64,000 nucleotides of DNA from IMG/VR virus record IMGVR_UViG_3300036790_000223. One strand, given 5' to 3'. A program made the translations under genes and the position numbers. The DNA is from a virus (lineage: Duplodnaviria > Heunggongvirae > Uroviricota > Caudoviricetes). Positions within the stretch are counted from its first letter, which is position 1; every line of letters begins with the position of its first letter. Of the stretch, positions 1-64,000 are shown one piece after another. The notes beneath the pieces are model-generated. The model was not told the origin of the DNA. It worked only from the letters and a program-made list of their open reading frames with translations, and made no database searches.

Positions 1-65
1 GAGGGACTCGAACCCCCAGCCGCCTGGTCCGTAGCCAGGTGCTCTATCCGTTGAGCTATGGGCGC
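1..65 (-). tRNA. tRNA-Arg(ACG); 3' acceptor end cut by window edge
   Basis: Revcomp reads GCGCCCATAGCTCAACGGATAGAGC..CTACGGA anticodon loop..GGTTCGAGTCC T-arm. Confidence 0.7.
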
Positions 66-130
66 TAGATTGGCCCCCGACCCCAGGCAGAACGCCGAGG
101 GGGTGAGGTCGGGGGCCTCTCAGGGATGGA

Positions 131-313
131 TCAGTAGCACTCGCGGTCACGCCGGGTGGTGCGGGAGGTGACGGCCTCGGAGACGAAGCTCTTGTCCTCG
201 TCGGTCGTGCCGGTCACCTTGGCGACCAGGGCGTCGGCCTCCTTCTGCGTGTCGAAGGAGCCCCGGACCTGGACCCGGACGTCGTAGCGTGCCTTGTTGC
301 TTCCCTCGGGCAT
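131..313 (-). CDS. hypothetical small protein (60 aa)
   Basis: ORF with non-repetitive composition; no recognisable motif. Confidence 0.3.
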   Translation of the reverse strand: MPEGSNKARYDVRVQVRGSFDTQKEADALVAKVTGTTDEDKSFVSEAVTSRTTRRDRECY

Positions 314-385
314 TTCCTGTTCCTCTTCCTGTTGGGGGTGAGTTGTTTCTCACGTGATACCCAACTATACCTGATTACGGGGCCG

Positions 386-400
386 ATGTAAACGGCTTAT
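386..400. promoter_or_regulatory. GTAAACGG-family motif copy (ATGTAAACGGCTTAT)
   Basis: 15-nt string identical to 10465-10479; intergenic, AT-rich for this genome. Confidence 0.4.
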
Positions 401-403
401 ATG

Positions 404-476
404 TGCCCCCACCTGGAGCCGAACCAGGGACCTCCACCGCGTCATGGTGGCGCTCTGACCACTGAGCTACGGGGGC
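404..476 (-). tRNA. tRNA-Val(GAC)
   Basis: Cloverleaf: GCCCCCG acceptor, GCTCAGTGGTCAGAGC D-arm, CCACC-ATGACGC-GGTGG anticodon arm, GGTTCGGCTCC T-arm. Confidence 0.7.
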
Positions 477-522
477 TAGATCCCCCGGGAGAGCAAACGG
501 GGAAGTCCCTCCCGGGGGACGC

Positions 523-786
523 TCATTTGCCCTTACGGGCCTTACGGGTTGCAGCGTTGGCCTTGCCCATCTCACGGCGGATCTTACGCTGTTCTTCACG
601 CTGGCGCTTCTGCGCGGCCTTCTGGTCTTTGGCTGCCTTGGCGGCGGCGGCCTTTTTCGCTGCTTGCTCCCGCTTGACCCGCTGGACCATCTTGTAGCGG
701 ATCACGTCTGCGTCGTGGGTGGCCTTGTTGCGTTGGTAGCGGGGGTCATTCAGCGCGGCACCTGGCGGCTTCGGCTTGCGGAACAT
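523..786 (-). CDS. highly basic Lys/Arg/Ala-rich small protein
   Basis: 87-aa ORF rich in K/R/A/Q; possible nucleic-acid binding. Confidence 0.45.
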   Translation of the reverse strand: MFRKPKPPGAALNDPRYQRNKATHDADVIRYKMVQRVKREQAAKKAAAAKAAKDQKAAQKRQREEQRKIRREMGKANAATRKARKGK

Positions 787-789
787 GGG

Positions 790-1134
790 CTAGAACCAGC
801 CCGACTTCTTCTTGCCCTGGCTCCGCATCCGCTTCTCGCGGTCCTTGGCTTCCTTGTCGCGCTTGGCCTTCTCCTTGCGCTCCTTGTCGGCCTTGACCTT
901 CTCCGCAGCCCGGGCGCGCTCATCCTTGATGGTCTGCACCCGGCGCTTGGCGACTTCCTTCTCGACCCGGCGGGCTTCCTTCATGTTCCACTTGTGCTGA
1001 TCGATCTCGCGCTGGTGCTTCTCGTCAGCCATGCGCTGCGCACGGGCAGCCGCGATGTCAGCCTTGCGGCCCTTCTGCTGCTTGGCCCGCTCCTTTTCCC
1101 AGGCGGCCTTGTTGTTCGGTCCCCACACTCCCAT
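790..1134 (-). CDS. charged K/E/R-rich coiled-coil-like protein
   Basis: 114-aa ORF, KERAK-type charged repeats; adjacent to the previous basic ORF. Confidence 0.5.
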   Translation of the reverse strand: MGVWGPNNKAAWEKERAKQQKGRKADIAAARAQRMADEKHQREIDQHKWNMKEARRVEKEVAKRRVQTIKDERARAAEKVKADKERKEKAKRDKEAKDREKRMRSQGKKKSGWF

Positions 1135-1165
1135 GGGGTTCTCCCTTCCTCTTCCTGTTCCTGCG

Positions 1166-1238
1166 CGGCCCTGACCGGACTTGAACCGGCACGCTCCACC
1201 TTGACAGGGTGGCGCACTACCAATTGTGCTACAGGGTC
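1166..1238 (-). tRNA. tRNA-Asp(GTC)
   Basis: Anticodon arm CCACC-CTGTCAA-GGTGG, T-arm GCCGGTTCAAGTCCGGT. Confidence 0.75.
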
Positions 1239-1343
1239 ATGTGCGTGAGGCGGCTGCCAGGGTAACCCCTCACGCTGTCCCGCTTGGTGCTCGCGGTGCG
1301 GGCAGACCGCAGGGCTCCTGCCCCTCATGCCCCTGACCCAGCG

Positions 1344-1414
1344 CTCCGGCGCGTGGAATCGAACCACGATAGCCAAGTTAACAGCCTGGTGTCCTGCCGT
1401 TGAACGACACCGGA
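1344..1414 (-). tRNA. tRNA-Asn(GTT)
   Basis: Anticodon loop CTGTTAA, T-arm CGTGGTTCGATTCCACG, acceptor pairs with one G-U. Confidence 0.6.
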
Positions 1415-1466
1415 ATGGTGACCCCTAGGGTCCGCACCCCCCGAGCGGTGCAGACCCTAGGGTCCG

Positions 1467-1540
1467 TAGCGAGGGCGGGATTTGAACCACGCGACCTCCG
1501 GGTTATGAGCCCGGCGAGCTACCGAACTGCTCCACCTCGC
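1467..1540 (-). tRNA. tRNA-Met(CAT), initiator-like anticodon stem
   Basis: GCGAGGTGGAGCAGTTCGGTAGCTCG..CCGGG-CTCATAA-CCCGG (three G-C pairs); T-stem pairing imperfect. Confidence 0.6.
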
Positions 1541-1557
1541 GTAACCAAGTATACCGT

Positions 1558-2130
1558 TTACTGCCTCTCAGCGGTAGCGGCTTTGAAACCAAACGTCATC
1601 AGCATCAGAGCCTCGGCAATAGTGCCCCCCGGGTCGCCGCTGGGCATCATGACGACCTCGCAGTCCCGCTCCTGCTCCACGTGGTAGAACCGGTCAGCGG
1701 TAGTGAAGGCCATGATGTGGCGGGCCTCGATGCGCTCCGGCTGCAGGTAGAGGTCATGCTCGGCTACGGCTCGCTTCAGCCGCTCAGCCACCGCTGGGTC
1801 GTCGTTTTGCTCAGCTGCGGTGATGTTCACGCCCCAGCCCTCAAACCGGAAGGCCATCCCGATCCAGCCGGGTGGCAGCTCGGGCACGGGGGGCTTCGGC
1901 ATCTCCAGGATCGAGTCGGGCAGGCTGTGGTAGTGCATCAGCCCCTCCCCCAGCCGCATCAGCAGCTGCGGTGGCGGGGCCAGATCCCACCACATGCTTG
2001 ACAAGCCCACGGTCACCAGGGCTGCACTGTTGTCACTCTCGGTCAGAAAGTACAGCTCGGGGTGCTCGTCCCATTCGGTGCGGGCGGTCAGCGTTGCGGT
2101 CAGCAGCGCCCCGATCGCTTCGTCGTTCAT
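1558..2130 (-). CDS. hypothetical protein
   Basis: ORF 1558-2181; internal ATG at 2130 (MNDEAIG) taken as start; no motif. Confidence 0.5.
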   Translation of the reverse strand: MNDEAIGALLTATLTARTEWDEHPELYFLTESDNSAALVTVGLSSMWWDLAPPPQLLMRLGEGLMHYHSLPDSILEMPKPPVPELPPGWIGMAFRFEGWGVNITAAEQNDDPAVAERLKRAVAEHDLYLQPERIEARHIMAFTTADRFYHVEQERDCEVVMMPSGDPGGTIAEALMLMTFGFKAATAERQ

Positions 2131-2203
2131 TCCTGTTCCTTTCCCTGCTGAGCCGCCAGCCTGTCCCCGTGACCACCTCACGGGGACAGGCTGGCGGGTC
2201 CCT

Positions 2204-3811
2204 TTAGCGACGCCGGGCGAGGCCGTTCTCGTCCACGACCTTGAACGGGGTGCCGACGCCCTCCAGCACGGTGCGCTGGTTGACCTGCTCCATCTCGGCC
2301 CGCACCTGGCGCCGCAGCAGGGCGTCGATGGTGGCGTCGTCGCTGCCTTCGGCGGCAGCTTCCATCATCTCCTTCTGACGGCGCAGACCCCGGGCTGCCT
2401 CCACCAGGTCAGCGGTGGTGACCTTGGAGGGGCGGCCCTGGTTCTTGGCGATGGAGTAGCGCACTGCCCGGCGGATGGCCTCCACGGCGAACGCTGGCAC
2501 GTAGCCATCGAACGCCTCAACCAGCTCGTCGGTGTACTCGATGTCCGGCCGCAGCGCTGCCGCAATGTGCGACTCCACCAGGTCCTTCAGCTTGGACGGG
2601 GCCACCGCACCCAGGTGGATGACGGCGTCGATCCGGCCTGGCCGCAGCATGCCCTTGTCGATCACGTCGGGGAAGTTGGTGGTGAAGCCCACCATCACCT
2701 CGGTGTTCTTGACGGCTGCGTTGTCCATCGCGTCCAGCACGGTGGAGATACGAGCCCGGGAGTGCTGGGCGTTGGCCAGGTTGTCAGCATCCTCGATCCA
2801 CACGACCGCCGGGGAGTACAGCTGGGCGGTCCTCAGTGCCTCCAGGGGGCTGTCTTCCGGCCGCACCAGGATGAAGGTCCACCCGGCGGCTACGGCGTGC
2901 TGAGCGGTCAGTGCACCGGCCTGGGTCTTGCCCGTGCCGTACGGACCCTCCAGCAGGAACGCCCGCTTGAGTGGCAGGTGGTTCATCCGCATCTGGTCGG
3001 AGTGGTCAATCACCGACCAGATGTTGGCGTGCAGGTCGACCAGGGTGTCGTCGTTGTAGACGCACCGGGTCGGGTCGACCGACTGCTCGTCCCAGAACCC
3101 GGGGTTGTCGCTCCCGTCGATGGCCCGGCCCCGGTAGATGGAGCGCTCCTTCAGCTCCTCCTCCATTGCCCGGAAGAACCCCTCGATGCGGGCCTGGTGC
3201 TTGCGGGGGGCGGTCACGGTGATGTGCGACAGGAAGCCCTTGTTCGGGTCCTTCGCCATCCCGATCTCGAAGTCCGCATCCAGCATCTCAAAGTGGATCT
3301 CGTCCCAGGGCACCTGCATGGACTCGTTCACGCCCACGGGGATGGAGATCAGCTGCGGCCGGTGCTCCTGGCCGAAGAAGTCGAACCAGCTCTTGCCGAT
3401 GCCTGCGGTGCCGAACACCCGCATCATGGCCCGGTTAAAGGCCGCTGCCCCGTCGAAGGGGCGGTAGGGGAACGTGCGGGAGAAGTCGATCTTCTTCTCC
3501 TGCTGCTCCTCGTACTGCCGCAGCGTCTTGCAGGCTCGCTCGATGCCACCGGGTCCCGCCAGGTGCGCGGGGAGACGGATCTTGTCGCCTGCGAACTCGA
3601 TGGAGTCATCCCCTACCGCTGCCCCGCCCAGCTCGCTGAGTACCTCCAGCAGCCGTGCGGTGTCCTTGTCGGCCTGGGTCATGACCCGGCCGGTCTTGGC
3701 GGTTGCGGTTGTCACTTCCTGTTCACCTTCCTGTTCCTTGCGGTCGTCGATGAGCTGGCGCATAAGGCTGTCTAGAGCCGCGCGTAGCTCGGTTTTCTGT
3801 GCGCCACTCAT
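2204..3811 (-). CDS. AAA+ ATPase
   Basis: Walker A LLEGPYGTGKT, Walker B VVWIEDADNL, sensor/Arg-finger-like region; 535 aa. Confidence 0.8.
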   Translation of the reverse strand: MSGAQKTELRAALDSLMRQLIDDRKEQEGEQEVTTATAKTGRVMTQADKDTARLLEVLSELGGAAVGDDSIEFAGDKIRLPAHLAGPGGIERACKTLRQYEEQQEKKIDFSRTFPYRPFDGAAAFNRAMMRVFGTAGIGKSWFDFFGQEHRPQLISIPVGVNESMQVPWDEIHFEMLDADFEIGMAKDPNKGFLSHITVTAPRKHQARIEGFFRAMEEELKERSIYRGRAIDGSDNPGFWDEQSVDPTRCVYNDDTLVDLHANIWSVIDHSDQMRMNHLPLKRAFLLEGPYGTGKTQAGALTAQHAVAAGWTFILVRPEDSPLEALRTAQLYSPAVVWIEDADNLANAQHSRARISTVLDAMDNAAVKNTEVMVGFTTNFPDVIDKGMLRPGRIDAVIHLGAVAPSKLKDLVESHIAAALRPDIEYTDELVEAFDGYVPAFAVEAIRRAVRYSIAKNQGRPSKVTTADLVEAARGLRRQKEMMEAAAEGSDDATIDALLRRQVRAEMEQVNQRTVLEGVGTPFKVVDENGLARRR

Positions 3812-3861
3812 GGGGCGGCTTTCCCTTCCTGAGTTCCTAACCTTACCTGCTGGTACCGCGT

Positions 3862-3932
3862 AGCCCCAACGGGATTTGAACCCGTGCTACTGCCTTGAAA
3901 GGGCGGCGTCCTGGACCGCTAGACGATGGGGC
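3862..3932 (-). tRNA. tRNA-Glu(TTC)
   Basis: Acceptor GCCCCAT, anticodon loop CTTTCAA, T-arm CGGGTTCAAATCCCG. Confidence 0.7.
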
Positions 3933-3982
3933 CTGGGGGGGTGGTGGAGCAGGAGACGAACAAAAACACACCCCACCACCCG

Positions 3983-4057
3983 TACCGGGTACCGGATTCG
4001 AACCGGCGTTACCAACTTGAGAGGCTGGCGTCCTGGGCCTGGCTGGACGAACCCGGC
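3983..4057 (-). tRNA. tRNA-Glu(CTC)
   Basis: Acceptor GCCGGGT/ACCCGGT, anticodon arm CCAGC-CTCTCAA-GTTGG, T-arm GCCGGTTCGAATCCGGT; long D-loop. Confidence 0.55.
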
Positions 4058-4061
4058 ATGC

Positions 4062-4199
4062 TCACTTCTTCTTGCGCTTCTTACGCGCTTCCTTCTCGGC
4101 CTTGCGCTGTTCCCGCTCAGCGCGAGTACAGCTAGCACATAGGCTACCCGCTATTGCGGAGTTCTTACGGCATTTCCAGCAGGTTCCCCATTCGGCCAT
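4062..4199 (-). CDS. small Zn-ribbon protein with basic tail
   Basis: MAEWGTCWKCRKN..CASC..KKRKKK; internal ATG of ORF 4062-4310. Confidence 0.4.
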   Translation of the reverse strand: MAEWGTCWKCRKNSAIAGSLCASCTRAEREQRKAEKEARKKRKKK

Positions 4200-4209
4200 T
4201 TCCTTTTTC

Positions 4210-4416
4210 CTATTCGTAGATCTTGCCGGTGCCCTTGCATCGTGGGCACTGCCCGGCGTCCTTCCAGCCACGGCCCGCTGGTACCCGGACCTGGATCTTG
4301 CCCCGGCCACCGCAGTTCGGGCATTTGGTCTTCCGCTGCACCTTCACCTTTATCTTCATGCGTGCCCCGCCAAGGTACTGACCCCTGTTCCATCGGGTAA
4401 AGGCCGACTGCATCAC
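4210..4416 (-). CDS. DnaJ-type CxxCxGxG zinc-finger minigene (paralog 1)
   Basis: CPNCGGRGK ... CPRCKGTGK; start may be ATG 4359 or 4413. Confidence 0.5.
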   Translation of the reverse strand: MMQSAFTRWNRGQYLGGARMKIKVKVQRKTKCPNCGGRGKIQVRVPAGRGWKDAGQCPRCKGTGKIYE

Positions 4417-4436
4417 CTTAATGCTTGCGGGGCTCG

Positions 4437-4510
4437 TAGGGCGACTGCGACTTGAACGCAGGACCGGCGGATTATGAGTCCGCTGCTCTGACCAGCTGAG
4501 CTACCGCCCC
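4437..4510 (-). tRNA. tRNA-Met(CAT) copy 2
   Basis: GGGGCGGTAGCTCAGCTGGTCAGAGC..GCGGA-CTCATAA-TCCGC..CTGCGTTCAAGTCGCAG. Confidence 0.7.
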
Positions 4511-4516
4511 GCGTCG

Positions 4517-4588
4517 TACCGAGAACGGGGAACGACCCCATGACCTCTGCGTTATGGGCGCAGCGCTCTGCCACTGAGCTACCTCGGC
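4517..4588 (-). tRNA. tRNA(CAT) copy 3, atypical (C33, non-canonical T-loop)
   Basis: GCCGAGGTAGCTCAGTGGCAGAGCG, CTGCG-CCCATAA-CGCAG; T-loop GTCGTTC unusual; may be Ile-lysidine type or a pseudogene. Confidence 0.4.
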
Positions 4589-4592
4589 GTGG

Positions 4593-4667
4593 TGGGCATG
4601 GGAGGAATTGAACCTCCGACCTTCTCCGTATCAGGAAGCTGCTCGAACCGGACTGAGCTGCATGCCC
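4593..4667 (-). tRNA. tRNA-Ile(GAT)
   Basis: Acceptor GGGCATG/CATGCCC, anticodon loop CTGATAC, T-arm GGAGGTTCAATTCCTCC. Confidence 0.6.
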
Positions 4668-4726
4668 CTGTGGATGGGCGCGAGCTGGGCAAGGGAGTGC
4701 AATACAAGCCTCAGCTCGCACCCGTG

Positions 4727-4813
4727 CGGCACCGGTACGATTTGAACGCACGGGACGCTTTCACGCCCTATCGTTTTCGAGACGATTGCCTTAGGCCACT
4801 CGGCCACGGTGCC
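4727..4813 (-). tRNA. tRNA-Ser(CGA), type II
   Basis: GGCACCGTGGCCGAGTGGCCTAAGGC, loop CTCGAAA, long variable arm, T-arm GTGCGTTCAAATCGTAC. Confidence 0.75.
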
Positions 4814-5049
4814 TTGAACCTGTTGTGTGGGGGGAAAATCCCCGTACCCGCCCTCACCGTTCCACGATACCTGATCAGCGTGATGGTAGTGCGCGGTAAT
4901 GCTGCCCTGTTCCATGAGTGCATCGTGCTGGGCTGCCTTGTTAACTGCTGATGCGGCCCGGCGCATCTCCTGGTGGCAGGGGTGCAAACCCTGAAGGGTA
5001 GAATCTCACGCTCGCCTCAGAACCGTGTACCACGGTTACCGACTTCCCC

Positions 5050-5529
5050 CTACGGCTTCAGTTCGCCCATCTCGGTGGCCCAGTTGGCGGCCTGAATGGT
5101 GTCGTCCAGCTGCCGGTACTCCCGGGCCAGCCGGTCAGCTTCGGCTCGCAGGACCGGCACGTCCAGCAGGGTCTCGTCCTTCAGCTCGGATCGAGCCCGG
5201 CGCCCGTACAGGCTGCGCTGGCTGGGGGTGGCGCAGTCGGCCAGGTCACTGATGAACCCGCGTTCGGCGTTCAGCTGGTCCCTCTTGGCTAGCAGCTGGG
5301 TGATGGTGCGGCCATCACTGACCGTGGTGGCCGCGTTGGTCATGTTGATCTCGGCGGCACGGGCACTCAGCCTGACCATCAATGCCCGGACCTGGGTAGC
5401 CAGCTCGTTCGGGTCCTCAACCGGCTGTTCGCCTTCCTGGTGGATGGCGTTGGCCTTAGCCCTGGCCCGCAGCTGGGCTACCTCCTTCTTCATGTCGGAA
5501 AACTCGCTGAGCGCTGTCGCCAGCTTCAT
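5050..5529 (-). CDS. coiled-coil protein of unknown function
   Basis: 159-aa ORF with heptad-like charged repeats. Confidence 0.55.
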   Translation of the reverse strand: MKLATALSEFSDMKKEVAQLRARAKANAIHQEGEQPVEDPNELATQVRALMVRLSARAAEINMTNAATTVSDGRTITQLLAKRDQLNAERGFISDLADCATPSQRSLYGRRARSELKDETLLDVPVLRAEADRLAREYRQLDDTIQAANWATEMGELKP

Positions 5530-5551
5530 CCTCTCTCTCCTTTCGTTAACG

Positions 5552-5640
5552 CGGAGCCTGAGCGATTCGAACGCTCGACAGGGTTGCCCCTGAACCGCCT
5601 TAGCAGGGCGGCGCCATAAACCGGACTAGGCGAAGGCTCC
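5552..5640 (-). tRNA. tRNA-Ser(GCT), type II
   Basis: GGAGCCT acceptor, CCGCC-CTGCTAA-GGCGG, long variable arm, TCGAGCGTTCGAATCGCTC. Confidence 0.75.
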
Positions 5641-5831
5641 ATATTTTGAAGGTGAGGTCTGCTAGGGGTCAACATGCCCGCCTCCTCCGCAGGCTCCCGG
5701 GTGCGCGCTTTTGGGATCGTCCCATTGCCCAGGGCTCGGTACCTCACCGGGGGCTGGCAGGTGCTCCCCCCGGGGGGTGGCCCCTTACGCGGCCTTGCAC
5801 AGGACGTATCGCCCATACCTGCCAGCCTTTG

Positions 5832-5916
5832 TACGCCGGGGGGGACTCGAACCCCCACGTCCTCTCGGACACCTGGGTCTGAGCCAGGCGCGTCTGCCAA
5901 TTCCAGCCACCAGCGC
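5832..5916 (-). tRNA. tRNA-Leu(CAG), type II
   Basis: D-arm TGGCTGGAATTGGCAGACGCG like E. coli Leu, CCTGG-CTCAGAC-CCAGG, variable hairpin GTCCGAGAGGAC, GGGGGTTCGAGTCCCCC. Confidence 0.75.
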
Positions 5917-5999
5917 AAGCAGTTGGGTCACGATCACCGGAATCGGCCGGTACCTTGGCGGCTAGCCGCTGCACCTTGGTTCGCATCGTGACCCAGCCG

Positions 6000-6072
6000 A
6001 GCGGATGACCGGGTTCGAACCGGCGACCTTCACCTTGGCAAGGTGACGCGCTGCCAACTGCGCCACATCCGC
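6000..6072 (-). tRNA. tRNA-Gly(GCC)
   Basis: GCGGATG acceptor, TCACC-TTGCCAA-GGTGA, GCCGGTTCGAACCCGGT. Confidence 0.75.
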
Positions 6073-6129
6073 ATGTGCCACCGCTCTTGGCGACGCGCTG
6101 TGCGCCGTCCAGCAGGAGCGCGGTGGCCA

Positions 6130-6474
6130 CTATCCTGCTGTTTCACCATCGGCTACATGAGCCTCAGGATACCGGCATGAGCGGCAGAGGGTCTTGATCC
6201 AGCCGTGTGCCTTGGTGGCCTGGCATACCCCTGGCTTGCCGCATTGCTCGCATGTCTCACCTGACCTGGCCTCAAACCGGCCCAGGACCCTGGCGATCTC
6301 GATTGGGGCGTGCTCCAGGTAGACCCGCAAGCACCCGAACTTCTCCTTGACCTGGACGGTCTGGTAGGCCGGGTTGATCGCTGACAGTGCTGTGTGCATC
6401 TCGTCCAGCAGACCGTGCCATCCAGGGCCAACATCGTTTTTGTAGTCGGTGACCGGCCCGCCCTGATTGAACAA
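6130..6474 (-). CDS. hypothetical protein with C-terminal Cys4 cluster
   Basis: 114-aa ORF; CEQCGKPG..CRSC. Confidence 0.5.
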   Translation of the reverse strand: MFNQGGPVTDYKNDVGPGWHGLLDEMHTALSAINPAYQTVQVKEKFGCLRVYLEHAPIEIARVLGRFEARSGETCEQCGKPGVCQATKAHGWIKTLCRSCRYPEAHVADGETAG

Positions 6475-6548
6475 CTCGCATCATTCCCTTCCTCGGGGCG
6501 ACCCCCAGGCAGCGCCATGGCCGTATGGGTAAAACCTGGAGGTCACCG

Positions 6549-6621
6549 AGCCCCCTTACGGAATCGAACCGTAGACCTTCTCCTTACCATGGAGACACTC
6601 TGGCCGCTGAGCTAAGGGGGC
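6549..6621 (-). tRNA. tRNA-Thr(GGT)
   Basis: GCCCCCT acceptor, TCTCC-ATGGTAA-GGAGA, TACGGTTCGATTCCGTA. Confidence 0.75.
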
Positions 6622-6646
6622 GTGCGGCCGGTTGCCCGGCCGGTGG

Positions 6647-7003
6647 TCAGGCGGACTCGTCAGCCCGCAGCTTCTCTAGCACGATGCGCACGTCGGCGTA
6701 CCGGGTGTCGGGGTGGTCGTTGAAGGCCGCAATGCCCAGCGGCGTGATGGGGCCGTCCTTCCGCCACCGGCGTTCTGGCCACTGGCTGTTCGCGACCCGC
6801 TGGAACGCCCTGGCGAACCGGTTCCGGTCCCGCTGGGGAATCCCGGCGGCGTCCATGGCTCCTAGCACGCAGTGCCGCTCCATGCCCCGGCCACCGTGGT
6901 AGGTGCTCTTGACCCAGAACCGGCGGCTGGGGATAGCCTCCAGCACCCGGGCTGCCATCTCGCTGGTCTTCATCATGTGCGCTCTTCCGCCATCCTTTCC
7001 CAT
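6647..7003 (-). CDS. hypothetical protein
   Basis: 118-aa ORF. Confidence 0.45.
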   Translation of the reverse strand: MGKDGGRAHMMKTSEMAARVLEAIPSRRFWVKSTYHGGRGMERHCVLGAMDAAGIPQRDRNRFARAFQRVANSQWPERRWRKDGPITPLGIAAFNDHPDTRYADVRIVLEKLRADESA

Positions 7004-7221
7004 TCGGCCACCGTCATGAACCGACGGTGGCGCCCGTCCACCAGGACCATCACCCGCTGGTTAACCCGGGTGGCCTCGTGGGCAGCTGCAACCTGTTCCT
7101 TGGTGCGGACCGGCTTGCTCCTGCTTGCGCCAGAGTTCCCGCCTGCCCTCGCCGGGTTGGAGCCCTTCGGCTTGGGTGCCCGGTACTTCAGCTTCAGGTT
7201 CTGGCCTGTCATCTCCTGCAT
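6973..7221 (-). CDS. hypothetical small protein
   Basis: 82-aa ORF overlapping previous by 31 nt. Confidence 0.4.
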   Translation of the reverse strand: MQEMTGQNLKLKYRAPKPKGSNPARAGGNSGASRSKPVRTKEQVAAAHEATRVNQRVMVLVDGRHRRFMTVAEWERMAEERT

Positions 7222-7244
7222 TGCACTCCCCTGCTTTCCCTTCC

Positions 7245-7394
7245 TTATCCGTACCGGGCTACCCAGCGGTCCAGGAATGCCTGGCCATTGCAGCGCAGAA
7301 TGCGCCGCTTCTTGTTAATCCTACGGTGGTTTTGTGTCCAGTACCGCTGCTTAGACGGCTTGTCCTTGTACTGCTTGCCTTTGTGGGCTCCCAT
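7245..7394 (-). CDS. possible small basic protein (49 aa)
   Basis: MGAHKGKQYKDKPSKQRYW...; below ORF-track cutoff. Confidence 0.25.
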   Translation of the reverse strand: MGAHKGKQYKDKPSKQRYWTQNHRRINKKRRILRCNGQAFLDRWVARYG

Positions 7395-7411
7395 GGTGTG
7401 CTCCCTTTCCG

Positions 7412-7486
7412 AGCCCCCCGCCGGTCTCGAACCGGCAACCTTCGGCTTACAAAGCCACTGCTCTAGTCCACTTGAGCTAGGGAGGC
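7412..7486 (-). tRNA. tRNA-Thr(TGT)
   Basis: GCCTCCC/GGGGGGC acceptor, GTGGC-TTTGTAA-GCCGA, GCCGGTTCGAGACCGGC. Confidence 0.75.
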
Positions 7487-7647
7487 TAGCCTGCGCCGAA
7501 ACTGTGCGCGATGGAGATCAGGCCGCTGGCGACCTCGTTAAAGAGGTCGTAGGCGGTGTGCAAAGCCCAGGCGACAAAAGACGGGGCCTTGATGAGCAGC
7601 CAGATAACGATGGCCCACCCCAGCAGCTTCTTCAAGAACTGAATCAT
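7486..7647 (-). CDS. small transmembrane protein (53 aa)
   Basis: MIQFLKKLLGWAIVIWLLIKAPSFVAWAL..; the longer track ORF runs over tRNAs, so the internal start is used. Confidence 0.4.
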   Translation of the reverse strand: MIQFLKKLLGWAIVIWLLIKAPSFVAWALHTAYDLFNEVASGLISIAHSFGAG

Positions 7648-7667
7648 TCCTTCTCCCTTCCCTAACG

Positions 7668-7742
7668 AGCCTGTGGGCCGGGTTGAACGGCCTGCCTCCG
7701 CTGTACGAGAGCGGCGCTCTGCCTTCCGTGAGCTACACAGGC
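7668..7742 (-). tRNA. tRNA-Thr(CGT)
   Basis: GCCTGTG/CACAGGC, CCGCT-CTCGTAC-AGCGG, GGCCGTTCAACCCGGCC. Confidence 0.75.
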
Positions 7743-7808
7743 ATTGTAGGTGGGCAGGGGGGAGGCGTCGCCCTGGGCTTGCAGCTAAGGGCACCCCCCT
7801 GCCACCCG

Positions 7809-7880
7809 CTCCCCGGCAAGGATTCGAACCTCAAATAACTGGTCCAGGGCCAGTCGTGTTGCCAGTTACACCACCAGGGA
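7809..7880 (-). tRNA. tRNA-Gln(CTG) (C at position 33)
   Basis: TCCCTGG acceptor, ACTGG-CCCTGGA-CCAGT, GAGGTTCGAATCCTTG. Confidence 0.5.
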
Positions 7881-7881
7881 G

Positions 7882-7954
7882 TGCGCCGCCAGGGCCTCGA
7901 ACCCTATATCCCCCGGTTAAGAGCCGGGTGCTTCACCTGTTTAGCTTGCGGCGC
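7882..7954 (-). tRNA. tRNA-Lys(CTT)
   Basis: GCGCCGC/GCGGCGC, CCCGG-CTCTTAA-CCGGG, TAGGGTTCGAGGCCCTG. Confidence 0.7.
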
Positions 7955-7978
7955 TAGCCCGGCCGGAGCCGGGGTTGG

Positions 7979-8074
7979 TCACTTGTCCTTCTTGTCGGTG
8001 CCGGGCTTCTCGTGCGCCCCACCTGCTCCGCCCTTGCCGGTGTTACGGCTGAGCGGCTTCTCGTGCTTTCCCAT
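7979..8074 (-). CDS. possible tiny protein (31 aa)
   Basis: MGKHEKPLSRNTGKGGAGGAHEKPGTDKKDK with GGAGAGGAGGGAACC RBS-like upstream. Confidence 0.25.
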   Translation of the reverse strand: MGKHEKPLSRNTGKGGAGGAHEKPGTDKKDK

Positions 8075-8095
8075 CTGGTTCCCTCCTCTCCTGCG

Positions 8096-8167
8096 AGCCG
8101 CGCCGGGGAGTCGAACCCCGCTTGCCTGCTTGGAAGGCAGGTGCACTAGCCGATGTGCTAGCGCGGC
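8096..8167 (-). tRNA. tRNA-Gly(TCC)
   Basis: GCCGCGC/GCGCGGC, CCTGC-CTTCCAA-GCAGG, CGGGGTTCGACTCCCCG. Confidence 0.75.
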
Positions 8168-8171
8168 ATGC

Positions 8172-8300
8172 TCACTTTCCCACCCAGCCCTTCGGCTTTG
8201 GGTGCTCGCCCTTCCCTTTGCAGTTGGGGCACTTCAGGTCGGGGCGGCCTATGCTGCCGGGGACCGTTCCCTTGCCGCCGCAGGTCTGGCACTTGATCAT
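8172..8300 (-). CDS. DnaJ-type CxxCxGxG zinc-finger minigene (paralog 2)
   Basis: MIKCQTCGGKGTVPGSIGRPDLKCPNCKGKGE..; 42 aa. Confidence 0.5.
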   Translation of the reverse strand: MIKCQTCGGKGTVPGSIGRPDLKCPNCKGKGEHPKPKGWVGK

Positions 8301-8321
8301 GTTGCCACCTTCCCCCGAAAG

Positions 8322-8393
8322 AGACCGTAACCAGGATCGAACTGGTGTGCTCCGCTTTGCAGGCGGACCCCTAAGCCACTCGGGCATACGGTC
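8322..8393 (-). tRNA. tRNA-Cys(GCA)
   Basis: GACCGTA/TACGGTC, TCCGC-CTGCAAA-GCGGA, ACCAGTTCGATCCTGGT. Confidence 0.7.
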
Positions 8394-8411
8394 TAGTGCA
8401 TAACTATGCAG

Positions 8412-8485
8412 TGCTCGCGTCCGGAGCCGAACCGGAGTCCTCCCGGGTTTCAACCGAGCGCTCATTCCAACTGAGCTACACGAGC
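8412..8485 (-). tRNA. tRNA-Phe(GAA)
   Basis: GCTCGTG/CGCGAGC, CTCGG-TTGAAAC-CCGGG, TCCGGTTCGGCTCCGGA. Confidence 0.75.
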
Positions 8486-8687
8486 AAGTTCATGGGGGGC
8501 TGGCCCGCAGCCCGCTTCGACGACCCTGTCGCCTCCGCAGATCCACTACTCGTCTGGCCTGTCGCATTGCCCCGTAAAGGGGGGATGCTGCGGCGCTCAC
8601 TTTCGCAGGTACGCCAGCCCTCCGTTGGCCGTAACTTGATCGTCCCCACGGACCCGGGGGCCTCTGCGGCTAGCGATAGCCAGCCAG

Positions 8688-8761
8688 TCGGGATGACAGG
8701 ATTTGAACCTGCGACCTTCGCGTCCCGAACGCGACGCGCTACCAAGCTGCGCCACATCCCG
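8688..8761 (-). tRNA. tRNA-Pro(CGG)
   Basis: CGGGATG/CATCCCG, TCGCG-TTCGGGA-CGCGA, GCAGGTTCAAATCCTGT. Confidence 0.75.
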
Positions 8762-8868
8762 ATTTGGGGCAGCTAAATCACCCACGTTGACGGATGGGTG
8801 GATGATCCTTCCCCCCGGCTCTGCCGTCTGTTTCTGTCCGGGAGCGCGCCTGCTGCCAAGGCGACTCG

Positions 8869-8942
8869 TCAGCGTGCCCAGATTTGAACTGGGGACTTCC
8901 TGCTCCCAAAGCAGGCGCGCTACCAAGCTGCGCCACACGCTG
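8869..8942 (-). tRNA. tRNA-Pro(TGG)
   Basis: CAGCGTG/CACGCTG, CCTGC-TTTGGGA-GCAGG, CCCAGTTCAAATCTGGG. Confidence 0.75.
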
Positions 8943-9116
8943 TTACCTCAGCCCCGCCCGCTCCGGCCCCCATGAACAAGTGGTACGGGCGAGGCTGGGT
9001 TTGCTGACCCACCACCAGGCTGACTAGCTCCGGTGCGGCTGTCTTACCACCGGAACCAGGCGGCCCTCAGTGGTGGTCAGCAGTAAAACGCCGGGCGTGC
9101 TTGCCACTTAACACCA

Positions 9117-9164
9117 CCGCCCCTTTCGGGGCGGACCGGAATCGAACCGGCGCTTCCCAGCTCG
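9117..9164 (-). pseudogene. tRNA 3'-half fragment (T-arm + acceptor-like hairpin) abutting tRNA-Ala
   Basis: CCGGTTCGATTCCGG T-arm followed by perfect hairpin CCGCCCC-TTTC-GGGGCGG; no room for a 5' half before 9165. Confidence 0.35.
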
Positions 9165-9237
9165 TGGACCGTCGCGGGCTCGAACCGCGCACCCCCTGCT
9201 TGCAAAGCAGGTGCTCTACCAGATGAGCTAACAGCCC
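9165..9237 (-). tRNA. tRNA-Ala(TGC) with G3:U70
   Basis: GGGCTGT/ACGGTCC, CCTGC-TTTGCAA-GCAGG, CGCGGTTCGAGCCCGCG. Confidence 0.75.
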
Positions 9238-9325
9238 TGGAGTGGGGGCGTTCCTGACAGCTTGCTTCCGTCAGGCGAGTGGGACTGCCCTCAGGGGCAT
9301 TTCTCCCCTTCTCCGACTCCCCACG

Positions 9326-9400
9326 TGGTCTGCCCTGGACTTGAACCAGAGAATCTTCCCCTCACGGGGCTGCTCTATGCCGTTGAGCTACTGACCGAGC
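9326..9400 (-). pseudogene. degenerate tRNA-like element
   Basis: Canonical D-arm (GCTCAACGGCATAGAGC) and T-arm (TCTGGTTCAAGTCCAGG) but anticodon arm replaced by CCCC-GTGA-GGGG tetraloop hairpin; acceptor does not pair. Confidence 0.35.
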
Positions 9401-9649
9401 GCCAGGTATCGGCAAGGGGGGCCACCCCTATCCCGCACCTGGCTACCCTCCTGCCCGTCAAGACGGGGGCTATCCCGCTACCCGGTGTGACCCGGGGCGG
9501 CCCGTCAAGGAGCAGGATGCTGGTGGACGGTCCCATTGACCCTCAGCCAGGCTGAGGCGGGTTCTTCCCCGCAGTTTCGCCCGTCGACCGTTCACCTAGG
9601 ATGTCTCCGGTCCCCGCTGCGGGTTTCCAGCCTTTCGGCTTCCGTCCCG

Positions 9650-9722
9650 TGGAGCTAGCGCGACTTGAACGCGCGGCCTCCGCCATGCCATGGCGGCGCT
9701 CTGCCAGCTGAGCTACAGCCCC
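9650..9722 (-). tRNA. tRNA-Ala(GGC) with G3:U70
   Basis: GGGGCTG TA GCTCAGCTGGCAGAGC, CCGCC-ATGGCAT-GGCGG, GCGCGTTCAAGTCGCGC, TAGCTCC 3' acceptor as in E. coli Ala. Confidence 0.75.
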
Positions 9723-9974
9723 TCGCGGTGCCGGTCGGGCCGTTGCAATTCGGTGACCGGTCACCTGCACACTTCTTCCCCCATGGGTTCATCGCCGCCG
9801 TGCGCTATGGCTGCTACCTGCTCTAACCCTCACAGGGGGGCCTTATCTCGCCGGGGGAGGCGGGCTGCTGGCCCTCCCTAGGAGGGCACTGGTGCCCGCC
9901 CGACCCCGGCGAACTTTGGTCTTCAGTTCCAGTTGTCTAGTTGCTAGCACGTCCACCCGCAGGTTGGTGCCGAG

Positions 9975-10046
9975 CACGGGGGCTAGGAGTCGAACCTAGT
10001 TCTCACCGGTTTTGGAGACCGATCGCCTAGCCGTTGGCTCCCCCGC
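9975..10046 (-). tRNA. tRNA-Trp(CCA)
   Basis: TCGGT-CTCCAAA-ACCGG, CTAGGTTCGACTCCTAG; overlaps the last ~17 codons of the HNH ORF. Confidence 0.65.
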
Positions 10047-10430
10047 TCGTCTGCGGTGCTTCCACTCACGGTTGTACTCACGTTTCCGCGCTCGGCACGG
10101 CTCGCAAGGGCAGTTCCGCTTTCCGGAAACCCCGCCACCGTGTTCGACCCCGATCTCTGAACTGGTCTTCTGTCGGTGGCAGAGTCTGCATAGAAGCTGG
10201 CACTTAGCCAGCTCTGCTGCTAGCTCCGCATCTCCCCGGTTCCACCGCACAGTGATCGTGAATTCCTTCAGCGCCCGACTGACGTGGTCGAACTGGAGAT
10301 CTTCAGTTGTGTTGCACTTTGCGCACTTACCACCCAGCAGGCCGATCAGCTTCCGCTTCGCTGCTTCGTAGCGATCCCGGTCGTATTCTGACCGGTCCCA
10401 CTCGGATGCCCACCAGTCCCTGGTTTCCAT
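9996..10430 (-). CDS. HNH endonuclease
   Basis: DHV...LLCRLCH HNH core, Cys-rich C-terminal half; 144 aa. Confidence 0.7.
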   Translation of the reverse strand: METRDWWASEWDRSEYDRDRYEAAKRKLIGLLGGKCAKCNTTEDLQFDHVSRALKEFTITVRWNRGDAELAAELAKCQLLCRLCHRQKTSSEIGVEHGGGVSGKRNCPCEPCRARKREYNREWKHRRRAGEPTARRSVSKTGEN

Positions 10431-10464
10431 CTGCCTGCTAGTAGCTTACCGGATGTGACGCCAT

Positions 10465-10479
10465 ATGTAAACGGCTTAT
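10465..10479. promoter_or_regulatory. GTAAACGG-family motif copy (ATGTAAACGGCTTAT), upstream of the leftward HNH/tRNA block
   Basis: Identical to 386-400; sits between an imperfect long hairpin (10487-10565) and the HNH start. Confidence 0.45.
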
Positions 10480-10611
10480 TTCGGAAGGGGCGGACCTCCG
10501 GCTCCAGCAGACCCCAGCAGGAGTTACTTACGGAAAGGAAAGCGCGGAGCCGGAGGCGGACCCGCCCCACAACCCGAAACCTACCTGACGCGGTCTGGCC
10601 CCGCTACCCGG

Positions 10612-11365
10612 TTAAACTTCCCAGGCCATCGTCTCGGTGTTCAGCAGCAGCAGGTTCCCCGCCATGGTGTCGCACGCTAGCCCGGTGGCCCGCAGCGGGC
10701 CGTAGCTCATGTTCACCGTCTTGTCGTAGCTCATGTGGTAGTGCCCGTGCATCAGGTAGCTGGGTGTCACCTCGCGCACCACCTCATCCAGCAGCTCGCG
10801 GTGTGCCTCGCAGGCAGGCAGCTGAGCCAGCCAGCTCCTGTCGCCCGGCACCGGCAGGTACAGCGGGACGCTGGCTGGGCAGTCGTGGGTCAGCATGATG
10901 TCGGCGTGGCCGCCAGCGATGGCAGCGTCTGCCTGGGCACGGGTGATGGCTGAACCAGTCGATCCCTTCCGTGCGCTCAGCCTTGTCGATGCTGTGGGCG
11001 CCGCCGAGGGCCAGCCAGGTGCGGTCATGCCAGGTCCAGCGGGTGCCCCGGGGCAGCCAGAAGATGTGGTTGCGGATGCGCACTGGCTTGCCCTGCTGAG
11101 CCATCAGAGAGAGCCGGTGGTGATCTTCGTGGTTGCCGTCCAGGAACCACAGCTGGACGCCGAACAGTGCCAGTGCTTCTTCTGCGGTGTCCAGGTAGTA
11201 CCGGCCGGATTTCTCGCCTGGCCAGTACCCAAAGTCACCCAGGTGCACGATGACCTTCTCGTCTTCATCCCCCAGGGCTGACGCGGCCACCTTGATGGAC
11301 TCGATTGCCCACCTGGTGTTGCCGTGCCAGTCACCCGCTATCGCGACCCGCTTGGGTCCTTCCAT
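10612..11365 (-). pseudogene. calcineurin-like metallophosphoesterase, split by a +1 frameshift near 10960
   Basis: N-half (GDWHGN, HLGDFGY, GNHE) in frame of ORF 10784-11617; C-half (GGHADIMLTHDCP, HGHYH) in ORF 10612-11028; frames switch around WFS/ITRAQ. Confidence 0.6.
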
Positions 11366-11447
11366 TTCCCTTTTCCCTTCCTGGTGGGCGCGACCGGGCT
11401 CCCCCCTTTGAAGGGAACCCGGTCGCCCACGTGGACACCCGCGTTGG

Positions 11448-11957
11448 TCAGGGGGTGTCGACTGGCTGCAGCCGGTAGTACCAGCCCGCATGCGGGACGG
11501 TGGTGCGAATCCAGATGTCACCGGCAACGTTGTCCCCGGCGGCTTCGTACCCGCTCCAGTGAACGCTGACCAGGGACCTGGTCCCGTCACCGTTGTCGAT
11601 GGTGGTCCACTGGTCACCGATCACCCCGGAGCAGGCCGTGATGATCAGTGTGAGCGAGTTGCCGGACGGGTTGGGCGAGAGGCAGCGGTTGTTGTCGGGC
11701 TTGTTGGAACCGCACAGCTGCAGTACGCCCGTGGTCCCGGCCTGAGGCGCGCACGTCGTGCGGCCCCCCACCGCCTCCGATACCGCGCTGGTGCCGAAGT
11801 TGAAGTTCGCTGTGTTGATGCACATGTGCTGGCCGTTGGCGGTGCAGATGTGGCCTGTGACCTGGGTGGCGCTGGCTGGAGAGGCGGTCGCCACCAGTGC
11901 GGCCAGAGCTGCCGCCGCCAAGATCGCAAACGCGATCCGTATGCGTGCTCGCACCAT
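11448..11957 (-). CDS. secreted protein, ricin-B-lectin-like (QxW-type repeats)
   Basis: Signal peptide MVRARIRIAFAILAAAALAALVATASPASA; Cys pairs and GDQW/LQLCG repeats. Confidence 0.55.
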   Translation of the reverse strand: MVRARIRIAFAILAAAALAALVATASPASATQVTGHICTANGQHMCINTANFNFGTSAVSEAVGGRTTCAPQAGTTGVLQLCGSNKPDNNRCLSPNPSGNSLTLIITACSGVIGDQWTTIDNGDGTRSLVSVHWSGYEAAGDNVAGDIWIRTTVPHAGWYYRLQPVDTP

Positions 11958-12289
11958 TCGTTTAGACCCTTTCGATTGGGTGTGGTTGGTGCGTGCATTC
12001 TTTCATACGGTAACCCTTCCCGTCCCTGCCCGGCGTTCCCTTCTTTCCCTGGTCTCCCGCCTACAGCGGGCACATAGGTGGCGTACCACTCCAGCACCGC
12101 ATCGAGCGGGAACTGCAACAGCCCGTCCACCCGTACCGGAGCGGGAAAGCCGTTGCTCCCCCGGCGCGTGTACCACGACCACACCTGTTGCCGGGTGAAG
12201 GGCTTGCCCCGGCGGCTGAGCCCATAGCGGCCCGCGAGGGCCAGGGCGACCTTAGTGAACCCGCCGTGGCCCGGAATCTGCTCGCTCAT
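11645..12289 (-). CDS. hypothetical protein; only the N-terminal ~110 aa look real
   Basis: 214-aa ORF whose low-complexity C-terminal half overlaps 11448-11957 in another frame; true 3' end unclear. Confidence 0.35.
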   Translation of the reverse strand: MSEQIPGHGGFTKVALALAGRYGLSRRGKPFTRQQVWSWYTRRGSNGFPAPVRVDGLLQFPLDAVLEWYATYVPAVGGRPGKEGNAGQGREGLPYERMHAPTTPNRKGLNEWCEHAYGSRLRSWRRQLWPHWWRPPLQPAPPRSQATSAPPTASTCASTQRTSTSAPARYRRRWGAARRARLRPGPRAYCSCAVPTSPTTTAASRPTRPATRSH

Positions 12290-12642
12290 CGTGCATGTCG
12301 CGTGCCGGGCAGGGCGTAGTCGTCAGTGGTGCATTGAGGCAGCGCACCATCCAGCCCAAGCACGCCCAGCATCAGCGCCAGGTAAGCGGCGTCGCGGCGG
12401 TGGTTGCGGTCCCAGCATCGAGCCCACGCCCGGCAGCCGTGCTGGTTGGCCATCCGGCGGGCCAGCATCGAGGCCAGCCGCCCGTTAGACAGGTCGACCG
12501 CATCAGGGTGGCCCATCGAGCCCGCCAGCAGGTGAGTATCGTGCAGGAACTCGCCGGTAGCTTTCGACGGCAGGCTCCCGGTGCTAAGCCGCGCGATGCG
12601 GTCAGCACCTACCTGTGCTGCTGTGACGCGATGGGCCACCAT
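12286..12642 (-). CDS. hypothetical protein
   Basis: 118-aa ORF. Confidence 0.4.
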   Translation of the reverse strand: MVAHRVTAAQVGADRIARLSTGSLPSKATGEFLHDTHLLAGSMGHPDAVDLSNGRLASMLARRMANQHGCRAWARCWDRNHRRDAAYLALMLGVLGLDGALPQCTTDDYALPGTRHAR

Positions 12643-12648
12643 GATCTC

Positions 12649-13977
12649 CTAGGTCCCTTCGAAGGCCAGCCGCACCCGCCGCAGCTGGACTGACAGTCGT
12701 GTGTTCTCTTCCTTCAGCCGGGCCACTTCGGTCTCCAGCTCGGCCACCCGCCCGGCATCTGCGCCGGTCAGGTTAGCCCGCAACCAGGTGATCACCTGGT
12801 CGGGGGTGGCCCCGATCATGGCGTCAGCCGGGACCACCACAGCCAGGTCTTCTGGCTCTGGCTCAGGCTCGGGTGCGGGGTGGAAGGCTTCATCCATGAT
12901 CTCCTGGTACAGGTCGTCGGAGGCGGGCAGTTCGTGTGACTTGTCCAGGTGCCGGGCCAGAGCTGCCTTGGAGTACCAGTGCATCTCATCCAGCGGGCAC
13001 CACCATTCGCGGTGCGGGCTTTCGGGATGCATGGTGTCCTCGTGGCGGCGGCGCTCCCCGGCGTCCATCGGCGGACGAGGGCAATCCGGCTCACGGCATG
13101 GGTACAGCTGTGGGCTGGGCTGCGGCTCACCACCGGGGGCGACCGGAGCAGCGGTGTCCGGCGGGACAGGCAGCCAGAACTTCCACTGCCCGCTGGGGGT
13201 CTCACGACCACCAGCCTCCCCTTCCTCCACCATCTCATGCAGGATGCGGCCGGTGTAGGCGGCTGAGCCGGGGTAGCCATGCTTGGTGGCTATGGCGTGG
13301 ATCTGCACGATGAACGCGGGCTCATTCAGCTCTTCCATCGCGGTAGCGATCCAGCTCTCCGCTGTGCAGTGGTCGTCGTAGACGTGCTTGTTCAGCCAGG
13401 ACTGGCTGCCCCGCCGCTCGCCACAGATCCCGCCAGGGCGACCGGGCGCTGCCCAGGTGCAGACAAACGGGGCCAGTGCCGTCTCCACCCGGGCGGGGGA
13501 GCGGTCTTCGCCCGCTTCGGCCTTGGTCAGCTTCTTCTCAGCTGGGCGCGGCGGAATTGGCTTAGGCGCGACAGCCGGGGGCACGTCATTGAAGTCCGCC
13601 CGGACGAACCAGGTGGACGGCGTGACCCGGTTGCCCTGGTTGGTGCACACCAGGTTTCCGCTGGCGCGCAGGTACCAGTTCAGCTCCCGCTTGAACGCCT
13701 TGATGGCCGGTTCCGGCTCATCGAGGGTGTTCCACATCGAGTCGATGATGTAGTTCACGCTGCCCCGCCAGCGGTAGCCACTGGCGTCGCTGTAGTCCAT
13801 CTCCTGAGGGGGCTCACGACGGGCAGCGTCAGCGTTGGTACCGGCCCGCTGCAACACCGCACGGTGCACGGCGGCAGCCGCGAGCGCCATCGTCTCTGGC
13901 ACGGATAGGTCTGGCAGGCCATCGCCTGCCAGATCGGCCAGATCGCGCCCTCCAACTATCACGCGAGGTTCTGACAT
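12649..13977 (-). CDS. large protein with classical C2H2 zinc-finger motif and C-terminal coiled coil
   Basis: YPCREPDCPRPPMDAGERRRHEDTMH fits C-x4-C-x12-H-x4-H; second HxxxxH segment; 442 aa. Confidence 0.6.
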   Translation of the reverse strand: MSEPRVIVGGRDLADLAGDGLPDLSVPETMALAAAAVHRAVLQRAGTNADAARREPPQEMDYSDASGYRWRGSVNYIIDSMWNTLDEPEPAIKAFKRELNWYLRASGNLVCTNQGNRVTPSTWFVRADFNDVPPAVAPKPIPPRPAEKKLTKAEAGEDRSPARVETALAPFVCTWAAPGRPGGICGERRGSQSWLNKHVYDDHCTAESWIATAMEELNEPAFIVQIHAIATKHGYPGSAAYTGRILHEMVEEGEAGGRETPSGQWKFWLPVPPDTAAPVAPGGEPQPSPQLYPCREPDCPRPPMDAGERRRHEDTMHPESPHREWWCPLDEMHWYSKAALARHLDKSHELPASDDLYQEIMDEAFHPAPEPEPEPEDLAVVVPADAMIGATPDQVITWLRANLTGADAGRVAELETEVARLKEENTRLSVQLRRVRLAFEGT

Positions 13978-14012
13978 AGTTTCCTGTTTCCTGTTCCCTA
14001 GTTACGGCTAAT

Positions 14013-14025
14013 CCCGTTTACGCAT
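14013..14025. promoter_or_regulatory. GTAAACGGG motif copy (minus orientation: ATGCGTAAACGGG)
   Basis: Intergenic, upstream of leftward gene starting at 13977. Confidence 0.4.
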
Positions 14026-14050
14026 TATACCTCATGAGCCCCCCTATGGG

Positions 14051-14662
14051 CTATAGCCATTCGACCACGTCGGTAGCGTCAGCGATGCCGTCATCCTTCT
14101 CAGCGGCCAGCTGCAGCAGACGCTGAGCTGGTGCGGACAGACGGTCCACCACTGCCGTGCCCGGCGTGGAGTGCGGGTCTTGCAGCTGGCTCATCACCTG
14201 ACGAGCATCAGCGCAAGCGTAGATGGTAAAGCGGTCTTCCTCCAGGTCTACCAGCTGCTCGGCCAGGTCACGCAGCGCTGGTGGGCGGCAGCGGTCACAG
14301 GGCTTAGCAGTCTCAGGCAGGTCGTCCGGGTGCTCGGGCAGCCCGGTGTTGCAACGGCTGTTATGCAGGTGGTACACCAGCGAGCGCCCGGTCAGGTGCA
14401 GCACGTACCCCTTAGGCCGCAATGGCTCCAGAGGGTCGGCTGCTCCGCCGTTCGCATCGCGGCGCACTTCCCAGTCCCGGTACAGTGCCATCTCAATCCA
14501 GCGACGACGGCGCCGTTCGGTGTCGGTGTTGACTTCTGCCAGCTTTTCCCCGTAGAAGGCTCGCTGGCCCAGCCCCGCCTGCAGCCGGATCTCGCGGACG
14601 TGGCTACTCACCACTAGCTCCCTTCCCTTTCCTTTTCCCTTACCCCCCCGGCACCCTAGCAC
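14051..14662 (-). CDS. hypothetical protein
   Basis: 203-aa ORF; start uncertain. Confidence 0.45.
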   Translation of the reverse strand: MLGCRGGKGKGKGRELVVSSHVREIRLQAGLGQRAFYGEKLAEVNTDTERRRRRWIEMALYRDWEVRRDANGGAADPLEPLRPKGYVLHLTGRSLVYHLHNSRCNTGLPEHPDDLPETAKPCDRCRPPALRDLAEQLVDLEEDRFTIYACADARQVMSQLQDPHSTPGTAVVDRLSAPAQRLLQLAAEKDDGIADATDVVEWL

Positions 14663-14722
14663 CTACCTTACCGCCCTGCGGCCTGCCAGCCAGCCGGGCG
14701 AGCAGCGGGTATTATTGCTGCT

Positions 14723-15259
14723 ATGAACGTAAAGGGTGGAACCGGGGCAGTTATTTCCCGTGACGATGTAGAGAAGGCCCTGTGGCAGGTGACCGGCTGG
14801 CAAGGCGACCAGGCCGCCATCGACGGGGTCATGGTGGTCATTGAAGCCTGGAACGCCAGTGCCACCGAGGCTCTGACGCGCTCCAGTGACAGCTTCCGCA
14901 ACGGCTATTACCACGCCCTGGTCACCATGGCCAGTGCCATTCTGGAAACCGGCGGCAAGATGCGCCTGGTGCCACCGGGGGCTGAGCCAGTGCTGCGCGC
15001 TGGTGACGTGGACGAGCTGGCAGAAGCCATCGTAGCCCGGCTGCGGCCTAATACCGCTGCAGTTGAGGCAGCGGAGCGCATCCGTGAGTTCTACGGCGGG
15101 CCAGCTCCACTGCCCGATGGGGTGGTCCCGGCAGAGAAGACCTGCACCGGGTGCGGGCGCTCTAAGCCGCTGGAAACCGGGTTCTATAAGGACGCCAAGG
15201 GTAAGTTTGGCCGTAAGGCCCGGTGCAAAGAGTGCGAAAAGGGCCGGGAGGCTGCATAA
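14723..15259 (+). CDS. hypothetical protein with C-terminal Zn ribbon
   Basis: CTGCGRSKP...CKECEKG at C-terminus. Confidence 0.5.
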   Translation: MNVKGGTGAVISRDDVEKALWQVTGWQGDQAAIDGVMVVIEAWNASATEALTRSSDSFRNGYYHALVTMASAILETGGKMRLVPPGAEPVLRAGDVDELAEAIVARLRPNTAAVEAAERIREFYGGPAPLPDGVVPAEKTCTGCGRSKPLETGFYKDAKGKFGRKARCKECEKGREAA

Positions 15260-15293
15260 CCTCCTGGCCAAGGCAGGAAAGGGAGCGACGGGA

Positions 15294-15827
15294 ATGATGA
15301 CACCAGCACAGCTGGGGTGGATGGCAGCGGTCATTGACCTCAAGGGCATGATGCTCCGCAAAAAGAACACCCAGAGAGCCACCCCCCAGCTGGTGCTGGT
15401 GGTGGAGAGCCGCAACCTGAACGTGATCCGCCGCCTGGCCGACATGACCGGGGGCAACCCGGAGGCTAAGCGGCTGGTGGACGTCAAGGAGTGGATGCGG
15501 CGGGGCTGCACCGTGCACTGCCCTGAGGCCCACGTGCACGTAGACGACAAGCACATGCCGGTGACCCAGCGCTGGACGGTGACCGGGGTGGCGGCCGGGA
15601 TCGTGTTGCATAACCTGGCGCCGTACCTGGTAGCCGACAAGCCATACCAGGAGTTCCTGGACATGGCGATAGAGAACTCGGCCATGTTTGGCCAGGGATC
15701 GGGGCTGGTGCGGTCAACGGTGACCCGGCTGGTCGTGCTGGGCTGGGGCCTGCCACCGAAGCTGGCCTCTGACCTGGTGGAGATTGCCCGGATAGCCGAG
15801 CAAGCCGCCAAGGCGGTGTCCGCGTGA
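15294..15827 (+). CDS. hypothetical protein, weak LAGLIDADG-like motif
   Basis: LGWMAAVIDLKG near N-terminus; ~177 aa; internal ATG of ORF 15063-15827. Confidence 0.45.
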   Translation: MMTPAQLGWMAAVIDLKGMMLRKKNTQRATPQLVLVVESRNLNVIRRLADMTGGNPEAKRLVDVKEWMRRGCTVHCPEAHVHVDDKHMPVTQRWTVTGVAAGIVLHNLAPYLVADKPYQEFLDMAIENSAMFGQGSGLVRSTVTRLVVLGWGLPPKLASDLVEIARIAEQAAKAVSA

Positions 15828-15867
15828 GCCCGGATAGCTACGCCATGCTGTTCAATGTCTGCCTCTG

Positions 15868-16899
15868 GTGCTTTGCTTGGCAGCTGATGAACGCAGGATG
15901 GTTCGACGGTTACTGGGAGCGGCAGTGGTGAATGAGCGAGGCCAGGCAGTGGAGCTAATGCTCCCGGGGGCAGACGTCGCCCGCCGGGAGGAGTGGCTGG
16001 CGGCTCGCCGCGCTGGCATCACTGCCTCAGAGATCGGCGTCATCCTTGGCTACTCGTCTTACACCTCTCCCTTCTCCCTGTACTGGGAGAAGAAGGGGCT
16101 GCTGGATGACGCATCACCCGACACCCGGATGGCCCTGGGCACCTACCTGGAGCCGTTCATCTGCGACCAGTTCGCTGAAAGGTACCCCGAGTATGCAGTG
16201 GTGCAGGTGGGGCTCTCGTGCCGCCGGGACCGCATGTGGCAGATGGCTACCTTCGACCGGGTAGCCATCCCCGCCGACCCCGCCAGCGATCCGCTGCTGT
16301 CTGATCCGGTGCCGGTGGAGGCTAAGACCTACTCCACCTACGAGGGCTGGGGACCGGAGGGCTCGCTGACCGTGCCCCCGGCCTACTGGTGCCAGGTGCA
16401 GTGGCAGATGGACGTGCTCGGGGCGAGCTACGGCTACCTGGTGTGCTTGTTTCTGCTCAACCAGGAGATCCGGGTCTACGAGCTGCCCCGTGACGACGAA
16501 GACCTGGAGGCCATGCGGAGCGCCGCGCTGGAGTTCCGCCGCCTGCTGGCGGACGACGAGTACCCGCCCATCGACGGCTCTGCCTCCACGGCGGCCACGC
16601 TGCGTGGGCTGTACGACCGCTCCGATGCGGGGGAAGCAACGCTTGGCCCGGCGCTGGTGCGCAGCTACTACGCTGCCCAGCGCAACTACCGGCTAGCTGA
16701 CCGGCGCAAAAAGCTGATCGACAACCGGGTGCGCGCTGCGCTCGGTGAGGCCAGGTTCGGCCGGGACCGCCGAGGCCGCAAGGTTGTCACCCGCAGCAGC
16801 TACAAGGTCGGATCTCACATGGTGAACGCCTTTGCGGTGGACAAGCTGCTGGCTTCTCGTGAGGCTGACCCGTACAGAAAGGAACAGGAAGATGGGTGA
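15868..16899 (+). CDS. YqaJ-like (RecE/lambda-Exo-type) recombination exonuclease
   Basis: GITASEIGVILGYSSYTSPFSLYWEKKG YqaJ signature; start may be internal (ATG ~15958). Confidence 0.8.
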   Translation: MLCLAADERRMVRRLLGAAVVNERGQAVELMLPGADVARREEWLAARRAGITASEIGVILGYSSYTSPFSLYWEKKGLLDDASPDTRMALGTYLEPFICDQFAERYPEYAVVQVGLSCRRDRMWQMATFDRVAIPADPASDPLLSDPVPVEAKTYSTYEGWGPEGSLTVPPAYWCQVQWQMDVLGASYGYLVCLFLLNQEIRVYELPRDDEDLEAMRSAALEFRRLLADDEYPPIDGSASTAATLRGLYDRSDAGEATLGPALVRSYYAAQRNYRLADRRKKLIDNRVRAALGEARFGRDRRGRKVVTRSSYKVGSHMVNAFAVDKLLASREADPYRKEQEDG

Positions 16900-18019
16900 G
16901 ATAGCCCGCCGGGTCTCTGAGAGGGCTGAGGCACCGGCTCAGCTGGTACGGCACTACGCCGGGAACTGGGTGATGCCCCGGCATGTCGGGCAGGAGATGT
17001 TCATCCAGCTGGCAGCGGGCATGCTGGACAACGATCCCCAGCTGGCGAACGCCGCGATGGCTAACCCAGCCTCGTTTCTGGCCGCACTGCGCGAGTGTGC
17101 CCGCCTTGGTCACATGCCCGGCACCGACGCCTACGCCATCGTCCCGTTCCGCAACGGCGGAGCGCCGGGTGGCTGGGAGATCGTCGGGATCGAGCAGTAC
17201 CAGGGCGAGATCGAGCGCATGTACCGGGCAGGCCAGGTCACCACGGTCAAGTGTGAGGTGGTGCGGGAGCACGACACCTTCGCCTGGAACCCGGGCACGA
17301 TGGTGGTGCCGCGTCACGAGTACGACGCCCTGGCTGACGTAGCCGACCGGGGTGAGCTGATAGCGGTCTACGCCTACGCCAAGTTCCGCAATGGTGAGTT
17401 CAGCCAGGTGATCGTGATGGCCAAGTCTGAGGTCATGCTGCACCGGGCTGAGGCAAAGACCAAGAAGATCTGGGACGGCCCGTTTGAGCCAGCCATGTGG
17501 CGTAAGACCGCCGTGCATGAGCTGGAGAAGTGGGTGCCGTCATCCAGTGAATGGCTGGTGCTCCCGCCTGGTTCGGTCATCACAGGCGAACCCGACTCCG
17601 CTGCCCCGAACGACATAGCCCAATCCGTCGCCCCTCCGACCACCCAGGCCAACGCACTGCAGCCCAACGCCGACAGCCCAAGCCTCCCCACTCCAGCCCG
17701 GCGCGACTGGAGCGCCTTTGCCTCCCCGGCGCAGCTCGGTGAGCTGAGCAACCTGCTGGAGGAGCTGGGTCACCCCACTAAGGCAGCCCGGCTGGACGTC
17801 TGTGAGCAGATAGCTGGTCGTGAGCTGACCGGTGAGCGTTACCCCGGGCGCAGCTCAGGTAACCTCAGCCGGGCCGAGGCAGCTACCCTTATAGCCACCC
17901 TGGCCAGCTGTGGTGGTGACCCGGCTAACCTCCGGGCACTGCCGGAGATGGGGGGTGACGATGAGCAGGCTGACGCTAGCGATCACGCTAGCGACGACGC
18001 CAGCGCTCAACCGCACTGA
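16892..18019 (+). CDS. recT: RecT-family ssDNA annealing protein
   Basis: RecT-like core (AYAIVPF..., KSEVMLHRAEAKTKKIWDGPFEPAMWRKTAVHEL); ATG overlaps YqaJ stop (ATGGGTGA). Confidence 0.85.
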   Translation: MGEIARRVSERAEAPAQLVRHYAGNWVMPRHVGQEMFIQLAAGMLDNDPQLANAAMANPASFLAALRECARLGHMPGTDAYAIVPFRNGGAPGGWEIVGIEQYQGEIERMYRAGQVTTVKCEVVREHDTFAWNPGTMVVPRHEYDALADVADRGELIAVYAYAKFRNGEFSQVIVMAKSEVMLHRAEAKTKKIWDGPFEPAMWRKTAVHELEKWVPSSSEWLVLPPGSVITGEPDSAAPNDIAQSVAPPTTQANALQPNADSPSLPTPARRDWSAFASPAQLGELSNLLEELGHPTKAARLDVCEQIAGRELTGERYPGRSSGNLSRAEAATLIATLASCGGDPANLRALPEMGGDDEQADASDHASDDASAQPH

Positions 18020-18242
18020 CGGCTGGTGCAAGGCAGCCGGACTGGCGGTGCTGGCGGCTTGCTGCCTCGGCAACGGGGTAGGTGCCCGGCATGGAATGCC
18101 CTGGTACACCCAGATGCTGATCATTGCCGGAGGGCTGCTGTTCCACACCATGGCAGCGGTCATCGGGGCCATGCTCACCGAGCTGGCCCGCATCAGTAAG
18201 GATATGGAATCAATTCCACAGGAAGGGAAAGCACACCAATGA
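17961..18242 (+). CDS. possible small membrane protein
   Basis: MSRLTLAITLATTPAL..hydrophobic segments; overlaps the RecT 3' end. Confidence 0.35.
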   Translation: MSRLTLAITLATTPALNRTDGWCKAAGLAVLAACCLGNGVGARHGMPWYTQMLIIAGGLLFHTMAAVIGAMLTELARISKDMESIPQEGKAHQ

Positions 18243-18970
18243 CCGACGACAACGAGCTGACCTCACCATTCTCCAGCTACTACGACAAAGCATGGCCGTT
18301 CCGCTACCGGGCCACGCTGCACCTGTTCACCATCGCGGGCGGCACCCCGTCCAACCCGGACGTGGCCTCGGCCTGGATTGCCTCCAAGATGGAGGTCAAA
18401 GACGACCGGCTGGCTGAGATGGTGGCCGAGGCTATGGACGCCCGGGGCATCACCCAGCAGCAAGCCGAAGAGGAAGTCGCCAAGCTGCGCCACCTCAACG
18501 GCTTCAAAAAGGACGACAACGGCCTGTACATCGAGGGGCGCCATGTCAAGGCAGCGCTCAAAGAGATGGCCAACGTCGCCGCTGCGAGCGGCAAGCTGCC
18601 GCTGCAAAAGTGGGGCAAGACCCAGAAGTTCATCCGCTCGTTTGTCGCTGAGCACATCATGGTGCCGGAGACGCGGATCTACCTGGGCACCGATGCCCCC
18701 GACCGGGTAGAGCAGTCGTTCCCGGAGAACAAGCGCGCCGGGGTGCGTGGCATCCAGCTCACCGAGATCGTGGAGGACGCTCAGGTGACCTTCGAGGTCA
18801 TCAGTGACTGGGAGTTCACCGAGGAGCAGTGGGCACTGCTGTGGCTGACCGGCGAGATGCAGGGGCTGGGTGCAGCCCGCAGCCAGGAGTATGGCCGCTA
18901 CAAGGTCATCGGCTGGGAGCGGGTGGCGACCACCGGCAAGACAGCGCCGAAGGCCGGAGGGCCGGAGTAG
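18239..18970 (+). CDS. hypothetical protein (243 aa) downstream of recT
   Basis: Complex composition, no motif recognised. Confidence 0.55.
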   Translation: MTDDNELTSPFSSYYDKAWPFRYRATLHLFTIAGGTPSNPDVASAWIASKMEVKDDRLAEMVAEAMDARGITQQQAEEEVAKLRHLNGFKKDDNGLYIEGRHVKAALKEMANVAAASGKLPLQKWGKTQKFIRSFVAEHIMVPETRIYLGTDAPDRVEQSFPENKRAGVRGIQLTEIVEDAQVTFEVISDWEFTEEQWALLWLTGEMQGLGAARSQEYGRYKVIGWERVATTGKTAPKAGGPE

Positions 18971-18980
18971 AAGCACCAAA

Positions 18981-19027
18981 GAGCCCGCCCGCACCCCCTA
19001 AGGCGGCGAAGGGGTGCGGGCGGGCTC
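18981..19027. terminator. bidirectional hairpin terminator, 17-bp perfect arms
   Basis: GAGCCCGCCCGCACCCC ... GGGGTGCGGGCGGGCTC between convergent genes. Confidence 0.5.
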
Positions 19028-19034
19028 GCTTGCG

Positions 19035-19541
19035 TTACGGGGTGCGACGGTGGTTGAGGTCGTCACGTCCCGCACTGGTGGTGGCCATGAGCTGGCAGTG
19101 CTCCGGGTCGCTCAGGATACGGTCCACCTGATACGACACCTGAGCCAGCTCACTGGCCAGGGACTGCGCCCCAGCCAGCCAGCTTTCGGCTCCCTGGGCG
19201 TGGGCTTCGGCTACTGCATGCGCCAGGGCGTTGCGGTAGTTGATCCCGCGCATGTCCGCCACAAACCCGCGCACCAACCGCAACAGCGGGTCGGTAGCAC
19301 CAGGCTCGGGCGGGGGCTGTGCCCGCCAGTCCACCGGGGCGGGCTCGTCGTCCCGCTTGGTGCGGCGGTTGAGAATCCGCCCCGGGTAGATGGTTTTCAG
19401 GTCCTCGCTCACCGTGGTGGAGCTGGCTACTCCCAGTGCCACGGCGATTTGCTTGATCGAGTACCCGTCCAGGTAGTACCGCAGCGCCGCCTCCCGGCGG
19501 CGCTGCAGCTGGGGAACGGTGGGGCGGGCGAACCCGGTCAC
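19035..19541 (-). CDS. HTH protein (sigma-70 region-4/LuxR-like helix-turn-helix)
   Basis: RRREAALRYYLDGYSIKQIAVALGVASSTTVSEDL; GTG start overlaps upstream stop (GTGA). Confidence 0.55.
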   Translation of the reverse strand: MTGFARPTVPQLQRRREAALRYYLDGYSIKQIAVALGVASSTTVSEDLKTIYPGRILNRRTKRDDEPAPVDWRAQPPPEPGATDPLLRLVRGFVADMRGINYRNALAHAVAEAHAQGAESWLAGAQSLASELAQVSYQVDRILSDPEHCQLMATTSAGRDDLNHRRTP

Positions 19542-20395
19542 GTCAGCCGGGCAGCACGCAGCGCCCGGTTGTAGTCGGCCCGGATGACCTCCTCCACCCC
19601 GCGCCAGGCGGGAGAAGCTGCCCGGCGGAACGCCAGCCACTGGGTGGCGGTGCGCTGGGACAGCTTGGAACCCAGGCGGTTGAGATTGATCTGCTGGTGG
19701 CCTGCGATCAGCGACGCGACCGCCGTGAGGATGGCCGAGTCAAACCGCCGCCCGGCGAACTGACCCTCCTCCGGCACCGAGTCCATGATCACATGCAGCG
19801 TCTTGCGCAGCAGGTCGGCACCTTCGGCTGGGGTCAGCTTGCGGGTGCCGGTGCCGTGGATGATGCGCATCAGCGTGCCCGCTGCAGCGATGGACTTGCC
19901 ACCTCGGCCCTCGGTCACGACCAGACCCATCTCATCCAGCACCTGCTCGGCGGCCAGCTCGTGCGGCAGCTGAGCCGTGACGCGCATGCGCCACTCCTGG
20001 ACCTTGTTGTGCTGGCGGCGGCCCCGGGCGATACCCAGTGCCGCTGCAGCCTCGTCGGCCATCCCGGTGATGTCGGTGGCCAGCACGGCCCACATCTCGA
20101 TGTCCGGGTCGATCTCCTGCAGCGCCAGCAGCCGGTGCTGGCCTTCGGTAGCGACCAGGGTGCCATCGGGGCGCCTGGTAAGCGTGAGCACCTCCGCCAG
20201 CATCCAGTCCCAGTCCCGGGTCAGCCGCTCGACCTTGCCAGGCTCGGTGTTGCGCTGGACCCGCTGGTCGACAACCACGTCGCCAACCCGGACCTTCCCG
20301 ACACTGCGGGGGTCTGACTTTCCGCCTGGACCAGAGATCCATTCGGTTCCCGTCATGGTGTTCCTTTCCTTCTCTGCTGTCACTCGGGGGGCCAT
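19538..20395 (-). CDS. ParB-like nuclease-domain protein
   Basis: DGTLVATEGQHRLLAL resembles the ParB N-terminal GxxR(H)R box; 285 aa. Confidence 0.6.
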   Translation of the reverse strand: MAPRVTAEKERNTMTGTEWISGPGGKSDPRSVGKVRVGDVVVDQRVQRNTEPGKVERLTRDWDWMLAEVLTLTRRPDGTLVATEGQHRLLALQEIDPDIEMWAVLATDITGMADEAAAALGIARGRRQHNKVQEWRMRVTAQLPHELAAEQVLDEMGLVVTEGRGGKSIAAAGTLMRIIHGTGTRKLTPAEGADLLRKTLHVIMDSVPEEGQFAGRRFDSAILTAVASLIAGHQQINLNRLGSKLSQRTATQWLAFRRAASPAWRGVEEVIRADYNRALRAARLT

Positions 20396-20556
20396 TAGTG
20401 CTGGCCCATTGCGATGTTCAGGTGCAGGTTGGGCTGCGGGTTGAGCCGGGCTGTGATGACCCGCCTTAGCCCGTTAGGCAGCAGCTCAGGCGCGGTGTTG
20501 CGTTCGGCCTGGCACTGCTGGTCGCCACAGCCTTCCTGTGGCTGGGGTGCTGCCAT
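20395..20556 (-). CDS. possible small protein (53 aa)
   Basis: MAAPQPQEGCGDQQCQAERNT...; stop overlaps ParB-like start (TAATG); GGAAGGGAAGGGAAACC upstream. Confidence 0.3.
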   Translation of the reverse strand: MAAPQPQEGCGDQQCQAERNTAPELLPNGLRRVITARLNPQPNLHLNIAMGQH

Positions 20557-20636
20557 TTGGTTTCCCTTCCCTTCCTTTAGGTGCCCGGGTTAAGAGGCAC
20601 ACTGCGCGGTAGTATATACGCTGCCAGCGTAAGGAG

Positions 20637-20645
20637 GTAAACGGG
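20637..20645. promoter_or_regulatory. GTAAACGGG copy embedded in RBS region (GGAGGTAAACGGGTATG)
   Basis: In the divergent intergenic region 20557-20646, which also has a TAGTATATAC box. Confidence 0.3.
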
Positions 20646-20646
20646 T

Positions 20647-20880
20647 ATGAATATTTCGTTCACCGGACTGTACGGGGGCAGTGTGCAGCCACGCCACACC
20701 ATCGAGGGCAACGTGGCCCTGAGTGTGTGGACACCGCTCGGGTTCATGGACACGACCCTGTCCCCGGCCGTAGCCCTGGCGCTGGCGGCCGAACTCACCC
20801 GTCTGGCGGGTAGCGGTAAGGAACCGGAATCGGACGGCGCAGGGACGCTCTCAGCGCCAGGGAAGGTGTGGAATGACTAA
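20647..20880 (+). CDS. hypothetical small protein
   Basis: 77-aa ORF. Confidence 0.45.
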   Translation: MNISFTGLYGGSVQPRHTIEGNVALSVWTPLGFMDTTLSPAVALALAAELTRLAGSGKEPESDGAGTLSAPGKVWND

Positions 20881-21196
20881 GTTCCCGGTCACCTGGACAG
20901 ACGGCGACGGCAACACCCAGCACGGCGAAGCTGAGATGGTCTTCTCCACCCTGGGCACCACGGCGCCGTACCTGGCGGCTGTCACCACCCATACCCAGAA
21001 TGTGCAGAACCTGGTGATGGCCGTCAAGAACCTGGAAGCACAGGTGAACCTGGCTGGGGGATGGTTCGCCCCGGCTAGCTCGCCAGCAGCGCCCGTCCCC
21101 AACGCAAACGGGAAGATCTCAGTGGGTGACGGGCTGCGTAAGGCCGCAGCTCACGCCCGGCAGATCGTTACTGACGAACCCACACCCGAGCCCTAG
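20873..21196 (+). CDS. hypothetical small protein
   Basis: 107-aa ORF overlapping previous by 8 nt. Confidence 0.45.
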   Translation: MTKFPVTWTDGDGNTQHGEAEMVFSTLGTTAPYLAAVTTHTQNVQNLVMAVKNLEAQVNLAGGWFAPASSPAAPVPNANGKISVGDGLRKAAAHARQIVTDEPTPEP

Positions 21197-21339
21197 CCCG
21201 GCACCCTGACCCAGGGTTACGCTAAGCGAATCTGAGCCAGGGCAGCGCTAAGGGGACCCGGCTCAGCCACCCACCGTTCGCCAGGCGAGGAGGCTGTTTT
21301 GTCCCATGCTGCCGTTTTGCCCCTCGCTCGGCGGGTCTT

Positions 21340-22155
21340 ATGGGGTGGGCACGTCTGGATGACGACTTCTTCTCCCACCCCAAGATCGGTGCCCTGCTAG
21401 ACGACGAGCGCGGTGCCGCAGCAGTGGGGCTGTGGACCTTGTGCCTGGCCTGGGCACACCGCCACACCCGCCAGCCCGGCAAGGTTCCGGGCGACATCCC
21501 GGCCTACCTCCCGCGCCAGTTCCTGGGACCAGCTGGTCCCGTGCTCGCTGGGCTGCTGGTGAAGGAGGGGCTGTGGGAAGCGCGCCGGGACGAGGGCGGC
21601 ACCCTGCTCACCGATGGCTGGCACATCCACGACTTCCACCTGTACCTGCCGTCTGAGGCCATGTCCCGGAGCCGTTCTGTCGCTGGCCGCAAGGGTGGTC
21701 AGGCCAGCGGCAAGGCCCGAAACGAAGCTAGTAGCTTGCAAAACGAAGCTAGTAGCTCACAAGTCGAAGCTACGGCGAAGCAAACGCGAAGCATGGCCCC
21801 GGGTACGGGTAAAGGTAGTAAGTCTGTTGACGTTGTAAGTGGTTCGGTTAGAGACGATGTCGAGCGCTTGTGCGCTCGACTAGCTGACAAGATCGAAGCC
21901 AACGGAAGCAAGCGGCCGACGATCACCCAGGGCTGGCGTGATTCCTGCCGCCTGCTGCTGGACAAGGACAAGCGCACCGAGGCTCAGGTGACCAAGGCCA
22001 TCGACTGGAGTACAAACGATAGTTTTTGGCGTGTAAACATACTAAGTATGCCTAAGCTACGCGAAAAGTACGACCAGCTCAGGCTGGCCGCCCAGCGTGA
22101 GAACGGCGCTGGCCGCCCAGCGATAGACCCGGCCGACGAGTGGAAGCGGCGCTAA
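21340..22155 (+). CDS. putative replication initiator/organiser-like DNA-binding protein
   Basis: N-terminal MGWARLDDDFFSHPKI domain; mid-gene 21-bp tandem repeats; 3' half AT-rich (lambda O-like ori-in-gene arrangement is inference). Confidence 0.45.
   Translation: MGWARLDDDFFSHPKIGALLDDERGAAAVGLWTLCLAWAHRHTRQPGKVPGDIPAYLPRQFLGPAGPVLAGLLVKEGLWEARRDEGGTLLTDGWHIHDFHLYLPSEAMSRSRSVAGRKGGQASGKARNEASSLQNEASSSQVEATAKQTRSMAPGTGKGSKSVDVVSGSVRDDVERLCARLADKIEANGSKRPTITQGWRDSCRLLLDKDKRTEAQVTKAIDWSTNDSFWRVNILSMPKLREKYDQLRLAAQRENGAGRPAIDPADEWKRR
21721..21783 (+). repeat. 21-bp tandem repeat x3 (AACGAAGCTAGTAGCTNNCAA) inside CDS
   Basis: Encodes NEASSLQ/NEASSSQ/VEATAKQ heptads; seen directly. Confidence 0.7.
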
Positions 22156-22276
22156 AAGGCGCGTGGCCTAAGTAGTATTCCCCGGGTTGACACCCAGTAA
22201 GGTTCCACGTCATACTTGCGCGTGTAAGTTAGACCCGTAAGTTACGTGTTGAACCTCCAGGTCGAAAGGAATCGAG

Positions 22277-23107
22277 TTGGAGATCACCGGAGTTCACCCG
22301 GCTGCGGACATGTTCCCGCGCCTGCCCCAGCACGAGCTGGAAGAACTCGCCAGCGACATCAAGGAGCACGGGCTACGGGAGCCGATCACTCTCACGTCTG
22401 ACGGGCTGATCCTGGACGGCATCAACCGGGAAGCGGCCTGCCAGCTGGCCGGGGTGAAGCCAGAAACGACTGTCTACGAGGGCGACCCGGCAGCGTTCGT
22501 CATCTCCCAGAACATCCGCCGCAGGCACCTGACGGTCGGTCAGCGGGCTGTAGTCGAAGCGAAACTAAAAGTTACGGCGGCGACCGCCGTAACTTTTAGT
22601 AACTGGATAGAAACAGCCGAGGAAAGGACTCAAGCTAAGGAAACGACCCTGAAGCAAGCTCTCTACGTTGTCCGTCACGCTTCTGACCTGGCAGATCAAG
22701 TCCTGGCGGGCCTTCTTGGCTTGGACACCGCCTACCAGGAAGCGCGTAAGCGCAAGCTAGCGGCGGAAGCCGAGGACGCCAAGCTGACGCGCCTTCAGCA
22801 AGCGGCCCCTGACCTCTACGACCGCGTTGTCGAAGACGACAGTCTGAACGTGGACGAAATGCTGGCCGCCGCCGCCGAGCGTGAGCGCAAGGCGAGGGAG
22901 GAGCGGCGCAGGACAACCCAGAGCATCACCGACCTGGTGGACACCACGGCCACGTACAGCGGTCACGAGGAATCCGTCTTCGAGCTGTACGACGAGAAGG
23001 AAGCCCCGCCGGGCCACGCACTGACGGTTGAGCAGATAGACCAGGCAATATCCGTACTCCAGCAGTGGAAAGAGCTGCTGCTGAGCAGCAAGGAAACGAC
23101 CACATGA
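22277..23107 (+). CDS. ParB-like nuclease-domain protein (TTG start)
   Basis: LREPITLTSDGLILDGINREAACQLAG ParB N-terminal box; GAAAGGA RBS. Confidence 0.7.
   Translation: MEITGVHPAADMFPRLPQHELEELASDIKEHGLREPITLTSDGLILDGINREAACQLAGVKPETTVYEGDPAAFVISQNIRRRHLTVGQRAVVEAKLKVTAATAVTFSNWIETAEERTQAKETTLKQALYVVRHASDLADQVLAGLLGLDTAYQEARKRKLAAEAEDAKLTRLQQAAPDLYDRVVEDDSLNVDEMLAAAAERERKAREERRRTTQSITDLVDTTATYSGHEESVFELYDEKEAPPGHALTVEQIDQAISVLQQWKELLLSSKETTT
22565..22598. repeat. palindrome with 16-bp perfect arms inside the ParB-like gene (candidate parS/operator)
   Basis: CTAAAAGTTACGGCGG cg ac CCGCCGTAACTTTTAG; GTAAGTTAC-like half-sites also at 22226-22250. Confidence 0.6.
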
Positions 23108-23646
23108 GTAAAGGCGGTGTCAACATGGCGCGTGTTCGGCTGCACGAAATCGTGGAGCAGGCGGCCCGTAACGTCACGGACGCGGACGGCCGGTTCCACA
23201 AGAAAGACCACATCGACCAGGTAAAGGGAATGCTGGCCACGGTTCAGCTATCCCCGGTCACGCAGGAAGAACTGAAGTATCGGGAGGCGCGGAAGCTGTG
23301 CGAGGATTTCGTCCGCACCCGTACCCCACGTGCGCGGGGTAGCCGCAACTCGGCCATCCCAACGCTCTACAGCGACGGGAGCCTTCTGGTGCTGACTAAC
23401 GGTGATCGCGTCTGGATGCAGGACGCCAACCGCGATGACCTCATCCAGTGGAACCGGTCTGCCTCAGAGCGGGTGCAGAACGCAATGGCCCGCCAGGATG
23501 ACCGCAGGCAGTACGTGGAGCAGCGGTTGCAGTTCTGGAAGGGGCGTGACGACATCAAGCACTTGGGTGAACTGGAGCGGCATTTCTTCAACTACACACC
23601 CGACGCCGGAGAAGAGGGCTTCGGCGAAGAGGAAGAAGACGAATAA
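23104..23646 (+). CDS. hypothetical protein, acidic C-terminus
   Basis: ATG overlaps upstream stop (ATGA); ends FGEEEEDE. Confidence 0.5.
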   Translation: MSKGGVNMARVRLHEIVEQAARNVTDADGRFHKKDHIDQVKGMLATVQLSPVTQEELKYREARKLCEDFVRTRTPRARGSRNSAIPTLYSDGSLLVLTNGDRVWMQDANRDDLIQWNRSASERVQNAMARQDDRRQYVEQRLQFWKGRDDIKHLGELERHFFNYTPDAGEEGFGEEEEDE

Positions 23647-23672
23647 CAAAGCCGGGGGGTAAGTTTGTTGCC

Positions 23673-23849
23673 GTGAGGGCTCACCGTGTGCGCCGCGTCC
23701 GCCGCCGCTTCATCTGCGCATTGTGCAGGCGCGACGTCACGGTGGGCGTGTACGCTGGCTTGCTCCTGGAGGACGGCTGGCGCAGGTGGGCACACACTTC
23801 CTGCATCGTAGAGCGGCAGCAGGAGAGCCAGCGTAGGGTACCGGCATGA
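23673..23849 (+). CDS. possible small Zn-finger protein (58 aa)
   Basis: FICALCRRDV...HTSCI; stop overlaps next ATG. Confidence 0.3.
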   Translation: MRAHRVRRVRRRFICALCRRDVTVGVYAGLLLEDGWRRWAHTSCIVERQQESQRRVPA

Positions 23850-24478
23850 TAAAGAAATTCCTGATCATGGGCGCCCTCTTGCTCGGCGCCCTCGCTTTTG
23901 CTATCCCCGCTCAGGCTGCCACGGCGTCGCCTGTCGTTTACGGATTCGGCACGACTGGTGCTGCCACCGGCTGGACGCACCCACTGACCCAGCCTCGCAT
24001 CCTGTACCTGGGCCAGGGTGGTGCCCCCATCGTCACCATCCGCAGCTGGCCTGCCGCGTGGAAGGCCGGATCACCTACAGCGACCAGCGCTGATGCGATC
24101 TGGCTCAACAGCTGTCGCCCGACCTGTGCCCAGGCACCGTATGTGCGTCACTCGGCCACGCTGCTGCTCTGGGGTCAGCTGCGGCACAACGGTCAGCCGT
24201 ACTACTCCCGGCTCAACATCCGCTGGGCGGGCGGTCGGATGCTGCTGGCGTTCGGTGTCCACGGCGGAACCGTTGCGGCCTGGTACACGCTGAGTGCGGT
24301 CGTCACCCCACCGCCGCCGCCGCCGGTTATGTGCCACCCCAAGACCCCGTCCGACGGCTGCTATGAGCCAGGGGAGTTCTGCTCCAAGGCTCAGCACAAC
24401 ACGACCGGCCTGGCTGGTGACGGCAAGACCATCGCCTGCAGGGACGACAACGGCACCTGGCGCTGGCTGGCCACGTAA
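23846..24478 (+). CDS. secreted protein (signal peptide, poly-Pro linker)
   Basis: MIKKFLIMGALLLGALAFAIPAQAATA; PPPPPP; 210 aa. Confidence 0.55.
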   Translation: MIKKFLIMGALLLGALAFAIPAQAATASPVVYGFGTTGAATGWTHPLTQPRILYLGQGGAPIVTIRSWPAAWKAGSPTATSADAIWLNSCRPTCAQAPYVRHSATLLLWGQLRHNGQPYYSRLNIRWAGGRMLLAFGVHGGTVAAWYTLSAVVTPPPPPPVMCHPKTPSDGCYEPGEFCSKAQHNTTGLAGDGKTIACRDDNGTWRWLAT

Positions 24479-24483
24479 CCCTC

Positions 24484-25719
24484 ATGGACCTGCCCCCCAA
24501 CGACCTCCAAGCCGAGCAGGCCACCCTGGGCTCGATGCTGCTGTCCGCCAACGCCCTGGAGACGGTGCGGCAGACCCTGTCCTCACCCGACTTCTTCCGC
24601 CCTGCCCACCAGATCGTGTTCGAACACATCACCGAGATGCACAAGCAGTCCATCCCGGTGGATGCGGTCACCCTGAACGAGCGGCTGGTGGCGTCGGCCC
24701 AGATCGCCAAGGTGGGCGGTGCCCCCTACCTGCACACCCTGCTCGCCAGCGTCCCGACTGCCGCCAACGCAGGCCACTACGCCCGGATTGTGCGGGCCAA
24801 GGCGGTGCGCCGCCGCCTGATCGAGGCTGGTACCCGCATTGCCCAGATCGGCCGGGAGGGTGAAGACGAAGCGCAGGGTGCGACCGAGCGTGCCCTGCGT
24901 GAGGTGGAAGCCGTCCGGGACTCCGGCCTGGGTGACGGGCTGACAGCGGTCACCTACCAGGAGTTCCTGGACGCAGGGTACGAAGGTGACCCCTACGACT
25001 GGGTGGTGCCGAACCTGCTGGAGCGGGGCGACCGGATGATCCTGACCGGCACCCCCGGCATCGGGAAGTCCACCTTGTTCCGGCAGATTGCGGTCTGTGC
25101 TGCGGCTGGCATCCACCCGTTCACCTACGAGGCCATCCCGGCGCAGCGGGTGTTCATCCTGGACTGCGAGAACGGCCCAGCCCACATCCGCCGTAAGCTG
25201 CGCCCCCTGGTGCATCAGGCTGCCGCCACCCAGAAGCCAGTGCCGGAGGCCAACTTGTGGATCGAGTCCCGCATGGACGGGATCGACCTGGCTCTGGACA
25301 AAGACGTCAGCTGGCTGCTGCGCCAGGTGGCCAGCCTGAACCCGGACATCCTGGCCATCGGCCCGCTGTACCGGCTGGCCCCCAGGGCGCTGAACGACGA
25401 CGACGACGTGGCCCCGATCCTGACCGTGCTCAACCTGATCCGGGCACGGGGGGCGTGCGTGCTGATGGAGGCCCACCACGGGCACACCTCCGACATGCGG
25501 CCCAGGGGCAGCTCGGCCTTGATGGGCTTCCCGGAGTTCGGGTTCGGGCTGCGCTGGCCCCGCGAAGACAACCCCGGAGCCCGGACGGCAGAGATTGTGC
25601 ACTGGCGAGGAGACCGGGATGAACGGCAATGGCCCCGGGCACTAATTGCCGGGGGCCGCTGGCCGTGGTCGGCATATAATGTACCCCAGAACCAACAAGG
25701 GAATGGATGGGGAACATGA
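24484..25719 (+). CDS. DnaB-like replicative helicase (DnaB N-domain + RecA-like P-loop core)
   Basis: DLQAEQATLGSMLL..FFRPAHQIVFEHI N-domain; ILTGTPGIGKST Walker A; FILDCENG. Confidence 0.8.
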   Translation: MDLPPNDLQAEQATLGSMLLSANALETVRQTLSSPDFFRPAHQIVFEHITEMHKQSIPVDAVTLNERLVASAQIAKVGGAPYLHTLLASVPTAANAGHYARIVRAKAVRRRLIEAGTRIAQIGREGEDEAQGATERALREVEAVRDSGLGDGLTAVTYQEFLDAGYEGDPYDWVVPNLLERGDRMILTGTPGIGKSTLFRQIAVCAAAGIHPFTYEAIPAQRVFILDCENGPAHIRRKLRPLVHQAAATQKPVPEANLWIESRMDGIDLALDKDVSWLLRQVASLNPDILAIGPLYRLAPRALNDDDDVAPILTVLNLIRARGACVLMEAHHGHTSDMRPRGSSALMGFPEFGFGLRWPREDNPGARTAEIVHWRGDRDERQWPRALIAGGRWPWSAYNVPQNQQGNGWGT

Positions 25720-26006
25720 ATGAGCAGCCAAAGATTCCGCCCAGTCCGCCTGAATACCGTTACGAGAATGCGCTGAAGTGGATCCACCTGGTCGCTGGCC
25801 TGCATTACTTTGGCGGAGCCTTCGACCCGGAGCACATGCGAACACTGGCGAATGTGGCCGCCGACGCGCTGGCCGGGTCGAAGGAGCTGCCCGACTTCGA
25901 CGAGTCGCAGGAGCGCAGCAGGCGGAAGGCCAGCGAGTGGGCTGAGGCTCTCGGGCTGAGTCTGGTGGACGAGGATGACGAGGCTGAGACGACCGCCGCA
26001 AGGTGA
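25707..26006 (+). CDS. hypothetical protein
   Basis: 99-aa ORF. Confidence 0.45.
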   Translation: MGNMNEQPKIPPSPPEYRYENALKWIHLVAGLHYFGGAFDPEHMRTLANVAADALAGSKELPDFDESQERSRRKASEWAEALGLSLVDEDDEAETTAAR

Positions 26007-26320
26007 GCGCAGCTGAGGAGGTCTCCCGTGCGGTAGCCCGGTTCCGGGCACAGAACAACGCTGAGCCTGGCCAGGTCTGGGACCCGGGCACTGGCCGCTA
26101 CCGCACGGGAACGCTGGAGGCATTCGCAGGCAGCGACGTCGGCACCAGCTACAAGAGCGGGATCAAGTGCCAGGCGGTAGCCTCAGCACCATACGTACCG
26201 AACGTGCGCGGGGACCAGCCACTGGCCCGTGAGGCGTGTGGTTGCCGCACATGCAGTGCCGAACTGGAGGACCTCAGTGAAAGGCGCAATCGCTTACCTC
26301 CGGCAGCTGATAGGGCGTAG
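26003..26320 (+). CDS. hypothetical protein
   Basis: 105-aa ORF. Confidence 0.45.
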   Translation: MSAAEEVSRAVARFRAQNNAEPGQVWDPGTGRYRTGTLEAFAGSDVGTSYKSGIKCQAVASAPYVPNVRGDQPLAREACGCRTCSAELEDLSERRNRLPPAADRA

Positions 26321-26357
26321 GCTAACGCCCAAACAGGAAAAGGAAGAGGAAAACGTG

Positions 26358-26918
26358 ATGGACAGAGAAAAGATGCGTCACCGTTATGTGCAGGGCGAGG
26401 GCCGCAATTGCTCCAAGTGCAACCTGGTGCACACCATCGTGCCCCGCAGCGAGGTGCTGGATGAGCTGGCGGCGGTGTGGAACGCCGGTACCCACTGGTT
26501 CACCCCGGCCACCGGGCAGATGCTGCTGACCGCTGCGGAGTACATGGAGAACGTGGCCGACATGCTTTACCTGGATGCACCGGAGAGCTGCCTGGTGATC
26601 AGCCCGCCGCTGATGGACTACTACGTCTGCCAGCTGCCCGAGGTGCTGCCGCCGGATCTGGCGTCGGGCATCTTCACCGTCCCGGTCACCACCCCGCGTG
26701 AGAAGATGGCCCTGGCCTTCCCGGGTCACTTCGGTGATGACGGGGAGGGTCTGGAGGCCATGCCTGAGGACGCCAAGGTCCTGGTGCCCATCGGGGAGGG
26801 GGAGACCAAGGCCGGGTTCTCGCCCCTGATGCTGGACGTGATGGCCTGGGCTGACCCAGGCATGGCGATGGAGGTGGCCGAGTGGCTGGCCGCCAACCGT
26901 GTGGAACCACCCGAGTAA
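26358..26918 (+). CDS. hypothetical protein
   Basis: ATG after AAAAGGAAGAGGAAAACGTG RBS-like stretch; 186 aa. Confidence 0.5.
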   Translation: MDREKMRHRYVQGEGRNCSKCNLVHTIVPRSEVLDELAAVWNAGTHWFTPATGQMLLTAAEYMENVADMLYLDAPESCLVISPPLMDYYVCQLPEVLPPDLASGIFTVPVTTPREKMALAFPGHFGDDGEGLEAMPEDAKVLVPIGEGETKAGFSPLMLDVMAWADPGMAMEVAEWLAANRVEPPE

Positions 26919-26927
26919 CCCGTTTAC
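26915..26927. promoter_or_regulatory. GTAAACGGGTTAC motif copy (minus orientation)
   Basis: Intergenic between 26918 and 26988. Confidence 0.4.
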
Positions 26928-26987
26928 AAAAGGGCGGTCAGCGAGTACGCTTACCGCAGGGAAGGGAACTACGGAAGGGAAACCACC

Positions 26988-27311
26988 ATGGCTGCTGAGC
27001 ACAAGATCCTCAACACCCAGCAGGTTCTGGAAATGGCAGCCGCTGCCATCGACCACGACTTCAACCGTCAGCTGCCCACCGAGGTCATGCTGAAGCTGGA
27101 CGTCGATAAGTACCACATCGCGGTGCCCCGGCTGTTTGACCACACCCGCAACCGCGAAGGCGACCCCATGCACCACCGGGTCGAGCTGTTGCTCGGGCTG
27201 AAGGACCGCCGCGAGCCCGCACGTGTCTACCTGGACATTGCTGACGAGGACTGGGCCGGGTTCCCCTCGGCGGAAGAGGTCCTGGAGCGTGTCCGCGCAG
27301 AGGGGACGTGA
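26988..27311 (+). CDS. hypothetical protein
   Basis: 107-aa ORF. Confidence 0.45.
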   Translation: MAAEHKILNTQQVLEMAAAAIDHDFNRQLPTEVMLKLDVDKYHIAVPRLFDHTRNREGDPMHHRVELLLGLKDRREPARVYLDIADEDWAGFPSAEEVLERVRAEGT

Positions 27312-27317
27312 ACCTCC

Positions 27318-27749
27318 GTGCGCTTTGATGACGACGAGTCCGGTGGGGTTAGCTTCACCGGAACTCAGGCAGGGATGACCAACCAGCAGCGGGCAAAGGT
27401 ACGCGAGCTGCTGGTCGGCCTCGACCCGATGTGGGTTCACGCAGGTGACTGCCTGGGGGCCGACGCCCAGTTCATCGAAATCGTGGAAGAGGCCCTGCCG
27501 TCTGCCCAGACGTGCGGTCACCCGCCAGACGACGGGTCCAAGCGCGCCTTCTGCCGGTATGACTTCACGCAGCCGGAGGCGCCGTACCTGGAGCGGAACT
27601 GGGACATCGCGGTTCACGGCCGGGTCCTTATCGCGACCCCCAAGGAGCCGCAGGAGGTTCTGCGCTCTGGAACGTGGTCCACGGTCCGCTACGCCCGCAA
27701 GCTGGGCAAGGAAATCTTCATCGTCCGCCCCGACGGGACGCTGGCATGA
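27318..27749 (+). CDS. hypothetical protein (possible SLOG/Rossmann-like)
   Basis: VHAGDCLGADAQFIEIVEE...; assignment weak. Confidence 0.4.
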   Translation: MRFDDDESGGVSFTGTQAGMTNQQRAKVRELLVGLDPMWVHAGDCLGADAQFIEIVEEALPSAQTCGHPPDDGSKRAFCRYDFTQPEAPYLERNWDIAVHGRVLIATPKEPQEVLRSGTWSTVRYARKLGKEIFIVRPDGTLA

Positions 27750-27940
27750 AGACCATGGGCAGTTCGGTCCCGGCCTTCTGGAAGGGATTCACCGAAGGCT
27801 GGGCTGGCCGCCTGAACCACGAGCAGGTGGCGGTCAACCGCCGCGACCTGGAGCTGGTGATGCACTCGGTGAGCGTGGCACCCTGGGAAGACCCAGCGCT
27901 GCGCGGTGCGGTCAGGCGACTGCGGGAGGCACTCAAATGA
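27746..27940 (+). CDS. hypothetical small protein
   Basis: ATGA-overlapped chain of small genes. Confidence 0.4.
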   Translation: MKTMGSSVPAFWKGFTEGWAGRLNHEQVAVNRRDLELVMHSVSVAPWEDPALRGAVRRLREALK

Positions 27941-28272
27941 GGGGCCACCTGGTTGACGTGGGAACCGTGTACGGCTCGGCGGAGGAAGACATGGCTTACG
28001 CAAGGATCGGCTGGGACTCTGATGTCTACGTCTTCTCCGATGGCAAGATGCTGGGCTGCTACGGCTGCTGCCTCCACGGGCAGGCCATCAACGGCTACTT
28101 CGTGGACCACGCTTACCCCGATGCTCCGGTGCTCATGGCAGCGCACCTGACCCACCACCGCGAACATGGCGACAAAGTGCCAGACCACACATTTGAACGA
28201 CTGAGCGAAGAGGCTCTCCACCCCAGACAGGAACAGGAACAGGAAGAATCGGACCATGCCAAACCAGACTGA
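27937..28272 (+). CDS. hypothetical protein
   Basis: 111 aa; ATGA overlap. Confidence 0.45.
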   Translation: MRGHLVDVGTVYGSAEEDMAYARIGWDSDVYVFSDGKMLGCYGCCLHGQAINGYFVDHAYPDAPVLMAAHLTHHREHGDKVPDHTFERLSEEALHPRQEQEQEESDHAKPD

Positions 28273-29437
28273 ATTCCAGTGGTTTCAGCCACGAGCCCCC
28301 GACGACGACCAGGAGACCCTGGTCCTGCCTAAGGGCTGGCTGGCCGCACCGCACCGCCGCATCGTAGCGCTGGTGCCTGCCCACAACGAGGCAGCAGACA
28401 TCGCCGCGACCATCGAGTCGCTGCTGCATCAGACCCGCAAGATCGACGACATCGTGGTGGTGTCGGACAACTCGACCGACGCCACGGTGGACATCGCCTG
28501 CATGTATGACGTGACCGTGCTGGAGACGGTGGACAACACCCGCCGTAAGTCTGGTGCGCTCAACTACGCCTGGCACACCCGTGCCCGTGAGGCCGACATC
28601 GTGGTCTGCATCGACGGCGACACCCAGCTGCCAAAGCACGCGGTGGCCGACTGGGAGCGCGAGTTCGCCATGAACCCGCAACTGGGTGGCTCATCCAGCC
28701 AGCCCATCATGACCGGGTACGGATTCCTGCCCCGGTTGCAGCGGTTCGAGTTCTCCAAGAGCGTGCAGATGTCCCTGGCTCGTGGCTGGTGCCGCGTGGT
28801 CTCCGGGACTGGCTGTGCCTACCGGGGTGCTGCGCTGGCCGAGGCAGCCCGGCGCCCGGGGCAAGTTGGCCCGTGGACGTATGAGTCGGTGGTGGAGGAC
28901 TACCACCTGACCTACCGCATGCGCCAGGCCGGGTGGCATTGCGAGATGTCACCCACCGTGTGGTGCTGGACCGGCTCGATGACCTCGATCAAGGCCCTGT
29001 GGTACCAGCGCATCAAGTGGCAAGCCGGTACCTGTGCTGACTTGCTCACCTTTGGCTTCAACCGGCTGAACTGGCGCGAGTGGATGCAGCAGGGGTTCAT
29101 GCTGCTGTGCATTGCGTTCTGGGTGGTGTGGCTGTCGCTCAACGGCACCCAGGTAGCGACCGGCGGCTTCCACTTCAACCCGTTCTGGCAGTGCATCCCG
29201 CTGATCTTCGCGGCTATGGAGGTGATCCACGTCCGCATGATGCCGGAGCGCGACTGGAAGGACTACCTGCTCGCTGGCTGCCTGGTGCAGATGACGGTGT
29301 ACGCGATCCTGTCGACGGCGTGGGGCTCGGCCAGCTGGGTCAAGGTGCTGCGGGCCAAGATGGGCGACCTGTGGGCGCCGCAGTACCGCGCTGAGGGCAT
29401 GGCGGCTGAGGACATGAAGATCGGGGTGGGAGCATGA
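28256..29437 (+). CDS. processive family-2 glycosyltransferase (membrane-embedded synthase type)
   Basis: LVPAHNEA..SLL; VVSDNSTD; VVCIDGDTQL (DxD); QRIKW (QxxRW variant); 4-5 C-terminal TM helices. Confidence 0.8.
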   Translation: MPNQTEFQWFQPRAPDDDQETLVLPKGWLAAPHRRIVALVPAHNEAADIAATIESLLHQTRKIDDIVVVSDNSTDATVDIACMYDVTVLETVDNTRRKSGALNYAWHTRAREADIVVCIDGDTQLPKHAVADWEREFAMNPQLGGSSSQPIMTGYGFLPRLQRFEFSKSVQMSLARGWCRVVSGTGCAYRGAALAEAARRPGQVGPWTYESVVEDYHLTYRMRQAGWHCEMSPTVWCWTGSMTSIKALWYQRIKWQAGTCADLLTFGFNRLNWREWMQQGFMLLCIAFWVVWLSLNGTQVATGGFHFNPFWQCIPLIFAAMEVIHVRMMPERDWKDYLLAGCLVQMTVYAILSTAWGSASWVKVLRAKMGDLWAPQYRAEGMAAEDMKIGVGA

Positions 29438-30507
29438 CCCCGAACGTGACCTTCCGGCGGCGCATGCTGATCGCTGCCATGGCGGCCTTCGCGGTGGTGA
29501 TGATCGGCGTGGCTGCGGCGGTAACGAGTGCGGTGATCTCACAGCGCCCGGCCCCGCTGCCCGCTGCGCACGCACTGGCCAGCTACTCCCGGGTGCCCAT
29601 GCACTACATCGCGCACGCTCCGGCTGACGCGGTGCCGGTGCTGGTCTACCACGAGATGAACAACGGCTGCGCTGCCACCGCACCCACCTGCAAGACCGCC
29701 AAGGACTACGAGACGGTCTCCACGGCGCAGTTCCGGGCTGAGATGGCCTGGATGTATGCCCACGGGTACCACACCGTCACCGTGAGCCAGTACCTGGCCT
29801 GGGTGGCTAACCGGGATACCCCGCTGCCCACCCGTCCGTTCCTGATCACGGTGGACAACGGGATTGCAAACTTCCTGGAGGGCGCACAGCCCATCTTGTG
29901 GCACTACCGCTACACCGCGACGGCGTTCTTGGTCACCGGGTTTGCCGATGCGGCCTCAGGCCAGTGCGCACCGCACATCATGGGCGTGAACGTCCAGCCT
30001 GGCTGCCCCGTATCCAGCAGTTACTGGGATGCAACCTGGCAGCAGCTGGAGGCCCTGAGCCCGGCGGTGTATAACTTCGGCATCGAGGCCGGGGCATCGG
30101 GCCACTACGTGCAGAACTACAACCACCACTGCCCGGCCTTCAACGCTTGCCTGCTGCCGGGTGAGACCTTCGCCCACTATGTGGCACGGGTCAAGCACGA
30201 GTATGCCGCTGGCATGGAGCAGATCCGCTCGCACCTGGGGAACCGCTTTGACCCGGGAGCCTGGGTGGTGCCGTACTCCGATCTCGGCTACCCCTGCCGC
30301 CCGGTTAGCTGCGCACTGGAAGCACACAACGACCATGGCTGGCTGATGGGGTTCGCGGCCCGGTGGTTCAAGGTCGCCTTTGTGCAGGACGCCTACCGCA
30401 ACGGCATCCGCCACGAGCGTTACCGCTACGAGGTGCATGCCACCACCACCTTGCGCGCATTCCGCGCAGCCCTTAACCGAGAAATGGGGGCCTTCAGATG
30501 GGCGTAA
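29434..30507 (+). CDS. polysaccharide deacetylase-like (CE4/NodB-type) with N-terminal TM anchor
   Basis: VLVYHEMNN, FLITVDNGIANFLE resembling TFDDG; His-rich; ATGA-coupled to the GT2. Confidence 0.6.
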   Translation: MTPNVTFRRRMLIAAMAAFAVVMIGVAAAVTSAVISQRPAPLPAAHALASYSRVPMHYIAHAPADAVPVLVYHEMNNGCAATAPTCKTAKDYETVSTAQFRAEMAWMYAHGYHTVTVSQYLAWVANRDTPLPTRPFLITVDNGIANFLEGAQPILWHYRYTATAFLVTGFADAASGQCAPHIMGVNVQPGCPVSSSYWDATWQQLEALSPAVYNFGIEAGASGHYVQNYNHHCPAFNACLLPGETFAHYVARVKHEYAAGMEQIRSHLGNRFDPGAWVVPYSDLGYPCRPVSCALEAHNDHGWLMGFAARWFKVAFVQDAYRNGIRHERYRYEVHATTTLRAFRAALNREMGAFRWA

Positions 30508-30691
30508 TCGAATGCGCACGCATCTTTCTGTACGCAACCACGATCCTGACGTTCGCCCTGGCGCTGACGACGATGCCCCGGCCGCGTGCACTCCGCAAGA
30601 GAAGTCGGTAGGGCGCCGCAAGGCCCTGGGCCTGTTGTTCGGGGCGGCGGCTAGTACACTGCTCGCGTCAGACACGAGAGGATTGGATTGC

Positions 30692-31498
30692 ATGGCAGCA
30701 CGTACCCGTACGGCGGCTGGCACCGCAGCAGCCGCAGCCACCCAGCCCGTTTGCAGCTGGGGGTCGCCCGCATCCACGCACCAGCCCCCGGCGGTCACTC
30801 CTCCGCCTGCCCCACCGTCTACCACGTTCACGTTCTTTGACGAGTTCAACGGTGCAGCCGGTTCACTGCCCGACGCCACTAAGTGGCTCTGGGATACCGG
30901 CCCCGGCCAGACCGTAGGCGGCAACAACGAGACCGAGGTCTACGTCAAGTCGGCCGCCAACTCCTACCTGGACGGCAACGGCCACCTGGTGATCGCGGCT
31001 ACGGCCTCAGGCACCACGCTCAACTCCGCCCGGATGAAGAGCAACTTCCATCAGCTGTTCGGCCACTGGGAGGCCAGCATCGCGGTCCCCAACGTGCCGG
31101 GCTGCTGGCCCGCGTTCTGGTTCCTGGGTCAGGGATCGTGGCCGGGCAGTGGCGAGATCGACGTGATGGAGAACTACGGCACCGGCTTCACCGAGGGCAC
31201 GATCTGGAACAGCACCGCCAGCGCCAGTAAGAGTGGCCGGGCGTCGAACCAGATGGACGGCGGGTTCCACACCTACCGGATGGACTGGGCGAAGGGGTCG
31301 GTGCAGTTGTTCTTCGACGGCACCCTCTACGCCTCAGCCACCTCCAGCAGCCTGACCCCGTGGCCGTTTGACACCAACGGGGGCAGCTACTGCCTGCTGA
31401 ACATCGCCACCAACGGCACCGGTACCGGCGGAGTGAGCCCGAATAAGGCTCTGCTGCCCGCGAAGATGCTGGTTGATTACGTGCACTGCTGGACGTAG
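30692..31498 (+). CDS. GH16-family beta-glucanase-like protein
   Basis: GSGEIDVMENYG catalytic motif (ExDxxE); start uncertain (ORF opens at 30380). Confidence 0.75.
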   Translation: MAARTRTAAGTAAAAATQPVCSWGSPASTHQPPAVTPPPAPPSTTFTFFDEFNGAAGSLPDATKWLWDTGPGQTVGGNNETEVYVKSAANSYLDGNGHLVIAATASGTTLNSARMKSNFHQLFGHWEASIAVPNVPGCWPAFWFLGQGSWPGSGEIDVMENYGTGFTEGTIWNSTASASKSGRASNQMDGGFHTYRMDWAKGSVQLFFDGTLYASATSSSLTPWPFDTNGGSYCLLNIATNGTGTGGVSPNKALLPAKMLVDYVHCWT

Positions 31499-31507
31499 AG
31501 AAAAGCG

Positions 31508-31553
31508 CCGCATAGCTTACCGCACTGCATCCCCTGCGCGGTAAGCTATGCGG
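31508..31553 (+). terminator. hairpin with 16-bp perfect arms after GH16 gene
   Basis: CCGCATAGCTTACCGC ... GCGGTAAGCTATGCGG. Confidence 0.45.
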
Positions 31554-31606
31554 GTAGGACCCCCGCCATAGGGGGAAGGAAGGGAATCAAGGGAAAGGAA
31601 GCAGGA

Positions 31607-32506
31607 ATGGTTTGGTTCGTTATTGCGATCATCCTCGCCGTGGTGGCTATCTGCGCCCTGATCTACGGGCTCGCTGCGGACGAGAAGGCCGGTGGCATTG
31701 CGCTGGCGGTCCTGTGTGGCGTCCTGGCGTTCGGGGTGTTCCTCATTTCCATTTCACGCGAGGTGCCTACCCGCTCTGTGGGTGTGCCGACCGCGTTTGG
31801 CAAGGTGGAGCCCCCGCTGCGTCCTGGTGTGCACTTTGGGGTGGCCCCGTGGACGAAGGTGAACATCCTGGATGAGACCATCCAGACCACCACGTTCGAG
31901 GGTAAGGACTGCCTGGACGTGCGCATCGGTGGCCAGCAGACCGCCTGCCTGGACGCAACCATTCAGTGGCGCGTGCTGGATTCAGGTGCCTCCGGCCTGT
32001 TCAACGACTACAACGGTGATGGCCCCTCGATCATGAGTGCCATCACCGACGCTGTGGTCATCCGGGAGCTGAAGCAGACCGTCAACAACGTTCTGGGGGA
32101 CTACAACCCCATCCAGGACGTAGCGGCCAACGCCACAGCAGGCAACAGCCAGTTCTCCACCTTTGGTCCTGTGGTCCTGCGCGACATGCGCACGGACCTG
32201 ACGGGCCGGGTGCAGGTGCTGAATGTGCTGATGCCATTGCTGCGCTACGACAACGCCACCCAGCAGCGGCTGAACCAGATTCAGCAGCAGTACGGGGAGA
32301 CGGCCATCGCCAAGCAGCAGATCATCACCAACGAGGCGCAGAACGAGGCCAACTCCAAGATCTCGGCCTCGCTGTCGCATGATCCGGGAGTGCTGCAGTA
32401 CCAGTGCCTGCAGATCGCCCAGACCGCCATCAAGGCTGGGGACAGTTCGGTGCAGCCGGGCTGGTGCTTCGGCTCCTCCGGTGTGATCGCCAACACCGGC
32501 AAGTAG
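31607..32506 (+). CDS. SPFH/band-7 (prohibitin/HflK-like) membrane protein
   Basis: N-terminal TM then SPFH core and coiled-coil tail; 299 aa. Confidence 0.75.
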   Translation: MVWFVIAIILAVVAICALIYGLAADEKAGGIALAVLCGVLAFGVFLISISREVPTRSVGVPTAFGKVEPPLRPGVHFGVAPWTKVNILDETIQTTTFEGKDCLDVRIGGQQTACLDATIQWRVLDSGASGLFNDYNGDGPSIMSAITDAVVIRELKQTVNNVLGDYNPIQDVAANATAGNSQFSTFGPVVLRDMRTDLTGRVQVLNVLMPLLRYDNATQQRLNQIQQQYGETAIAKQQIITNEAQNEANSKISASLSHDPGVLQYQCLQIAQTAIKAGDSSVQPGWCFGSSGVIANTGK

Positions 32507-32607
32507 GGCGCCACAAAGACCGCTCAGGGGGGTGGCTGGTGATCTGGAATAGGGGGGCGCCAGCCACCTCCATGAGCGTAGGATAAGGAAAAGGAAGGGA
32601 AATTGAG

Positions 32608-34029
32608 TTGAACGCCGCAGAGATCATCGCGGCCATGGGCGAGTTCGTCCCGCCAGGCCGCATCCAGCTGGACCCGTCGCAGCAGGCAGGCTTGCTGGCC
32701 TACACCGCTGACCTGTGTGATGCCAGCCCGAACGCCGAAAGTGAACGCCAGCGTTACCGCAGCGTGATCAGCCGCCAGATCCCCATGGACGAGGTCATGC
32801 TGCGGCACTGGCTGGCCGGTAAGACCATCCTGGTCACCGGGGGCACCGGCTGCATCGGTTCGGCGCTGGTGGGCCAGCTGACCCGCTATGGCGCCGCCCG
32901 GATCGTCAGCGTGAGCCGGGGGCTGACTAGCTGCTGGACCCGCTACAGCTCGGTGGATTACCTGAATGCCGACGTGCGTGACAGCAGCGGGTTGCTGCAG
33001 GTCTTCCGGAAGGTCCAGCCCGACATTGTGTTTCACCTGGCGGCTCAGCGTGAACCCGGTCTGGCCGAGCGTGAGGTGCACCGCACCGTGAGCACCAACG
33101 TGCTCGGTACGGCCAACGTGGCCGACCTGGCCGACTACTTTGGGGTGGCTGAGCTGATCCATGCCTCCACCGGCAAGGCGGTGCGCCCCTACTCCCGTGA
33201 GGTCTACACCGCGTCTAAGCGGGTAGCTGAGTGGGTCCTGGCGCAGACCGCAGCACGGTCGGAGGTGGCCATCGCCGCTGCCCGGTTCACCCACGTGGTA
33301 GACAACGCCGTGGTCTACCGCAACATCCAGCGCGCCGCTGCGGACAACACCACGCTGCGCATTCACGACCCGGGTATCGCCTTCTACGTGCAGTCCGCGC
33401 TGGAGAGCGCTCAGCTGCTGCTGCGGGCGGGGCTCGGGGCTATGTCCGGTGCGCTGAGCATCCTGGCCATCACCGACCTTGGCTGGCCGGTGAGCCTGCT
33501 GGATCTCACGCTCGGCACGCTGACCCACATGGGCACTGCGGCCCCGGTCTACTTCAGCGGGTACGACGCCGGGTATGAGGCGGTGCCGTTCCCGGGCCTG
33601 TATGACCCGCGCACCGCCGGAGACGTCAGTCCGCTGCTGAACTGCTTTGAGGCGCTGACCGTTGCTGAGTACGCCGGAGTGGACACCGCGCTGGCCCGCT
33701 ATGCAGCCTCATCAACGGAGGCAGGGGAGGCCGCCCTGCAGGAGCTGAGGGAGCTGTGTGCCGACACCGAAGACGGCCATGACCTGCGGGTCGGGCTCGA
33801 TATGCTGTTGTGGATAACCCTGGGGGCCACGCTGCGTGCAGCGCCGGAGCGGGCACTGCGGCGCGTGGAGGCCATCGCTGCACCGTTCAAGCAGACCATG
33901 AGCCGGGACTGCCGCCGGATTCTGTCGGCAGTGGAGTACTACGCGCAGAACGGAGAAGGGCGCGGTGCAGGGGCAGCAGGAGTTCACGTGGGCAGTTCCG
34001 TCGATGGAGCGGCTCGTCATCCCTACTGA
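32608..34029 (+). CDS. CapD-like NAD-dependent sugar epimerase/dehydratase (extended SDR)
   Basis: ILVTGGTGCIGSAL Rossmann motif; YTASK catalytic YxxxK; 473 aa. Confidence 0.75.
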   Translation: MNAAEIIAAMGEFVPPGRIQLDPSQQAGLLAYTADLCDASPNAESERQRYRSVISRQIPMDEVMLRHWLAGKTILVTGGTGCIGSALVGQLTRYGAARIVSVSRGLTSCWTRYSSVDYLNADVRDSSGLLQVFRKVQPDIVFHLAAQREPGLAEREVHRTVSTNVLGTANVADLADYFGVAELIHASTGKAVRPYSREVYTASKRVAEWVLAQTAARSEVAIAAARFTHVVDNAVVYRNIQRAAADNTTLRIHDPGIAFYVQSALESAQLLLRAGLGAMSGALSILAITDLGWPVSLLDLTLGTLTHMGTAAPVYFSGYDAGYEAVPFPGLYDPRTAGDVSPLLNCFEALTVAEYAGVDTALARYAASSTEAGEAALQELRELCADTEDGHDLRVGLDMLLWITLGATLRAAPERALRRVEAIAAPFKQTMSRDCRRILSAVEYYAQNGEGRGAGAAGVHVGSSVDGAARHPY

Positions 34030-34058
34030 CGTCCGGGAACCAGAAAGGAGGCAGGTCC

Positions 34059-34514
34059 GTGCGCATCGGTTCGGTGTCGTATTCCCGCGATGGCTACAGC
34101 CTGGAGGTCACCGAGATCCCGCTGCGGGTCCTGGTGATCCGCCGCCTGGGCGGCTGGGCACTGACGGCGACGGGGCACCTGTTCTGCTGCCATCTGCCTG
34201 AGTGGACCTACCGGGTTGGCTGGGGCTGGGACGCCGATTACGAGATCCTGGACCACAACCTGGGATCGTGGCTGTGGAACCGGATGACCAAGCTGGAGTG
34301 CTACGGCTACCGGCAGGAGAAGCAGCTGGCTGCTGTGCCTATCACCCGTGAGGTGGTGCTGGAGAACTTCCCCGAGTGGCGCAACAGCTGGCCGAACGAC
34401 GGTGAGGGCGACATGACCGATGAGGCTGCACCGGCCCTGCCCGATGAACCCACCCACGATGCCATGACCGTCAAGAAGAAGGACTACAGGGACCGGGACA
34501 GGCTGGTTCTGTAG
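34059..34514 (+). CDS. hypothetical protein
   Basis: GTG after AAAGGAGG RBS; 151 aa. Confidence 0.45.
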   Translation: MRIGSVSYSRDGYSLEVTEIPLRVLVIRRLGGWALTATGHLFCCHLPEWTYRVGWGWDADYEILDHNLGSWLWNRMTKLECYGYRQEKQLAAVPITREVVLENFPEWRNSWPNDGEGDMTDEAAPALPDEPTHDAMTVKKKDYRDRDRLVL

Positions 34515-34549
34515 CGGGAATATATCCAAGGGAAAGAGGGAACAGGAAA

Positions 34550-35146
34550 ATGCCAAAGGACAGATACACCGATTACGAGGGTGGCTACTCACCCACCCGC
34601 ACGGGCAACTCGGGCGCCACCATCACTGGCCGGGTTGAGCCCGATCCGCGCCCCCTGCCCGGTAACGTCACCATCATCAAGGGCCACCGCCGGGCCAGCG
34701 AGGTGTCGCGGCAGCGCTACATCTCCCACCTCAACACCCTGCATGCGCAGGGCCACATGAGCGAGCCGGAGTGGCATGCCCGGACCGACGCCGCACAGCA
34801 TGCTGAGGTCGAGGCTGACCTGGGTATGCTGCTGGGCGACCTGCCCCCGCTGCCCATGCCAGAGGAGCAGAAGGAAGCCAAGGCAAGCGCCAAGGCTGCA
34901 AAGAAAGCAGCGAAGGCATCCCTGCCCGGCCGCTGGAAGAGGTGGCCCATCTTGCGGGTGGCGGTCTACATCGCCACGATGGCGACCGGGTGGACCATCG
35001 CGTTCGGCCCGATGTCCTACATCCTCAACCTGAAGCACAACGTGCCGTGGGGGCCGGTTGTCATCACCCCGACGCTGCTCGGTGGCTGGGCCATAGCCAT
35101 CTTCGGGATTGTGCTGATCCTGCACGACTTTGGTGCGGACTGGTAA
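34550..35146 (+). CDS. DUF1707-like membrane protein
   Basis: N-terminal RASE..R..L..L....G.L...E region then 2 TM helices. Confidence 0.55.
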   Translation: MPKDRYTDYEGGYSPTRTGNSGATITGRVEPDPRPLPGNVTIIKGHRRASEVSRQRYISHLNTLHAQGHMSEPEWHARTDAAQHAEVEADLGMLLGDLPPLPMPEEQKEAKASAKAAKKAAKASLPGRWKRWPILRVAVYIATMATGWTIAFGPMSYILNLKHNVPWGPVVITPTLLGGWAIAIFGIVLILHDFGADW

Positions 35147-35158
35147 TACCGTGGCGGG

Positions 35159-35509
35159 GTGGACATCCCCGCAGCGGTGCGCCAGGCGGTCTATGAGCGC
35201 GACAACCGCCAGTGCGTCGGCTGCGGGGTGTCTATCTCGGGTGGCTGGTATTCCATCCAGCACCGGATGGCCCGGGGGACCGGTGGCACTAACGCCTTGT
35301 CCAACCTGGTGCTGCTGTGCGGCTCGGCCACCTCGCCGGGCTGCCACCGCCAGTGTGAAGACCGGCTGACTACCATGCGTGAGCGCGGACTATGGGTACC
35401 CAGCTGGGGCAATCCGGTGGAAACACCTATTACCGCCTGGGATGGGCGCGTAATATACCTCGCAGATGACGGCAGCTGGTCATTCACCATCAGGGAGGAA
35501 CAGGAATGA
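35159..35509 (+). CDS. HNH endonuclease
   Basis: CVGCGV...IQHRMARGTGGTNALSNLVLLC...CH. Confidence 0.7.
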   Translation: MDIPAAVRQAVYERDNRQCVGCGVSISGGWYSIQHRMARGTGGTNALSNLVLLCGSATSPGCHRQCEDRLTTMRERGLWVPSWGNPVETPITAWDGRVIYLADDGSWSFTIREEQE

Positions 35510-36162
35510 GCAAGAAGAAGGAGCCGCAGCCGGTACTGGTGGTGGCATTGCTGGACCGCACCGGATCAATGCAGAGCTGCAAGACCGATATCGAGGGTGC
35601 CTGGACCGCGCTGATCAATGACCAGCGTAAGGAGCCCGGCGAGCTGCGGGTCTCCTTGTATCAGTTTGATCACCACCTGGGCACGATGTGCCTGGACGTG
35701 GTGTATGAGGACAAAGACGTACACGAGGACGGCACTGAGCACCTGGTGCTTACCCCGCGTGGCATGACCCCGCTGTGGGATGCGGTAGGGGTCACCATCG
35801 CCCGCACCGATGCCATCGTGGCCAAGGCCAAGCCCAAGCCCAAAGTCGTACTCGTGGTGATGACGGACGGCCTCAACAACATGTCCCGCGAGTACACCCT
35901 GGCGCAGGTCCGCGCCCTGGTGGAGGCTCGGCAGGGGCAGGGCTGGACGGTGACCTTCTTGGCGGCTGGGCTGGGTGCGGCTGCGCAGGGCGCCGACATG
36001 GGCGTGGCTGGGGCAGCGGTGGTGGACTACGCCGAGGTCGGGCAGGCCGTGAACTCGGCGTCGGCCTACATCTCCCGGGGCCGGGCTGGAGGCCAGTCGG
36101 TGTGGGCGGCGGGCTATACAACCCAGGAGCGCGAAGCGGCGCAGGGAAAGGACGAGGAATGA
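35506..36162 (+). CDS. von Willebrand factor A (vWA) domain protein
   Basis: MIDAS DRTGS ... MTDG; 218 aa. Confidence 0.7.
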   Translation: MSKKKEPQPVLVVALLDRTGSMQSCKTDIEGAWTALINDQRKEPGELRVSLYQFDHHLGTMCLDVVYEDKDVHEDGTEHLVLTPRGMTPLWDAVGVTIARTDAIVAKAKPKPKVVLVVMTDGLNNMSREYTLAQVRALVEARQGQGWTVTFLAAGLGAAAQGADMGVAGAAVVDYAEVGQAVNSASAYISRGRAGGQSVWAAGYTTQEREAAQGKDEE

Positions 36163-36485
36163 GTGTGGAGGCCCGCTGGTTTGCGGGCGCGGTGATCGTG
36201 CGGGACAGTAAGGACCCCGCTGGCCCGCTGCTGGCGTTCAACCCGCAGGAGTGGGATGGCGGACGCGGAATGGCCTTTACCCCGGTGACTAACGTCCCGG
36301 CGAAGCTGGCCTCGGTATCGGCCCAGCGCCACCTGGATGCCTGGCAGCAGGCCGGTGAGCCCACCGCTCCCGGTGCCTGGTACGCCCTGGCCGACGACAA
36401 CAGCAATAAGCTTTACTTTGACCAGGGCGAGGTTGACGCCTTCCGTAAGGGGGTGGCGGAAGGGAAATTCCTCCTGGGCAAGTAA
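36159..36485 (+). CDS. hypothetical protein
   Basis: ATGA overlap with vWA gene; 108 aa. Confidence 0.45.
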   Translation: MSVEARWFAGAVIVRDSKDPAGPLLAFNPQEWDGGRGMAFTPVTNVPAKLASVSAQRHLDAWQQAGEPTAPGAWYALADDNSNKLYFDQGEVDAFRKGVAEGKFLLGK

Positions 36486-36578
36486 GACGAGGCAGCGCGC
36501 AGCGCACCGATACCCCTCGGCCCCCGCCTGCGCGCTGCCTCCCCCTTCCCTGAGGTGCGGCGAGGTATATTACCCCCC

Positions 36579-37232
36579 ATGGCAGACAGTTTCCATGCCC
36601 GGCTGGAGATAGCTGCGGCGGAGTTGGCAGAGCTGCTGCTGGAGTTGGAGACCGTGCTGCCGTACCGGCCGCGAGCCGGGTACCGACCCGCCGGAGCCTC
36701 AGGGAGCCAGGGCAAACCTGGTTCGGGCATGACCAGCTGGAACCCTATCGTCGCTATGGTGATCATGGACGTACACGCCGGAGCCCGTGAGCTGGAGCAG
36801 AACCTGCGCTACCGCAGCTCGGGTGTCCTGCGTACCCGAGGTGGCAGCGACGGCAACACCCACGCGGCCCTGGGTGCCATCGTGTCGCTGGCGGCGGGAG
36901 CCGGTGACGCCGAGCTGCGTGATGCCAGCCGCCAGGTACAGCGCTGGGTCTGGCGGGCACGGCTGGCCCTCGGTGAGCTAGAGCCCTGGGTCCACGTACC
37001 CCGCCTGCCGGGCCGTCCGGTGGCCCGCTGCCCCTACTGCAGCTATCAGACCCTGAGGATGAAGGCCATGTCTGGCCTGCTGCGGTGCATCAACCCGGGC
37101 TGCGCCGACGCCGATGGCCACCGGCCCCAGGGGCGCGTCATCGTTGGCCCGGCCTTTGGGGAGCCCATCCTCGCCTGGTCAGACGACACGATGGGCCTGG
37201 TATCAGAACAGGAAACGGAAGGAATCGCGTGA
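36579..37232 (+). CDS. hypothetical protein with Zn-ribbon (CPYC..C..C)
   Basis: 217 aa. Confidence 0.45.
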   Translation: MADSFHARLEIAAAELAELLLELETVLPYRPRAGYRPAGASGSQGKPGSGMTSWNPIVAMVIMDVHAGARELEQNLRYRSSGVLRTRGGSDGNTHAALGAIVSLAAGAGDAELRDASRQVQRWVWRARLALGELEPWVHVPRLPGRPVARCPYCSYQTLRMKAMSGLLRCINPGCADADGHRPQGRVIVGPAFGEPILAWSDDTMGLVSEQETEGIA

Positions 37233-37269
37233 GGGAGGAGGGTTGCCGCGCGGATGGTCATCAGCCAGC

Positions 37270-37509
37270 TTGCCCCTGCTAGGGGACGACAAACGGTTCT
37301 GGACAGCCGAGGAGGCAGCCGCCCTCCTAGGCCCACCCAACCTCAGCCCAGCCCAGGTGCGGCGGCTGGTGGCGATGGCAGGTCTGGAGGCTATCGGCCG
37401 CCGCCGGGTTAAGTATTCCGGGGCGGGGCGTGAGGCCCGCTGCTACAAGGCTATCGACCTGATACGCCTGTACGACGCGCTAGGGAAAGTGAGGGAGGAA
37501 GAAGAATGA
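37270..37509 (+). CDS. possible small HTH (MerR/excisionase-like) protein
   Basis: FWTAEEAAALLG...PAQVRRLV; start uncertain. Confidence 0.35.
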   Translation: MPLLGDDKRFWTAEEAAALLGPPNLSPAQVRRLVAMAGLEAIGRRRVKYSGAGREARCYKAIDLIRLYDALGKVREEEE

Positions 37510-37844
37510 CCAAAGACCAGATGGACAACATGCAGCTCGATGTGGCTAAATCGGCCATCATGCTGGACGAGAAGCTGCCCGGCTGGTATCGCCGGGTCAA
37601 GCTGACCACCCTGGAGATGACCAGCTGCATTACCTGCGTTCTGGGTCAGCTCAGCCCGGATACCATCCCGAACCCGTACACCTACATGCTCAGGCAGCTG
37701 GAACTGGACGAAAGCGGAGGTCGTGATTACGCCTTTGACCTGCCAACCGAACTGCAACTGAACACCCGTAGCTGGCACCAGCTCGGCGCCTACTGGAAGG
37801 CCGAGATCCGCCAGCGCAGGAGGTTTGACAATGAGCAAGCATGA
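37506..37844 (+). CDS. hypothetical protein
   Basis: 112-aa ORF. Confidence 0.5.
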   Translation: MTKDQMDNMQLDVAKSAIMLDEKLPGWYRRVKLTTLEMTSCITCVLGQLSPDTIPNPYTYMLRQLELDESGGRDYAFDLPTELQLNTRSWHQLGAYWKAEIRQRRRFDNEQA

Positions 37845-38193
37845 CATCGCCATCGGGCTGCTGGTCATCGCGGGCATCCTGGGGTTCTGGACCCTGACCG
37901 CCATCGCGCTCGGCAACCGGCGTCAGCGCACCGAGGCTGATAACGTGCGCAGCTACGGCCGCGAGCCCGACGAGAACTGGGCACGTGACCTGAAGACCGA
38001 GATGAACGAGTTCCCGGTGCTTCCGGAGTTCCAGCGCCGCGACACCGCGCCCCTGCCCGTCTTCCGGGACAGCGAAGATTCCGCTGACTGGGCAGAGACC
38101 CTGCTGATGGACTTCCGGCGGCAGATCGCACCGCTAGCCCATGAGATGTCTAACCTGCGGCGCGAGCTGGTCTACGCGCCCATCCCGGACTGA
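37831..38193 (+). CDS. membrane protein (single N-terminal TM)
   Basis: AGGAGG RBS 8 nt upstream of ATG; MSKHDIAIGLLVIAGILGFWTLTAIAL. Confidence 0.5.
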   Translation: MSKHDIAIGLLVIAGILGFWTLTAIALGNRRQRTEADNVRSYGREPDENWARDLKTEMNEFPVLPEFQRRDTAPLPVFRDSEDSADWAETLLMDFRRQIAPLAHEMSNLRRELVYAPIPD

Positions 38194-38195
38194 CG

Positions 38196-38498
38196 ATGAA
38201 CCTGGAATCGGTGGCGGAGCGGCTGCAGTTCTCGTCTGGACCGGCGGTCACCTTCACGGCTCGGGGTGGTTCCATGACCCCGCTGGTGACCGATGGCCAG
38301 GAGGTCAGCGTCTACCCCATGCCACGCCCGGAGTTCCTGGTGCCGGGTGATGTGGTGGTGGCTCGCGTGGAAGGTCGGGTGTACCTGCACAAGGTGCTCG
38401 CTGTCGATCAGGGGCGCCACCGGGTGCAGATCGGTAACAACCACGGCCGGGTCAACGGCTGGACCGGATTCGCCAAGGTCTACGGGGTGATGCGCTGA
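38196..38498 (+). CDS. hypothetical protein
   Basis: 100-aa ORF. Confidence 0.5.
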   Translation: MNLESVAERLQFSSGPAVTFTARGGSMTPLVTDGQEVSVYPMPRPEFLVPGDVVVARVEGRVYLHKVLAVDQGRHRVQIGNNHGRVNGWTGFAKVYGVMR

Positions 38499-38741
38499 CC
38501 ACGTTCCCCCTGTACACAGCAGGTTTTTACGGTATATAGTATTGAGACCAGGAGAAGTGTGCCCTGGCTCAGGCCCAGCGCCTCATGCGCGTGGAGCGGC
38601 TATCCCTGCTGATTACTCGCGGTAGCTTCAGCGCAGCCCAGACCCCGTTGCGCTGGTTCCACGTGCGTGCCTGCCCGAACGCTAAGCAGGAGACGGCGAC
38701 GAACAGCCCCTAGGGGCTGGCCCGAGAAAGCGACCTTCACC

Positions 38742-39491
38742 GTGCTCAAGACACGGACCATCCCTGCAGCCCTGGGTGGGCTGCTGGCAGCTACGGCGGG
38801 TGTTCTGCTTGCCTGGCCATCTTCCGCTGCCAATTCCGCAATCCCTGCCGCTGCTGCGGCATCCCGCTCGCAGATTGTTTGGCCTGCGGCTCCCCGGCGT
38901 GCTCTCCGCCGTCCTGCACGGCTGGTGGTTACCCGCGTGAGCGAGGTCCAAACCAAGGCGGGAGATTCCCTCTCAGCCCTCTCAGCGCGCTACCTGGGCA
39001 GTGCAAAGGACTGGCCTGCGCTGTACATGGCGAATGCCAAGGTGATCGGCCCCGACCCGGCCGCCTTGCCCAAGGGGATCACGCTGCGCATCCCGGTGCA
39101 CGTCGGGAGGTGGCTGGCTGCCTGGAAGGCGCATGAGGCCGCAGTGTTCAAGGCTGCGGCACCTGCCCCTGATCCGGCTCCGGCCGCTCCGGCTCCGGCT
39201 CCAGCCCCGGCGCAGCTGACTGCCCGGGTACTGAGTGCAGCCCAGATCGGGCAGCTGTGGCTCTCAGCGGGCGGATCGGCCGGTACTGAGCAGACCGCCA
39301 TCTGCATTGCGGAGCACGAGTCGAGCGGCAACACCCAGGCCGTCAGCCCGAGCGACGACTTCGGGGTGTGGCAGATCCACGCCGACCCGGCAGCGCTCAA
39401 CCCCATGGTGAACGCCAAGACGGCAGTGCAGATGTCGGACGACGGCACCAACTGGAGTGCCTGGACAACCGCAGGGGACTGCGGGGTGTAG
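38742..39491 (+). CDS. secreted LysM + Rpf-like lytic transglycosylase
   Basis: Signal peptide; LysM (KAGDSLSALSARYLG..ITLRIPV); Ala/Pro linker; transglycosylase core AICIAEHESSGN..GVWQI..WSAWTT. Confidence 0.75.
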   Translation: MLKTRTIPAALGGLLAATAGVLLAWPSSAANSAIPAAAAASRSQIVWPAAPRRALRRPARLVVTRVSEVQTKAGDSLSALSARYLGSAKDWPALYMANAKVIGPDPAALPKGITLRIPVHVGRWLAAWKAHEAAVFKAAAPAPDPAPAAPAPAPAPAQLTARVLSAAQIGQLWLSAGGSAGTEQTAICIAEHESSGNTQAVSPSDDFGVWQIHADPAALNPMVNAKTAVQMSDDGTNWSAWTTAGDCGV

Positions 39492-39556
39492 GTTTTCTAC
39501 AAGGCAGAAAGGGCCACTGGGTAACCGGTGGCCCTTTCTCATGCCCGGAGGCGGCA

Positions 39557-39865
39557 GTGTGGTTCACCCTGTTGCACTTGTTTGGCGTTGAGCCCCGCAA
39601 CACCTCCACCGCCTACAACTTCTGGTCAGGAATTGGCTCTGACCTGGGCGAGCTGGGCATCATTACTGGCCTGGTGACGGTGTACCGTAAGCACAACTGC
39701 CACGTGTACCGCTGCTGGCGGGTGGGCAAGATGGCAGTGCCCGGCACGCCGTACGTGGTGTGTCACCGTCACCACCCGGCGGTTGACGCCCCGATCACCA
39801 GCCAGGTCGTGCTGGACGCCCACGAAGTAGCAAGGGAGCAGGCCGATGGAGCAGAGTTCGCGTGA
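39557..39865 (+). CDS. hypothetical Cys/His-rich protein
   Basis: KHNCHVYRCWRVGK...VVCHRHHP. Confidence 0.4.
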   Translation: MWFTLLHLFGVEPRNTSTAYNFWSGIGSDLGELGIITGLVTVYRKHNCHVYRCWRVGKMAVPGTPYVVCHRHHPAVDAPITSQVVLDAHEVAREQADGAEFA

Positions 39866-40070
39866 TTACCTGGACGCGGATGCGACCGACCGCCGCGTGG
39901 CCCTGACCGAAGCGGTCGCCCTTGCCGATGCCGCGCTCGAAGCGCACAAGATGGCCCGGCCGGTGCTGGCTATTGCCGATGAGTTCTACTGGTGGCTGCG
40001 AGACCGTGACTCGCTGCGGGTATCGAAGCTGGTCATCACCCATGGCCCGGTCACCGAGCAAGGCTCCTAG
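39846..40070 (+). CDS. hypothetical small protein
   Basis: 74-aa ORF. Confidence 0.4.
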   Translation: MEQSSRDYLDADATDRRVALTEAVALADAALEAHKMARPVLAIADEFYWWLRDRDSLRVSKLVITHGPVTEQGS

Positions 40071-40131
40071 CTGCTAACCTGTCTCCCGTGCCCCCAGGTA
40101 CCGGGGGCACAACAGCGAAGGGAGACCCATC

Positions 40132-40458
40132 TTGACCACTCCAGCCCCGCCCGCCGCACTTCAGCTCACCGACAACCAGCAGGTCACCCTGTCGGTTGAG
40201 GCTGAAGACAGCAAGGGCAATGAGGTAGCCGACACGTTCACCTGGACGGTGGACAACGGCGACGTGATCGTGCTGACGGTGTCGGACGACACCATGAGCG
40301 CGCTGTGTGTGGCTGGTGCCGTGGGCGCCGCCAACGTCACCGTGACCGACTCCTCGGCTACGCCGCTGTCCGCTACTCAGAGCTTCACCGTGACCGCTGG
40401 CGAGGCCAGCCAGCTGGTGATCACTCCGGGTGCCATTGAGGCACAGCCGACTGCCTGA
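40132..40458 (+). CDS. Ig-like (Big_2-type) domain protein, virion-associated candidate
   Basis: TTG start; beta-rich VTLSVEAED..VTVTD..SFTVTAGEASQLVITPG. Confidence 0.6.
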   Translation: MTTPAPPAALQLTDNQQVTLSVEAEDSKGNEVADTFTWTVDNGDVIVLTVSDDTMSALCVAGAVGAANVTVTDSSATPLSATQSFTVTAGEASQLVITPGAIEAQPTA

Positions 40459-40545
40459 TCTACCCAGCACCACCAAAAGCCCAGTCCCATCCCGGGACTG
40501 GGCTTTTGTTATCAGTTGATCCCTTCACCAACCCGGGAGTAAGAC

Positions 40546-41034
40546 ATGGCCCTCGGCCGCACCTACAGCTCGACAACCGCACTGGTGGCCTACACTGCTA
40601 CGTCGGCCACCCCGATCATGTGGGGGGCAACCACCTCCAGCTCCACCATGGACATCCAGGCCATCCGCGTGGCCTCCTACGCCGGTTCTGGGGTGTCTTA
40701 CCCGTCCAACGGCACCGTGCTGGTGCAGCTCTCGCGGGTGACCGGTACCGCTGCTGGTGGCACGGCACTGACCCCGAGCCCGCACAACCCAGGCGACATC
40801 GCGGCAGTGTCCACCTGGAAGGACGCCTCCACTGCTGCGGTCACCTCCCTGACTCAGGGTGTGACGCTCTGGGAGCAGGCACTGCCGTTCACCGCAGGCG
40901 CGAACTGGGCCGAGTGGGTGACCCCGGGTGCTGAGTGGCGCGTCGGTGCGACCGGTACCATCGCGGTCTACCTGACTGCCAGCTCCGCAGGCACGGCTAC
41001 CGACTTCGAGGCGTCCATCGTGTTTGTTGAGTAA
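40546..41034 (+). CDS. probable tail-associated protein
   Basis: T/S/A/G-rich 162 aa. Confidence 0.5.
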   Translation: MALGRTYSSTTALVAYTATSATPIMWGATTSSSTMDIQAIRVASYAGSGVSYPSNGTVLVQLSRVTGTAAGGTALTPSPHNPGDIAAVSTWKDASTAAVTSLTQGVTLWEQALPFTAGANWAEWVTPGAEWRVGATGTIAVYLTASSAGTATDFEASIVFVE

Positions 41035-41727
41035 GTGGCGTCGCTCACCGTCACCGCCACCAGCGTCGGACCCAACACCCACGCGGGGATGTACCTGCTG
41101 GTGCGGGTGTTCACCGGGGCTACCGAAAGCGGAGGGGCGACCGCCTCCGGTACCCCGGTGGGCTCGACCGGCACCGTCAGCCTGACCCCCAACGGCACCA
41201 ACTCGCTGGTCTTTGCGTCGGTGTGCAGCGGGCTGGTCGCCGGTTCGTTCTCCGCCGCATCCAACAACACCACCTACTTCAACGTTAACGACGGCACCAA
41301 CACCGCCACCGCTAACTGGGCACACTTCACCGGGGCCGTCACCTCCGGTACCCCGGTTGCGGTCGGGGCTACGCTGGCGGGGTCGTCCACCATCGCCAAC
41401 GGTGCCTACGAGATCCTGTCCACTACCGGGTCTACGCCTTCGCTGGCTACGTCGCCCACCGGGGCTCAGTCCCCGTCCACCAACACCGTCACCTCAGCGT
41501 CGTTCACGGCTGTGCCCGGGGCGGTGCTGTGCGTGGGCGTGGGGTGCACGTCCCCGTCAGGCACTGGGGTGTCGTCGTTCACGGTGAGCGACAGCCTGGG
41601 TGTGGTCTGGACGTCACGGGTGTTCCAGACCGGGTCACCCGATGCCGCCGTGGGGGTCTTCACCGCCACCGTTCCGCCACCCCCGCCAGCGCCGACAACC
41701 TTGTACCAGATGCGGTCCTTCGGGTAA
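41035..41727 (+). CDS. probable minor tail protein
   Basis: T/S/G-rich 230 aa. Confidence 0.5.
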   Translation: MASLTVTATSVGPNTHAGMYLLVRVFTGATESGGATASGTPVGSTGTVSLTPNGTNSLVFASVCSGLVAGSFSAASNNTTYFNVNDGTNTATANWAHFTGAVTSGTPVAVGATLAGSSTIANGAYEILSTTGSTPSLATSPTGAQSPSTNTVTSASFTAVPGAVLCVGVGCTSPSGTGVSSFTVSDSLGVVWTSRVFQTGSPDAAVGVFTATVPPPPPAPTTLYQMRSFG

Positions 41728-41741
41728 AAAGGAGTTCCACT

Positions 41742-42386
41742 TTGACCCTTCCGGCCTTCGGCATTCAGATGCAACAGCAACCTGACTACCCCCTCACGCT
41801 GGACGGGGACGTGGTGAATGCCGCTCCCGCTTTCCAGGCTCCTGACGGTTACGGAATCTTGTGTTACACCTGGAGCGCCTTCTACGACAACGGATTCTTG
41901 CCTATGTCGCCGGGTGAAGGGCAACTCCAGTTCACTGGAGGCGCTAACCCGCCACAGGACCGGGCAGAAGGCCCCTACCCTTCCAAGCTGACCCTCAACT
42001 TCTGGGGACCCACCCCAGGTGACTTCAGCTACGGTTCACTTCGCGTGTGGCTCTACTTCGTCCCCGCTCAGGCGCTGGAAACGACGCCCTCTGTGGCTAA
42101 CTTCACTGCCGGGGCAACTAACGCCATCACTTTCGACTCCGACTCAGCTACCAACTCAGCGGCAGTCCACACCCTCGCAGACGGAAGCAACCTGACCAGC
42201 GTCACTCCGCTTCCCACGCTCAGCGTGGTCGAGACGCTGGCGTCGGGCGTCACCTTCACGGACAACGAAGACGGTACTGCCACGTTGGCCGGAGACATGC
42301 CAGCGGCGGGGAACTACTCGCTTACCATCCAGTCAATCAACAGCGTGGGCGAGGTGGATCAGGCGCTCACGCTCACCATTACCTGA
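41742..42386 (+). CDS. probable minor tail protein
   Basis: TTG after AAAAGGAG RBS; 214 aa. Confidence 0.5.
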   Translation: MTLPAFGIQMQQQPDYPLTLDGDVVNAAPAFQAPDGYGILCYTWSAFYDNGFLPMSPGEGQLQFTGGANPPQDRAEGPYPSKLTLNFWGPTPGDFSYGSLRVWLYFVPAQALETTPSVANFTAGATNAITFDSDSATNSAAVHTLADGSNLTSVTPLPTLSVVETLASGVTFTDNEDGTATLAGDMPAAGNYSLTIQSINSVGEVDQALTLTIT

Positions 42387-42433
42387 CTGACTCCCCTCTT
42401 CCGGGAGGTCCCCGGTTACAGGAGGCAGGTTAC

Positions 42434-45400
42434 GTGACCGTCTCCTCCAACGGCACCCCGACTGTCATCGCCGGTATCACTGGCTCAGCAAGCATCAGCG
42501 TCACTGGCCAGTGGCCGACCAACCCGACTGCCCCGGCCGCTGGAGACCTGCTGGTGGCGGTCATCGGCGGGTACGGCACCACTAGCTGCACCGTCCCTAC
42601 AGCTCCGTCTGGGTGGACGCTGTGGAACTGGTGCTACGGCATCACCGCCGGGACCGGCGCCAGGTCCCTGACCACCGTTACCGCCTACTACATCAAGAAC
42701 TCCACCGGGTCCGACACGGTCCCGACGTTTAGCGCCACAACGGCGGGCACTGCAGCCGACAACGGCCTGCGCTGCGTCATCTACGACCTGTCCGACTCCG
42801 GCGGTAGCACCCCGGTTCTGTGGACGGACGGCATCACCGCACTGCCGGTTGCCGGGACTGCGACCGTGTTCACTGGTCCGGTCCCCGCTGGTTCGCTCGG
42901 GATCGCCTCGGCCACGATCTCCCAGGGCACCACTGCAGCCACGAACACGTGGACCACGCCGTCCGGCTTCACCGCAGCCACCGGTAACGAAACCGCGTCG
43001 CTGCGGTCCCAGTTCGGCTCGTTCTATACCTCTTCCGCACCGACCACCGGCAACGGCATGTCTGTGGCCATCGTGCACTCCCGGACTTCCACCGAGCAGC
43101 CCGCGATTGCGCTGGTGGCGGCACCGCCGTCCTCTTCGGGGGTCAGGCGGTTTCAGGCGTCGCCGTACCAGGCACCCACCACCGCCGCTGCAGTGCTCAC
43201 CAGCCATACGTTCGCCGCACAGCCCGACGAGCTGATCGTCGCCTCGGCAGGCGTAGGCAATGGCGTTGGCACCGCGCCGACCAGCCTGGTTGCCGTCGAC
43301 AACACCAGCGCCACCCTGACGGCGCTGGTCACCGAGCTAGCTGGCGCCGACTTCGGCCTGGCGGGGGTCTTCGCCGAAGACGCAGGTGCCACCCCGGCTG
43401 TGACGTCGGTCACGGTTACCGCCGCCCCGTCCACGGTGCACGACCCGTGCCTGGTGGTATACCGGTTCGCCGGGGCGGCGGTAACTGCAGACCAGACCGG
43501 CACCACCGCCCACGGCACCACTGCCACTTTGTCGATTACCCCGGCCCAGACCGGCTCGGTGATCGTCGGTGCGTCCGGTGACGACGGCTCCACGGCACTG
43601 ACCCCGAACGCCAGCAGCCTCGGCTACACCTCCACCACTGGTGGCGCCGGGGACCGCATCAACGCCTACATGGGCCTGGCCTACACCACGGCCTCCAGTG
43701 CGGTCACGGTCGGCTGGTCTACCGCTCCTACCGCGCTCGGCAATGCAGCGGCGGAGATCATCCCCGCTCCTCCCGCAGCTAACCCGGCACCGCTGTACCC
43801 ATTGCGGAGGCCGGTCCGGGCGCAGGCTTTGCCCCGGCGGGGCGGCCGGGTCTACCGGAGCGGTCTGCCTAACCGGATTCTCACCAACAACTTTGAGGGT
43901 GGGTCCTCCGGCACCACCATCACCACCACTAACTCCAACGGGATTAGTGGCGCTGCGTTCGACGTGGTGTCCATCGGCACCAGCGCCACCCTGGCGTTCG
44001 ACAACACTGAGGCTGCGCACGGCCTGCTGTCGATGAAGGTGGCCACGGGCGGCACCTCCACCACGTCCCTGGCTGAGTGGACCTTCTCCGAAGGTCCCCA
44101 GCTGACGATCTACTTCCGGCTGTACCTGTTCCTGTCCGCCACACCGACAGCGGCCATCAGCCCGTTCATGGTCCGCTCCGGCGCGTCTGTGGCAGCCTCG
44201 CTGCTGCTGACCACGCCGGGCACCCTCCAGCTGCGCGACGGCACCAACACCACCCAGGTGACCTTCACCACCCACCCGCCAACTGGGTCCTGGTACCGGA
44301 TCGAGGGTTACGTCACTGGTGCCAGTGGCACTGGTGGCGCGATCTCGGCCAGCCTGTACTCGCCGCTGGACTCGCTGACCCCGGTTGAGACCCACACCGT
44401 CACCGGGATCAACACCACCGGGGCGATCAGCGCCTACTGGTTCGGCCAGGCCAACACCGTCGCCAGCAGTGGTCCGTTCTGGATCGACGACATCGGGATC
44501 TCCCCGGTCGGGTTCCTCGGCCCGGCGGCGTTCCCGCCCGTCACCTCCGGGCCACCGCTGACCGCACTGGACGGTCCGGTCCGCGCACCTGTCCCGGCCC
44601 GCCGTAAGGGTGGCATCGCACGGGCCATGAGCCCGCTGGCGATCTCCTACGCCGGGCCACCGCTGACCGCACTGGCCAGCCCGGTCCAGGGACGCCGCAG
44701 GCCCACCCCACGCGGCCGGGTCTATGGCATCAGCCGCCCCGCAGTCACCGTCGCGCCACCGACCCCAGCGCCGCTGTACCCACTGAGCAAGCCGGTCCGT
44801 GCGGTCATCCCAGCCCGCACCCGGGGTGGCCGGGTCTACCAGACGACAGCCCCTACGGTCCCCGCCATCCAGACCGGCGCAGCGCCGTGGTACCTGTTCC
44901 CCACGTTCCCGCAGTGGACGGTGCTGGAGTCGTCTACCGGGCTGCTGCCTGCCGTAGCCATCATGAACAACGGCAACGGCGACGTTGTCTGGGATTCGAC
45001 CTGGGGTGCTCTCGCTACTGCCCTGCATGCCAAGGGCATCAAGCTCCTCGGTTACGTCTACACGCAGTTCGGCACCCGGCCCGAGGGTGACGTTGAGACC
45101 GCCATCGGCAACTACCTCCAGCCTGGGTTCACCCCTGGCCTGGACACCGTTGACGGTATCTTCTTTGACCAGTTCAACAACCTGACCGGCAGCGAGTCCT
45201 ACTACAACGACCTCTGCATCTCGGTCAAGAGCCAGTTCGAGGCGGTCGGCTCCGGCGCGAACAGCCCTCTGATCTGGGGCAACCCGGGCACGGCTATCGC
45301 TGCGTCCTACCTGACGCTGCCCATCGACGTGTTTGTCACGTTCGAGGGTCCGATCACCGCCTACCAGAACTTCACCCCGTTCAACGTCAACGCCTCGGGG

Positions 45401-47068
45401 TTCATCTCTGGCGCTGGGCAATGGCCCCGGCAGCGGTTCGCGCACATCGTCTTCGAGGTCGTTCGCGACCAGGTGGACGGGGTCGTAGACCGGGCCTGGC
45501 TCAACTACGCCGGTTGGGTCTACACCACCAACGGACCCGGCGACACCAACCCGTACGCCTTCATCCCCGGCAACGACTACCTGAACGACCTGGTAGCCCG
45601 GGGAGCCAGCGAGCCTCCGCTGCTGCCGCAGGGCATCCCGCCCTGGATCTACCCGCAGACCTCACCGGTCAGCGCACCGAAGCAGCGCCCCGCCCGGGGT
45701 GGGCGCGTCTACAGCCGCAGCGGTTCTCACGGTGGACTCGGCCCGGCCCTCACCGCATTGCGCGGCCCGGTTGCAGCTGCCCGGCGCAAGCTGCCACCCC
45801 GGGGCAGGGTCTACTCGGCCCGGGGCACGTTCTCCGGCAGCGGACCCGTGCTCAAGGCGCTGGCCAAGCCGCTGGCTGCCGCCCTGCGCATCCTGCCGCC
45901 GCAGGGGCGGGCACTGTCTCGCCGGGGTTTGCTCAGCGGCACTGGAGCGGTTCTCAAGGCGCTAAGTGCCCCGGTCCGTGCCCGGCCTAAGCTGCCACCC
46001 CGTGGGCAGGTAACCTCCCGGGCGGGCATCCCGTTCACCGGGTTCGGCCCGCCGCTCACCCTGCTGCGCTCCCCGGTCAAAGCAGCGCCGAAGCTCCCAC
46101 CACGGGGCAGGTCCGCAGCGAACACCGGCACGTTCGGTGGTCAGGGTGCAGCGGTCTACCCGATCCACCAGCCGGTCTCGGTTCACCATCCGCTGCCGCC
46201 ACGTGGACGCGTCTACAGCAACCCCGGTGGCCCGGTTGTTGCTCCGCCGCCACCGGGGTTCGGTCCTGCGCTCACGCCGCTGCACATGCCGGTGCGTGCC
46301 AGCTGGCCTAAGCAGGTCAGTGGTGGCACTGGCCATGGACTGCGCGGTACCCGCAATGGCGTTGGCCCGGCGCTCTACCCGCTGCACCTGCCGGTCAAGG
46401 CGGCACCGAAGCTACCACCCCGGGGCCGGGTCTACCTGCTGCCGGTGCGGGCGGTGCAGAGCCCAGCGGCACCTCCGCTGCATGTTCCAGTCCGGGCGGC
46501 CTGGCCTCAGCGCATCAGCGGTGGCACTGCTCACGGCTTGCGAGGCTTCCGTGGCGGCGCAGGACCAGCACTGGTTCCGCTGCGCACCCCGGTCAAGGCT
46601 GTTCCTAAGCTGCCGCCACGTGGCCGGATCTTCCAGTTCCTGACTCGGGCGTTCCAGTCACCACCGGTTCCTCCGCTGCATGCTCCAGTGCGGGCAGCAC
46701 CGCACAAGGCACCTGCCCGGGGCCGGATCATCACCAGCGCCGTGCGGCTGGTCCCGTTCATTCCCACGTCGGGACCGGCACTCACCCCGCTGCGGATGCC
46801 AGTCCGTGCCCGGCCGAAGCTCCCGCCGCGAGGCTGGTGCTACACCACCCCGCCGTACGTGGCACCGGGTCCGCCATCGGGTCACGCCACCGGCTGGAGC
46901 GTGGGCACCCCGCAGTCTGCCTGGATCACTGGCCTGCTGCAGGGTGCCTGGGAAAGCGGCCTGCCCGCTAGCCCCATTGCCTGGAACCCGAGCGGCCCGC
47001 AGGCCGCATGGCAGAGTGGCCCGCTGACTTCTGCCTGGGAAAACGTGTCGCCAATGACCGGAGGGTGA
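42434..47068 (+). CDS. giant tail fibre / receptor-binding protein (1544 aa) with central glycosidase-like domain and C-terminal Arg-rich modular repeats
   Basis: Long T/S/G/A-rich N-part; central W/aromatic-rich domain (IDVFVTFEG, GIFFDQF); ~20 copies of P-V-R-A-x-P-K-L-P-P-R-G-R-V-Y. Confidence 0.8.
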   Translation: MTVSSNGTPTVIAGITGSASISVTGQWPTNPTAPAAGDLLVAVIGGYGTTSCTVPTAPSGWTLWNWCYGITAGTGARSLTTVTAYYIKNSTGSDTVPTFSATTAGTAADNGLRCVIYDLSDSGGSTPVLWTDGITALPVAGTATVFTGPVPAGSLGIASATISQGTTAATNTWTTPSGFTAATGNETASLRSQFGSFYTSSAPTTGNGMSVAIVHSRTSTEQPAIALVAAPPSSSGVRRFQASPYQAPTTAAAVLTSHTFAAQPDELIVASAGVGNGVGTAPTSLVAVDNTSATLTALVTELAGADFGLAGVFAEDAGATPAVTSVTVTAAPSTVHDPCLVVYRFAGAAVTADQTGTTAHGTTATLSITPAQTGSVIVGASGDDGSTALTPNASSLGYTSTTGGAGDRINAYMGLAYTTASSAVTVGWSTAPTALGNAAAEIIPAPPAANPAPLYPLRRPVRAQALPRRGGRVYRSGLPNRILTNNFEGGSSGTTITTTNSNGISGAAFDVVSIGTSATLAFDNTEAAHGLLSMKVATGGTSTTSLAEWTFSEGPQLTIYFRLYLFLSATPTAAISPFMVRSGASVAASLLLTTPGTLQLRDGTNTTQVTFTTHPPTGSWYRIEGYVTGASGTGGAISASLYSPLDSLTPVETHTVTGINTTGAISAYWFGQANTVASSGPFWIDDIGISPVGFLGPAAFPPVTSGPPLTALDGPVRAPVPARRKGGIARAMSPLAISYAGPPLTALASPVQGRRRPTPRGRVYGISRPAVTVAPPTPAPLYPLSKPVRAVIPARTRGGRVYQTTAPTVPAIQTGAAPWYLFPTFPQWTVLESSTGLLPAVAIMNNGNGDVVWDSTWGALATALHAKGIKLLGYVYTQFGTRPEGDVETAIGNYLQPGFTPGLDTVDGIFFDQFNNLTGSESYYNDLCISVKSQFEAVGSGANSPLIWGNPGTAIAASYLTLPIDVFVTFEGPITAYQNFTPFNVNASGFISGAGQWPRQRFAHIVFEVVRDQVDGVVDRAWLNYAGWVYTTNGPGDTNPYAFIPGNDYLNDLVARGASEPPLLPQGIPPWIYPQTSPVSAPKQRPARGGRVYSRSGSHGGLGPALTALRGPVAAARRKLPPRGRVYSARGTFSGSGPVLKALAKPLAAALRILPPQGRALSRRGLLSGTGAVLKALSAPVRARPKLPPRGQVTSRAGIPFTGFGPPLTLLRSPVKAAPKLPPRGRSAANTGTFGGQGAAVYPIHQPVSVHHPLPPRGRVYSNPGGPVVAPPPPGFGPALTPLHMPVRASWPKQVSGGTGHGLRGTRNGVGPALYPLHLPVKAAPKLPPRGRVYLLPVRAVQSPAAPPLHVPVRAAWPQRISGGTAHGLRGFRGGAGPALVPLRTPVKAVPKLPPRGRIFQFLTRAFQSPPVPPLHAPVRAAPHKAPARGRIITSAVRLVPFIPTSGPALTPLRMPVRARPKLPPRGWCYTTPPYVAPGPPSGHATGWSVGTPQSAWITGLLQGAWESGLPASPIAWNPSGPQAAWQSGPLTSAWENVSPMTGG
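45650..46900 (+). repeat. intragenic array of ~26-34-aa modules (GPALTxLxxPVRAxPKLPPRGRVY)
   Basis: At least 14 consecutive modules here; further copies near 43790, 44560-44830. Confidence 0.7.
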
Positions 47069-47069
47069 G

Positions 47070-47387
47070 ATGCCTGCAGACCTGACCCTGCCGTCGCTGA
47101 CCACCCAGCTGGTCCAGGTCCCCATCCAGGTCACCTTTGAAGGTGCCCCGTATGACCCCACCGCTGACGTGGTGGCCTTCGCCTTCGTGAACGGCAACGC
47201 CTACCCGGCGACCTGGTACACCGGCAGCTGGCAGACCACAGTCCAGGGCAACTACCTCGCTCAGTGCCTGATCGGGCCGGTGGGCGGGGTGGTCGCCCTG
47301 GCTCCGGCGACCTACACCGTCTGGGTCAAGATCACCGACGACCCCGAGGTGCCCGTCCTGTCCACCGGAAGCCTGCAGATCACATGA
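47070..47387 (+). CDS. hypothetical tail-associated protein
   Basis: 105-aa ORF right after fibre gene. Confidence 0.5.
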   Translation: MPADLTLPSLTTQLVQVPIQVTFEGAPYDPTADVVAFAFVNGNAYPATWYTGSWQTTVQGNYLAQCLIGPVGGVVALAPATYTVWVKITDDPEVPVLSTGSLQIT

Positions 47388-47398
47388 CGGAGACCTAG

Positions 47399-48040
47399 AT
47401 GGCGCTGCCGGTTGACCTGACCACCATCGAGGTGACGGGCTCCTTTGACGACGCCTCCGGCGCAGCGCAATCTGGTGCGGTGCTGTTCACCCCGACCACC
47501 CCGCTGGTCGACTCCACGGGCCAGGTCGTCGTGACGCAGACCGCCATGACCCGAGCCGTAACCAGCGGCACCATGGCCGCGATCACCCTGGCCACCACCG
47601 ACAACGCCAACCTGTTCCCGCAGAGCGCCGGATCGAGCTGGGCCTACACCGTCACCATTGCGGTGCCTGGTGCGATGGCTACGTTTGACACCTACCTGCC
47701 GTCTGGCTACGGCTCCACGGTGGACTTGACCCAGCTGATCCCGGCGGCTACCCCACCTGCGCTGAGCGGCCCCTACGTCCAGTCCATCAACGGCATGAGC
47801 GGCACGGTGGTGCTCGCTGGCACCATCCTCGCGTCGGGGACGGCTACCTTGATCAGCCCGGGCACCGTCATCATCACCGACATTGCCATCCCTGCCAGCG
47901 CGATCCCCTACGCCATCGCCAGCACGGTGCACGGCACGCAGGGCATCTTGTCCGCTACGGCCTCGGCTGGTTCGATCACGGTCACCTCGTCAAACTCCGG
48001 CGACACCTCCGCTATCTACTGGGCGGCTTTCGCCGCCTGA
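47399..48040 (+). CDS. hypothetical tail-associated protein
   Basis: A/T/S/G-rich 213 aa. Confidence 0.5.
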   Translation: MALPVDLTTIEVTGSFDDASGAAQSGAVLFTPTTPLVDSTGQVVVTQTAMTRAVTSGTMAAITLATTDNANLFPQSAGSSWAYTVTIAVPGAMATFDTYLPSGYGSTVDLTQLIPAATPPALSGPYVQSINGMSGTVVLAGTILASGTATLISPGTVIITDIAIPASAIPYAIASTVHGTQGILSATASAGSITVTSSNSGDTSAIYWAAFAA

Positions 48041-48052
48041 GAGGAACCACCC

Positions 48053-48331
48053 ATGCTGGCGATGTACCAGGTGGTATCCGGCACCACGGCTACGATGGTG
48101 GGCGTGGTGCCTCCGGGGGGCGCTGCGGTCTTTCAGCCACCGCCGAGCGGAAGCTCAGCGGTGGCCATCGGCGTAGGCACCCTGGTGACCACCACCAACG
48201 GGTTCCCGCTGTACGCGGGGGGTGCTCCGGTCTTCATCAACATGCCAATCACCTCCGCACCAGCGACGATCTATGCCATCTCGACATCAACCACAGCGGC
48301 CATCGGGGTGGCGTTCATCAACGGTTCGTAG
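48053..48331 (+). CDS. hypothetical protein
   Basis: 92-aa G/A/V-rich ORF. Confidence 0.45.
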   Translation: MLAMYQVVSGTTATMVGVVPPGGAAVFQPPPSGSSAVAIGVGTLVTTTNGFPLYAGGAPVFINMPITSAPATIYAISTSTTAAIGVAFINGS

Positions 48332-48399
48332 GTAGGCTGAACAAGCGAAAGGCCCCCGTGCCTGCTTGCGCCGGGGGCTGGGATGTGGTTGGGGTGATG

Positions 48400-48433
48400 C
48401 CCTGCCCCGGCGGGTTGCAGCGCCGGGGCAGGG
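48400..48433. terminator. hairpin, 13-bp perfect arms, between convergent blocks (a second hairpin lies at 48351-48379)
   Basis: CCCTGCCCCGGCG ggttgcag CGCCGGGGCAGGG. Confidence 0.45.
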
Positions 48434-48462
48434 GTGTCACCTGGTGATATCGCGCAGTTCCC

Positions 48463-49074
48463 TCACTCGCCCAGCTCCTTGAGGATGCGCTCGGCCAGTG
48501 CGACCGACTCCGACCGGACCTTCTCCAGCATCCGGTCGCTGCCACCACCCCAGTTGCGCAGGTAGGTGGTGGTGTAGCGGCCATCGGTGCAGCCCAGTGC
48601 CGCAGTCACCAGCCCGGCCGTGGACTCCGCGATCAGCTCCTCCTGCGGAGGCGTCCGGCCCATGAACGCCGCTGTCATTGCGAACATCATGGTGTCTTGC
48701 GGGGTGCGCTCGATGGCACGGATGGCGTGTGCCACCTCGTGACACATGGTCCGGAAGGTGGACGCCGGGCTCATGTTCTGGACGTGGATCTTGCGCCCGT
48801 TCGTTTCCAGCTCGATGGTTTCCTTGTTGAGGGGGGCTTCGGTCTCCCCCAGCACCATGGGCTTGTCCGGGTAGCTGGGCAGAGTGGGCATCGGGTGCAA
48901 CAGCACCGCGAAGCCCAGCCGCCCGGCCAGTGCCTGCAGTGCAGGCAGCAGGTGCGCAGCCACCGGGGTGGGGTCGTCCTTTGCCCCGTCAGCGTGATCT
49001 TCCGGCGTCTCGCTGAGGGTGCTGGCGATGGCACACATCCCCTCGTGGGCACGGGTTAGTTCCTGGGTGTCCAT
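48463..49074 (-). CDS. HExxH metallopeptidase-like protein (ImmA/ArdC-C-like)
   Basis: MCHEVAHAI motif; 203 aa. Confidence 0.55.
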   Translation of the reverse strand: MDTQELTRAHEGMCAIASTLSETPEDHADGAKDDPTPVAAHLLPALQALAGRLGFAVLLHPMPTLPSYPDKPMVLGETEAPLNKETIELETNGRKIHVQNMSPASTFRTMCHEVAHAIRAIERTPQDTMMFAMTAAFMGRTPPQEELIAESTAGLVTAALGCTDGRYTTTYLRNWGGGSDRMLEKVRSESVALAERILKELGE

Positions 49075-49157
49075 TCTTCTCCCTTTTTCCTGTTTCCCTA
49101 CGATTGGGCTGAGCAGCCCCGGCCGTCCCCAGGTGAACTGGGGACGACGGCGGCGGC

Positions 49158-50198
49158 TCAGACCGTGGCGACCTCCTGCGCCAGCTTGAACGCACGAGCC
49201 TTCTGGGCCTCAGGCGTGAGCAGGGTGCGGTTGAGGTAGGTCTCCTCGCTGCGGTAGGCCCGCACGTGGTCCAGGTACTCACCCGCGCACTGCACCAGCC
49301 CGTAGGCGGTGCCCTTCACGTGAGCGCCCGTGGGCGAGGCGAACAGCGCCTTCAGCTTGCCGCGAGCCTCGCTGACGTTGTTCATCACGCGCTCGCTGGC
49401 CATGCCAACTGGCGGCTCGGGCAGGAACTGGTCGATGAACAACTGCCGCTGCTTCGCGGTCACCTTGATCTTCATCAGTGTCTCCATCAGCTCCAGGTAG
49501 TGCGCGAACTCCTGGCGCGTCGCGGTCACCGCAGCCTTCGCGTCTTCGACCCGGTCACGCCAGTCGCCCTTGTGGACGAACCGGTAGGTCGCTCCGGTGC
49601 GGTCGCCTTCCAGCTCCGCAGCGCGGAAGGTGTTGGCGCAGACGATCCGCACGGCGGTGGCGCGAGCGGCGCACGCCGCGTAGCCATCGTGACGGTTGGT
49701 CAGGCCCAGGTAGGGCATCGTGTAGGTGCCCTTGTCACCGGGGATGGTAACCGGCTCATCGAGGCGGGCCAGTGCCCAGACCGCCCGGCCGCCTTCGAGG
49801 CTTCCGGCGGTCTCGTAACGGACACCCTTCTCCTGGTCCAGGATGGCCTCCATGATCTCGCCCATCTCGGTGTTGGTGATCAGCGAGTAGGTCCCCTGGT
49901 CCTTGTGGTACAGGGTGGTGTTGTTGTCGCTGCGGACGATGCGCCCCCAGTTGTCGTCGGGCTCGAACTGGCCCTCGATCACATGGCCGTCGCTGTCGCG
50001 CACCTTGCGGTAGCTGGCCTCGTACTCCGGGTCCCAGTCCAGGCCAGCGAGAACGCGGGCCTCTTCCCATCCACCTTCGGGATAGTCGTCCAGGACCTTG
50101 CCTTCGCGGTGCCAGGGCACCTCGCGGACGCTGAACATGTCGTCAACGTTGGCTGGCATGGGTGATGTGCCTTCCTTTCCTGTTCCTATTGGGCTCAT
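49158..50198 (-). CDS. DUF932 phage/plasmid-related protein
   Basis: Length and conserved blocks (TNRHDGYAA..., GLVQCAGEYLDH) typical of the DUF932/TIGR03299 family. Confidence 0.65.
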   Translation of the reverse strand: MSPIGTGKEGTSPMPANVDDMFSVREVPWHREGKVLDDYPEGGWEEARVLAGLDWDPEYEASYRKVRDSDGHVIEGQFEPDDNWGRIVRSDNNTTLYHKDQGTYSLITNTEMGEIMEAILDQEKGVRYETAGSLEGGRAVWALARLDEPVTIPGDKGTYTMPYLGLTNRHDGYAACAARATAVRIVCANTFRAAELEGDRTGATYRFVHKGDWRDRVEDAKAAVTATRQEFAHYLELMETLMKIKVTAKQRQLFIDQFLPEPPVGMASERVMNNVSEARGKLKALFASPTGAHVKGTAYGLVQCAGEYLDHVRAYRSEETYLNRTLLTPEAQKARAFKLAQEVATV

Positions 50199-50433
50199 CA
50201 GTGCGGGATCTGCCCGCAGACCCGGTTGCCCGGGTTTCGCCCTTTACTTCCCCATTGCCCACGGGCATGGGGGGCGGTGTGCCTCACCGGCTGGCTGGCA
50301 GATGCACCCGGTGAGCCGGGGCCGCAGGTCAAACCTGCGGTCCAGCTCTGCGTGCAGCTGGGCTTCCATCGTGAGCCACTGGGGGACGCTGATGTTCACT
50401 GGTTTCCTTTCCGTTTCCCGTCCTGTAGTAGTG

Positions 50434-50464
50434 TAAACGGGTTTACCCTGTGCTTTATTTCCCC
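50434..50464. repeat. 31-bp direct repeat copy A (GTAAACGGGTTTACCCTGTGCTTTATTTCCC); contains palindrome GTAAAC-GG-GTTTAC
   Basis: Identical to 51793-51823; intergenic. Confidence 0.8.
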
Positions 50465-50465
50465 C

Positions 50466-50825
50466 TCAGGTACCCAGAACCCGGCAGTTCGGGTGACCGC
50501 AGCGCTTGAGGCAGCTGCAGATCCTGAACTGGCCGCCACCTGAGCAGCGGGGGCAGTCCTGACGGGGCACCCGGGGGGTCTCCTCACGCCGGTTCCGGTG
50601 CACCATCAGGTCCTCCTCCACAGCGACGGTCACCTTCACGTGGCGGCCATCCCCGGTGGTCATGCGGAACACCGACTCGCCTGGTTCCACGGTGGGGGCT
50701 ACTCCGCCTTCCACCATGAACTCAGCCGCATCAAAGCCGTCCCTTTCGTAGGCCCACCCGTCCAGCGCGAGCACCATGCGCTCGGCTATCTCCCGGGCGT
50801 CGTCGTCCGTGTCGTGCATGTTCAT
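50466..50825 (-). CDS. hypothetical protein with C-terminal Cys cluster
   Basis: MNMHDTDDDAREIAER...CPRCSGGGQFRICSCLKRCGHPNC. Confidence 0.45.
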   Translation of the reverse strand: MNMHDTDDDAREIAERMVLALDGWAYERDGFDAAEFMVEGGVAPTVEPGESVFRMTTGDGRHVKVTVAVEEDLMVHRNRREETPRVPRQDCPRCSGGGQFRICSCLKRCGHPNCRVLGT

Positions 50826-51028
50826 GACTCCTCGTGTTCGATGCGATCTAGCGAGTTGGTGGCCCCGCTCTTGGCAACGAGCCGCTTGTGCTTGCGAATG
50901 ATCCGCTGAGCCCCCCAGCGCGTCCGTGCTATGCCGAGACCCTCTCCCCAGGGGGAGGGCCGCCCGTAGCTGACTGAGCGGTACCGGTCCAGCGGGTGAT
51001 AGGTCACCTGGTAGTAGGTGGGGTTCAC
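50822..51028 (-). CDS. hypothetical small protein
   Basis: 68-aa ORF, overlap-coupled. Confidence 0.4.
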   Translation of the reverse strand: MNPTYYQVTYHPLDRYRSVSYGRPSPWGEGLGIARTRWGAQRIIRKHKRLVAKSGATNSLDRIEHEES

Positions 51029-51372
51029 GGTGCCATCTCCTCTTCCAGCGCGCCCTGTGCACCATTCACCAGGGCGTGCAGCGCGGCCTCGCGGTAGACA
51101 TCCTGCAGGTGCTGCGGGACTCCAGTCCGTGCGCGGTGGTCAATCTGGCGCTTGAAGGTATCCAGCGCCATAGCTACTGCACCGTCCAGGGATTCGAGCG
51201 CCTGGGCGTCCAGCTGCTGGGGCTCTGCAGCGTCCTCGTTGTAGCCCTCCGCAAAGGCGGCAGCTAGCGGCCACTGGTCTGGCCCGTAGGTCTTCACGGT
51301 GCCGTAACCGGGGACGATGACGTGCTGCTGGCCGGTCACGGTGTTGCGGTAGACGTAGGCTCTCTTACTCAT
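51025..51372 (-). CDS. hypothetical protein
   Basis: 115-aa ORF. Confidence 0.45.
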   Translation of the reverse strand: MSKRAYVYRNTVTGQQHVIVPGYGTVKTYGPDQWPLAAAFAEGYNEDAAEPQQLDAQALESLDGAVAMALDTFKRQIDHRARTGVPQHLQDVYREAALHALVNGAQGALEEEMAP

Positions 51373-51385
51373 GCTTTTCCCTTCC

Positions 51386-51754
51386 TTAGAAATACTCGGC
51401 GTAGCGCTTGCTGCTGATGAAGGTGGTCTTGGAGCGGGTACCGGCGCGCTGCTCGTAGCGCTCCAGCTCGCGCTCCAGTTCCTGCTCGTAGGTCAGCGCA
51501 CCAATCTTCCGGGGGTGCTCCCCGGCGTCGGTGTCGCATTCCTTCCAGGTCTTGTCCCAGATCGGGGCGGTCAGGCCACCCCGGGCCTCGGCATCGGCCC
51601 AGTAGTCAAGGATTCGCTGCTGCGTCTCCTCGTCTGCCGGGAGGTACTCGATGATCCAGGTGCCGGGCTCGCCCTTGACCTTCTCGATCAGCTTGTACTG
51701 ACCGCCGTAGATGTCCGACTGAAAGTCGCTACGGTAGACGTCGCCTGCCTTCAA
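51386..51754 (-). CDS. hypothetical protein (TTG start)
   Basis: 122-aa ORF. Confidence 0.5.
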   Translation of the reverse strand: MKAGDVYRSDFQSDIYGGQYKLIEKVKGEPGTWIIEYLPADEETQQRILDYWADAEARGGLTAPIWDKTWKECDTDAGEHPRKIGALTYEQELERELERYEQRAGTRSKTTFISSKRYAEYF

Positions 51755-51792
51755 CTTCCTGTTCCTTTCCTAGTCCTTACCCTTGCACTATC

Positions 51793-51823
51793 GTAAACGG
51801 GTTTACCCTGTGCTTTATTTCCC
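51793..51823. repeat. 31-bp direct repeat copy B
   Basis: Identical to 50434-50464; in the divergent region between the 51754 (-) and 51838 (+) gene starts. Confidence 0.8.
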
Positions 51824-51837
51824 TGGGGGGAATCAAG

Positions 51838-52512
51838 TTGGAAACCGAGATGGTCGGTCTTGACCAGCTGACGTTGCACCCGGAGAACCCACGTCGCTCC
51901 AGTGTGTTTGAGCTGGAGAGCGGGATCACCCGGTGGGGTCAGTACCGGCCGGTGGTGGTGCAGCGCTCCACCGGCTACATCGCAGTCGGCAACCACATGG
52001 TCCAGGCCATGCGCAACCTGGGCTGGGCTAAGGCTGCCGTGCACTGGATGGACCTGAGCGACGACGACACCCGGCGGCTGCTGCTGTGGGACAACAAGAG
52101 CACCGACAGCTCTGCCTACGACGAGGAAGCCCTGGCGGAGCTGCTGGCTTCCATCGACGACCTCGAAGGCACCGGCTACACCCCTGACGACGTGGACGAC
52201 TTCCTCGCTGCTGGTGGTGGGCTGCCGATCCTGGACCCAGAGGACACCGGAGCGGCCTACGGGGAGAGCGCCGAGCAGACCCAGGCCCGGCGGGATTACT
52301 TTGCTGATGCTGCGCCCCGGGGCAGCGGTGGCGTGCGGGAGGCCATTCTGGTCCTGTCCCAGGAGGGCTTTGATGAGTACCAGCGTGGCATCAACGCGCT
52401 GCGCGCTGGCCGGGAGATGACCGGTGGTGAGGTGGGACTGCTGGCGGTGCAGGTGGCCCTGCGGGCACAGGCCCGCTGCAACGGCAGTGATGGGTGCGCC
52501 TGGTGCGGGTAG
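51838..52512 (+). CDS. ParB-like nuclease-domain protein (third in window), first gene of modification cluster
   Basis: LTLHPENPRR...STGYIAVGNHMVQAMRNLGW (ParB/Srx-like GxxR box); TTG start. Confidence 0.6.
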   Translation: METEMVGLDQLTLHPENPRRSSVFELESGITRWGQYRPVVVQRSTGYIAVGNHMVQAMRNLGWAKAAVHWMDLSDDDTRRLLLWDNKSTDSSAYDEEALAELLASIDDLEGTGYTPDDVDDFLAAGGGLPILDPEDTGAAYGESAEQTQARRDYFADAAPRGSGGVREAILVLSQEGFDEYQRGINALRAGREMTGGEVGLLAVQVALRAQARCNGSDGCAWCG

Positions 52513-52523
52513 GCTTACCTGGC

Positions 52524-52661
52524 ATGGCGGAAAAGGTAAAGGAAACGTGCACCCGGTGCGAGGGGATGGGCATTCTCCAGAAGCCCGGTAGCAAGAAGAT
52601 TGTCCCGTGCCCTAAGTGCAGTGGCATGGGTTACCGGTGGGTTCCCCGTCGTGGGTTGTGA
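52524..52661 (+). CDS. DnaJ-type CxxCxGxG zinc-finger minigene (paralog 3)
   Basis: MAEKVKETCTRCEGMGILQKPGSKKIVPCPKCSGMGYRWV; below ORF-track cutoff. Confidence 0.45.
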   Translation: MAEKVKETCTRCEGMGILQKPGSKKIVPCPKCSGMGYRWVPRRGL

Positions 52662-53721
52662 CTGGCGTCTGCCGGATAACCGGCGTGAGGCATTCCAGCG
52701 GGCATACTCATTCATGCTCCGGTACAGAAATGCGCCTGGCTGTGTCTACTTCGCCTTGCCTTACCTGGCGCACGAGCTGGACTGGGACACCGAGGAGCGG
52801 TACTGGGCAGCCTGGCTGAACGCCAACACCCAGAACCCAGTCACCACGATGCTGCTGATGGAGGCCGGAAGCGTTCCCGGCTACCACGAGCGCGTGGCCC
52901 GCTACCAGGAGCGCAACTGGAAAACCCTGCAGTGGGACTCCGACAGAAAGTGGCAGAAGAGCAGCGAGGTGTTTGGCCGGGCACTGCGCGGATACGCCGA
53001 ACTCATGGAGCAGGCAGGCAGCCAGAGCGCCTACTGGGCCGGTGTGGCTGACTGGGACGATGCCTGGCGCAGGATGACCGCCTTGCCCTACATGGGACGG
53101 CTGAGTGCCTGGAGCGGGCTGGAGTACATGCGGCTGCTCGGTGATCAGCCCATCCCCGACGCGGAGACCTTGCTGCTGGGTGACGCATCCGGGTCCCGCA
53201 GCCACCGTAACGGGCTGGCCCTGGTGACGGGGCACGACGACCTGCTGCAGGACCGGCAGCTGAACCCCGGTGGCTACACCACCAAGTGGGAGCCAGACTT
53301 CCTCACCGAGATGGAGACCGAGGGTTACTGGCTGCTAGCGCAGGCCCGGGAGCGCAATCCTGGCGAGCCAGACGTCGGGTACCTGACCCTGGAGTCGTGC
53401 TTGTGCAACTGGAAGAGCTGGCACAAGCGCAACCGCCGCTACCCGAACGTGTACGCCGACATGCTGCATGAGCGCATCCGCTGGGCTGAGGCACGGCATG
53501 GACTGCGGTTCGGTGTGCTGTGGGACGCCCGCAAGGCCGCCTTGCCGGATTACCTGCGGCTGGAAGACACCACCGGTGACCCGGGGCTGTGTGGCGTGAA
53601 GCAGAACCACTACAACGAGACCGGCGAGGTCATCTTGCTGGGGCACGAACCGGAATGGAAAGACATGTGGTCGGCGTTCGATACCGGCGTTGCCGACCGG
53701 AGATACGGGGTGTGCAGGTGA
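52651..53721 (+). CDS. large conserved-looking protein of unknown function; candidate base-modifying transferase (aGPT-pyrophosphorylase-like role is inference)
   Basis: ~357 aa, Trp/Tyr-rich, no P-loop or common cofactor motif recognised; sits between ParB-like gene and PLP enzyme; start may be TTG 52600 or ATG 52714. Confidence 0.5.
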   Translation: MGCDWRLPDNRREAFQRAYSFMLRYRNAPGCVYFALPYLAHELDWDTEERYWAAWLNANTQNPVTTMLLMEAGSVPGYHERVARYQERNWKTLQWDSDRKWQKSSEVFGRALRGYAELMEQAGSQSAYWAGVADWDDAWRRMTALPYMGRLSAWSGLEYMRLLGDQPIPDAETLLLGDASGSRSHRNGLALVTGHDDLLQDRQLNPGGYTTKWEPDFLTEMETEGYWLLAQARERNPGEPDVGYLTLESCLCNWKSWHKRNRRYPNVYADMLHERIRWAEARHGLRFGVLWDARKAALPDYLRLEDTTGDPGLCGVKQNHYNETGEVILLGHEPEWKDMWSAFDTGVADRRYGVCR

Positions 53722-53822
53722 AGCTGAGGGATGCGGAGTTCCGCCAGAGCCTGGCGATGGGTGCGGTCGTGGTGGCTGCGCTGGCCTTGCTGATTGTGTT
53801 GCTGGCTAAGGGGATCAAGTGA
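53712..53822 (+). CDS. possible 36-aa transmembrane peptide
   Basis: VQVKLRDAEFRQSLAMGAVVVAALALLIVLLAKGIK; GTGA-coupled to next gene. Confidence 0.25.
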   Translation: MQVKLRDAEFRQSLAMGAVVVAALALLIVLLAKGIK

Positions 53823-54280
53823 CTGACGAACGCTTCTACGCTGACCCGGTGGCTAACCGGCTAGCCCTGCACAAACGGTTCAACCCGGCAGAGCTGCGTG
53901 GCGGACATGGGCAGTGGATTGCTGGTTTGGGGTCCCTGGGTGACAAGCTGAACGACGCCGGGTACAACATGGCAGCCGGTGCCGTGGGCAGGGCAGCGCA
54001 GCATGCCAGCGCCGGGGACATGGAAGCAGCGCACCGGTCGCTGGATCACGCCCGTGATGCCGTGCGCGGCAAGCACCAGGAGATGGCCCGCAGTGCCCCC
54101 AGGGCTGGTGAGGTGCGCCCGGATGCTTACGCCCGTGATGATGCGCTGCGCTCCATCGAACAAGCACGCAGCAGCCAGCCTGACCCGGCCACCAGCCGCA
54201 CCACCTTCGGCAGTAACTTCCGTTACGGTGCCGCGATCTCACCCCAGAGCGATGTGGAGCCGAGGCGCAACACCGGATGA
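53819..54280 (+). CDS. hypothetical protein (Ala/Arg-rich, 153 aa)
   Basis: Overlap-coupled within cluster. Confidence 0.5.
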   Translation: MTDERFYADPVANRLALHKRFNPAELRGGHGQWIAGLGSLGDKLNDAGYNMAAGAVGRAAQHASAGDMEAAHRSLDHARDAVRGKHQEMARSAPRAGEVRPDAYARDDALRSIEQARSSQPDPATSRTTFGSNFRYGAAISPQSDVEPRRNTG

Positions 54281-55125
54281 GCCTGACCCCGGTTGAGCGC
54301 CACGATGGCCTCTGGCTCAAGCTGGAGGAGCGTCACCGGCTGCCCAGCGGGGTCAACGGCTCCAAGCTGCGTGCCTGTCAGTACCTGATCGGGGCAGCGA
54401 AGGCCGCCGGTAAGACCCGGGTGATCTCAGCTGCGTCGGTGCTGAGCCCGCAGAACGCCATGGCCGCGAACGTAGCAGCGGACCTGGGCATGGAGTGCAC
54501 CGTCATCCTCGGTGGCACTAAGCCATCCACTGCCGGGCGCCACCGCGCGGTGCAGATCGCCAGCGACTACGGTGCTGACTTCCGGTATATCCCGGTTGGC
54601 TACAACCCGGCCCTCCAGCGCGCCGCCCGCGCCGAAGCCACCGATCCGGCCGCTTACCACCTGCAGTACGGCATCACCACCCCGCCCGATGCCAGCGCAG
54701 TGGAGTTGCGCGCGTTCCATAACGTAGGCGCAGACCAGGTGGCCAACCTGCCTGCTGAGGTGAAGACCCTGGTGATCCCGTTCGGATCCGGCAACACTGC
54801 CGCTGGAGTACTCCTGGGGCTCAGCCAGCAGCCCCCTGAGGCCCTGGAGCGGGTCATCCTCATGGGTATCGGGCCAGACCGTCAAGAATGGCTCTGGAGC
54901 CGTCTGGCCGTCCTGGACGCTAAGGTTCCGGTGCCGGTGACCCACATCGCCTTGCACCCGGACTTTGCCACCTACGGGGACAAGATGAAGGCGTCCATCG
55001 GCCCCATCACGATGCACCCGACCTACGAGGGCAAGATCGTCCGGTGGGCAGATGAGAACCGTCCCCCCTGGTGGACCAGGAGGGACGGTTCAACGGCGAT
55101 GTGGATCGTTGGCGGGCCGATCTAG
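54277..55125 (+). CDS. PLP-dependent enzyme of the ACC-deaminase/D-cysteine-desulfhydrase (Trp-synthase-beta fold) family
   Basis: NGSKLRA matches the PLP-lysine N-K-x-R-K box; Gly-rich FGSGNTAAG loop; 282 aa. Confidence 0.65.
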   Translation: MSLTPVERHDGLWLKLEERHRLPSGVNGSKLRACQYLIGAAKAAGKTRVISAASVLSPQNAMAANVAADLGMECTVILGGTKPSTAGRHRAVQIASDYGADFRYIPVGYNPALQRAARAEATDPAAYHLQYGITTPPDASAVELRAFHNVGADQVANLPAEVKTLVIPFGSGNTAAGVLLGLSQQPPEALERVILMGIGPDRQEWLWSRLAVLDAKVPVPVTHIALHPDFATYGDKMKASIGPITMHPTYEGKIVRWADENRPPWWTRRDGSTAMWIVGGPI

Positions 55126-55643
55126 GCGGCGACCTCCCACCGCAGCTGGTAAGCGGAGGTGACCAGCAGGTGCGCCTCAGCAGCGGCGCCGCACTCAATG
55201 CGGCATTCGCCGCACTCAATGCGGCATTCGCCGCAGTCGATGACCGCATGTAGCCATGCAATTAGGCCACTGCCGGGCCAGAACCATTCCTGGCCAATGC
55301 GGTAGGGCGCGAACATCTTCTGCAGGCGCCGCTCCTGCAACTCCTCGCCGGGGACAGAGAGGATCATCTTCACCCTCAGCTCACCCCCACGCCGCCGCGT
55401 GTTGGCCGAGGTGCCGATCTTCAGATGTGCGCCCCCATCCCAGGCCACGTAAACTCGTTGACCGCTGGCTGCAGTGCGGGTGCGAACGATGGGCGCGACG
55501 CGGGGGACTAGCCTCCGCGCTTCTGTTGTAGTACCATTGTGCACAGAAGTAGTCACCGTTTCTGGTCCTCTTTCCGTTACGGTTTTTACAGATGAAGCTT
55601 GGGCAGCCACCCAAGCTTCATCGCTTTTCCCTGAGAATACCAC
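55122..55643 (-). CDS. T5orf172/GIY-YIG-like domain protein (homing-endonuclease-like), antisense insertion in cluster
   Basis: VYVAWDGGAHLKIGTSANTRRRGGEL ... RIGQEWF core; C-terminal ECGECRI repeats. Confidence 0.65.
   Translation of the reverse strand: MVFSGKSDEAWVAAQASSVKTVTERGPETVTTSVHNGTTTEARRLVPRVAPIVRTRTAASGQRVYVAWDGGAHLKIGTSANTRRRGGELRVKMILSVPGEELQERRLQKMFAPYRIGQEWFWPGSGLIAWLHAVIDCGECRIECGECRIECGAAAEAHLLVTSAYQLRWEVAA
55189..55242. repeat. 21-bp tandem repeat x2.6 (CCGCACTCAATGCGGCATTCG)
   Basis: Two perfect copies plus diverged partial; in-frame within T5orf172 gene. Confidence 0.8.
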
Positions 55644-55864
55644 CAGACGCGCCCACGATCAAGCCTGCGTGCGATGGGTACCGCCCACCCCCGTCAGGCC
55701 CTCGCGGGCCGTCACGGGCCAGCTCAGCGCCAGGTGTAGCACGCTGTAGCTTGCCCAAGCGCTAAGCAAACGGCAGCGTGGCGCAGGTTGGCGCAAATTG
55801 ATGCAGGCTGAGCTGTCGGCGCCGATGGAAAGGGCGTTAAGCCCGGCGTTTAGGCTAGGCGGTC

Positions 55865-56452
55865 ATGGACCTCATCTACATCACCGGAGCCCCGGCCACT
55901 GGCAAGTCAACCCTGATGGCGCAGATTACTAAGGGATGCGAGCGCCAGCCCCGCAGCGGTCCGCCTGCTCACGATGTACTGACCACCCACGGCGGGATCG
56001 TTGGCGCTGAGCTAGGGGTCCGACGTGAGCGTTACAGCGGGACCGACGCCCTGCCACTGAACATCCAGCCTCGCGCGCTCACCTGGCTAGCTCAGATGCC
56101 CTACCGCGTCGTGCTGGGTGAAGGCCAGCGCCTGGGCAACTACGGCTTTCTGTCCGAAGCCATGAACACTGGCTACCGCGTCACCTTGATCCACCTGGTT
56201 GCTGATGAGGTCACGCTCGATGCCCGCCGGGCGGAGCGGGGCAGTGCTCAAGATCCCCGCTGGATGAAAGGCGCGAGCACCCAAGCAGCCAACCTGGCCC
56301 GCCAGTGCAGCGGGGACGGCCGGATCACGGTGGTGGAGCTGGACGCGGCACTGCCGCTGGAGACACTGCTGGAGCAGCTGAACGTCTACCTGCCTGTGCT
56401 GGCGAAACTGGGGGATCATGAAACTTACGGCAGCAGCTCCGGTGCGGCATAA
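55865..56452 (+). CDS. small P-loop kinase (candidate DNA 5-hmU/nucleotide kinase)
   Basis: ITGAPATGKSTL Walker A; 195 aa, size of nucleoside/nucleotide kinases. Confidence 0.65.
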   Translation: MDLIYITGAPATGKSTLMAQITKGCERQPRSGPPAHDVLTTHGGIVGAELGVRRERYSGTDALPLNIQPRALTWLAQMPYRVVLGEGQRLGNYGFLSEAMNTGYRVTLIHLVADEVTLDARRAERGSAQDPRWMKGASTQAANLARQCSGDGRITVVELDAALPLETLLEQLNVYLPVLAKLGDHETYGSSSGAA

Positions 56453-56609
56453 GTGCTGGATTTGCGATGGCACCGGCAGCCGTCAAGCCTATGTCGAAGG
56501 CAACAACAAGTTCCGGATCATCCAGTGTGCGGCCTGCGTCGGGAAGGGGTGGCGCGTCTACCATGACTGGTGCGATGTGGGAATACCGCATCCGGGCAGC
56601 ACGAGCTGA
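56418..56609 (+). CDS. DnaJ-type CxxCxGxG zinc-finger minigene (paralog 4)
   Basis: CWICDGTGS ... CAACVGKGW. Confidence 0.45.
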   Translation: MKLTAAAPVRHKCWICDGTGSRQAYVEGNNKFRIIQCAACVGKGWRVYHDWCDVGIPHPGSTS

Positions 56610-57690
56610 AGCTCAGTTCCGCAACCCGGCCTGCAAGGATGAAGATCACGTAGCGTGCGGCTGCATGTGGGGCAAGAACGTCCCGCAGACCTTCCGTGGT
56701 ATCACCATCGGCCCGCAGGCCGTCAAGCTGCTGAAGCCCAGCGGCAAGCCGCTGGCGATCTACCTGCCTGGCTACATGGCACGGCACACCAGTGACGAAG
56801 CCACCTACGCCATCCTCGACGCGATGGGGCGTACCGGTAAGACCGGCAACCGGGGAGCAGCCGGAGCCACCCCGCAGCTACCCCGAGGCAAGCAGCTGCG
56901 CAGCTACGCGGTACCTATCCACTCCAACATCATGGGTGCGTTCGAGCCGAGCGGGCTGTACAAGACCTGCCGCCTGACCGTCTACACCGCAGCCCACATG
57001 GAAGACTGGAAGGCCCTGGAGCCTGCCCTGCAGGACGTCGCAGCCGCCCTGCAGGAGCACGTGCCGGATCGTTACGCTAAGCAGGCCGAGCAGGCTGCCC
57101 GTACGCTACCGGAGTGGGTGATCCCCGGTACCCCGTTCACCACCGTGACGGTGAACCACTCCTACCCCACCGGAGTCCACACCGACAAAGGTGACCTTGA
57201 TGCTGGGTTCAGCGCTATCTTCGCCGCCCGGCGTGGTCACTACACCGGAGGCGAGCTGTGCTTCCCGCAATACGGGGTGGCGGTAGACCTGCAAGACGGT
57301 GACCTGATCCTGATGGACGCCCACGACTACCACGGCAACACCGCCATGACCTGCGCGTGTGGTAACGACATCCGCAAGCCGTGCAAAGTCTGCGGAGCTG
57401 GCCGGGTCTCGGTGGTCACGTACTTCCGCACTAAGATGCCTGAATGTGGCAGTGCCGAGGCTGAAGTAGCTAAGGCCGCTGCCCGGGCAGAGCGCCGGAT
57501 GCTCACCGATGCACAGCTGCTCGCAGAGCTGAACGGAGCCCCGCTCACGGTGAACGCTATTCAGCGCACCCTGAAGCTAGGTGACCTGCGTGCCGCGCGG
57601 GTGCTGCAGCTGGCAGCGGAGACCGGCCGTGAGGTAGCACCTGAAGAACTAGCCAAGGCCCACGCCATCTGGGCTAAGAACGCGGGGTAG
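56563..57690 (+). CDS. 2OG-Fe(II) dioxygenase (candidate TET/JBP-like thymine hydroxylase) with Zn-ribbon and C-terminal winged-helix-like tail
   Basis: HTD (HxD) ... DAHDYHGN distal His ... RVSVVTYFR; CACGN..CKVCG; start could be a few codons later. Confidence 0.6.
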   Translation: MTGAMWEYRIRAARAEAQFRNPACKDEDHVACGCMWGKNVPQTFRGITIGPQAVKLLKPSGKPLAIYLPGYMARHTSDEATYAILDAMGRTGKTGNRGAAGATPQLPRGKQLRSYAVPIHSNIMGAFEPSGLYKTCRLTVYTAAHMEDWKALEPALQDVAAALQEHVPDRYAKQAEQAARTLPEWVIPGTPFTTVTVNHSYPTGVHTDKGDLDAGFSAIFAARRGHYTGGELCFPQYGVAVDLQDGDLILMDAHDYHGNTAMTCACGNDIRKPCKVCGAGRVSVVTYFRTKMPECGSAEAEVAKAAARAERRMLTDAQLLAELNGAPLTVNAIQRTLKLGDLRAARVLQLAAETGREVAPEELAKAHAIWAKNAG

Positions 57691-57694
57691 AGAA

Positions 57695-57841
57695 ATGGCC
57701 CGGACCTCCTACACCAAGCCCCGCACCTGCCCAGCGTGCAAAGGTGCAGGCCGCTACATCAGCTACAAAGACGTCCGTGGTGTCCCGAAGCGGGAGACTA
57801 AGGCGTGCAAACGCTGCAAAGGCACCGGCAAGGTAAGCTAG
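57695..57841 (+). CDS. DnaJ-type CxxCxGxG zinc-finger minigene (paralog 5)
   Basis: CPACKGAGR ... CKRCKGTGK. Confidence 0.45.
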   Translation: MARTSYTKPRTCPACKGAGRYISYKDVRGVPKRETKACKRCKGTGKVS

Positions 57842-58607
57842 GTGATCACCCAGGGTCCTGGCTACGGCTGGTTGCAGCACCGGGTCTGACTACTCCCACT
57901 ATCCCGACTTCCCGTGGTTTCGCGCTCCTTCTCCGCGCGACAATCCTGCGCTCCCCCGACATCCCAGCCCAGCGCCGCACCACGCATTGCTGACTACCCA
58001 GCCCAGCACCGCGCCAGCCGACTATCCATCCAGCTCCCGCCCGGTGCAGCCGACTATCCAGCACCCGCCCGTGCCAGACCCGACAAACCGAGCCACCGCT
58101 GGACCCGTCCGACTCACCTAGTCAGGTCTACTCGTTTGCCGACAAGCCGAGCCAGTTCACTGCTGCCCCACCGCACCGCGACATGCCATGTCGCGCCCAA
58201 GCCTGCCTGACGTGCCTATCCGCTGCCGCTCCTCCTCTGACCTAGCCGGTCCTTTCTGACACACCTGTCCGACTCCGACATGCCGACCCGGCGCGTGTTC
58301 CTGACATGCCGCTTCGTTGCGCACCCGACATGCCTCGCCGTCCCCAGTCTTTTCCGACGACCCTGCCCTGCACACCACCCGGCCCATCCGACATAGCTAA
58401 CCAGTCCCTGCTCCGACATCCCTGTCCGACCTAGCCCATGGCATGCCCTGACTAACCCATCCGGACCAGCCTCCGACTTGCCTGGCCGAGCCAAACCCGA
58501 CATCCCATGCCGCCTCATACCACCGCGACAAGTCCAGCCGTGTCTGTCCGCAGCGAATCCAAATCCGACATTCCGGGCCAGAACCTTCTTGCGCTATCCT
58601 GACCCAC
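57842..58607. repeat. C-rich, G-poor non-coding region with at least 10 same-orientation CCGACAT(G/C)C repeats and a CGACATG-C-CATGTCG palindrome
   Basis: Seen directly; ORF-track ORFs here are all short, overlapping and on the G-rich strand. Confidence 0.7.
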
Positions 58608-58859
58608 ATGACAGCCCGTACCAACGCTGAGTTCGCCATCGCACTGATCAAGGCCCGGCGTGAGCAGAACGTGAAGGCAGGACTGTGTCCACGCTGTGGC
58701 AGCGCGATGGTGGGCGGGGACTACATCCGCTTTGCCTGGCGCTGTGTAGCCTGTGAGCAGGACCGGAAGAAAGCAGAAAACGCCCGGCAGATGTTCGCTC
58801 AGCTCCAGGCCCTCGATGGAACGCACCAGCCAAACGCTGTTCGCAAGCCGGGTGCTTGA
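58608..58859 (+). CDS. small Zn-ribbon protein
   Basis: CPRCGSAMVGG...CVACEQ; 83 aa. Confidence 0.45.
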   Translation: MTARTNAEFAIALIKARREQNVKAGLCPRCGSAMVGGDYIRFAWRCVACEQDRKKAENARQMFAQLQALDGTHQPNAVRKPGA

Positions 58860-58875
58860 CAGCGGGTCACGGCGG

Positions 58876-58936
58876 GTTTAAAACTTGAACTGGCTTCAGT
58901 TAATCCTCTCACCAGGGGAAACTTAAAAAATGTGTC
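58876..58936. promoter_or_regulatory. AT-rich island (GGTTTAAAACTTGAACTGGCTTCAGTTAATCC..AAACTTAAAAAATG) upstream of terS
   Basis: Strong local GC drop with TTGAAC and TTAATC boxes. Confidence 0.35.
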
Positions 58937-58952
58937 CGGGGGGAGGGTTTAG

Positions 58953-59504
58953 GTGGTCAGTCGGAGGAGCGCAGAGACCCGAACCCGGGATGCGTACTGC
59001 TACAAGTTGCGCCAGCAGGGGTTCGGCTATCAGCAGATAGCTGACCAGATTCAGCGGGGCTTCAATGAGGCAGCCGCCCTGACCGGCGGCACTCCCCGCA
59101 CGTATTCGTCCATGGCCGCCTGGAAGGCTGTTCAGCGGCACCAGGCAGAGATGCCAGTCGAAGACCGGCAGATGCAGCGCCAGCTCGGCGCAGACCGACT
59201 CGAAGAGCTGTATCAGGCCGCCAAGCGCATCTACGTGTCCCGGCACTACGTGGTCTCCACGACCGGCCGGGTGGTCACTGGTCCTGACGGCACCACCCCG
59301 CTAGAAGACCACGGACCCAAGCTGGCAGCTGTGCGTGAGATGCGGGCACTCGAAGAGTCCCGTCGTAAGCTGTTTGCGCTGGACGCCAAGCCGTCCCTCA
59401 ACACCTTCAGCGAGGACGACGCCGATACGCTGCTGGCTGCCCTGCAGCAGGCAGATGCCACGGTCCTGGAGATAGCCGATGCCGACGAAGACGCCACCGT
59501 CTGA
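58953..59504 (+). CDS. terS: terminase small subunit (N-terminal HTH)
   Basis: RTRDAYCYKLRQQGFGYQQIADQIQRGF HTH; directly upstream of and overlapping terL. Confidence 0.6.
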   Translation: MVSRRSAETRTRDAYCYKLRQQGFGYQQIADQIQRGFNEAAALTGGTPRTYSSMAAWKAVQRHQAEMPVEDRQMQRQLGADRLEELYQAAKRIYVSRHYVVSTTGRVVTGPDGTTPLEDHGPKLAAVREMRALEESRRKLFALDAKPSLNTFSEDDADTLLAALQQADATVLEIADADEDATV

Positions 59505-61023
59505 GCTGGTTCTCGACCTCTCCCCAGCCAAGCGTGCTGCCCTCACCGCCGCTCTGCAACGGCATAAGGCCCGCCAGGCACAAGCAGCAGCGCAGCGGCT
59601 GGCTAACCGTGAGTGGCTGACCATGGCCCGGCCTAAGCAGCTGCCCCCGCACAACCCACGTCACCACTTGCCAGATGAGAACGGCAACGTCTGCGGCTGT
59701 GATGGCGTGGACACCGACTACGAAGTGTGGATGATGTGCGCCGGGCGCGGCCTGGGCAAGACCATGGCCGGAGCCAGCAACCTGGTTATTGATGCCCTGG
59801 CGGGCTGCACGGTCAACCCAGGTGGACACTGCAGGCAGTGTCCGCACACCTGGGGAGTGATCGGGCCAACCCGTGAGGCTGTCCAGGAGATTTGCTTCCA
59901 GGGCGTCAGCGGCATCCTGGCTGCGCTGGAGCCCGAGGAGATTGCCAGCTACAACAAGTCCCTGCTGATGGTGACACTGACCAACGGCAACCAGATCCGG
60001 GGCTTCTCGGCTCAGATTGGCGACCGCCAGCGTGGGCTGAACCTGTCTGGTGTGTGGGTGGACGAGCTGGCGAACTTCCAGTACGAGGACGTCTGGCACC
60101 AGATGCGGTTTGCGCTGCGGATTGGCAAGAACCCGCGCATCTACGTGACCACCACCCCGTACTCCACCCGCTTGATGCGCCAGCTGTTCAAGGATGCGGC
60201 TGAGACCGGCAAGGTGCACATCACCACCGGGCACACCTTCGAGAACAAGGCCAACCTGGGTGCCTCGGCCCTGGAGGCGCTGGAGAAGCGCTACGGCGGC
60301 ACCCGGATGGGACGCCAGGAGCTGGCCGGGGAGCTGCTGGAGGACGTTGAGGGTGCGCTGTGGTGGCGTGCGCTGTTTGACGATCACCGGGTCAAAGCAC
60401 CACCCCGGACCCTGAAGCGCTGCGTGGTGGCGGTGGACCCCGCCATGACCAGCGGCGAGAACAGCGACGAGACCGGGATCATCGTGGCTGGCGTCGGTGA
60501 CGACGACGAAGCGTACGTGCTGGCTGACTTGTCCGGCCGGTTCAGCCCTGGTGAGGGCATGGAGCGCGTGGTCAGGGCGTTCAACGACTTTGAGGCTGAC
60601 TGCATCGTCGCTGAGCAGAACAACGGTGGCGACTTTGTCCGGGACTTGGTGCATACTGTCGACCCGAACGTGCCCTACCGCCAGGTCTACGCCAGCCGGG
60701 GTAAGGCCACCCGTGCTCAGCCTGTCTCAGCGCTGTATGAACAGGGCCGCGTTCACCACGTCGGTACCTTCGCTGAGCTGGAAGACCAGTGCTGCATGTG
60801 GATGCAGGACGACCTCAACTCACCTGACCGGATGGACGCCCTGGTCTGGGCCATCATCTGGCTGCGGGACCTGTATGCCGGGTCGATCACGGGCGCCTAC
60901 GGCTACGGGCACTGCCCGCATTGCGAGTCGTTCATCCGCATGGAGGGCATGAGTTCCTGCGACAAGTGTGGCTCGCCGCTGCGGCTGAGCACCACCAACG
61001 GCAAGAACCCAGCCCTGGTCTAG
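59479..61023 (+). CDS. terL: terminase large subunit
   Basis: ATPase core (MCAGRGLGKT Walker A, VWVDELANF Walker B), RNaseH-like nuclease half (VVAVDPAM...GIIVAG), C-terminal Zn ribbon. Confidence 0.9.
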   Translation: MPTKTPPSELVLDLSPAKRAALTAALQRHKARQAQAAAQRLANREWLTMARPKQLPPHNPRHHLPDENGNVCGCDGVDTDYEVWMMCAGRGLGKTMAGASNLVIDALAGCTVNPGGHCRQCPHTWGVIGPTREAVQEICFQGVSGILAALEPEEIASYNKSLLMVTLTNGNQIRGFSAQIGDRQRGLNLSGVWVDELANFQYEDVWHQMRFALRIGKNPRIYVTTTPYSTRLMRQLFKDAAETGKVHITTGHTFENKANLGASALEALEKRYGGTRMGRQELAGELLEDVEGALWWRALFDDHRVKAPPRTLKRCVVAVDPAMTSGENSDETGIIVAGVGDDDEAYVLADLSGRFSPGEGMERVVRAFNDFEADCIVAEQNNGGDFVRDLVHTVDPNVPYRQVYASRGKATRAQPVSALYEQGRVHHVGTFAELEDQCCMWMQDDLNSPDRMDALVWAIIWLRDLYAGSITGAYGYGHCPHCESFIRMEGMSSCDKCGSPLRLSTTNGKNPALV

Positions 61024-61280
61024 ACCGCGTACTGCAGCCGGAACTGCTCATCAGAGCAGGTGAAGACCAACCCGCCGCGCACGTACAGCCAGCTGCCGTT
61101 CGGGACACCAATCAGCACCCCAGGCACCAGGGCACTGAGTTCGGCGTCGTTGGTGCCGTCGTAGCGGACCGCCGAGCAGGACCCGGCAATGGTGTTGTAG
61201 CTGGTCACCTGATTTTCCATGCCGCCATTCTGCCCTGAGTCGAGGTCCCCCATGCGCAAGATGCTGCTGCTGGTGGGCAC
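61020..61280 (-). CDS. hypothetical protein
   Basis: 86-aa ORF. Confidence 0.4.
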   Translation of the reverse strand: MPTSSSILRMGDLDSGQNGGMENQVTSYNTIAGSCSAVRYDGTNDAELSALVPGVLIGVPNGSWLYVRGGLVFTCSDEQFRLQYAV

Positions 61281-61364
61281 GGGGTTCGTGGCCGGGTGGA
61301 GCGCGAAGATCCTGGCCGAGTACGGGCTGAAGACCGCGCTGGTGCGTACTGGCGAGCGGATGGC

Positions 61365-61682
61365 TCAGGACTGCCCGGTGTGCCCGCCACCTTGAGTCCG
61401 CTGGACCTGCTCGGCGGCAGCGTCCTGCATGGAGTGCAGAAAGTCCTCCATCGGGCCGGGGAAGACAAAGTCGCCCAGGCCAGCCACGATCTGCTGCTTC
61501 ACCTCGGCGGCGCTGTGCTCCGGGTTGTCAGTGACGAACACCTTGAGGGTGCGGCCTTCGTCTTGCTTGCTCAGCATGACCGACACCCCGTACAGGGTGA
61601 GGACCTTGCCCCGTACGTTGCCGTCCTCTAGCTTCCGGTGGTCGATGACCTCAAACCGGGTGACTTTCTCCGTCCCGTCCAT
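61365..61682 (-). CDS. hypothetical protein
   Basis: 105-aa ORF. Confidence 0.45.
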   Translation of the reverse strand: MDGTEKVTRFEVIDHRKLEDGNVRGKVLTLYGVSVMLSKQDEGRTLKVFVTDNPEHSAAEVKQQIVAGLGDFVFPGPMEDFLHSMQDAAAEQVQRTQGGGHTGQS

Positions 61683-61780
61683 GGGCCAACCTTACCCTGT
61701 GTAGCCACAGGAAGATCATTCTTGCCTGATCCACCGGGCTGGTACCCGTACTCACCGGTAACCTACTACTCTGAGTAACC

Positions 61781-61966
61781 ATGCCACGAAAGCCGTCACC
61801 CCACGCAGGCCACGATGTCCACCCGCACACCCACGTGAAGGGCGACGGAGGCAAGCGGAAGCCCTGCAGCGGCCGGTACTGGTGTTGCGGTTGCGGCGAG
61901 TGGTTTGGTGCTCCGCCGTGCCACGGCACCGTGCCTGCACTGGTTAAACCTGTTGCCCGAGGGTAG
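61781..61966 (+). CDS. small Cys/His-rich protein
   Basis: CSGRYWCCGCGEWFGAPPCHG. Confidence 0.35.
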   Translation: MPRKPSPHAGHDVHPHTHVKGDGGKRKPCSGRYWCCGCGEWFGAPPCHGTVPALVKPVARG

Positions 61967-61975
61967 GTGGTCGCT

Positions 61976-62107
61976 ATGGTCCCCGCGCTGTGGGTCTTGG
62001 TTAGTGCTGCTTTCGTCCTTCTAGCGGGGTTCCTGCTCTGGCTGCTGCGAGCTACCGGAGCTGTCATGTCAGATAACCGCCGCTTTGAGCGGCGGCGCCG
62101 GAGGTGA
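61976..62107 (+). CDS. 43-aa transmembrane peptide
   Basis: MVPALWVLVSAAFVLLAGFLLWLLRA...RRRRR. Confidence 0.3.
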   Translation: MVPALWVLVSAAFVLLAGFLLWLLRATGAVMSDNRRFERRRRR

Positions 62108-62110
62108 GCC

Positions 62111-62281
62111 GTGTTCGGTGTCCTGGCTATCGTCGCGTTCATCATCGCTGAGGTCTTTCACCGGGCAGGTGGAAGCGTCACGCAGTATCAGTGGGACGCA
62201 GTATTCTTCGGCTTTATCTTCCTGGCTATCCACCTGGCCTGGCCGTGGTATCCATGGCGCGGTGCCCCTCCCCCGCCCTAA
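62111..62281 (+). CDS. 56-aa two-TM protein
   Basis: VFGVLAIVAFIIAEVF...FFGFIFLAIHLAWPWYPW. Confidence 0.3.
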   Translation: MFGVLAIVAFIIAEVFHRAGGSVTQYQWDAVFFGFIFLAIHLAWPWYPWRGAPPPP

Positions 62282-62290
62282 ACTTCTAGC

Positions 62291-62331
62291 GAATGCAGCC
62301 CCCCTGAAGTGGAAGCAGGGGGGCTGCATTC
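62291..62331 (+). terminator. hairpin with 16-bp perfect arms (GAATGCAGCCCCCCTG)
   Basis: Immediately after the small TM genes. Confidence 0.5.
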
Positions 62332-62438
62332 ATGTCGGGCCATCGTTGTGGGTAAGGATCTGTATTGCCGCATTGGGCAATGTGCTAAGTGCCCAAACCG
62401 GGGGTGCTCGTGCTGGTGCCATACGATCCGTAAGGCAC

Positions 62439-62738
62439 TCAGTGGGCCAGCCAGGCGGCGTAAGCGCGCCAGCTCCTAGCGGCTGCGTCTTCTGGAGTGG
62501 CCACCCATCCGGGTGGCAGGGCCGGGTGAGCGCGAGCCTTTTTCAGCTTCGCCCACGTTCTGGCGTTCTTGCGGGTGGTGGTGTTCTGCGGTGTGTCGTT
62601 CCACATGGCCTGCCACAGTCGCTGTTCGTCAGCGACCCATCCTGGCGGCCTCAACGCTCCCAAATGGTAGACATGGGGTCTTAGCGTAGCTGACCGCTTA
62701 GGCTGGCCAGTATGACGGTTGAGGAGATGGCCGCTCAC
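62439..62738 (-). CDS. hypothetical protein
   Basis: 99-aa ORF. Confidence 0.35.
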   Translation of the reverse strand: MSGHLLNRHTGQPKRSATLRPHVYHLGALRPPGWVADEQRLWQAMWNDTPQNTTTRKNARTWAKLKKARAHPALPPGWVATPEDAAARSWRAYAAWLAH

Positions 62739-63212
62739 CTGGTGCGGCTGAGTGCGACCAACTCAGGCTCAGGCAAGACCCTGGAGACGGTGTTCCGCGA
62801 GGAGCTGGCGGCCTGGAAGCCAGTGTTCGGGCCTCAGATCTCCTACGGCACCACGACGAGCAACAGCTGGCCGACTACCTGGACCACGAGCCCTCCGCCC
62901 GTCGTGGAGCCGCTGAGCGCTGAGGAGCGGGCAGGCTACCGAGAGCAGTTTGAGGCCAAGGCGCAGTGCATCCACTGCGGTGGGCTGCACCTGCGGGCGT
63001 GCCCCCGGGTCAAGCGGATCGTCATGCGCAACTCGGAGGAGATCTCCGAGGTGGAGTTCTGGCCGAGCTGGCCTACCGAGCACATCATTTTCCCCGAAGA
63101 CGTGTACGAGGAGGCAGCCGATGGCACGGAAGATGCGCCCGGCCGACCGGCGGGGGATGGGCAAGGACCTCACGACCGAGTGGCTGAAGAACCGCCGTCA
63201 GGGCTGGCGTGA
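62712..63212 (+). CDS. hypothetical protein with CxxC..C
   Basis: 166-aa ORF. Confidence 0.45.
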   Translation: MTVEEMAAHLVRLSATNSGSGKTLETVFREELAAWKPVFGPQISYGTTTSNSWPTTWTTSPPPVVEPLSAEERAGYREQFEAKAQCIHCGGLHLRACPRVKRIVMRNSEEISEVEFWPSWPTEHIIFPEDVYEEAADGTEDAPGRPAGDGQGPHDRVAEEPPSGLA

Positions 63213-63912
63213 TCACCACACCGCCCTAGACGAAGACAAAGCCATCCGCCAGGTTGCCTACGACAAGCACGTCCAGGCCCGGGAAGCCGAATACTCCGAC
63301 TGGCACGCGGACGAGGCGCACCGGGTTGCCATCCGGGACATGTTCCCCAGTGGGCTCGACATGGCCAAGGAGGGCCGGACTCGCGCCTCTGAAGACCGCC
63401 AGCTGCAGATGGAAGACCGTGAGCGCGGCCTGCTAGAGCACAACCAGGATCGGGGCCTGGCACTGGAAGATCGCGACCGGGCGATGAGCGAACAAGGTGA
63501 AGACCGCGATGTGGGCCAGGCGGATCACGATGAAGATCGTCAGGTAGCTCGTGAAGACCGGGCCATCGCTACCGGTGCCTACCGGGAGCAGGTTCTGGAC
63601 GAGGCATCCCACCCTAAGCGGCTGCAGAAGCCGAAGAAGGCCGACAAGGGTATGGCCTGGACCCATGAGGTCCGTGATCCGCACGGCGAGTGGAGTCCCA
63701 CCTCGCTGGGCAACTGGATGCGGGCCATCCCAGCGGACTGGGAGCGACAGCAGCGCGCCTCCGGCATTTGGGGAGGCCACACCTACGAAGAACACTCTGA
63801 TGCTGTGGCACGGCTCGACCATGACGGTCAGCAGCGCTATGTGCAGGCCACCATAGCCGGGATGTCACCCGGGGATGCACTCGCCCATGCGAAGGGAACC
63901 CCCCGTGCCTGA
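63121..63912 (+). CDS. hypothetical protein with ExDR heptad-like repeats
   Basis: MEDRERGLLEHNQDRGLALEDRDRAMSEQGEDRD...; 263 aa. Confidence 0.45.
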   Translation: MARKMRPADRRGMGKDLTTEWLKNRRQGWRDHHTALDEDKAIRQVAYDKHVQAREAEYSDWHADEAHRVAIRDMFPSGLDMAKEGRTRASEDRQLQMEDRERGLLEHNQDRGLALEDRDRAMSEQGEDRDVGQADHDEDRQVAREDRAIATGAYREQVLDEASHPKRLQKPKKADKGMAWTHEVRDPHGEWSPTSLGNWMRAIPADWERQQRASGIWGGHTYEEHSDAVARLDHDGQQRYVQATIAGMSPGDALAHAKGTPRA

Positions 63913-64000
63913 CTTCTACGCTGATGAAGTCTGCCGCAGGCTGAACAAGGAGCTAGCCGAGCAGGCGTTCAAGTGGGGCGACAGCTGGATGCACCAGCCC

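Follow-up and report, generated by a model that had tools for sequence, protein, structure and literature searches.

Among viruses, a precedent for polysaccharide synthesis is set by the chloroviruses, whose hyaluronan and chitin synthases cover infected algae with fibres, and which also encode sugar-nucleotide enzymes and, in many cases, polymer-degrading enzymes; the purpose of the polysaccharide is debated, exclusion of other viruses being one proposal (PMC5408694). Here I describe a group of genes in a 64,000-nucleotide stretch of DNA (the window) from an uncultured Actinomycetota (actinobacterial) phage, which I read, with somewhat better than even confidence, as a phage-encoded, synthase-dependent surface-glycan cassette that remodels the host envelope.

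The five open reading frames listed in an earlier note on this DNA are genuine, phage-located genes: all of them (5/5) were found on the plus strand (Table 1), with coding-type GC3 values of 0.82-0.87, and the window also encodes the phage markers RecE/RecT, DnaB, large terminase, ADDT and Tet_JBP. The cassette is neighboured by replication genes, without structural genes around it, and an identical protein occurs on a 116.8 kb metagenomic contig. No promoter was detected for the cassette, and its proteins gave 0 matches to the PADLOC defence families. Elsewhere in the window a GH135-like domain is encoded.

Table 1. Position of the cassette features and their neighbours, counted from the first nucleotide of the window.
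Feature	Position	Strand	Evidence
Minimal cellulose-synthase-like membrane GT2	28256..29437	+	Pfam GT2 families, motifs, AF2, Foldseek
Membrane-anchored extracytoplasmic protein, PgaB/IcaB-type CE4 fold	29434..30507	+	NCBIfam, AF2, Foldseek, hhalign
37-aa single-TM microprotein MGVIECARIFLYATTILTFALALTTMPRPRALRKRSR	30498..30611	+	homologous small ORFs across loci
Exported GH16, endo-beta-1,3-glucanase (laminarinase) type	30512..31498	+	Pfam, PDB, motif
Strong stem-loop directly 3' of the GH16 stop	31505..31555	+	-34.1 kcal/mol, z = -5.8, 0/200 shuffles as stable
SPFH/Band-7 membrane protein, two N-terminal TM segments	31607..32506	+	Pfam Band_7 7e-14; phrog_200 1e-33
Second strong stem-loop, SPFH-SDR intergenic region	32521..32578	+	-42.7 kcal/mol, z = -3.95, 0/200 shuffles as stable
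Extended SDR, Polysacc_synt_2 (PglF/CapD) family	32608..34029	+	Pfam PF02719 at 2.5e-31

The GT2 (393 aa) matches Glycos_transf_2 in Pfam at 1e-17, and its best NCBIfam match is PgaC_IcaA (1.4e-28), at 100 bits against a cut-off of 422 bits; NodC reaches 17.6 bits, and at E < 0.01 there was no match to a curated model for BcsA or CrdS. In an alignment of 45 homologues the motifs DGD (120-122), VED (213-215) and QRIKW (251-255) are invariant or nearly so, the strictly invariant residues being D120, D122, E214, D215, Q251, R252 and W255, and the protein carries the full catalytic signature (D, DxD, ED, QxxRW) of inverting, processive beta-glycan synthases. Its AF2 model (pLDDT 89.7) places a cytoplasmic GT-A domain before an interface helix with QRIKW and three C-terminal TM helices, predicted at 273-301, 309-327 and 334-365, and neither the model nor TM prediction gives an N-terminal one. 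The top Foldseek matches of the modelled fold are the hyaluronan synthases of a Chlorella virus (Cv-HAS, 7sp7, 3e-15) and of Xenopus (XlHAS1), PcManGT, the chitin synthases Chs1/2 and BcsA; sequence identity to the chlorovirus hyaluronan and chitin synthases is 14-15%. The best full-length match to the PDB at sequence level is PcManGT (6yv7; structural TMt 0.66), which is also the closest small structural match and is not a proven polymer exporter. No characterised synthase that forms a channel is known to have as few as three TM helices. The earlier description of a membrane-embedded GT2 with DxD, QRIKW and several TM helices stands, and the alignment and fold are of the processive-synthase type; processivity and product are predictions.

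The stop codon of the GT2 gene overlaps the next ATG by 4 nt (ATGA, 29434-29437), as had been noticed before, and the two genes are translationally coupled. The partner has no match in Pfam, including the NodB domain PF01522, and in NCBIfam it matches only PgaB/IcaB models (PgaB N-terminal region, 3.7e-17). Its AF2 model (pLDDT 91.4) is closest in Foldseek to PgaB (3vus, 7.8e-13, TMt 0.76), with IcaB, PplD, BpsB and BA0330 also matched. Since this fold comes with conserved cysteines, in which the protein is rich, and with a TM anchor (a single N-terminal helix at residues 12-30, in agreement with the earlier note), the domain is probably extracytoplasmic. The alignment to PgaB by hhalign (97.9% probability) pairs D115 with N142, H184 with A211, and H189 with N214 or a gap; all three CE4 metal ligands are lost, with an invariant Asn in place of the Asp and neither histidine left in motif 2, whereas the catalytic base Asp141 and the acid His73 are retained. 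This loss of the Asp-His-His triad holds across the whole PgaB-like family, which has an invariant set of its own (D141, N142, E218, H224 and several Cys). The proposal of a CE4-like deacetylase therefore survives as regards the PgaB/IcaB fold, Asp141 and His73, but not as regards the metal triad or a NodB match in Pfam.

Inside the last codons of the PgaB-like gene lies the ATG of a microprotein gene that the earlier note had overlooked, and which is coupled in turn to the gene before it. In most loci, including L007 and L024, where no GH16 follows, homologous ORFs of 34-57 aa with a TM helix and an LPRPK/RRRR tail are located 3' of the PgaB-like gene or of the GT2, and such ORFs also lie 3' of the GT2 in TinyMiny (gp66), AWGoat (gp76) and Cantare (gp96), which are cultured phages; GT2 and microprotein occur together in cultured phages without any GH16. 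By hand count, GC3 is about 75% in the microprotein frame vs about 61% in the overlapping GH16 frame. The microprotein is a conserved cassette member, and by analogy with IcaD or PgaD it is a candidate small synthase subunit.

The GH16 assignment holds as first proposed, with a Pfam match at 2.5e-15 and the catalytic motif EIDVME, and E-x-D-x-x-E is retained in 10 homologues; matches at PDB level are 2hyk (4e-33), 3atg and Rv0315 orthologues. Its start codon is uncertain: one candidate ATG, at 30512, runs out of frame over the microprotein ORF, the other, at 30692, gives 268 aa, and the Tat-like RRKALGLLFGAAAS signal starts at 30614. The laminarinase-like character of the sequence points to bonds of the beta-1,3-glucan type. 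Seven loci (L008, L013, L023, L026-L029) have a GH16 downstream of the GT2/PgaB-like pair, and so does L018, at a distance of about 1.4 kb. In cultured phages of Curtobacterium, weak GH16-like matches lie in minor tail proteins.

Two hairpins, after the GH16 and after the SPFH gene, had also gone unnoticed. The first, at which the sister contig L029 has an indel, likely brings the core operon to a close as a factor-independent terminator or a processing site, and together they appear to divide the region into a core of GT2, PgaB-like protein, microprotein and GH16, an SPFH unit and an SDR unit. The earlier note was right that an SPFH protein and a CapD-like SDR are present, but they are separate, variably present units outside the core. 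SPFH is a loosely associated accessory, near the core (within a few kb) only in L009/L010, L028 and L029, and the SDR is a variable accessory that adjoins the core in L007, L009, L024, L025 and L029. In PDB the SDR matches PglF/WlaL (1e-24), whose STDKAV aligns to STGKAV, so that the dehydratase Asp is replaced, while the classical YTASK is present; STGKA and YTA[ST]K are conserved among the phage homologues (5 loci, 4 distinct sequences). A nucleotide-sugar C4 oxidoreductase or epimerase is the probable function.

The core recurs in otherwise unrelated phage contigs of 60-170 kb and in Actinomycetota MAG chromosomes. The GT2 adjoins the PgaB-like gene in about 20 of the 22 loci that have the latter (one of the 22, L018, is truncated by the contig end), and most of these paired loci contain the microprotein. 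Given the E-values and a gene set that recurs in about 20 independent loci, chance is ruled out, and as only the cassette genes are common to otherwise unrelated phage flanks, the cassette appears to move as a unit. The most widely conserved element is the GT2, with intact catalytic residues across phage contigs. In one Actinomycetota MAG the same genes are chromosomal, in a non-prophage setting beside gyrAB and dnaN, which points to a host origin, and in a relative the cassette lies beside integrase and serine-recombinase genes, a position classic for lysogenic conversion. In a sister phage both flanks are 99-100% identical, vs 57-79% over exactly the TM part of the GT2, the PgaB-like gene and the microprotein (53% amino acid identity for the PgaB-like protein). 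This allele swap suggests that the three vary together, as interacting determinants of specificity exposed at the surface, and as it spans the membrane part of the GT2, it implies selection on that protein.

In the reading that I favour, the cassette would be expressed together with the phage's early and replication genes. The GT2 would build a beta-linked chain from a UDP-sugar on the cytoplasmic side of the membrane and thread it outward, through a channel or complex formed by its three helices with those of the microprotein and the PgaB-like protein, a functional parallel to IcaA+IcaD, PgaC+PgaD or BcsA+BcsB. Outside, the PgaB-fold domain would receive, guide or modify the chain, by binding or by non-canonical chemistry because the CE4 metal site is missing, and GH16 would trim, release or transglycosylate it. 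Where present, the SDR may supply a nucleotide sugar modified at C4, and the SPFH protein may scaffold the membrane site. The infected cell, or in temperate relatives the lysogenised cell, would thereby acquire a glycan coat specified by the phage, most plausibly for receptor masking, exclusion of other phages or altered aggregation; of the purposes suggested in the earlier note, envelope remodelling stays the most plausible. Clues to the sugar conflict, with PgaC/IcaA, PgaB/IcaB and PglF/CapD likeness pointing to GlcNAc and GH16 to beta-1,3-glucan. A glucan-type polymer containing beta-1,3 bonds comes near to an even chance, a polymer of some other kind is rather doubtful, and a GlcNAc-based one unlikely.

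Considerably less probable is the earlier note's own proposal of a PgaC-PgaB / IcaA-IcaB (or NodC-NodB) system, making poly-beta-1,6-GlcNAc or chito-oligosaccharides that the CE4 enzyme partly de-N-acetylates. It accords with the curated families nearest to both proteins, with PgaB, IcaB and BpsB as the partner's top structural matches, with SDR relatives that all act on UDP-GlcNAc, and with the retained base and acid, and an Asp-to-Asn change at the metal position is also known in active PdaA-type CE4 enzymes (PMC5855634). However, the triad that defines CE4 metallo-deacetylases is gone family-wide and PF01522 finds no match, the GT2 stays far below the PgaC/IcaA cut-off and scores low against NodC, and the hydrolase conserved alongside is a GH16 of the laminarinase type and not a GH153, GH20 or GH18 enzyme. 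Moreover, the N-terminal TM helices that PgaC has are without predicted counterpart in the phage GT2. Classical PNAG synthesis with metal-dependent de-N-acetylation was thus not borne out, although the underlying pairing of a GT2 with a deacetylase fold in a phage, nearest to PgaC/IcaA and PgaB/IcaB, proved strongly conserved.

Alternatively, and with still smaller probability, the GT2 could be a non-processive polyprenyl-phosphate sugar transferase (GtrB/DPMS-like), whose lipid-linked sugar decorates an existing host wall polymer outside, as in Gtr-like seroconversion. The enzyme is small, PcManGT and DPMS are among its structural and sequence matches, a PHROG match to GtrB-like O-antigen conversion exists (weak, 1.3e-8, N-terminal GT-A half only), and the relative L008 has a PMT_2 (GT-C-like) gene. 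Yet by fold it is closest to hyaluronan, chitin and cellulose synthases, the cassette in the window lacks a GT-C or GtrA-like gene, and the invariant ED, QxxRW and interface helix are hallmarks of synthase-type GT2s that, as far as I know, are absent from GtrB and DPMS. A set for egress or depolymerisation, in which GH16 (and perhaps the PgaB-like protein) serves release or entry by degrading a glucan layer of the host and the GT2 is an incidental host-derived passenger, is quite improbable: GH16 enzymes are hydrolases, the Curtobacterium phage matches lie in tail proteins, the cassette is of apparent host origin and the GH135-like domain suggests that the phage copes with host exopolysaccharide, but the GT2 is the most widely conserved element, with invariant catalytic residues, it is translationally coupled to its partner and occurs with the microprotein in cultured phages without GH16, and the allele swap spans its membrane part. 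Some mycobacteriophages use glycosyltransferases of their own to modify capsid and tail proteins, but such virion glycosylation is hardly credible here, even though actinophages are reported with glycosyltransferases linked to it and the GT2 homologues of cultured phages are annotated simply as 'glycosyltransferase'. The GT2 has synthase motifs and sits in the membrane, and the TM anchor, the conserved cysteines and the Tat-like signal place its partners outside the cytoplasm, in which virions assemble; the cassette also lies among replication and not structural genes.

Compared with known systems, the cassette resembles bacterial machineries for biofilm polysaccharides and shares with the synthase-dependent PNAG systems IcaADBC/PgaABCD a membrane GT2 of the PgaC/IcaA branch, a small membrane partner, an outward-facing PgaB/IcaB-fold protein, a tightly coupled operon and an associated hydrolase activity. 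It differs in the distant GT2 without N-terminal helices, in a PgaB-like protein with neither triad nor GH153 domain, in a one-helix microprotein with no detected homology to IcaD or PgaD, in its laminarinase-type hydrolase and in being carried by phages. The chlorovirus synthases (PBCV-1 A98R, CVK2 CHS) are likewise virus-encoded processive GT2s that place a polysaccharide outside the infected cell (here predicted), and Cv-HAS is the top structural match; however, their host is eukaryotic, their genes do not form an operon or include a CE4-fold or microprotein partner, identity is low, and HAS has more TM helices and its own channel. In BcsA-BcsB and curdlan CrdASC a GT2 synthase needs a single-pass, outward-facing, non-catalytic partner (BcsB), a cognate endoglucanase (BcsZ) is in the operon and a beta-glucan product would fit GH16 specificity, but the phage cassette has no PilZ or c-di-GMP module, three TM helices instead of eight, and a partner of CE4 and not BcsB fold. 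PcManGT, the GT2 of Pyrobaculum with a 'minimal cellulose-synthase-like fold', is similar to the phage GT2 in size and architecture, although it is an archaeal mannosyltransferase for which neither partner proteins nor a secreted polymer are known. Non-catalytic or atypical CE4 proteins (B. anthracis BA0330/BA0331, PdaA-type MurNAc deacetylases) have the CE4 fold with a non-canonical motif 1, BA0330 being among the structural matches, and PdaA is without the metal-binding Asp (PMC5855634); PdaA retains the two histidines, whereas in the present family all three ligands are replaced, the invariant residues form a set of their own and the protein is always paired with a GT2. The Gtr/Oac cassettes of seroconverting phages modify an existing O-antigen via lipid-linked sugars and GT-C enzymes and encode no synthase-type polymerase, but like the present cassette, a copy of which lies near an integrase in a relative, they are phage-borne and horizontally mobile, and they alter the host surface glycan and block superinfection, as is predicted here.

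The five open reading frames from which the earlier note had read a phage-borne polysaccharide module are all real, lie on the plus strand and have a coding-type GC3 of 0.82-0.87, and the ATGA overlap of the GT2 and PgaB-like genes is present at 29434-29437. The GT2, GH16, Band_7 and Polysacc_synt_2 assignments are likewise confirmed by Pfam, NCBIfam and PHROGs. The gene list was not complete, however, as it overlooked a 37-aa open reading frame, here called the microprotein, whose start lies within the final codons of the PgaB-like gene and which encodes one TM helix and a basic tail. It shows no apparent homology to PgaD or IcaD, the small membrane co-subunits of PNAG synthases. Two strong hairpins, one 3' of the GH16 stop (-34 kcal/mol, z = -5.8) and one 3' of the SPFH stop (-42.7 kcal/mol, z = -3.95), split the region into a core operon of GT2, PgaB-like, microprotein and GH16 genes, followed by SPFH and SDR as separate units. 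A promoter/terminator consensus scan was uninformative, with no promoter-like site (about 1 by chance) and a single terminator-like site (about 3.6 by chance).

Features of the window, with amino acid identities between the cassette proteins and those of the sister-phage contig L029
Feature	Coordinates	Strand	Setting	Window versus L029
AAA+ ATPase, 535 aa	2204-3811	-		
RecE/RecT	15868-18019		hallmark phage genes	
DnaB-type helicase	24484-25719		hallmark phage gene	
GT2	28256-29437	+	core operon	residues 1-194 identical; all 21 differences in residues 195-393 (mostly TM region)
PgaB-like	29434-30507	+	core operon	52.8%
Microprotein	30498-30611	+	core operon	~64% (hand count from translations)
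GH16	30512-31498	+	core operon	97%
SPFH	31607-32506	+	accessory unit	100%
SDR	32608-34029	+	accessory unit	99.5%
DUF1707/SHOCT-like	34550-35146	+	just 3' of cassette	
ORF read as HNH-type nuclease	35159-35509		between DUF1707/SHOCT-like and vWA-like genes	
vWA-like	35506-36162	+	just 3' of cassette	
Spherulin4 ORF, 1544 aa	42434-47068	+		
DUF932	49158-50198	-	near hypermodification cluster	
ADDT (amino-acid:DNA transferase)	52600-53721	+	DNA-hypermodification-type cluster 52600-57690	
PLP-dependent enzyme	54277-55125	+	DNA-hypermodification-type cluster 52600-57690	
Tet/JBP 2OG-Fe dioxygenase	56467-57690	+	DNA-hypermodification-type cluster 52600-57690	
Large terminase	59479-61023		hallmark phage gene	

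The G+C content of the window is 64-67%, and neither an integrase nor a repressor was found among the window ORFs scanned. Megablast detected no close DNA relative of the 5.8 kb cassette region among 50,697 deposited GenBank phages, and an identical copy of the PgaB-like protein is encoded on a 116.8 kb metagenomic contig. Several other genes of the window deserve mention. The AAA+ ATPase matches phrog_10440 (3e-58) and, in PADLOC, weakly resembles IetA and TRIP13. Immediately 3' of the cassette, the DUF1707/SHOCT-like protein has a hydrophobic, probably membrane-spanning C-terminal part, the vWA-like protein matches phrog_7371 (4e-45), and the ORF separating them, read as an HNH-type nuclease, has no Pfam match; no link between the DUF1707/SHOCT-like and vWA-like genes and the cassette was found. 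The Thr/Ala/Gly-rich 1544-aa ORF contains a Spherulin4 (GH135/Sph3-like) domain (aa 818-1045, 5e-23) and, by eye, more than 12 copies of a repeat resembling 'PL.PL..PV[RK]A..KLPPRGRVY', but nothing that matches PHROGs. Its product may be an exopolysaccharide hydrolase, either secreted or attached to the virion, in which case this phage might cleave surface glycans as well as make them.

In an alignment of 45 GT2 homologues, D75, the DxD motif D120-G-D122 and the ED/TED base E214-D215 are invariant, as are Q251, R252 and W255 of the QRIKW motif (251-255), and the Pfam GT2 families match the cassette protein. Its AlphaFold model (pLDDT 89.7) comprises a GT-A domain, an interface helix (245-266) in which QRIKW sits, and three TM helices, while an N-terminal TM helix appears neither in the model nor in the TM prediction. 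The best Foldseek match is the Chlorella-virus hyaluronan synthase Cv-HAS (3e-15, TMq 0.66), followed by Xenopus HAS1, the 'minimal' archaeal PcManGT, yeast and Candida chitin synthases and BcsA, with a probability of 1.00 for Cv-HAS, XlHAS1, Chs1, Chs2 and BcsA; a profile search of PDB sequences gave mostly generic GT-A N-terminal matches. The invariant motifs, the interface helix and this ranking of synthases thus uphold the claim that the GT2 is of the synthase type. Only three TM helices are predicted; extra helices for a polymer-conducting channel could come from the microprotein and the anchor of the PgaB-like protein. Membership in PgaC/IcaA, on the other hand, is not borne out: the equivalog model TIGR03937 is the best curated family, yet it reaches 100 bits (E = 1.4e-28, residues 35-293 only) against a curated cut-off of 422.3 bits, and the NodC model scores 17.6 bits.

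For the PgaB-like protein, which the earlier note took for a CE4-like deacetylase, a single TM helix at the N-terminus and four or more invariant cysteines fit an outward-facing domain. The NCBIfam models of PgaB and IcaB match it with their N-terminal portion, whereas no Pfam family does at E <= 0.01, including Polysacc_deac_1 (PF01522), and among the 120 homologues listed the only precomputed Pfam domain is an unrelated PF16656 on the homologue P0097. Its model (pLDDT 91.4) is predicted to adopt the distorted (beta/alpha) barrel of the PgaB N-domain, with E. coli PgaB (3vus) as the best Foldseek match (7.8e-13, TMt 0.76) and Aggregatibacter PgaB, PplD, IcaB, BpsB and BA0330 among the others (entries including 4u10, 4wcj, 5bu6 and 6dq3). 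What defines the CE4 family is one catalytic residue each of Asp and His, together with a metal triad of His-His-Asp (PMC5855634). When aligned with PgaB by hhalign (97.9% probability, anchored by TWQQL/TWQQV and FGIEAGASG/YGIQANATG), D141 corresponds to D114, the catalytic base of motif 1, and H73 of the VLVYHE motif to H55, the catalytic acid, which also aligns with the BpsB/PgaB His; both are invariant in the family. The metal-binding D115 of motif 1, however, is replaced by N142, an Asn that is invariant in 38 sequences, and the metal ligands H184 and H189 appear in hhalign and hmmsearch alignments to be replaced by A211 (or P210) and by N214 or a gap. The deacetylase claim therefore stands with respect to the fold, the catalytic Asp and the catalytic His, but not with respect to the metal Asp, the two motif-2 His or PF01522, and canonical metal-dependent de-N-acetylation is, as far as these alignments go, not supported. 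The family is not simply decaying, as it has invariant residues of its own, E218 and H224.

This family is small and almost entirely metagenomic, with 132 matches in 5.8 billion proteins (62 cluster representatives at E <= 1e-30 in the profile search), and no homologue was found in 50,697 deposited phage records; tblastn matches in phages were rejected, being only genuine pgaB in bacterial-like records. The long top profile matches P0241, P0242 and P0243 (596-1211 aa, metagenomic, of bacterial surface type) were considered as GT2 fusions and rejected as well. Each carries two PgaB-like domains in tandem, both of the family without the metal site and the second more degenerate, and the two longer ones also have multiple Big_3_5 Ig-like repeats. 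This is a hint that the domain binds rather than catalyses.

Homologues of the microprotein, 34-57 aa long, are encoded 3' of the PgaB-like gene in most phage-like loci, and 3' of the GT2 gene in MAGs and in the cultured phages TinyMiny (gp66), AWGoat (gp76) and Cantare (gp96), whose GT2s are 42-45% identical to that of the cassette and which all lack the PgaB-like gene. The microprotein gene also bears on the start of GH16. The only upstream ATG, at 30512, would make the two ORFs overlap out of frame by 100 nt, and the N-terminal extension it would add is not conserved in the GH16 frame and has, by hand count, a GC3 of ~61% versus ~75% in the microprotein frame. An in-frame Tat-like signal (RRKALGLLFGAAAS) has counterparts in other loci, and between ATG 30512 and TTG 30635 the GH16 frame contains no canonical start codon, whereas ATG 30692 yields a 268-aa GH16 of the same length as the gene call in the sister contig. 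The conserved RRKALG of the Tat-like signal has no canonical start just upstream, and the microprotein and extension frames are both open in the sister contig too. Dual coding, reinitiation or a frameshift fusion are possible at this overlap (30512-30692).

The GH16 protein (Pfam 56.8 bits, cut-off 22) is closest to actinobacterial endo-beta-1,3-glucanases (2hyk, 4e-33; also 3atg), with 9vmv, 4pq9 and others also among the matched relatives, its catalytic EIDVME motif (E-x-D-x-x-E on a beta-jelly-roll) aligns with GEIDIMEN of 2hyk and is kept in 10 homologues, and on these alignments it would belong to the laminarinase / endo-beta-1,3-glucanase subgroup. Searched by tblastn in phages, it gave only weak matches to minor tail proteins, which were discarded. 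The SDR has a TGGTGCIGS Rossmann motif (PF02719, 109 bits, cut-off 20.2) and is closest to the UDP-GlcNAc 4,6-dehydratase PglF (1e-24). The STDKAV of PglF reads STGKAV, replacing an Asp that I take to be needed for 4,6-dehydration, while the Tyr of YTASK is present, and both features are conserved in the phage homologues; an epimerase or oxidoreductase therefore seems more likely than a 4,6-dehydratase. The SPFH protein is a typical membrane Band-7 protein (52.7 bits, cut-off 23.6; TM segments 1-19 and 31-49) for which no relative of solved structure was found. PADLOC defence families match none of the cassette proteins.

Among metagenomic and MAG loci with cassette homologues, the GT2 gene adjoins the PgaB-like gene in about 20 of the 22 that carry the latter. 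GH16 lies 3' of this pair in L008, L013, L023, L026, L027, L028 and L029, and ~1.4 kb downstream in L018; an SDR is near it in L007, L009/L010, L024, L025 and L029, and a Band_7 gene in L009/L010, L028 and L029. The flanks beyond the cassette have nothing in common with the window, so the cassette travels as one unit between phage contigs of 60-170 kb that are unrelated. One relative has it beside integrase and serine-recombinase genes, next to lysis and tail genes, which is a typical position for lysogenic conversion. MAG chromosomes of uncultured Actinomycetota and Acidimicrobiia contain the pair too, and its position in one of them, adjoining gyrAB, dnaN and a sortase gene, points to a host origin.

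A few of these loci are peculiar. An apparent PgaB-like and GH16 fusion in L013 (653 aa) was rejected as an artefact of extending the ORF past a stop codon, and the two are adjacent genes. L008 (JGI 3300081967, 7790-16120 of a 167 kb contig) holds an expanded version, in the order GH16, GT2, PgaB-like, 38-aa ORF, GH16, PMT_2 (GT-C-like), 511-aa GT2 and a third GH16. The GT2 next to gyrAB/dnaN in L004 (8611-9759) and L015 (MAG CAVTRI010000002.1) has an in-frame stop where a Trp is conserved two residues upstream of QxxRW (the LW of 'KALWxQRxKW'), and is thus a pseudogene or else reflects an error of long-read assembly; its neighbours, the genes for the 57-aa 'MYGT' microprotein, the PgaB-like protein and the sortase, are all intact.

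The closest comparison is provided by the sister-phage contig L029 (JGI 3300037258, 9601 bp), compared with window positions 24487-33708. Both are 99-100% identical over 25.6-28.8 kb and 31.6-33.7 kb, but a sharply bounded block at ~28.8-30.6 kb has only 57-79% nucleotide identity; an indel of ~170 nt is also seen in L029 at the hairpin 3' of GH16. The swapped block coincides exactly with those parts of the predicted machine that are embedded in the membrane or face outward. Its confinement to the TM part of the GT2, the PgaB-like protein and the microprotein would be expected if these three form one complex that determines specificity and is under diversifying pressure.

The model that these observations support best, and in which I have moderate confidence, is that of a phage-borne synthase-dependent surface-glycan cassette. 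In it, the GT2 would polymerise a beta-linked chain and extrude it. The membrane complex would be completed by the microprotein and by the anchored PgaB-fold protein, which together would also handle the chain once it is outside the cell, and GH16 would trim, release or cross-link it, with SDR and SPFH as optional helpers. The surface of the infected or lysogenised cell would likely be remodelled, resulting in receptor masking, exclusion of other phages or aggregation. I do not name a single polymer, as the sugar clues conflict: the similarities to PgaC/IcaA, PgaB/IcaB and PglF are of the GlcNAc type, whereas a glucan is indicated by a GH16 of laminarinase type and by a deacetylase fold that has lost its metal site. 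The former clues favour the PNAG or chito-oligosaccharide with partial de-N-acetylation that the earlier note proposed, but in view of the latter this is a weaker explanation than the surface-glycan model, and an unlikely one. A Gtr-like lipid-linked modification is less likely again, and I regard a role in egress, or a mere passenger status of the genes, as improbable. Virion glycosylation, also suggested previously, seems very improbable.

Within the surface-glycan model, I tentatively propose that these phages of soil Actinomycetota coat the infected or lysogenised host cell with a phage-specified glycan by means of a self-contained exopolysaccharide machine of a new type, which would make it a new class of determinant of superinfection exclusion. 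This machine might be composed of a three-helix synthase, a one-helix microprotein, a CE4-derived outer subunit without metal catalysis and a dedicated GH16. The swapping of alleles of its outer parts between near-identical phages would arise if the coat decides recognition by competing phages or predators. If functional, the cassette would allow phages to write a new glycan on the host surface, with a bearing on phage-phage competition, host range and aggregation in soil actinobacteria; it would also provide a very small, genetically tractable synthase complex for the study of polysaccharide passage across membranes, and a CE4-fold family with a rebuilt active site. As pairs of GT2 and microprotein genes are found in cultured Microbacterium, Arthrobacter and Brevibacterium phages, the question is directly testable.

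Bacterial exopolysaccharide systems that depend on a synthase are familiar, and polysaccharide synthases encoded by viruses are known from chloroviruses; searches of the literature turned up no account of a phage cassette of synthase, outer partner, microprotein and hydrolase. In function, the cassette is most alike to IcaAD(B)/PgaCD(B) and BcsA-BcsB-BcsZ, although the PgaC/IcaA equivalog does not include its GT2 and two of the defining features of CE4 are missing from its PgaB-like partner. Its nearest likeness among viruses is to the hyaluronan and chitin synthases of chloroviruses, whose fibres coat infected algae (PMC5408694), and if the tentative proposal is true, it would be the bacterial-virus counterpart of these coats.

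Follow-up and report, generated by a model that had tools for sequence, protein, structure and literature searches.

The gene at positions 38742-39491 on the plus strand of the analysed window, a stretch of 64,000 nt from IMG/VR virus record IMGVR_UViG_3300036790_000223, codes for a protein of 249 aa that is very probably an exported muralytic enzyme composed of a LysM module and an SLT_3 lysozyme-like domain, and its predicted activity is that of a peptidoglycan glycosidase. With about even confidence, it is an exported endolysin (signal-peptide or SAR-type) or an accessory lysin of the phage, and not a cytoplasmic LysA released by a holin. The ORF begins with GTG at 38742 and ends with TAG at 39489-39491, exactly as delimited in a preliminary description of this DNA, which was also right that the protein is phage-encoded and that a predicted export signal, LysM, an Ala/Pro linker, and a small lysozyme-superfamily domain follow one another in it. 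The phage origin of the stretch is confirmed. The large terminase gene (TerL) is at 59479-61023, the portal gene lies about 8 kb past it, beyond the window end, and 26-27 tRNA genes were found in the window. The virus is a large, novel actinomycete phage. Its TerL shares no more than 42% identity with those of scattered phages, and megablast found no match among cultured phages, so the layout of its lysis genes is not inferable by homology.

The catalytic domain (aa 161-249, positions 39222-39488, plus strand) was recognized by profile match and AlphaFold2, with pLDDT of 94-98. The SLT_3 profile (PF18896, "Lysozyme like domain") matched aa 175-243 with 35.3 bits (cut-off 27) and the isolated domain with 38.5 bits; Pfam SLT scored 24.7 bits (cut-off 21.3), and Pfam Lys (PF00062) 13.2 bits, far under its cut-off of 27. 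When 46 family domains were compared with Pfam, SLT_3 matched all of them and SLT 45, while the matches of c-type lysozyme (12 domains) and of the Rpf profile PF06737, "Transglycosylase-like" (4 domains, best E 6.7e-4), were weak. PF06737 gave no match to the protein itself at E≤1. By these profiles, the protein is a member of the SLT_3/c-type-lysozyme-like family and not of the Rpf growth factors. Its key residues on the plus strand are Cys188 (39303-39305), Glu193 (39318-39320), Asp206 (39357-39359), Gln211, and Cys247 (39480-39482). The presence of the catalytic Glu, named as a check in the preliminary description, is borne out by alignment, as E193 is found in 244/244 family domains. G208 and Q211 are equally invariant, S194 is kept in 243/244, and position 206 is Asp or Glu in 233/244 (95.5%). 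The two cysteines, the only ones in this domain of about 90 aa, co-occur in about 44% of the same 244 domains. In hhalign, hen lysozyme was aligned with C188 at C30, E193 at E35, D206 at D52, and Q211 at Q57, and the family profile matched Musca lysozymes with E of 7e-6, in an alignment that pairs Glu, Asp, and both Cys. The motif quoted earlier as AIAEHESSGN..GVWQI is correct in its core, with a trivial change of the first residue, as the true reading is CIAEHESSGN...FGVWQI. The predicted enzyme almost certainly cuts peptidoglycan. The SLT-type motifs E-S...G-x-x-Q are also present, and lytic-transglycosylase chemistry may apply; hydrolysis by a lysozyme mechanism is no less likely. The earlier name "transglycosylase" is unproven, since the protein is not assigned to the Rpf family and Asp206 occupies the position of lysozyme Asp52.

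SLT_3 is a large family, far beyond chance: at E≤1e-3 it has 1,667 cluster representatives, and 301 of these remain at E≤1e-10. The domain of about 90 aa is C-terminal in 176/181 members, and the invariant or near-invariant motifs are W-x3-GG...(C)IA-x-x-ES-GG-N...S-P-T-D-D-x-G-L-W-Q-I...W-S-x-W-T-T. An N-terminal signal and LysM are common among the relatives. The closest of these are chromosomal genes of Streptosporangiales-type actinomycetes, with several paralogues per genome and at most 44% identity over the LysM plus catalytic domain; no further genes in common with the window were found at the cellular loci. A full-text search for PF18896/SLT_3 returned nothing relevant, and apparently no member of the family has been characterized experimentally. 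In passages from a survey of 250 endolysins of Streptomyces phages, neither an SLT_3 type nor one with a signal is listed.

A LysM-fold peptidoglycan-binding module was predicted at aa 66-118 (38937-39095, plus strand), followed by a long helix at aa 121-139. Pfam LysM (PF01476), carried by full-length homologues, gave no match to the protein at E≤1, and LysM-type matches were weak for Phage_tail_X (0.025) and NCBIfam LysM/Kbp (0.0016). The phrog_380 family ("endolysin") matched aa 66-124 with 2.7e-8, and AlphaFold2 modelled the beta-alpha-alpha-beta LysM fold with pLDDT >90, resembling solved LysM domains. A Pro/Ala-rich flexible linker at about aa 140-160 (39159-39221, plus strand) is indicated by the sequence, low pLDDT, and its variable length among homologues.

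A putative signal peptide or signal-anchor occupies aa 1-28 (38742-38825, plus strand). A charged n-region with Lys3 and Arg5 is followed by IPAALGGLLAATAGVLLAW and then by PSSAANSA (PSS-AANSA), a polar c-region with small residues. The hydrophobic h-region (aa 7-25) is Gly/Ala-rich, with a peak Kyte-Doolittle value of 2.02 over 15 residues. This layout was read by inspection and hydropathy from a start codon that is itself unproven. Homologue P0052 is collinear with the protein from residue 1, with matching n-region, h-region, and Pro-Ser layout, and a hydrophobic N-terminal segment is present in 119/181 family members; the long form starting at 38742 is supported by both. Such a segment is kept in 14/23 loci surveyed with phage-borne homologues. 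The protein is therefore predicted to be exported from the infected cell. The public JGI call of only 154 aa starts at Met96, which would split the LysM fold in half; for annotation, the lesson is that this call cuts the protein short, so that neither the signal nor the LysM module is recognized.

In the mechanism we propose, the infected cell would export the enzyme through the Sec pathway by means of the N-terminal signal or signal-anchor, and the LysM module would hold it on glycan strands. Like a c-type lysozyme, the SLT_3 domain would cut the MurNAc-GlcNAc backbone, Glu193 being the general acid and Asp206 the second carboxylate. A putative disulfide between Cys188 and Cys247 would form only after the protein has left the cytoplasm. 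The gene is a phage-borne copy of a family with several chromosomal copies in Streptosporangiales-type actinomycetes. Most likely, the enzyme would weaken or degrade the host wall from the membrane's outer face and thereby help in lysis and release. A Pfam scan took in every plausible ORF from 95 aa upward apart from four left of 5 kb, as well as the gene's smaller neighbours, and showed no further muralytic domain; nor did the existing annotation that covers about 9 kb past TerL. Serglycin matches in the scan are artefacts of the Gly-Ser linkers with which ORFs were joined. To the left, look-ups from window-encoded proteins reached a contig of 2.4 kb. The roughly 73 kb covered amount to no more than about 62% of the genome, whose putative size is 117 kb, and the tail region lies outside them. 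Lysis cassettes of actinophages are usually in the tail region.

Gene context was compared in phages carrying homologues. At L108/L109, P0002, the closest full-length relative obtained in the first homologue search, has a secreted NlpC/P60 peptidase 3 bp behind it; in L108 this peptidase has a textbook signal peptide of its own, which supports export. A late operon, whose end converges on the pair, codes for a Phage_holin_2-like protein and no recognizable lysin, and the layout is the same in L002, with small TM proteins. SLT_3-NlpC/P60 fusions occur in L007 and P0008; the apparent SLT_3-peptidase fusions of L017 and L020 (574 and 381 aa) are out-of-frame artefacts of longest-ORF calling. Short, signal-less family members are encoded by L023 and L024, in the latter two genes 3' of a 3-TM protein. 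In L008, a related phage and the only one sharing several window genes (TerL, g36555, w10612, and w62712), the homologue gene is directly before TerL. The P0002-NlpC/P60 pairs, the fusions, the positions in L024 and L008, and the 122-aa TM neighbour described below are in favor of a lysis role. A lysis cassette was also considered for the high-GC viral contigs L015-L022 and is suggestive only, as PHROGs gives their neighbours no holin or endolysin label. The NlpC/P60-like partner belongs to phrog_1128 and is absent from the phage of the window; in cultured Streptomyces phages, members of this family are found in accessory regions that are early or rich in tRNA genes, and not in lysis cassettes, and its PHROGs category is "moron/auxiliary". 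The absent labels, the missing partner, and these accessory locations with their filing speak against a lysis role, as do the insulated look of the gene, which fits a moron or early gene equally well, and a start codon without Shine-Dalgarno sequence, with internal GTGs that could yield a signal-less protein. The roles offered in the preliminary description remain the right candidates, and they are ranked as lysis or wall weakening, then modulation of host physiology, then a virion-associated function.

On the upstream side, a 122-aa protein (37825-38193, plus strand), two genes before the enzyme, has one strong N-terminal TM segment by hydropathy (2.22 at aa 8-26) and a highly charged C-terminal part; it matched no PHROG or Pfam family, and it is holin-like in topology only by inference. 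It is followed by a 100-aa S24-like serine peptidase (38196-38498, plus strand; GGSMTP...HKV; Peptidase_S24 25.0 bits against 23.3), on which the JGI call agrees. Neither has a counterpart near the homologues elsewhere. Behind the peptidase's stop (38498), a weak hairpin plus T-run (38509-38540, plus strand; just -7.9 kcal/mol, z -1.5) overlaps a sigma-70-like promoter match, TGTACA/TACACA - 16-18 nt - TATAGT, which is itself weak (two overlapping matches in 6.5 kb against 0.5 expected). The window has no second copy of this element, and the idea of a regulon was abandoned because it could not be linked to a transcriptional class. An untranslated leader of about 200 nt (38541-38741, plus strand) folds with a z-score of -2.5 and contains the perfect 16-nt palindrome CAGCCCCTAGGGGCTG at 38704-38719, about 22 nt 5' of the start codon. 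Genes for Rpf and other wall hydrolases often follow a ydaO/c-di-AMP riboswitch. No Rfam family, ydaO/c-di-AMP included, was found in the leader at E≤10, Rfam recognized only tRNAs over the whole window, and nothing of the kind precedes 11 cellular homologues; a riboswitch was thus rejected. Downstream, a strong stem-loop with a perfect 14-bp core stem (39503-39545, plus strand) starts 12 nt past the stop codon (-33.7 kcal/mol, z -6.1, with 0/200 shuffles as stable) and is a probable intrinsic terminator or RNA 3'-end stabilizer closing the transcription unit. The next unit opens with a 102-aa Cys/His-rich protein (39557-39865, plus strand; GGAGG before it) and leads to Ig-like, fibre-like, and GH135 (Spherulin4) proteins at 40132-48331.

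These flanks bear on a possible but rather unlikely alternative, in which the gene is a moron-like accessory gene for envelope remodelling or host physiology and its exported product is not a lysis enzyme but remodels the hyphal wall or acts in an Rpf-like manner. Growth-dependent infection, spread across cross-walls, release of wall fragments, or action on neighbouring dormant cells or spores can be imagined as examples. The insulated-looking unit, with its promoter-like site and strong terminator-like hairpin, is consistent with it, although the promoter evidence is weak. So are the membership in a host-type family that has several chromosomal paralogues in each genome, the unconserved gene context among phages, the partner peptidase found outside lysis cassettes, and the surrounding 20 kb, rich in envelope-acting genes (GT2, epimerase, SPFH, and a GH135-containing protein). 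Infection by Rhodococcus phage WC1 induces host rpf genes, and the authors of that study suggest that the phage thereby prevents dormancy (PMC10986025). Against a moron-like function are the position of the protein outside the Rpf family, the missing ydaO riboswitch here and upstream of the cellular homologues, the lack of another lysin in about 73 kb, and the NlpC/P60 pairing beside a holin-like gene in L108.

It is improbable, but conceivable, that the secreted, LysM-anchored enzyme serves no lysis and acts in trans on the mycelium or on neighbouring dormant hyphae and spores, equivalent to Rpf in function but with a different, c-type-lysozyme-like domain. Cells could be kept or made growth-active and infectable by it, or cross-walls opened, possibly after processing by the adjoining S24-like peptidase.

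Quite improbable is a cytoplasmic, holin-dependent endolysin of LysM, linker, and lysozyme domain translated from an internal GTG at codon 62 (38925) or 66 (38937), with which the signal would be lost. GC3 is merely 0.59 in codons 1-65 and gives a strong coding signal only from about 38940 onward, the JGI call is likewise shorter, and the relatives in L023 and L024 are short and signal-less. However, a good Shine-Dalgarno sequence is missing at every candidate start, both internal GTGs included, P0052 and many other relatives are collinear over the N-terminal segment, the first 61 codons give a well-formed n/h/c signal, and the conserved Cys pair points to a disulfide formed outside the cytoplasm.

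A virion-associated lysin opening the wall at DNA injection is very improbable. Among cultured phages, the catalytic domain is matched only in gp119 of Rhodococcus phage E3, a virion structural protein (41.7% identity over 59 aa), the LysM module resembles those of baseplate and tail-tube-initiator proteins, and fibre and depolymerase-like genes begin about 650 bp past the stop codon. However, the strong hairpin separates the gene from these, the portal and head genes are far away, and the small stand-alone protein has no structural-protein domain and bears an export signal incompatible with virion assembly in the cytoplasm. The domain of E3 gp119 is, in contrast, internal to a signal-less protein of 806 aa encoded between tape-measure and baseplate genes.

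A true Rpf-family orthologue carried by the phage, as proposed in the preliminary description, is hardly credible despite the common superfamily, the shared core motif C-x-x-x-x-E-S-G-G-N...G-x-x-Q, the similar secreted LysM architecture, the hhalign probability of 91% between the catalytic core and the LysM-bearing Rpf-family protein P0036 (PF06737), and the Rpf-like motifs known from mycobacteriophage tape-measure proteins (PMC1796659), as profile searches already indicate a place of SLT_3 outside the Rpf clade and Asp206 stands where P0036 has His at the Asp52 position.

If the exported enzyme indeed serves lysis, this lineage and its relatives would use Sec-exported wall hydrolases in place of a cytoplasmic LysA, namely a LysM-lysozyme-like glycosidase, often plus a secreted NlpC/P60 endopeptidase, and the signal-peptide/SAR endolysin concept would extend to filamentous actinomycetes. 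The compact domain of about 90 aa with its Glu/Asp pair would be a candidate enzybiotic module. A phage-borne SLT_3 member with a clear phenotype could also be the easiest route to the biochemistry of the family, hydrolase or lytic transglycosylase.

Among known enzymes, the c-type (GH22) lysozymes of Bombyx mori, Musca domestica, and hen egg-white have a fold similar to that of the predicted domain, and their Glu35/Asp52 pair is matched by E193/D206 in the alignment. They differ in length (about 125 aa against about 90, with a shorter beta-region in the phage protein) and in having four disulfides against one Cys pair, and the phage protein is bacterial/phage in source and LysM-fused. Family-1 lytic transglycosylases (E. 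coli MltE and Slt70, phiKZ gp144, EtgA) have a single catalytic Glu, to which the phage enzyme adds the conserved Asp; an SLT-like G-A-S-G at the Asp52 position is present only in the most divergent SLT_3 members. The Rpf proteins (M. tuberculosis RpfB and RpfC, and M. luteus Rpf, in which Rpf is combined with LysM) are likewise small secreted lysozyme-superfamily domains, with the catalytic Glu in a C-x-ESGGN-type motif, and E193 aligns with the Glu of HESGGN in P0036. No Rpf chain was among the best 60 solved-sequence matches listed for the family profile, and the Rpf fold is not the closest structural neighbour of the predicted domain. The likeness to Rpf noticed earlier thus holds as a parallel with secreted wall hydrolases and fails as family membership. 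Rpf works with NlpC/P60 endopeptidases (RipA), a partnership paralleled by the SLT_3-NlpC/P60 pairs and fusions among the relatives of the phage enzyme. The SLT_3 proteins of actinomycetes are chromosomal, whereas this copy is carried by a phage.

Known actinophages are dominated by cytoplasmic modular LysA, and the preliminary wording "not a canonical endolysin" is fair in comparison with these; exported endolysins, however, are a known class. Lys44 of Oenococcus phage fOg44 has a signal peptide, and P1 Lyz and phage 21 R are SAR endolysins. Such enzymes reach the wall without a canonical holin pore, and the holin or pinholin merely triggers their activity. We know of no exported endolysin established in actinomycete hosts. 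The phage enzyme resembles Lys44 and the SAR endolysins as a phage-encoded, here predicted, muralytic protein with an N-terminal Sec signal or Gly/Ala-rich signal-anchor, and differs from them in its catalytic family, its actinomycete host, a putative lysis role, and no holin identified adjoining it. As a phage enzyme acting on the cell wall it is thus of a rather common kind, though unusually packaged, and its gene is of host type.

The target ORF extends on the plus strand from GTG at 38742 to TAG at 39489-39491 and codes for 249 aa; ORF call and translation agree exactly with the limits 38742-39491 of the preliminary description. The N-terminus has Lys3 and Arg5, then a 19-residue hydrophobic stretch rich in Gly, Ala, and Leu, and then PSSAANSA. 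In the AlphaFold2 model, a beta-alpha-alpha-beta LysM module occupies aa 66-118 (pLDDT >90) and a compact C-terminal domain aa 161-249 (pLDDT 94-98); a long helix and an Ala/Pro-rich linker lie between them. The Pfam LysM model did not match the target. Weak or related LysM-type matches were obtained with Phage_tail_X, NCBIfam LysM/Kbp, and phrog_380 (its LysM part). Solved LysM domains match the fold, and PF01476 is present in aligned homologues.

The JGI gene call for this locus (protein P0001, window 39027-39491) starts at Met96 and gives 154 aa, which would split the LysM fold in half and omits the signal. No good Shine-Dalgarno sequence was found at the candidate starts. Initiation at the GTG of codon 62 or 66 would yield a signal-less protein, and GC3 is 0.59 over the first 65 codons vs. 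0.74-0.85 downstream. The alignment of the homologue P0052 (257 aa) with the target is collinear beginning at residue 1, and P0052 shares the charged n-region, the hydrophobic core, and the Pro-Ser break; many family representatives cover the full query length. Homologue alignments favour the 249-aa form, and 38742 is accepted as its putative start. Of the 181 family members whose upstream sequence sufficed, 119 have an N-terminal hydrophobic segment, and most phage-borne homologues keep one; the protein is likely exported via an N-terminal signal or signal-anchor. A cytoplasmic endolysin made from an internal start is a minor alternative; the export signals persisting in phage copies count against a cytoplasmic role.

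The C-terminal domain matched Pfam SLT_3 (PF18896) with 35.3 bits (cut-off 27) and Pfam SLT with 24.7 bits (cut-off 21.3). At E<=1e-3 the family comprises 1,667 cluster representatives, of which 301 reach E<=1e-10, and its domain profile retrieved 996 proteins at E<=1e-5. Of 46 diverse family domains compared with Pfam, all 46 matched SLT_3, 45 SLT, 12 c-type lysozyme (weakly), and four Rpf (PF06737; best E 6.7e-4). Musca lysozymes (E 7e-6 and 1e-5), with nearly the whole domain covered, were the first matches of the family profile to all PDB sequences, followed by human lysozymes and MltE; the best 60 PDB matches listed include no Rpf chain. In hhalign with hen lysozyme, C188 corresponds to C30, E193 to Glu35, D206 to Asp52, and Q211 to Gln57. 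The catalytic Glu, the possible lack of which was raised in the preliminary description, is present as E193 and invariant in 244 unique family domains; at the position of D206, 211 of these have Asp and 22 have Glu, and both Cys occur together in ~44%. These independent lines agree that the domain belongs to the lysozyme superfamily, nearest to c-type lysozymes and family-1 lytic transglycosylases and not to Rpf. Its predicted acid pair is of lysozyme type, with hydrolytic or lytic-transglycosylase chemistry.

The feature noticed in the preliminary description is thus real, but its family label was wrong. The resemblance to Rpf is genuine for superfamily and architecture, as an Rpf-family (PF06737) LysM protein aligns on the same core (hhalign probability 91%), but that protein has His in place of Asp206 and the family itself is SLT_3. 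True Rpf membership is a minor possibility; the target failed the membership tests for Rpf and likewise those for GH22 proper.

The window represents a divergent phage of high G+C content (~65%). Megablast against 50,697 deposited phages gave no match, and the Terminase_6 large terminase (TerL, 59479-61023) is at most 42% identical to those of cultured phages; the phage or a close variant is present in three datasets. The portal (923 aa) begins ~8 kb past the terminase, outside the window end. On the minus strand at 1-10046 there are 26 tRNA genes and a truncated one (1-65), covering most amino acids and interspersed with small ORFs, an array typical of large actinophages. Envelope/polysaccharide genes are on the plus strand at 28256-34029 and 40132-48331. 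The former include a membrane GT2 glycosyltransferase (28256-29437), a TM protein of no known family (29434-30507), SPFH/Band7 (31607-32506), and a Polysacc_synt_2 epimerase/dehydratase (32608-34029); the latter an Ig-like protein, Thr/Ser/Gly-rich fibre-like proteins, a GH135/Spherulin4 protein, and a K1-lyase_C-like protein (weak match, 47399-48040). The position of the fibre/depolymerase cluster relative to TerL (~12 kb downstream of it) and to the portal (~22 kb downstream) is unusual. A DNA hypermodification-type cluster (52600-57690, plus strand) codes for an amino acid:DNA transferase (ADDT, 52600-53721), a PLP-dependent enzyme (54277-55125), P-loop nucleotide kinase3 (55865-56452), and a Tet/JBP 2OG-Fe dioxygenase (56467-57690), with a ParB-like gene (51838-52512) ahead.

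Upstream of the target, the plus strand codes for a 122-aa single-TM protein (37825-38193) and a 100-aa S24-like serine peptidase (38196-38498; GGSMTP...HKV; Peptidase_S24 25.0 bits, cut-off 23.3). The latter is a curious stand-alone protein of LexA/signal-peptidase fold directly beside a signal-bearing muralytic gene, and no counterpart was found near target homologues elsewhere. A weak hairpin with a promoter-like site (38509-38540, plus strand) precedes a ~200-nt leader (38541-38741, plus strand; fold z-score -2.5), in which no Rfam family was recognized. The leader contains a perfect 16-nt palindrome, CAGCCCCTAGGGGCTG (38704-38719), ~22 nt ahead of the start codon; sequences that differ from it at 2-3 positions are near 62470, 1451, and 49296. 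After the target there is a very strong stem-loop (39503-39545; -33.7 kcal/mol, z -6.1), and the next unit opens with a 102-aa Cys/His-rich protein followed by Ig-like and fibre-like proteins, including one of 1,544 aa with the GH135/Spherulin4 domain at aa 818-1045. From this layout of genes and hairpins, the target is therefore probably the last gene of a transcription unit, bordering the receptor-binding/depolymerase cluster. Further upstream, the gene at 36555-37232 (plus strand) codes for a protein of 225 aa with a zinc-ribbon-like motif, CxxC...CxxxxC; its location ahead of muralytic gene and TerL hints at a role in regulation.

In species-representative genomes, relatives were found at 74 loci, all from actinomycetes save one bin labelled Alphaproteobacteria: Trebonia kvetii, MAGs of Trebonia and Streptosporangiaceae, and many uncultured soil Actinomycetes. 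Their contigs are up to 1.7 Mb long, many genomes have several paralogues, and the best are 44% identical across LysM and catalytic domain. No other window gene is shared at these loci, so they are not related prophages. By inference, the host of the phage is in the same actinomycete clade and the target is a host-type gene. In one MAG of uncultured Actinomycetes (locus L032), a tRNA gene (5236-5325) ~700 bp upstream of the chromosomal homologue could mark an integrated element.

Relatives are present on 22 IMG/VR viral contigs, in contexts that differ between phages. The closest full-length relative in the first homologue search, P0002 of phage loci L108/L109, is 46% identical. In L108, a separate NlpC/P60 gene (1285-1755, plus strand) with its own textbook signal peptide (Sec signal MKRQWITALIAALFAALSPLTGATLAHA, followed by S) begins 3 bp after the P0002 gene. 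Both genes converge on the end of a late operon in which a tail-type protein of 744 aa and a Phage_holin_2-like protein are coded, but no recognisable lysin. Loci L002, L009, L013, L014, and L025 have the same convergent layout with small TM proteins near. True SLT_3-NlpC/P60 fusions are found in L007 (9527-10711) and as protein P0008; this pairing of glycosidase and endopeptidase recalls the Rpf-RipA partnership. Short signal-less forms in L023/L024 are close to multi-TM proteins, in L024 a 3-TM protein two genes upstream. L008 is the sole phage clearly related to that of the window (TerL 39% identical, three more genes in common), with the order of a gene like that at 36555-37232, an NlpC/P60-like peptidase, the target homologue, and TerL. 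Its counterpart of the 225-aa protein (7937-8590, 34-35% identity) is coded shortly before the target homologue. In 113 cultured Streptomyces phages, the small NlpC/P60-like partner (phrog_1128) is found in accessory regions that are early or tRNA-rich, and its category is 'moron/auxiliary'. Its labels conflict in Wakanda gp103, BillNye, Muntaha, and Samy gp45 (L029, L030): 'enoyl-CoA hydratase/carnithine racemase-like' in RefSeq copies and PHROGs vs. peptidase/NlpC_P60 amidase in GenBank copies; of these, the hydratase/racemase label is probably wrong.

The target is very probably an exported LysM + SLT_3 lysozyme-like peptidoglycan glycosidase. It would reach the wall side of the membrane, anchored by LysM, and weaken the wall from there. 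The chances that it contributes to lysis in this way are about even. The glycosidase-endopeptidase pairs beside holin-like genes in phage relatives speak for lysis; the insulated look of the target unit and the accessory location and filing of phrog_1128 speak against it. Also against it, no PHROGs lysis label was found on neighbours in high-GC contigs, and no NlpC/P60 partner in the window. In favour of lysis, no other muralytic Pfam domain was recognized in the scanned ORFs (the plausible ones of at least 95 aa, apart from four that lie left of 5 kb, and also smaller genes next to the target), nor any muralytic domain in the precomputed annotation of ~9 kb beyond TerL; on the other side, this covers at most ~62% of a putative 117-kb genome, with the tail region outside. 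Actinophage lysis cassettes are normally in the tail region. An accessory role in envelope remodelling or of Rpf-like kind, with which the same unit and phrog_1128 location would agree, is possible although rather doubtful, and Rpf-like action in trans is improbable. A virion lysin is a minor possibility: Rhodococcus phage E3, the sole cultured-phage match, has the domain inside gp119, a virion protein of 806 aa whose gene lies between those for tape measure and baseplate, but the export signals of phage copies also disfavour this role.

No experimental work on the SLT_3 family was found in the literature search, and the parts seen of a Streptomyces endolysin survey (PMC11705968) mention neither an SLT_3 domain nor signal peptides. 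The mode of working of the target would be like that of c-type lysozymes and family-1 lytic transglycosylases. Actinophage LysA proteins are cytoplasmic and modular, while fOg44 Lys44 and SAR endolysins are exported. In its deployment, the preferred exported glycosidase is closer to the latter than to LysA.

Follow-up and report, generated by a model that had tools for sequence, protein, structure and literature searches.

The fibre gene and its domains

The window, that is, the whole 64,000-nucleotide stretch of viral DNA that was analysed, encodes RecE-like, DnaB, ParB and TerL proteins. On its plus strand, on which all features given below with coordinates also lie, an open frame at 42434–47068 (stop codon included) specifies a fibre-like multidomain protein of 1544 amino acids, and an identical protein is encoded on a 116.8-kb JGI contig. 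The frame starts with GTG and is preceded by a strong ribosome-binding site, AGGAGG, read from the sequence at 42420–42425, 8 nt 5' of the start codon. This confirmed the 1544-residue frame called in the sequence-only reading. The gene codes in a single frame over its whole length and was judged to be real. In the region of the repeat array described below, frame 0 contains no stop codon and each of the other frames contains three. As the array frame is free of stops and its motif is kept in 105 proteins, a wrong-frame artefact of high-GC DNA was rejected. When the gene was compared with 50,697 phage records by megablast and tblastn, no match and no cultured-phage homolog was found, and a scan of the whole protein against viral contigs found nothing.

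The protein begins with a domain rich in Ser, Thr, Ala and Gly (N1; 42434–43129, residues 1–232), whose sole homolog is the N-terminus of protein P0003 (E = 8e-46) and which had no Pfam or PDB match. It is followed by region N2 (43130–43774, residues 233–447), for which no homolog was detected; the N-terminal 447 residues matched nothing in NCBIfam, Pfam or PHROGs. Residues 481–702 (43874–44539) form a jelly-roll-like domain (lectin/CBM or lyase-like) that is present in three copies in the homolog P0002 and as the N-terminal domain of P0080 and P0088, and whose profile weakly matches Cip1 (3ZYP, E = 9e-4). The C-terminus is a Trp-repeat tip (46862–47065, residues 1477–1544) with six tryptophans spaced 9, 9, 11, 9 and 9 residues apart. 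The N-terminal domains are interchangeable among family members, others of which bear GH5, apiosidase-like, LamG, He_PIG or beta-helix domains.

The central domain resembles the GH135 hydrolase Sph3

It had been proposed that the centre of the protein is a TIM-barrel glycoside hydrolase, and comparison with the spherulin-4-like families bore this out. Residues 818–1045 match Pfam Spherulin4 (PF12138, GH135) with E = 5.1e-23, scoring 82.3 bits where the cut-off is 30.2. A profile of 24 homologs retrieved Sph3 (5c5g/5d6t) from the PDB at 1e-27; the profile was required, since a PDB search with the single sequence of the central domain gave chance hits only. AF2 predicted a barrel of strands alternating with helices at pLDDT 83–97, for which Foldseek again placed Sph3 (5c5g/5d6t) first (E = 3e-11, TM 0.62), the next match being at E = 3e-3. 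Judged by these sequence comparisons and the predicted structure, the domain (44855–45628, residues 808–1065) is well supported as a (beta/alpha) barrel of the GH135/Sph3 type, which makes a depolymerase role of the fibre protein a reasonable prediction.

Sph3 of Aspergillus is a retaining endo-alpha-1,4-N-acetylgalactosaminidase of galactosaminogalactan biosynthesis (PMC10485009, PMC12054363) with Asp166, Glu167 and Glu222 as putative catalytic residues (PMC10485009). In our alignment Sph3 Asp166, Asn202 and Glu222 correspond to Asp912 (45167–45169), Asn950 and Glu971 (45344–45346), all three of which are invariant among the 24 homologs. The equivalents of the catalytic Asp and Glu are contained in the motifs GIFFDQFNN (at residue 908) and VTFEG (at residue 968). 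Sph3 Glu167 is replaced by Gln913, and by Val in the consensus of the alignment of mostly Streptomyces homologs; the glutamine was counted against the explanation favoured below. A host exopolysaccharide (EPS) cluster near the chromosomal GH135 homologs of Streptomyces was considered and rejected, as the neighbouring genes are unrelated. The position of these homologs outside any obvious EPS cluster weighs against the host substrate proposed below. A literature search for GH135 phage depolymerases gave nothing relevant.

Sixteen Arg/Pro modules connect the domains

With an HMM built from the modules themselves, 16 Arg/Pro modules of about 34 residues were identified in the fibre protein (i-Evalues 5e-11 to 9e-18), and they occupy every inter-domain junction. 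Module 1 (43775–43873, residues 448–480; i-Evalue 5e-11) separates N2 from the jelly-roll-like domain. Modules 2–4 (44540–44854, residues 703–807; individually 703–735, 738–770 and 775–807) link the latter to the hydrolase. The other 12 form a tandem array (45629–46861, residues 1066–1476) with a spacing of 32–39 residues. The array contains 60 Lys and Arg, no Asp or Glu and 75 Pro (18%), and has a net charge of +60. The earlier estimate of about 20 modules was therefore correct in that the repeats are real and periodic, and too high in number; at least 14 in tandem was likewise an overcount, whereas the further copies noted upstream are the four N-terminal of the array. Self-alignment of the protein gave an identity of 0.239 at lag 34, compared with a maximum of 0.171 (mean 0.139, sd 0.007) in 500 composition-preserving shuffles. 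The periodicity exceeds low complexity. The self-identity rises again at lag 66 (0.223), owing to a double repeat at about residues 1274–1406. AF2 gave the array a pLDDT of 30–47 and no secondary structure, which fits disorder and equally fits an obligate oligomer.

That such a periodic basic module is unusual, as had been remarked, is borne out by its occurrence in 92 clusters among 1.84 billion proteins. The family comprises 782 modules in 105 proteins with a spacing of 33–38 residues and the consensus xGxGPxLxPLxxPVRAxPKLPPRGRVYxxxGxx, in which Pro11 is conserved in 95% and Gly22 in 93% of the modules. Asp and Glu account for 0.6% and Lys and Arg for 13.5% of the composition, 91% of the latter being Arg. 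The conserved core, P-V-R-A-R-P-x-L-P-P-R-G-R, includes RxxPxxP and PxxPxR patterns. In relatives a second flavour of acid-free repeat, Pro-poor, composed of Ala, Thr and Arg and with a beta-like alternation, takes the same position as the modules. No similarity of the modules to solved fibre repeats was found. Choline-binding, CW_7, LysM, SH3b and PG_binding repeats gave no Pfam match over the whole protein at E <= 1, Spherulin4 being the sole hit, and a literature search for Arg-rich repeats in Streptomyces phage fibres gave nothing relevant.

The array had also been suspected of being recombination-prone and variable. The copy number does differ among homologs (2 to 33), but as nucleotide sequences the modules are on average 49% and never more than 68% identical to one another, and no module-scale tandem repeat in the gene was detected by TRF, only two short arrays with a 12-nt period. 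Modules 2 and 3 are connected by an exact repeat of 24 nt, and no longer one exists within the gene. Recent tandem expansion was therefore rejected and a recombination-prone array is not supported; from their divergence the modules are judged to be old duplicates.

A conserved small protein is encoded directly after the fibre

The ATG of a conserved gene for a 105-residue protein (47070–47387) is situated 1 nt past the TGA of the fibre gene, within whose last codons a GGAGGG is found. The small protein is probably translationally coupled to the fibre. Genes with 42–63% identity are present in 54 IMG/VR loci and two Streptomyces genomes. Among the relatives are prophages of Streptomyces sp. SDr-06 and NPDC092296. 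The combination of Trp tip and small protein recurs across these 56 loci, most of which share the 9-residue Trp spacing, and in the homolog P0100 the small protein and the fibre are fused. The identity of the small protein tracks that of TerL (Spearman 0.71). AF2 predicted a beta-sandwich (pLDDT 60–79). The profile of the small protein had no match in the PDB, and a fold search of BFVD and the PDB with a model of P0100 (N-domain plus small domain) gave only weak, high-rmsd or generic beta-sandwich matches. Comparison with cultured phages by tblastn yielded nothing, sequence or profile similarity to the Tfa and gp38 families was absent, and an SH3- or WW-type partner domain was not detected. 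Some loci with the small protein lack module arrays. In addition, 15 loci were checked that had no long ORF, or no module or W-tip ORF, ending beside the small-protein marker. In 14 of these, no module or W-tip fibre gene was present within 10 kb of the small protein, an observation that weighs against the explanation favoured below.

Genomic context of the fibre gene

The fibre gene lies within an appendage-like cassette of fibre-like small proteins. Two genes downstream of it a 213-residue protein is encoded (47399–48040), of which the N-terminal ~120 residues match a collagen-like fibre N-terminus (tblastn to the collagen-like protein of Actinomycetia phage DSL-LC01, 36% identity, E = 4e-6). 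A Ser/Thr/Ala-rich protein of 162 residues (40546–41034) is co-conserved with the cassette; tblastn located its homologs directly or a few kb upstream of the fibre gene in 13 related loci. This protein had no family match, and the flanking small proteins matched nothing in NCBIfam, Pfam or PHROGs. The same plus-strand block also holds GT2, GH16-like and sugar epimerase/dehydratase genes. The large terminase gene is about 11–12 kb downstream of the fibre gene, which is surrounded by non-head genes. The distance of ~11 kb and the reverse-strand block that intervenes weigh against the fibre being an appendage.

In other loci homologous fibres are found either between the terminase and portal genes or between those for the portal and the major capsid protein (MCP), and glycosyltransferase and methyltransferase genes occur just upstream of them. 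One adjoins a PHROG minor tail protein (E = 8e-29), and relatives are also found near head genes. This position of the relatives, together with the collagen-like N-terminus of the 213-residue protein, makes it likely that the protein is a virion appendage, albeit a putative one. Tail-fibre, tailspike, anchor and chaperone families gave no PHROG, NCBIfam or (beyond Spherulin4) Pfam match, and the label 'tail fibre' is putative, though plausible.

A model for the fibre and its alternatives

The combination of a GH135 domain, 16 acid-free Arg/Pro modules, a Trp tip and a partner gene is an architecture that has not been described before. Our favoured explanation, which we hold tentatively, is that the protein is a virion appendage, a side or tail fibre, of an uncultivated actinobacterial phage, probably of the Streptomyces type, that carries polysaccharide-recognising and -cutting heads on a repeat shaft. 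The GH135 domain would cleave an exopolysaccharide rich in alpha-1,4-GalNAc (Pel- or galactosaminogalactan-like) on the host surface. The modules might form an extended, polyproline-rich, polycationic shaft that spaces the heads and, consistent with the charge of +60, could adhere to anionic polymers of the wall, for instance teichoic acids. The conserved end, made up of the Trp tip and the small protein, would either attach the fibre to the particle or assist in its assembly, and the N-terminal globular domains may be the exchangeable, host-facing part. A function of the array as a polycationic shaft or adhesin is an inference. The strong conservation of particular Pro, Gly, Val and Leu positions at fixed spacing in the modules counts against this explanation, as it exceeds what electrostatic adhesion alone would require.

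It is possible, if somewhat unlikely, that the modules are instead the repeat unit of a folded shaft that is obligately oligomeric, probably trimeric, in the manner of the triple beta-spiral or triple beta-helix known from other viral fibres. In that case the role of the array would be purely architectural and its charge secondary. The fixed spacing of 33–38 residues, the near-invariant Pro11 and Gly22 and the conserved hydrophobic positions argue for such a shaft, as do the bead-like presence of modules at all inter-domain junctions and their replacement in relatives by the beta-like Ala/Thr/Arg repeats; moreover, AF2 on a monomer typically fails on such shafts. However, an acid-free chain with 18% Pro and a charge of +60 would give a trimer of +180 without counter-charges, and the solved fibre repeats show no similarity.

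A bolder version of the favoured appendage, which we regard as doubtful, is that the array, the Trp tip and the 105-residue protein represent an undescribed appendage of reversed polarity. Its conserved C-terminus would be the site of anchoring or assembly, and exchangeable enzyme and lectin heads would be presented on a long, polyproline-rich and polycationic tether, which would adhere to the anionic wall or matrix of actinobacteria or pass through it.

The protein could also be a soluble depolymerase that is freed at lysis and directed to the host wall or matrix by its basic C-terminal repeats, as endolysins are by their wall-binding repeats. The order of the chain, enzyme first and repeats last, would suit this, and so would the location away from the terminase, in a block shared by GT2, GH16-like and sugar epimerase/dehydratase genes, and the absence of matches to virion families. 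This is nevertheless improbable: a signal peptide is not evident at the N-terminus (judged by eye only), known wall-binding repeat families were not matched, the flanking genes resemble fibre proteins, and the homologs have portal, minor tail and head genes around them. Finally, the conserved core, the coupled small gene and the glycosyltransferase and methyltransferase genes upstream of the fibre in relatives could mean that each module is a short linear docking motif, whose partner might be the small protein, a glycosyltransferase of the phage or a protein on the host surface, and the array a multivalent scaffold or modification substrate. This too is improbable, as coupling predicts a stoichiometry of about 1:1 rather than 16:1, some loci without arrays have the small protein as well, and no SH3/WW-type partner domain was detected.

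Fibres and depolymerases determine which hosts a phage can infect, and depolymerases find use against biofilms. With a GH135 (Sph3-type) domain on a phage protein, the range of phage depolymerases would widen to GalNAc-rich matrices that resemble Pel or galactosaminogalactan. The array with its Trp tip and partner defines a rare and wholly uncharacterised protein family, which occurs in large actinophages of soil and in prophages of Streptomyces, and offers a handle on the receptors of uncultivated actinophages. If the modules act as a polycationic tether, or fold into a shaft of a new type, they would represent a new building principle for viral fibres. Should the reversed polarity hold true, the appendage would show a structurally new way to build a fibre shaft, and the phage glycosyltransferases encoded next to it might modify it.

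Comparison with known systems

The central domain shares with Sph3 the PF12138 family, the (beta/alpha) barrel and the equivalents of Asp166, Asn202 and Glu222. It differs in its low identity (~20%) and in the Gln at the position of Glu167, and whereas Sph3 is a membrane-anchored fungal enzyme, the phage domain is embedded in a protein of 1544 residues. Like phage depolymerase fibres and tailspikes (K1F endosialidase, Klebsiella capsule depolymerases), the protein combines glycan-degrading and carbohydrate-binding-like domains, here predicted, and its relatives also swap their enzyme heads (beta-helix, GH5, apiosidase-like). In contrast to the depolymerase tailspikes, it has no beta-helix, no recognisable N-terminal anchor and no intramolecular chaperone domain; its enzyme is in mid-chain and its conserved end is C-terminal.

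The modules lack the periodicity of the Gly-X-Y triplets of collagen-like phage fibres. Plant extensins and Pro/Arg-rich antimicrobial peptides are acid-poor as well as rich in Pro and Arg, from which an extended form and binding to polyanions would be expected. The modules resemble them in composition only, without homology: motif and period differ and the context is viral, although the relatives do have glycosyltransferase genes nearby.

In lambda Stf/Tfa, the fibre-Tfa pairs of Mu and P2 and T2 gp37/gp38, a long fibre gene is followed by a small assembly or adhesin gene. The arrangement at our locus is similar in that a small gene directly follows the fibre, that its product may act on the C-terminal tip and that one fusion occurs; unlike Tfa and gp38, the small protein co-evolves with TerL and is not swapped with host range.

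An enzyme head of the GH135 family and other domains of the fibre-like protein

The only Pfam match in the 1544-aa fibre-like protein (the fibre) was Spherulin4 (PF12138) at aa 818-1045 (E = 5e-23). When this central domain was searched against the PDB as a single sequence there were only chance matches; a profile of 24 homologs matched 5D6T and 5C5G, both crystal structures of Sph3, with E near 1e-27. Sph3 of Aspergillus, the enzyme on which family GH135 was founded, is a retaining endo-alpha-1,4-N-acetylgalactosaminidase (PMC10485009, PMC12054363). Its Asp166, Asn202 and Glu222 align to Asp912 (GIFFD), Asn950 (NPG) and Glu971 (TFE) of the fibre, all invariant across the alignment of the 24 homologs, and the position of Sph3 Glu167, a putative catalytic residue along with Asp166 and Glu222 (PMC10485009), is occupied by Gln913. 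The barrel was predicted by AF2 (aa 808-1544) at pLDDT 83-97, and Foldseek ranked Sph3 first in the PDB (E = 3e-11, target-normalised TM 0.62), with the runner-up TIM barrel only at E = 3e-3. The central TIM-barrel glycoside hydrolase proposed in the sequence-only reading is therefore confirmed by Pfam, profile and fold searches. The closest relatives of the domain were metagenomic proteins (52-53% identity), one of them within a phage cassette of the same type. The named relatives were Streptomyces 'spherulation-specific family 4' proteins (~33-35% identity), and no obvious exopolysaccharide cluster was seen in their neighbourhoods.

The domain at aa 481-702 weakly resembles the Cip1 jelly-roll by profile (E = 9e-4); it occurs in three copies in the homolog P0002, and P0080 and P0088 both begin with it. 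Residues 1-232 are common to the fibre and P0003 only, and homolog searches with aa 233-447 found none. In P0002 (1685 aa, from an ENA contig) a PGxTWxxxFxHPQ motif stands at the jelly-roll junctions where the fibre has Arg/Pro modules, so that junction repeats may be an interchangeable class of element.

An array of Arg/Pro modules

The fibre ORF (window 42434-47068, + strand, ~65% G+C in the window) runs for 1544 codons from a GTG start without interruption, with AGGAGG 8 nt 5' of the start. A profile built from the repeat motif noticed earlier detected 16 modules of about 34 aa (i-Evalue 5e-11 to 9e-18 each): one at aa 448-480, three at aa 703-807 and twelve in tandem at aa 1066-1476, spaced by 32-39 residues. 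The former estimates of about 20 modules, at least 14 of them in tandem, were thus too high. The periodicity itself was borne out: self-identity of the array at lag 34 was 0.239 against a maximum of 0.171 in 500 shuffles, and because the peak exceeds every shuffle it is not an effect of composition. A second peak at lag 66 (0.223) marks an alternating two-module super-repeat. At window 46253-46651 (aa 1274-1406) the two types, PKLPPRGRVY and WPxxxSGGTxHGLRG, are seen to alternate in such a 66-residue unit. The 411-residue tandem array contains 60 Lys+Arg, 75 Pro and not a single Asp or Glu; its coding region has no stops in frame 0 and three in each other frame.

Nucleotide identity between modules was 49% on average (maximum 68%), the longest exact repeat within the gene was 24 nt and TRF found no module-scale repeat in it. 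The modules are old duplications maintained by selection at the protein level. The suggestion of a recombination-prone array was accordingly not sustained, yet copy number does vary between homologs, from 2 to 33 per protein.

The C-terminal region had 39 metagenomic relatives, all without Pfam domains. Searching 1.84 billion representatives with the 16-module profile yielded only 92 module-bearing proteins at E <= 1e-3, which makes the array rare in sequence space. In 782 modules pooled from 105 proteins the spacing was 33-38 residues and Pro11, Gly22 and Val12 were conserved in 95%, 93% and 80%, respectively. Arrays overall contained 0.6% acidic and 13.5% basic residues (Arg, 91% of the basic ones). 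A typical member has ~266 residues ahead of the first module and ~77 behind the last; the N-terminal globular parts are highly diverse, with GH5, apiosidase-like, LamG, He_PIG, another Spherulin4 or beta-helix as alternative heads.

The Trp tip and its partner protein

The C-terminal tip (aa 1477-1544) carries six Trp spaced by 9, 9, 11, 9 and 9 residues. A 105-aa protein is encoded at 47070-47387 (+), beginning 1 nt past the fibre stop codon, with GGAGGG within the last codons of the fibre. It is 42-51% identical to the products of genes immediately 3' of the homologous fibres P0102 and P0003, and in the natural fusion P0100 it forms the C-terminus, right behind that protein's own Trp tip. 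This small protein was found in 54 IMG/VR loci and two Streptomyces genomes. In most loci the upstream protein has terminal Trp exactly 9 apart, and acid-poor basic stretches of 150 aa or more are present in 24 of the 45 upstream proteins; where no suitable ORF adjoined the small-protein gene, 14 of 15 checked loci had no fibre gene within 10 kb. Pairwise identity of the small protein follows that of TerL (Spearman 0.71, 118 non-independent pairs), which suggests, on sequence comparison, that it is inherited together with the virion core rather than by cassette swapping.

In the Streptomyces sp. SDr-06 prophage (L059, 8259-9998), as in the loci L009 and L031, the same position is taken by a Pro-poor Ala/Thr/Arg repeat of ~540 aa with at most two acidic residues, followed by the same 9-residue Trp tip and the small protein.

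Genomic setting

The window genome is that of a phage. It encodes a RecE-like exonuclease, a replication initiator, DnaB, ParB and a large terminase (59479-61023) at most 42% identical to that of any cultured phage; searches of INPHARED with the fibre gene gave no match at the DNA or the protein level. This gene is located 12 kb 5' of the terminase, outside any evident tail module, and its direct neighbours encode small, acid-poor, S/T/A/G-rich proteins. The ORF directly 5' of it (41529-42386, +) gave no match in family searches; its end resembles an Ig/He_PIG-type domain (…GNYSLTIQSINSVGEVDQALTLTIT) and its real start is probably internal, near 41769. Two genes 3' of the fibre, a 213-aa ORF has an N-terminus in common with the 1101-aa collagen-like fibre of Actinomycetia phage DSL-LC01. 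Right behind the cassette (48463-50198, -) are a DUF932 protein (E = 6e-46) and a weakly matched zincin-like metallopeptidase (MPTase-PolyVal), a pair commoner in conjugative elements than in phages. Upstream of the terminase, 52600-57690 (+) matches PHROGs of unknown function (phrog_3271, the PLP enzyme-like phrog_3650 and phrog_24024, the last at 56467-57690 with a weak queuine tRNA-ribosyltransferase-like match) and is possibly a DNA-modification module.

The + strand block that holds the fibre cassette also contains a run of polysaccharide genes at 28256-34029: a GT2 glycosyltransferase (28256-29437), a 357-aa protein without assigned role, a GH16-like protein (30380-31498), an SPFH/Band7 protein (31607-32506) and a Polysacc_synt_2 epimerase/dehydratase (32608-34029). 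A role of these genes in altering the host surface or in glycosylation of virion proteins is possible.

In relatives the order is terminase, GT1, methyltransferase, fibre, small protein, 429-aa protein and portal fusion (L002); portal, GT17, GT1/methyltransferase, fibre, small protein, PHROG minor tail protein (E = 8e-29), a weakly tailspike/pre-neck-appendage-like protein and a protease/MCP-like protein (L004); and CBM-like protein, Trp-tip protein, small protein, TerS-like, TerL, portal and MCP (L059). The fibre family thus sits among structural genes, so that its members are most likely virion appendages. All three relatives inspected (L001 3433-5437, L004 5616-9087, L063 3402-5867) carried a GT1/GT17/CmcI-type methyltransferase cassette just 5' of the fibre gene, which raises the question of fibre glycosylation. 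Directly behind the cassette in L001 (11235-16349) is an unusually large 1704-aa portal and NUDIX fusion with a faint 2',5' RNA ligase match.

Interpretation and comparison with known fibres

AF2 models were made of P0100 (25-sequence alignment) and of fibre aa 808-1544 (38 sequences). In both, arrays and tips had pLDDT 30-47 and no secondary structure, with moderate to high confidence for the flanking domains; fold searches with the N-domain and small domain of P0100 gave nothing beyond generic beta-sandwich resemblance. Such models would fit an extended or disordered chain. They would also fit an obligate oligomer beyond the reach of monomer prediction, and a folded trimeric shaft is the main rival. 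Less probable is a multivalent docking or modification scaffold, and a soluble depolymerase set free at lysis is likewise a lesser alternative beside the structural-gene setting of the relatives.

The best supported reading is that of an appendage bearing exchangeable glycan-binding and glycan-cutting heads, here the GH135 hydrolase and the jelly-roll, whose Trp-repeat tip would work with the probably co-translated small protein, a predicted beta-sandwich. Judged from composition, conservation and synteny, the substrate would be a GalNAc-rich polymer, the shaft would act as a polycationic tether for anionic wall polymers, and the conserved C-terminus would be the end that lies next to the particle or serves assembly. 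The module array, tip and partner had no match in Pfam, PHROGs, NCBIfam or cultured phages, and among known fibre families an Arg/Pro repeat shaft threaded with heads would be without counterpart. The enzyme domain is a new member, carried by a phage, of a known family; array, tip and partner together make up a variant of phage fibre architecture not described before.
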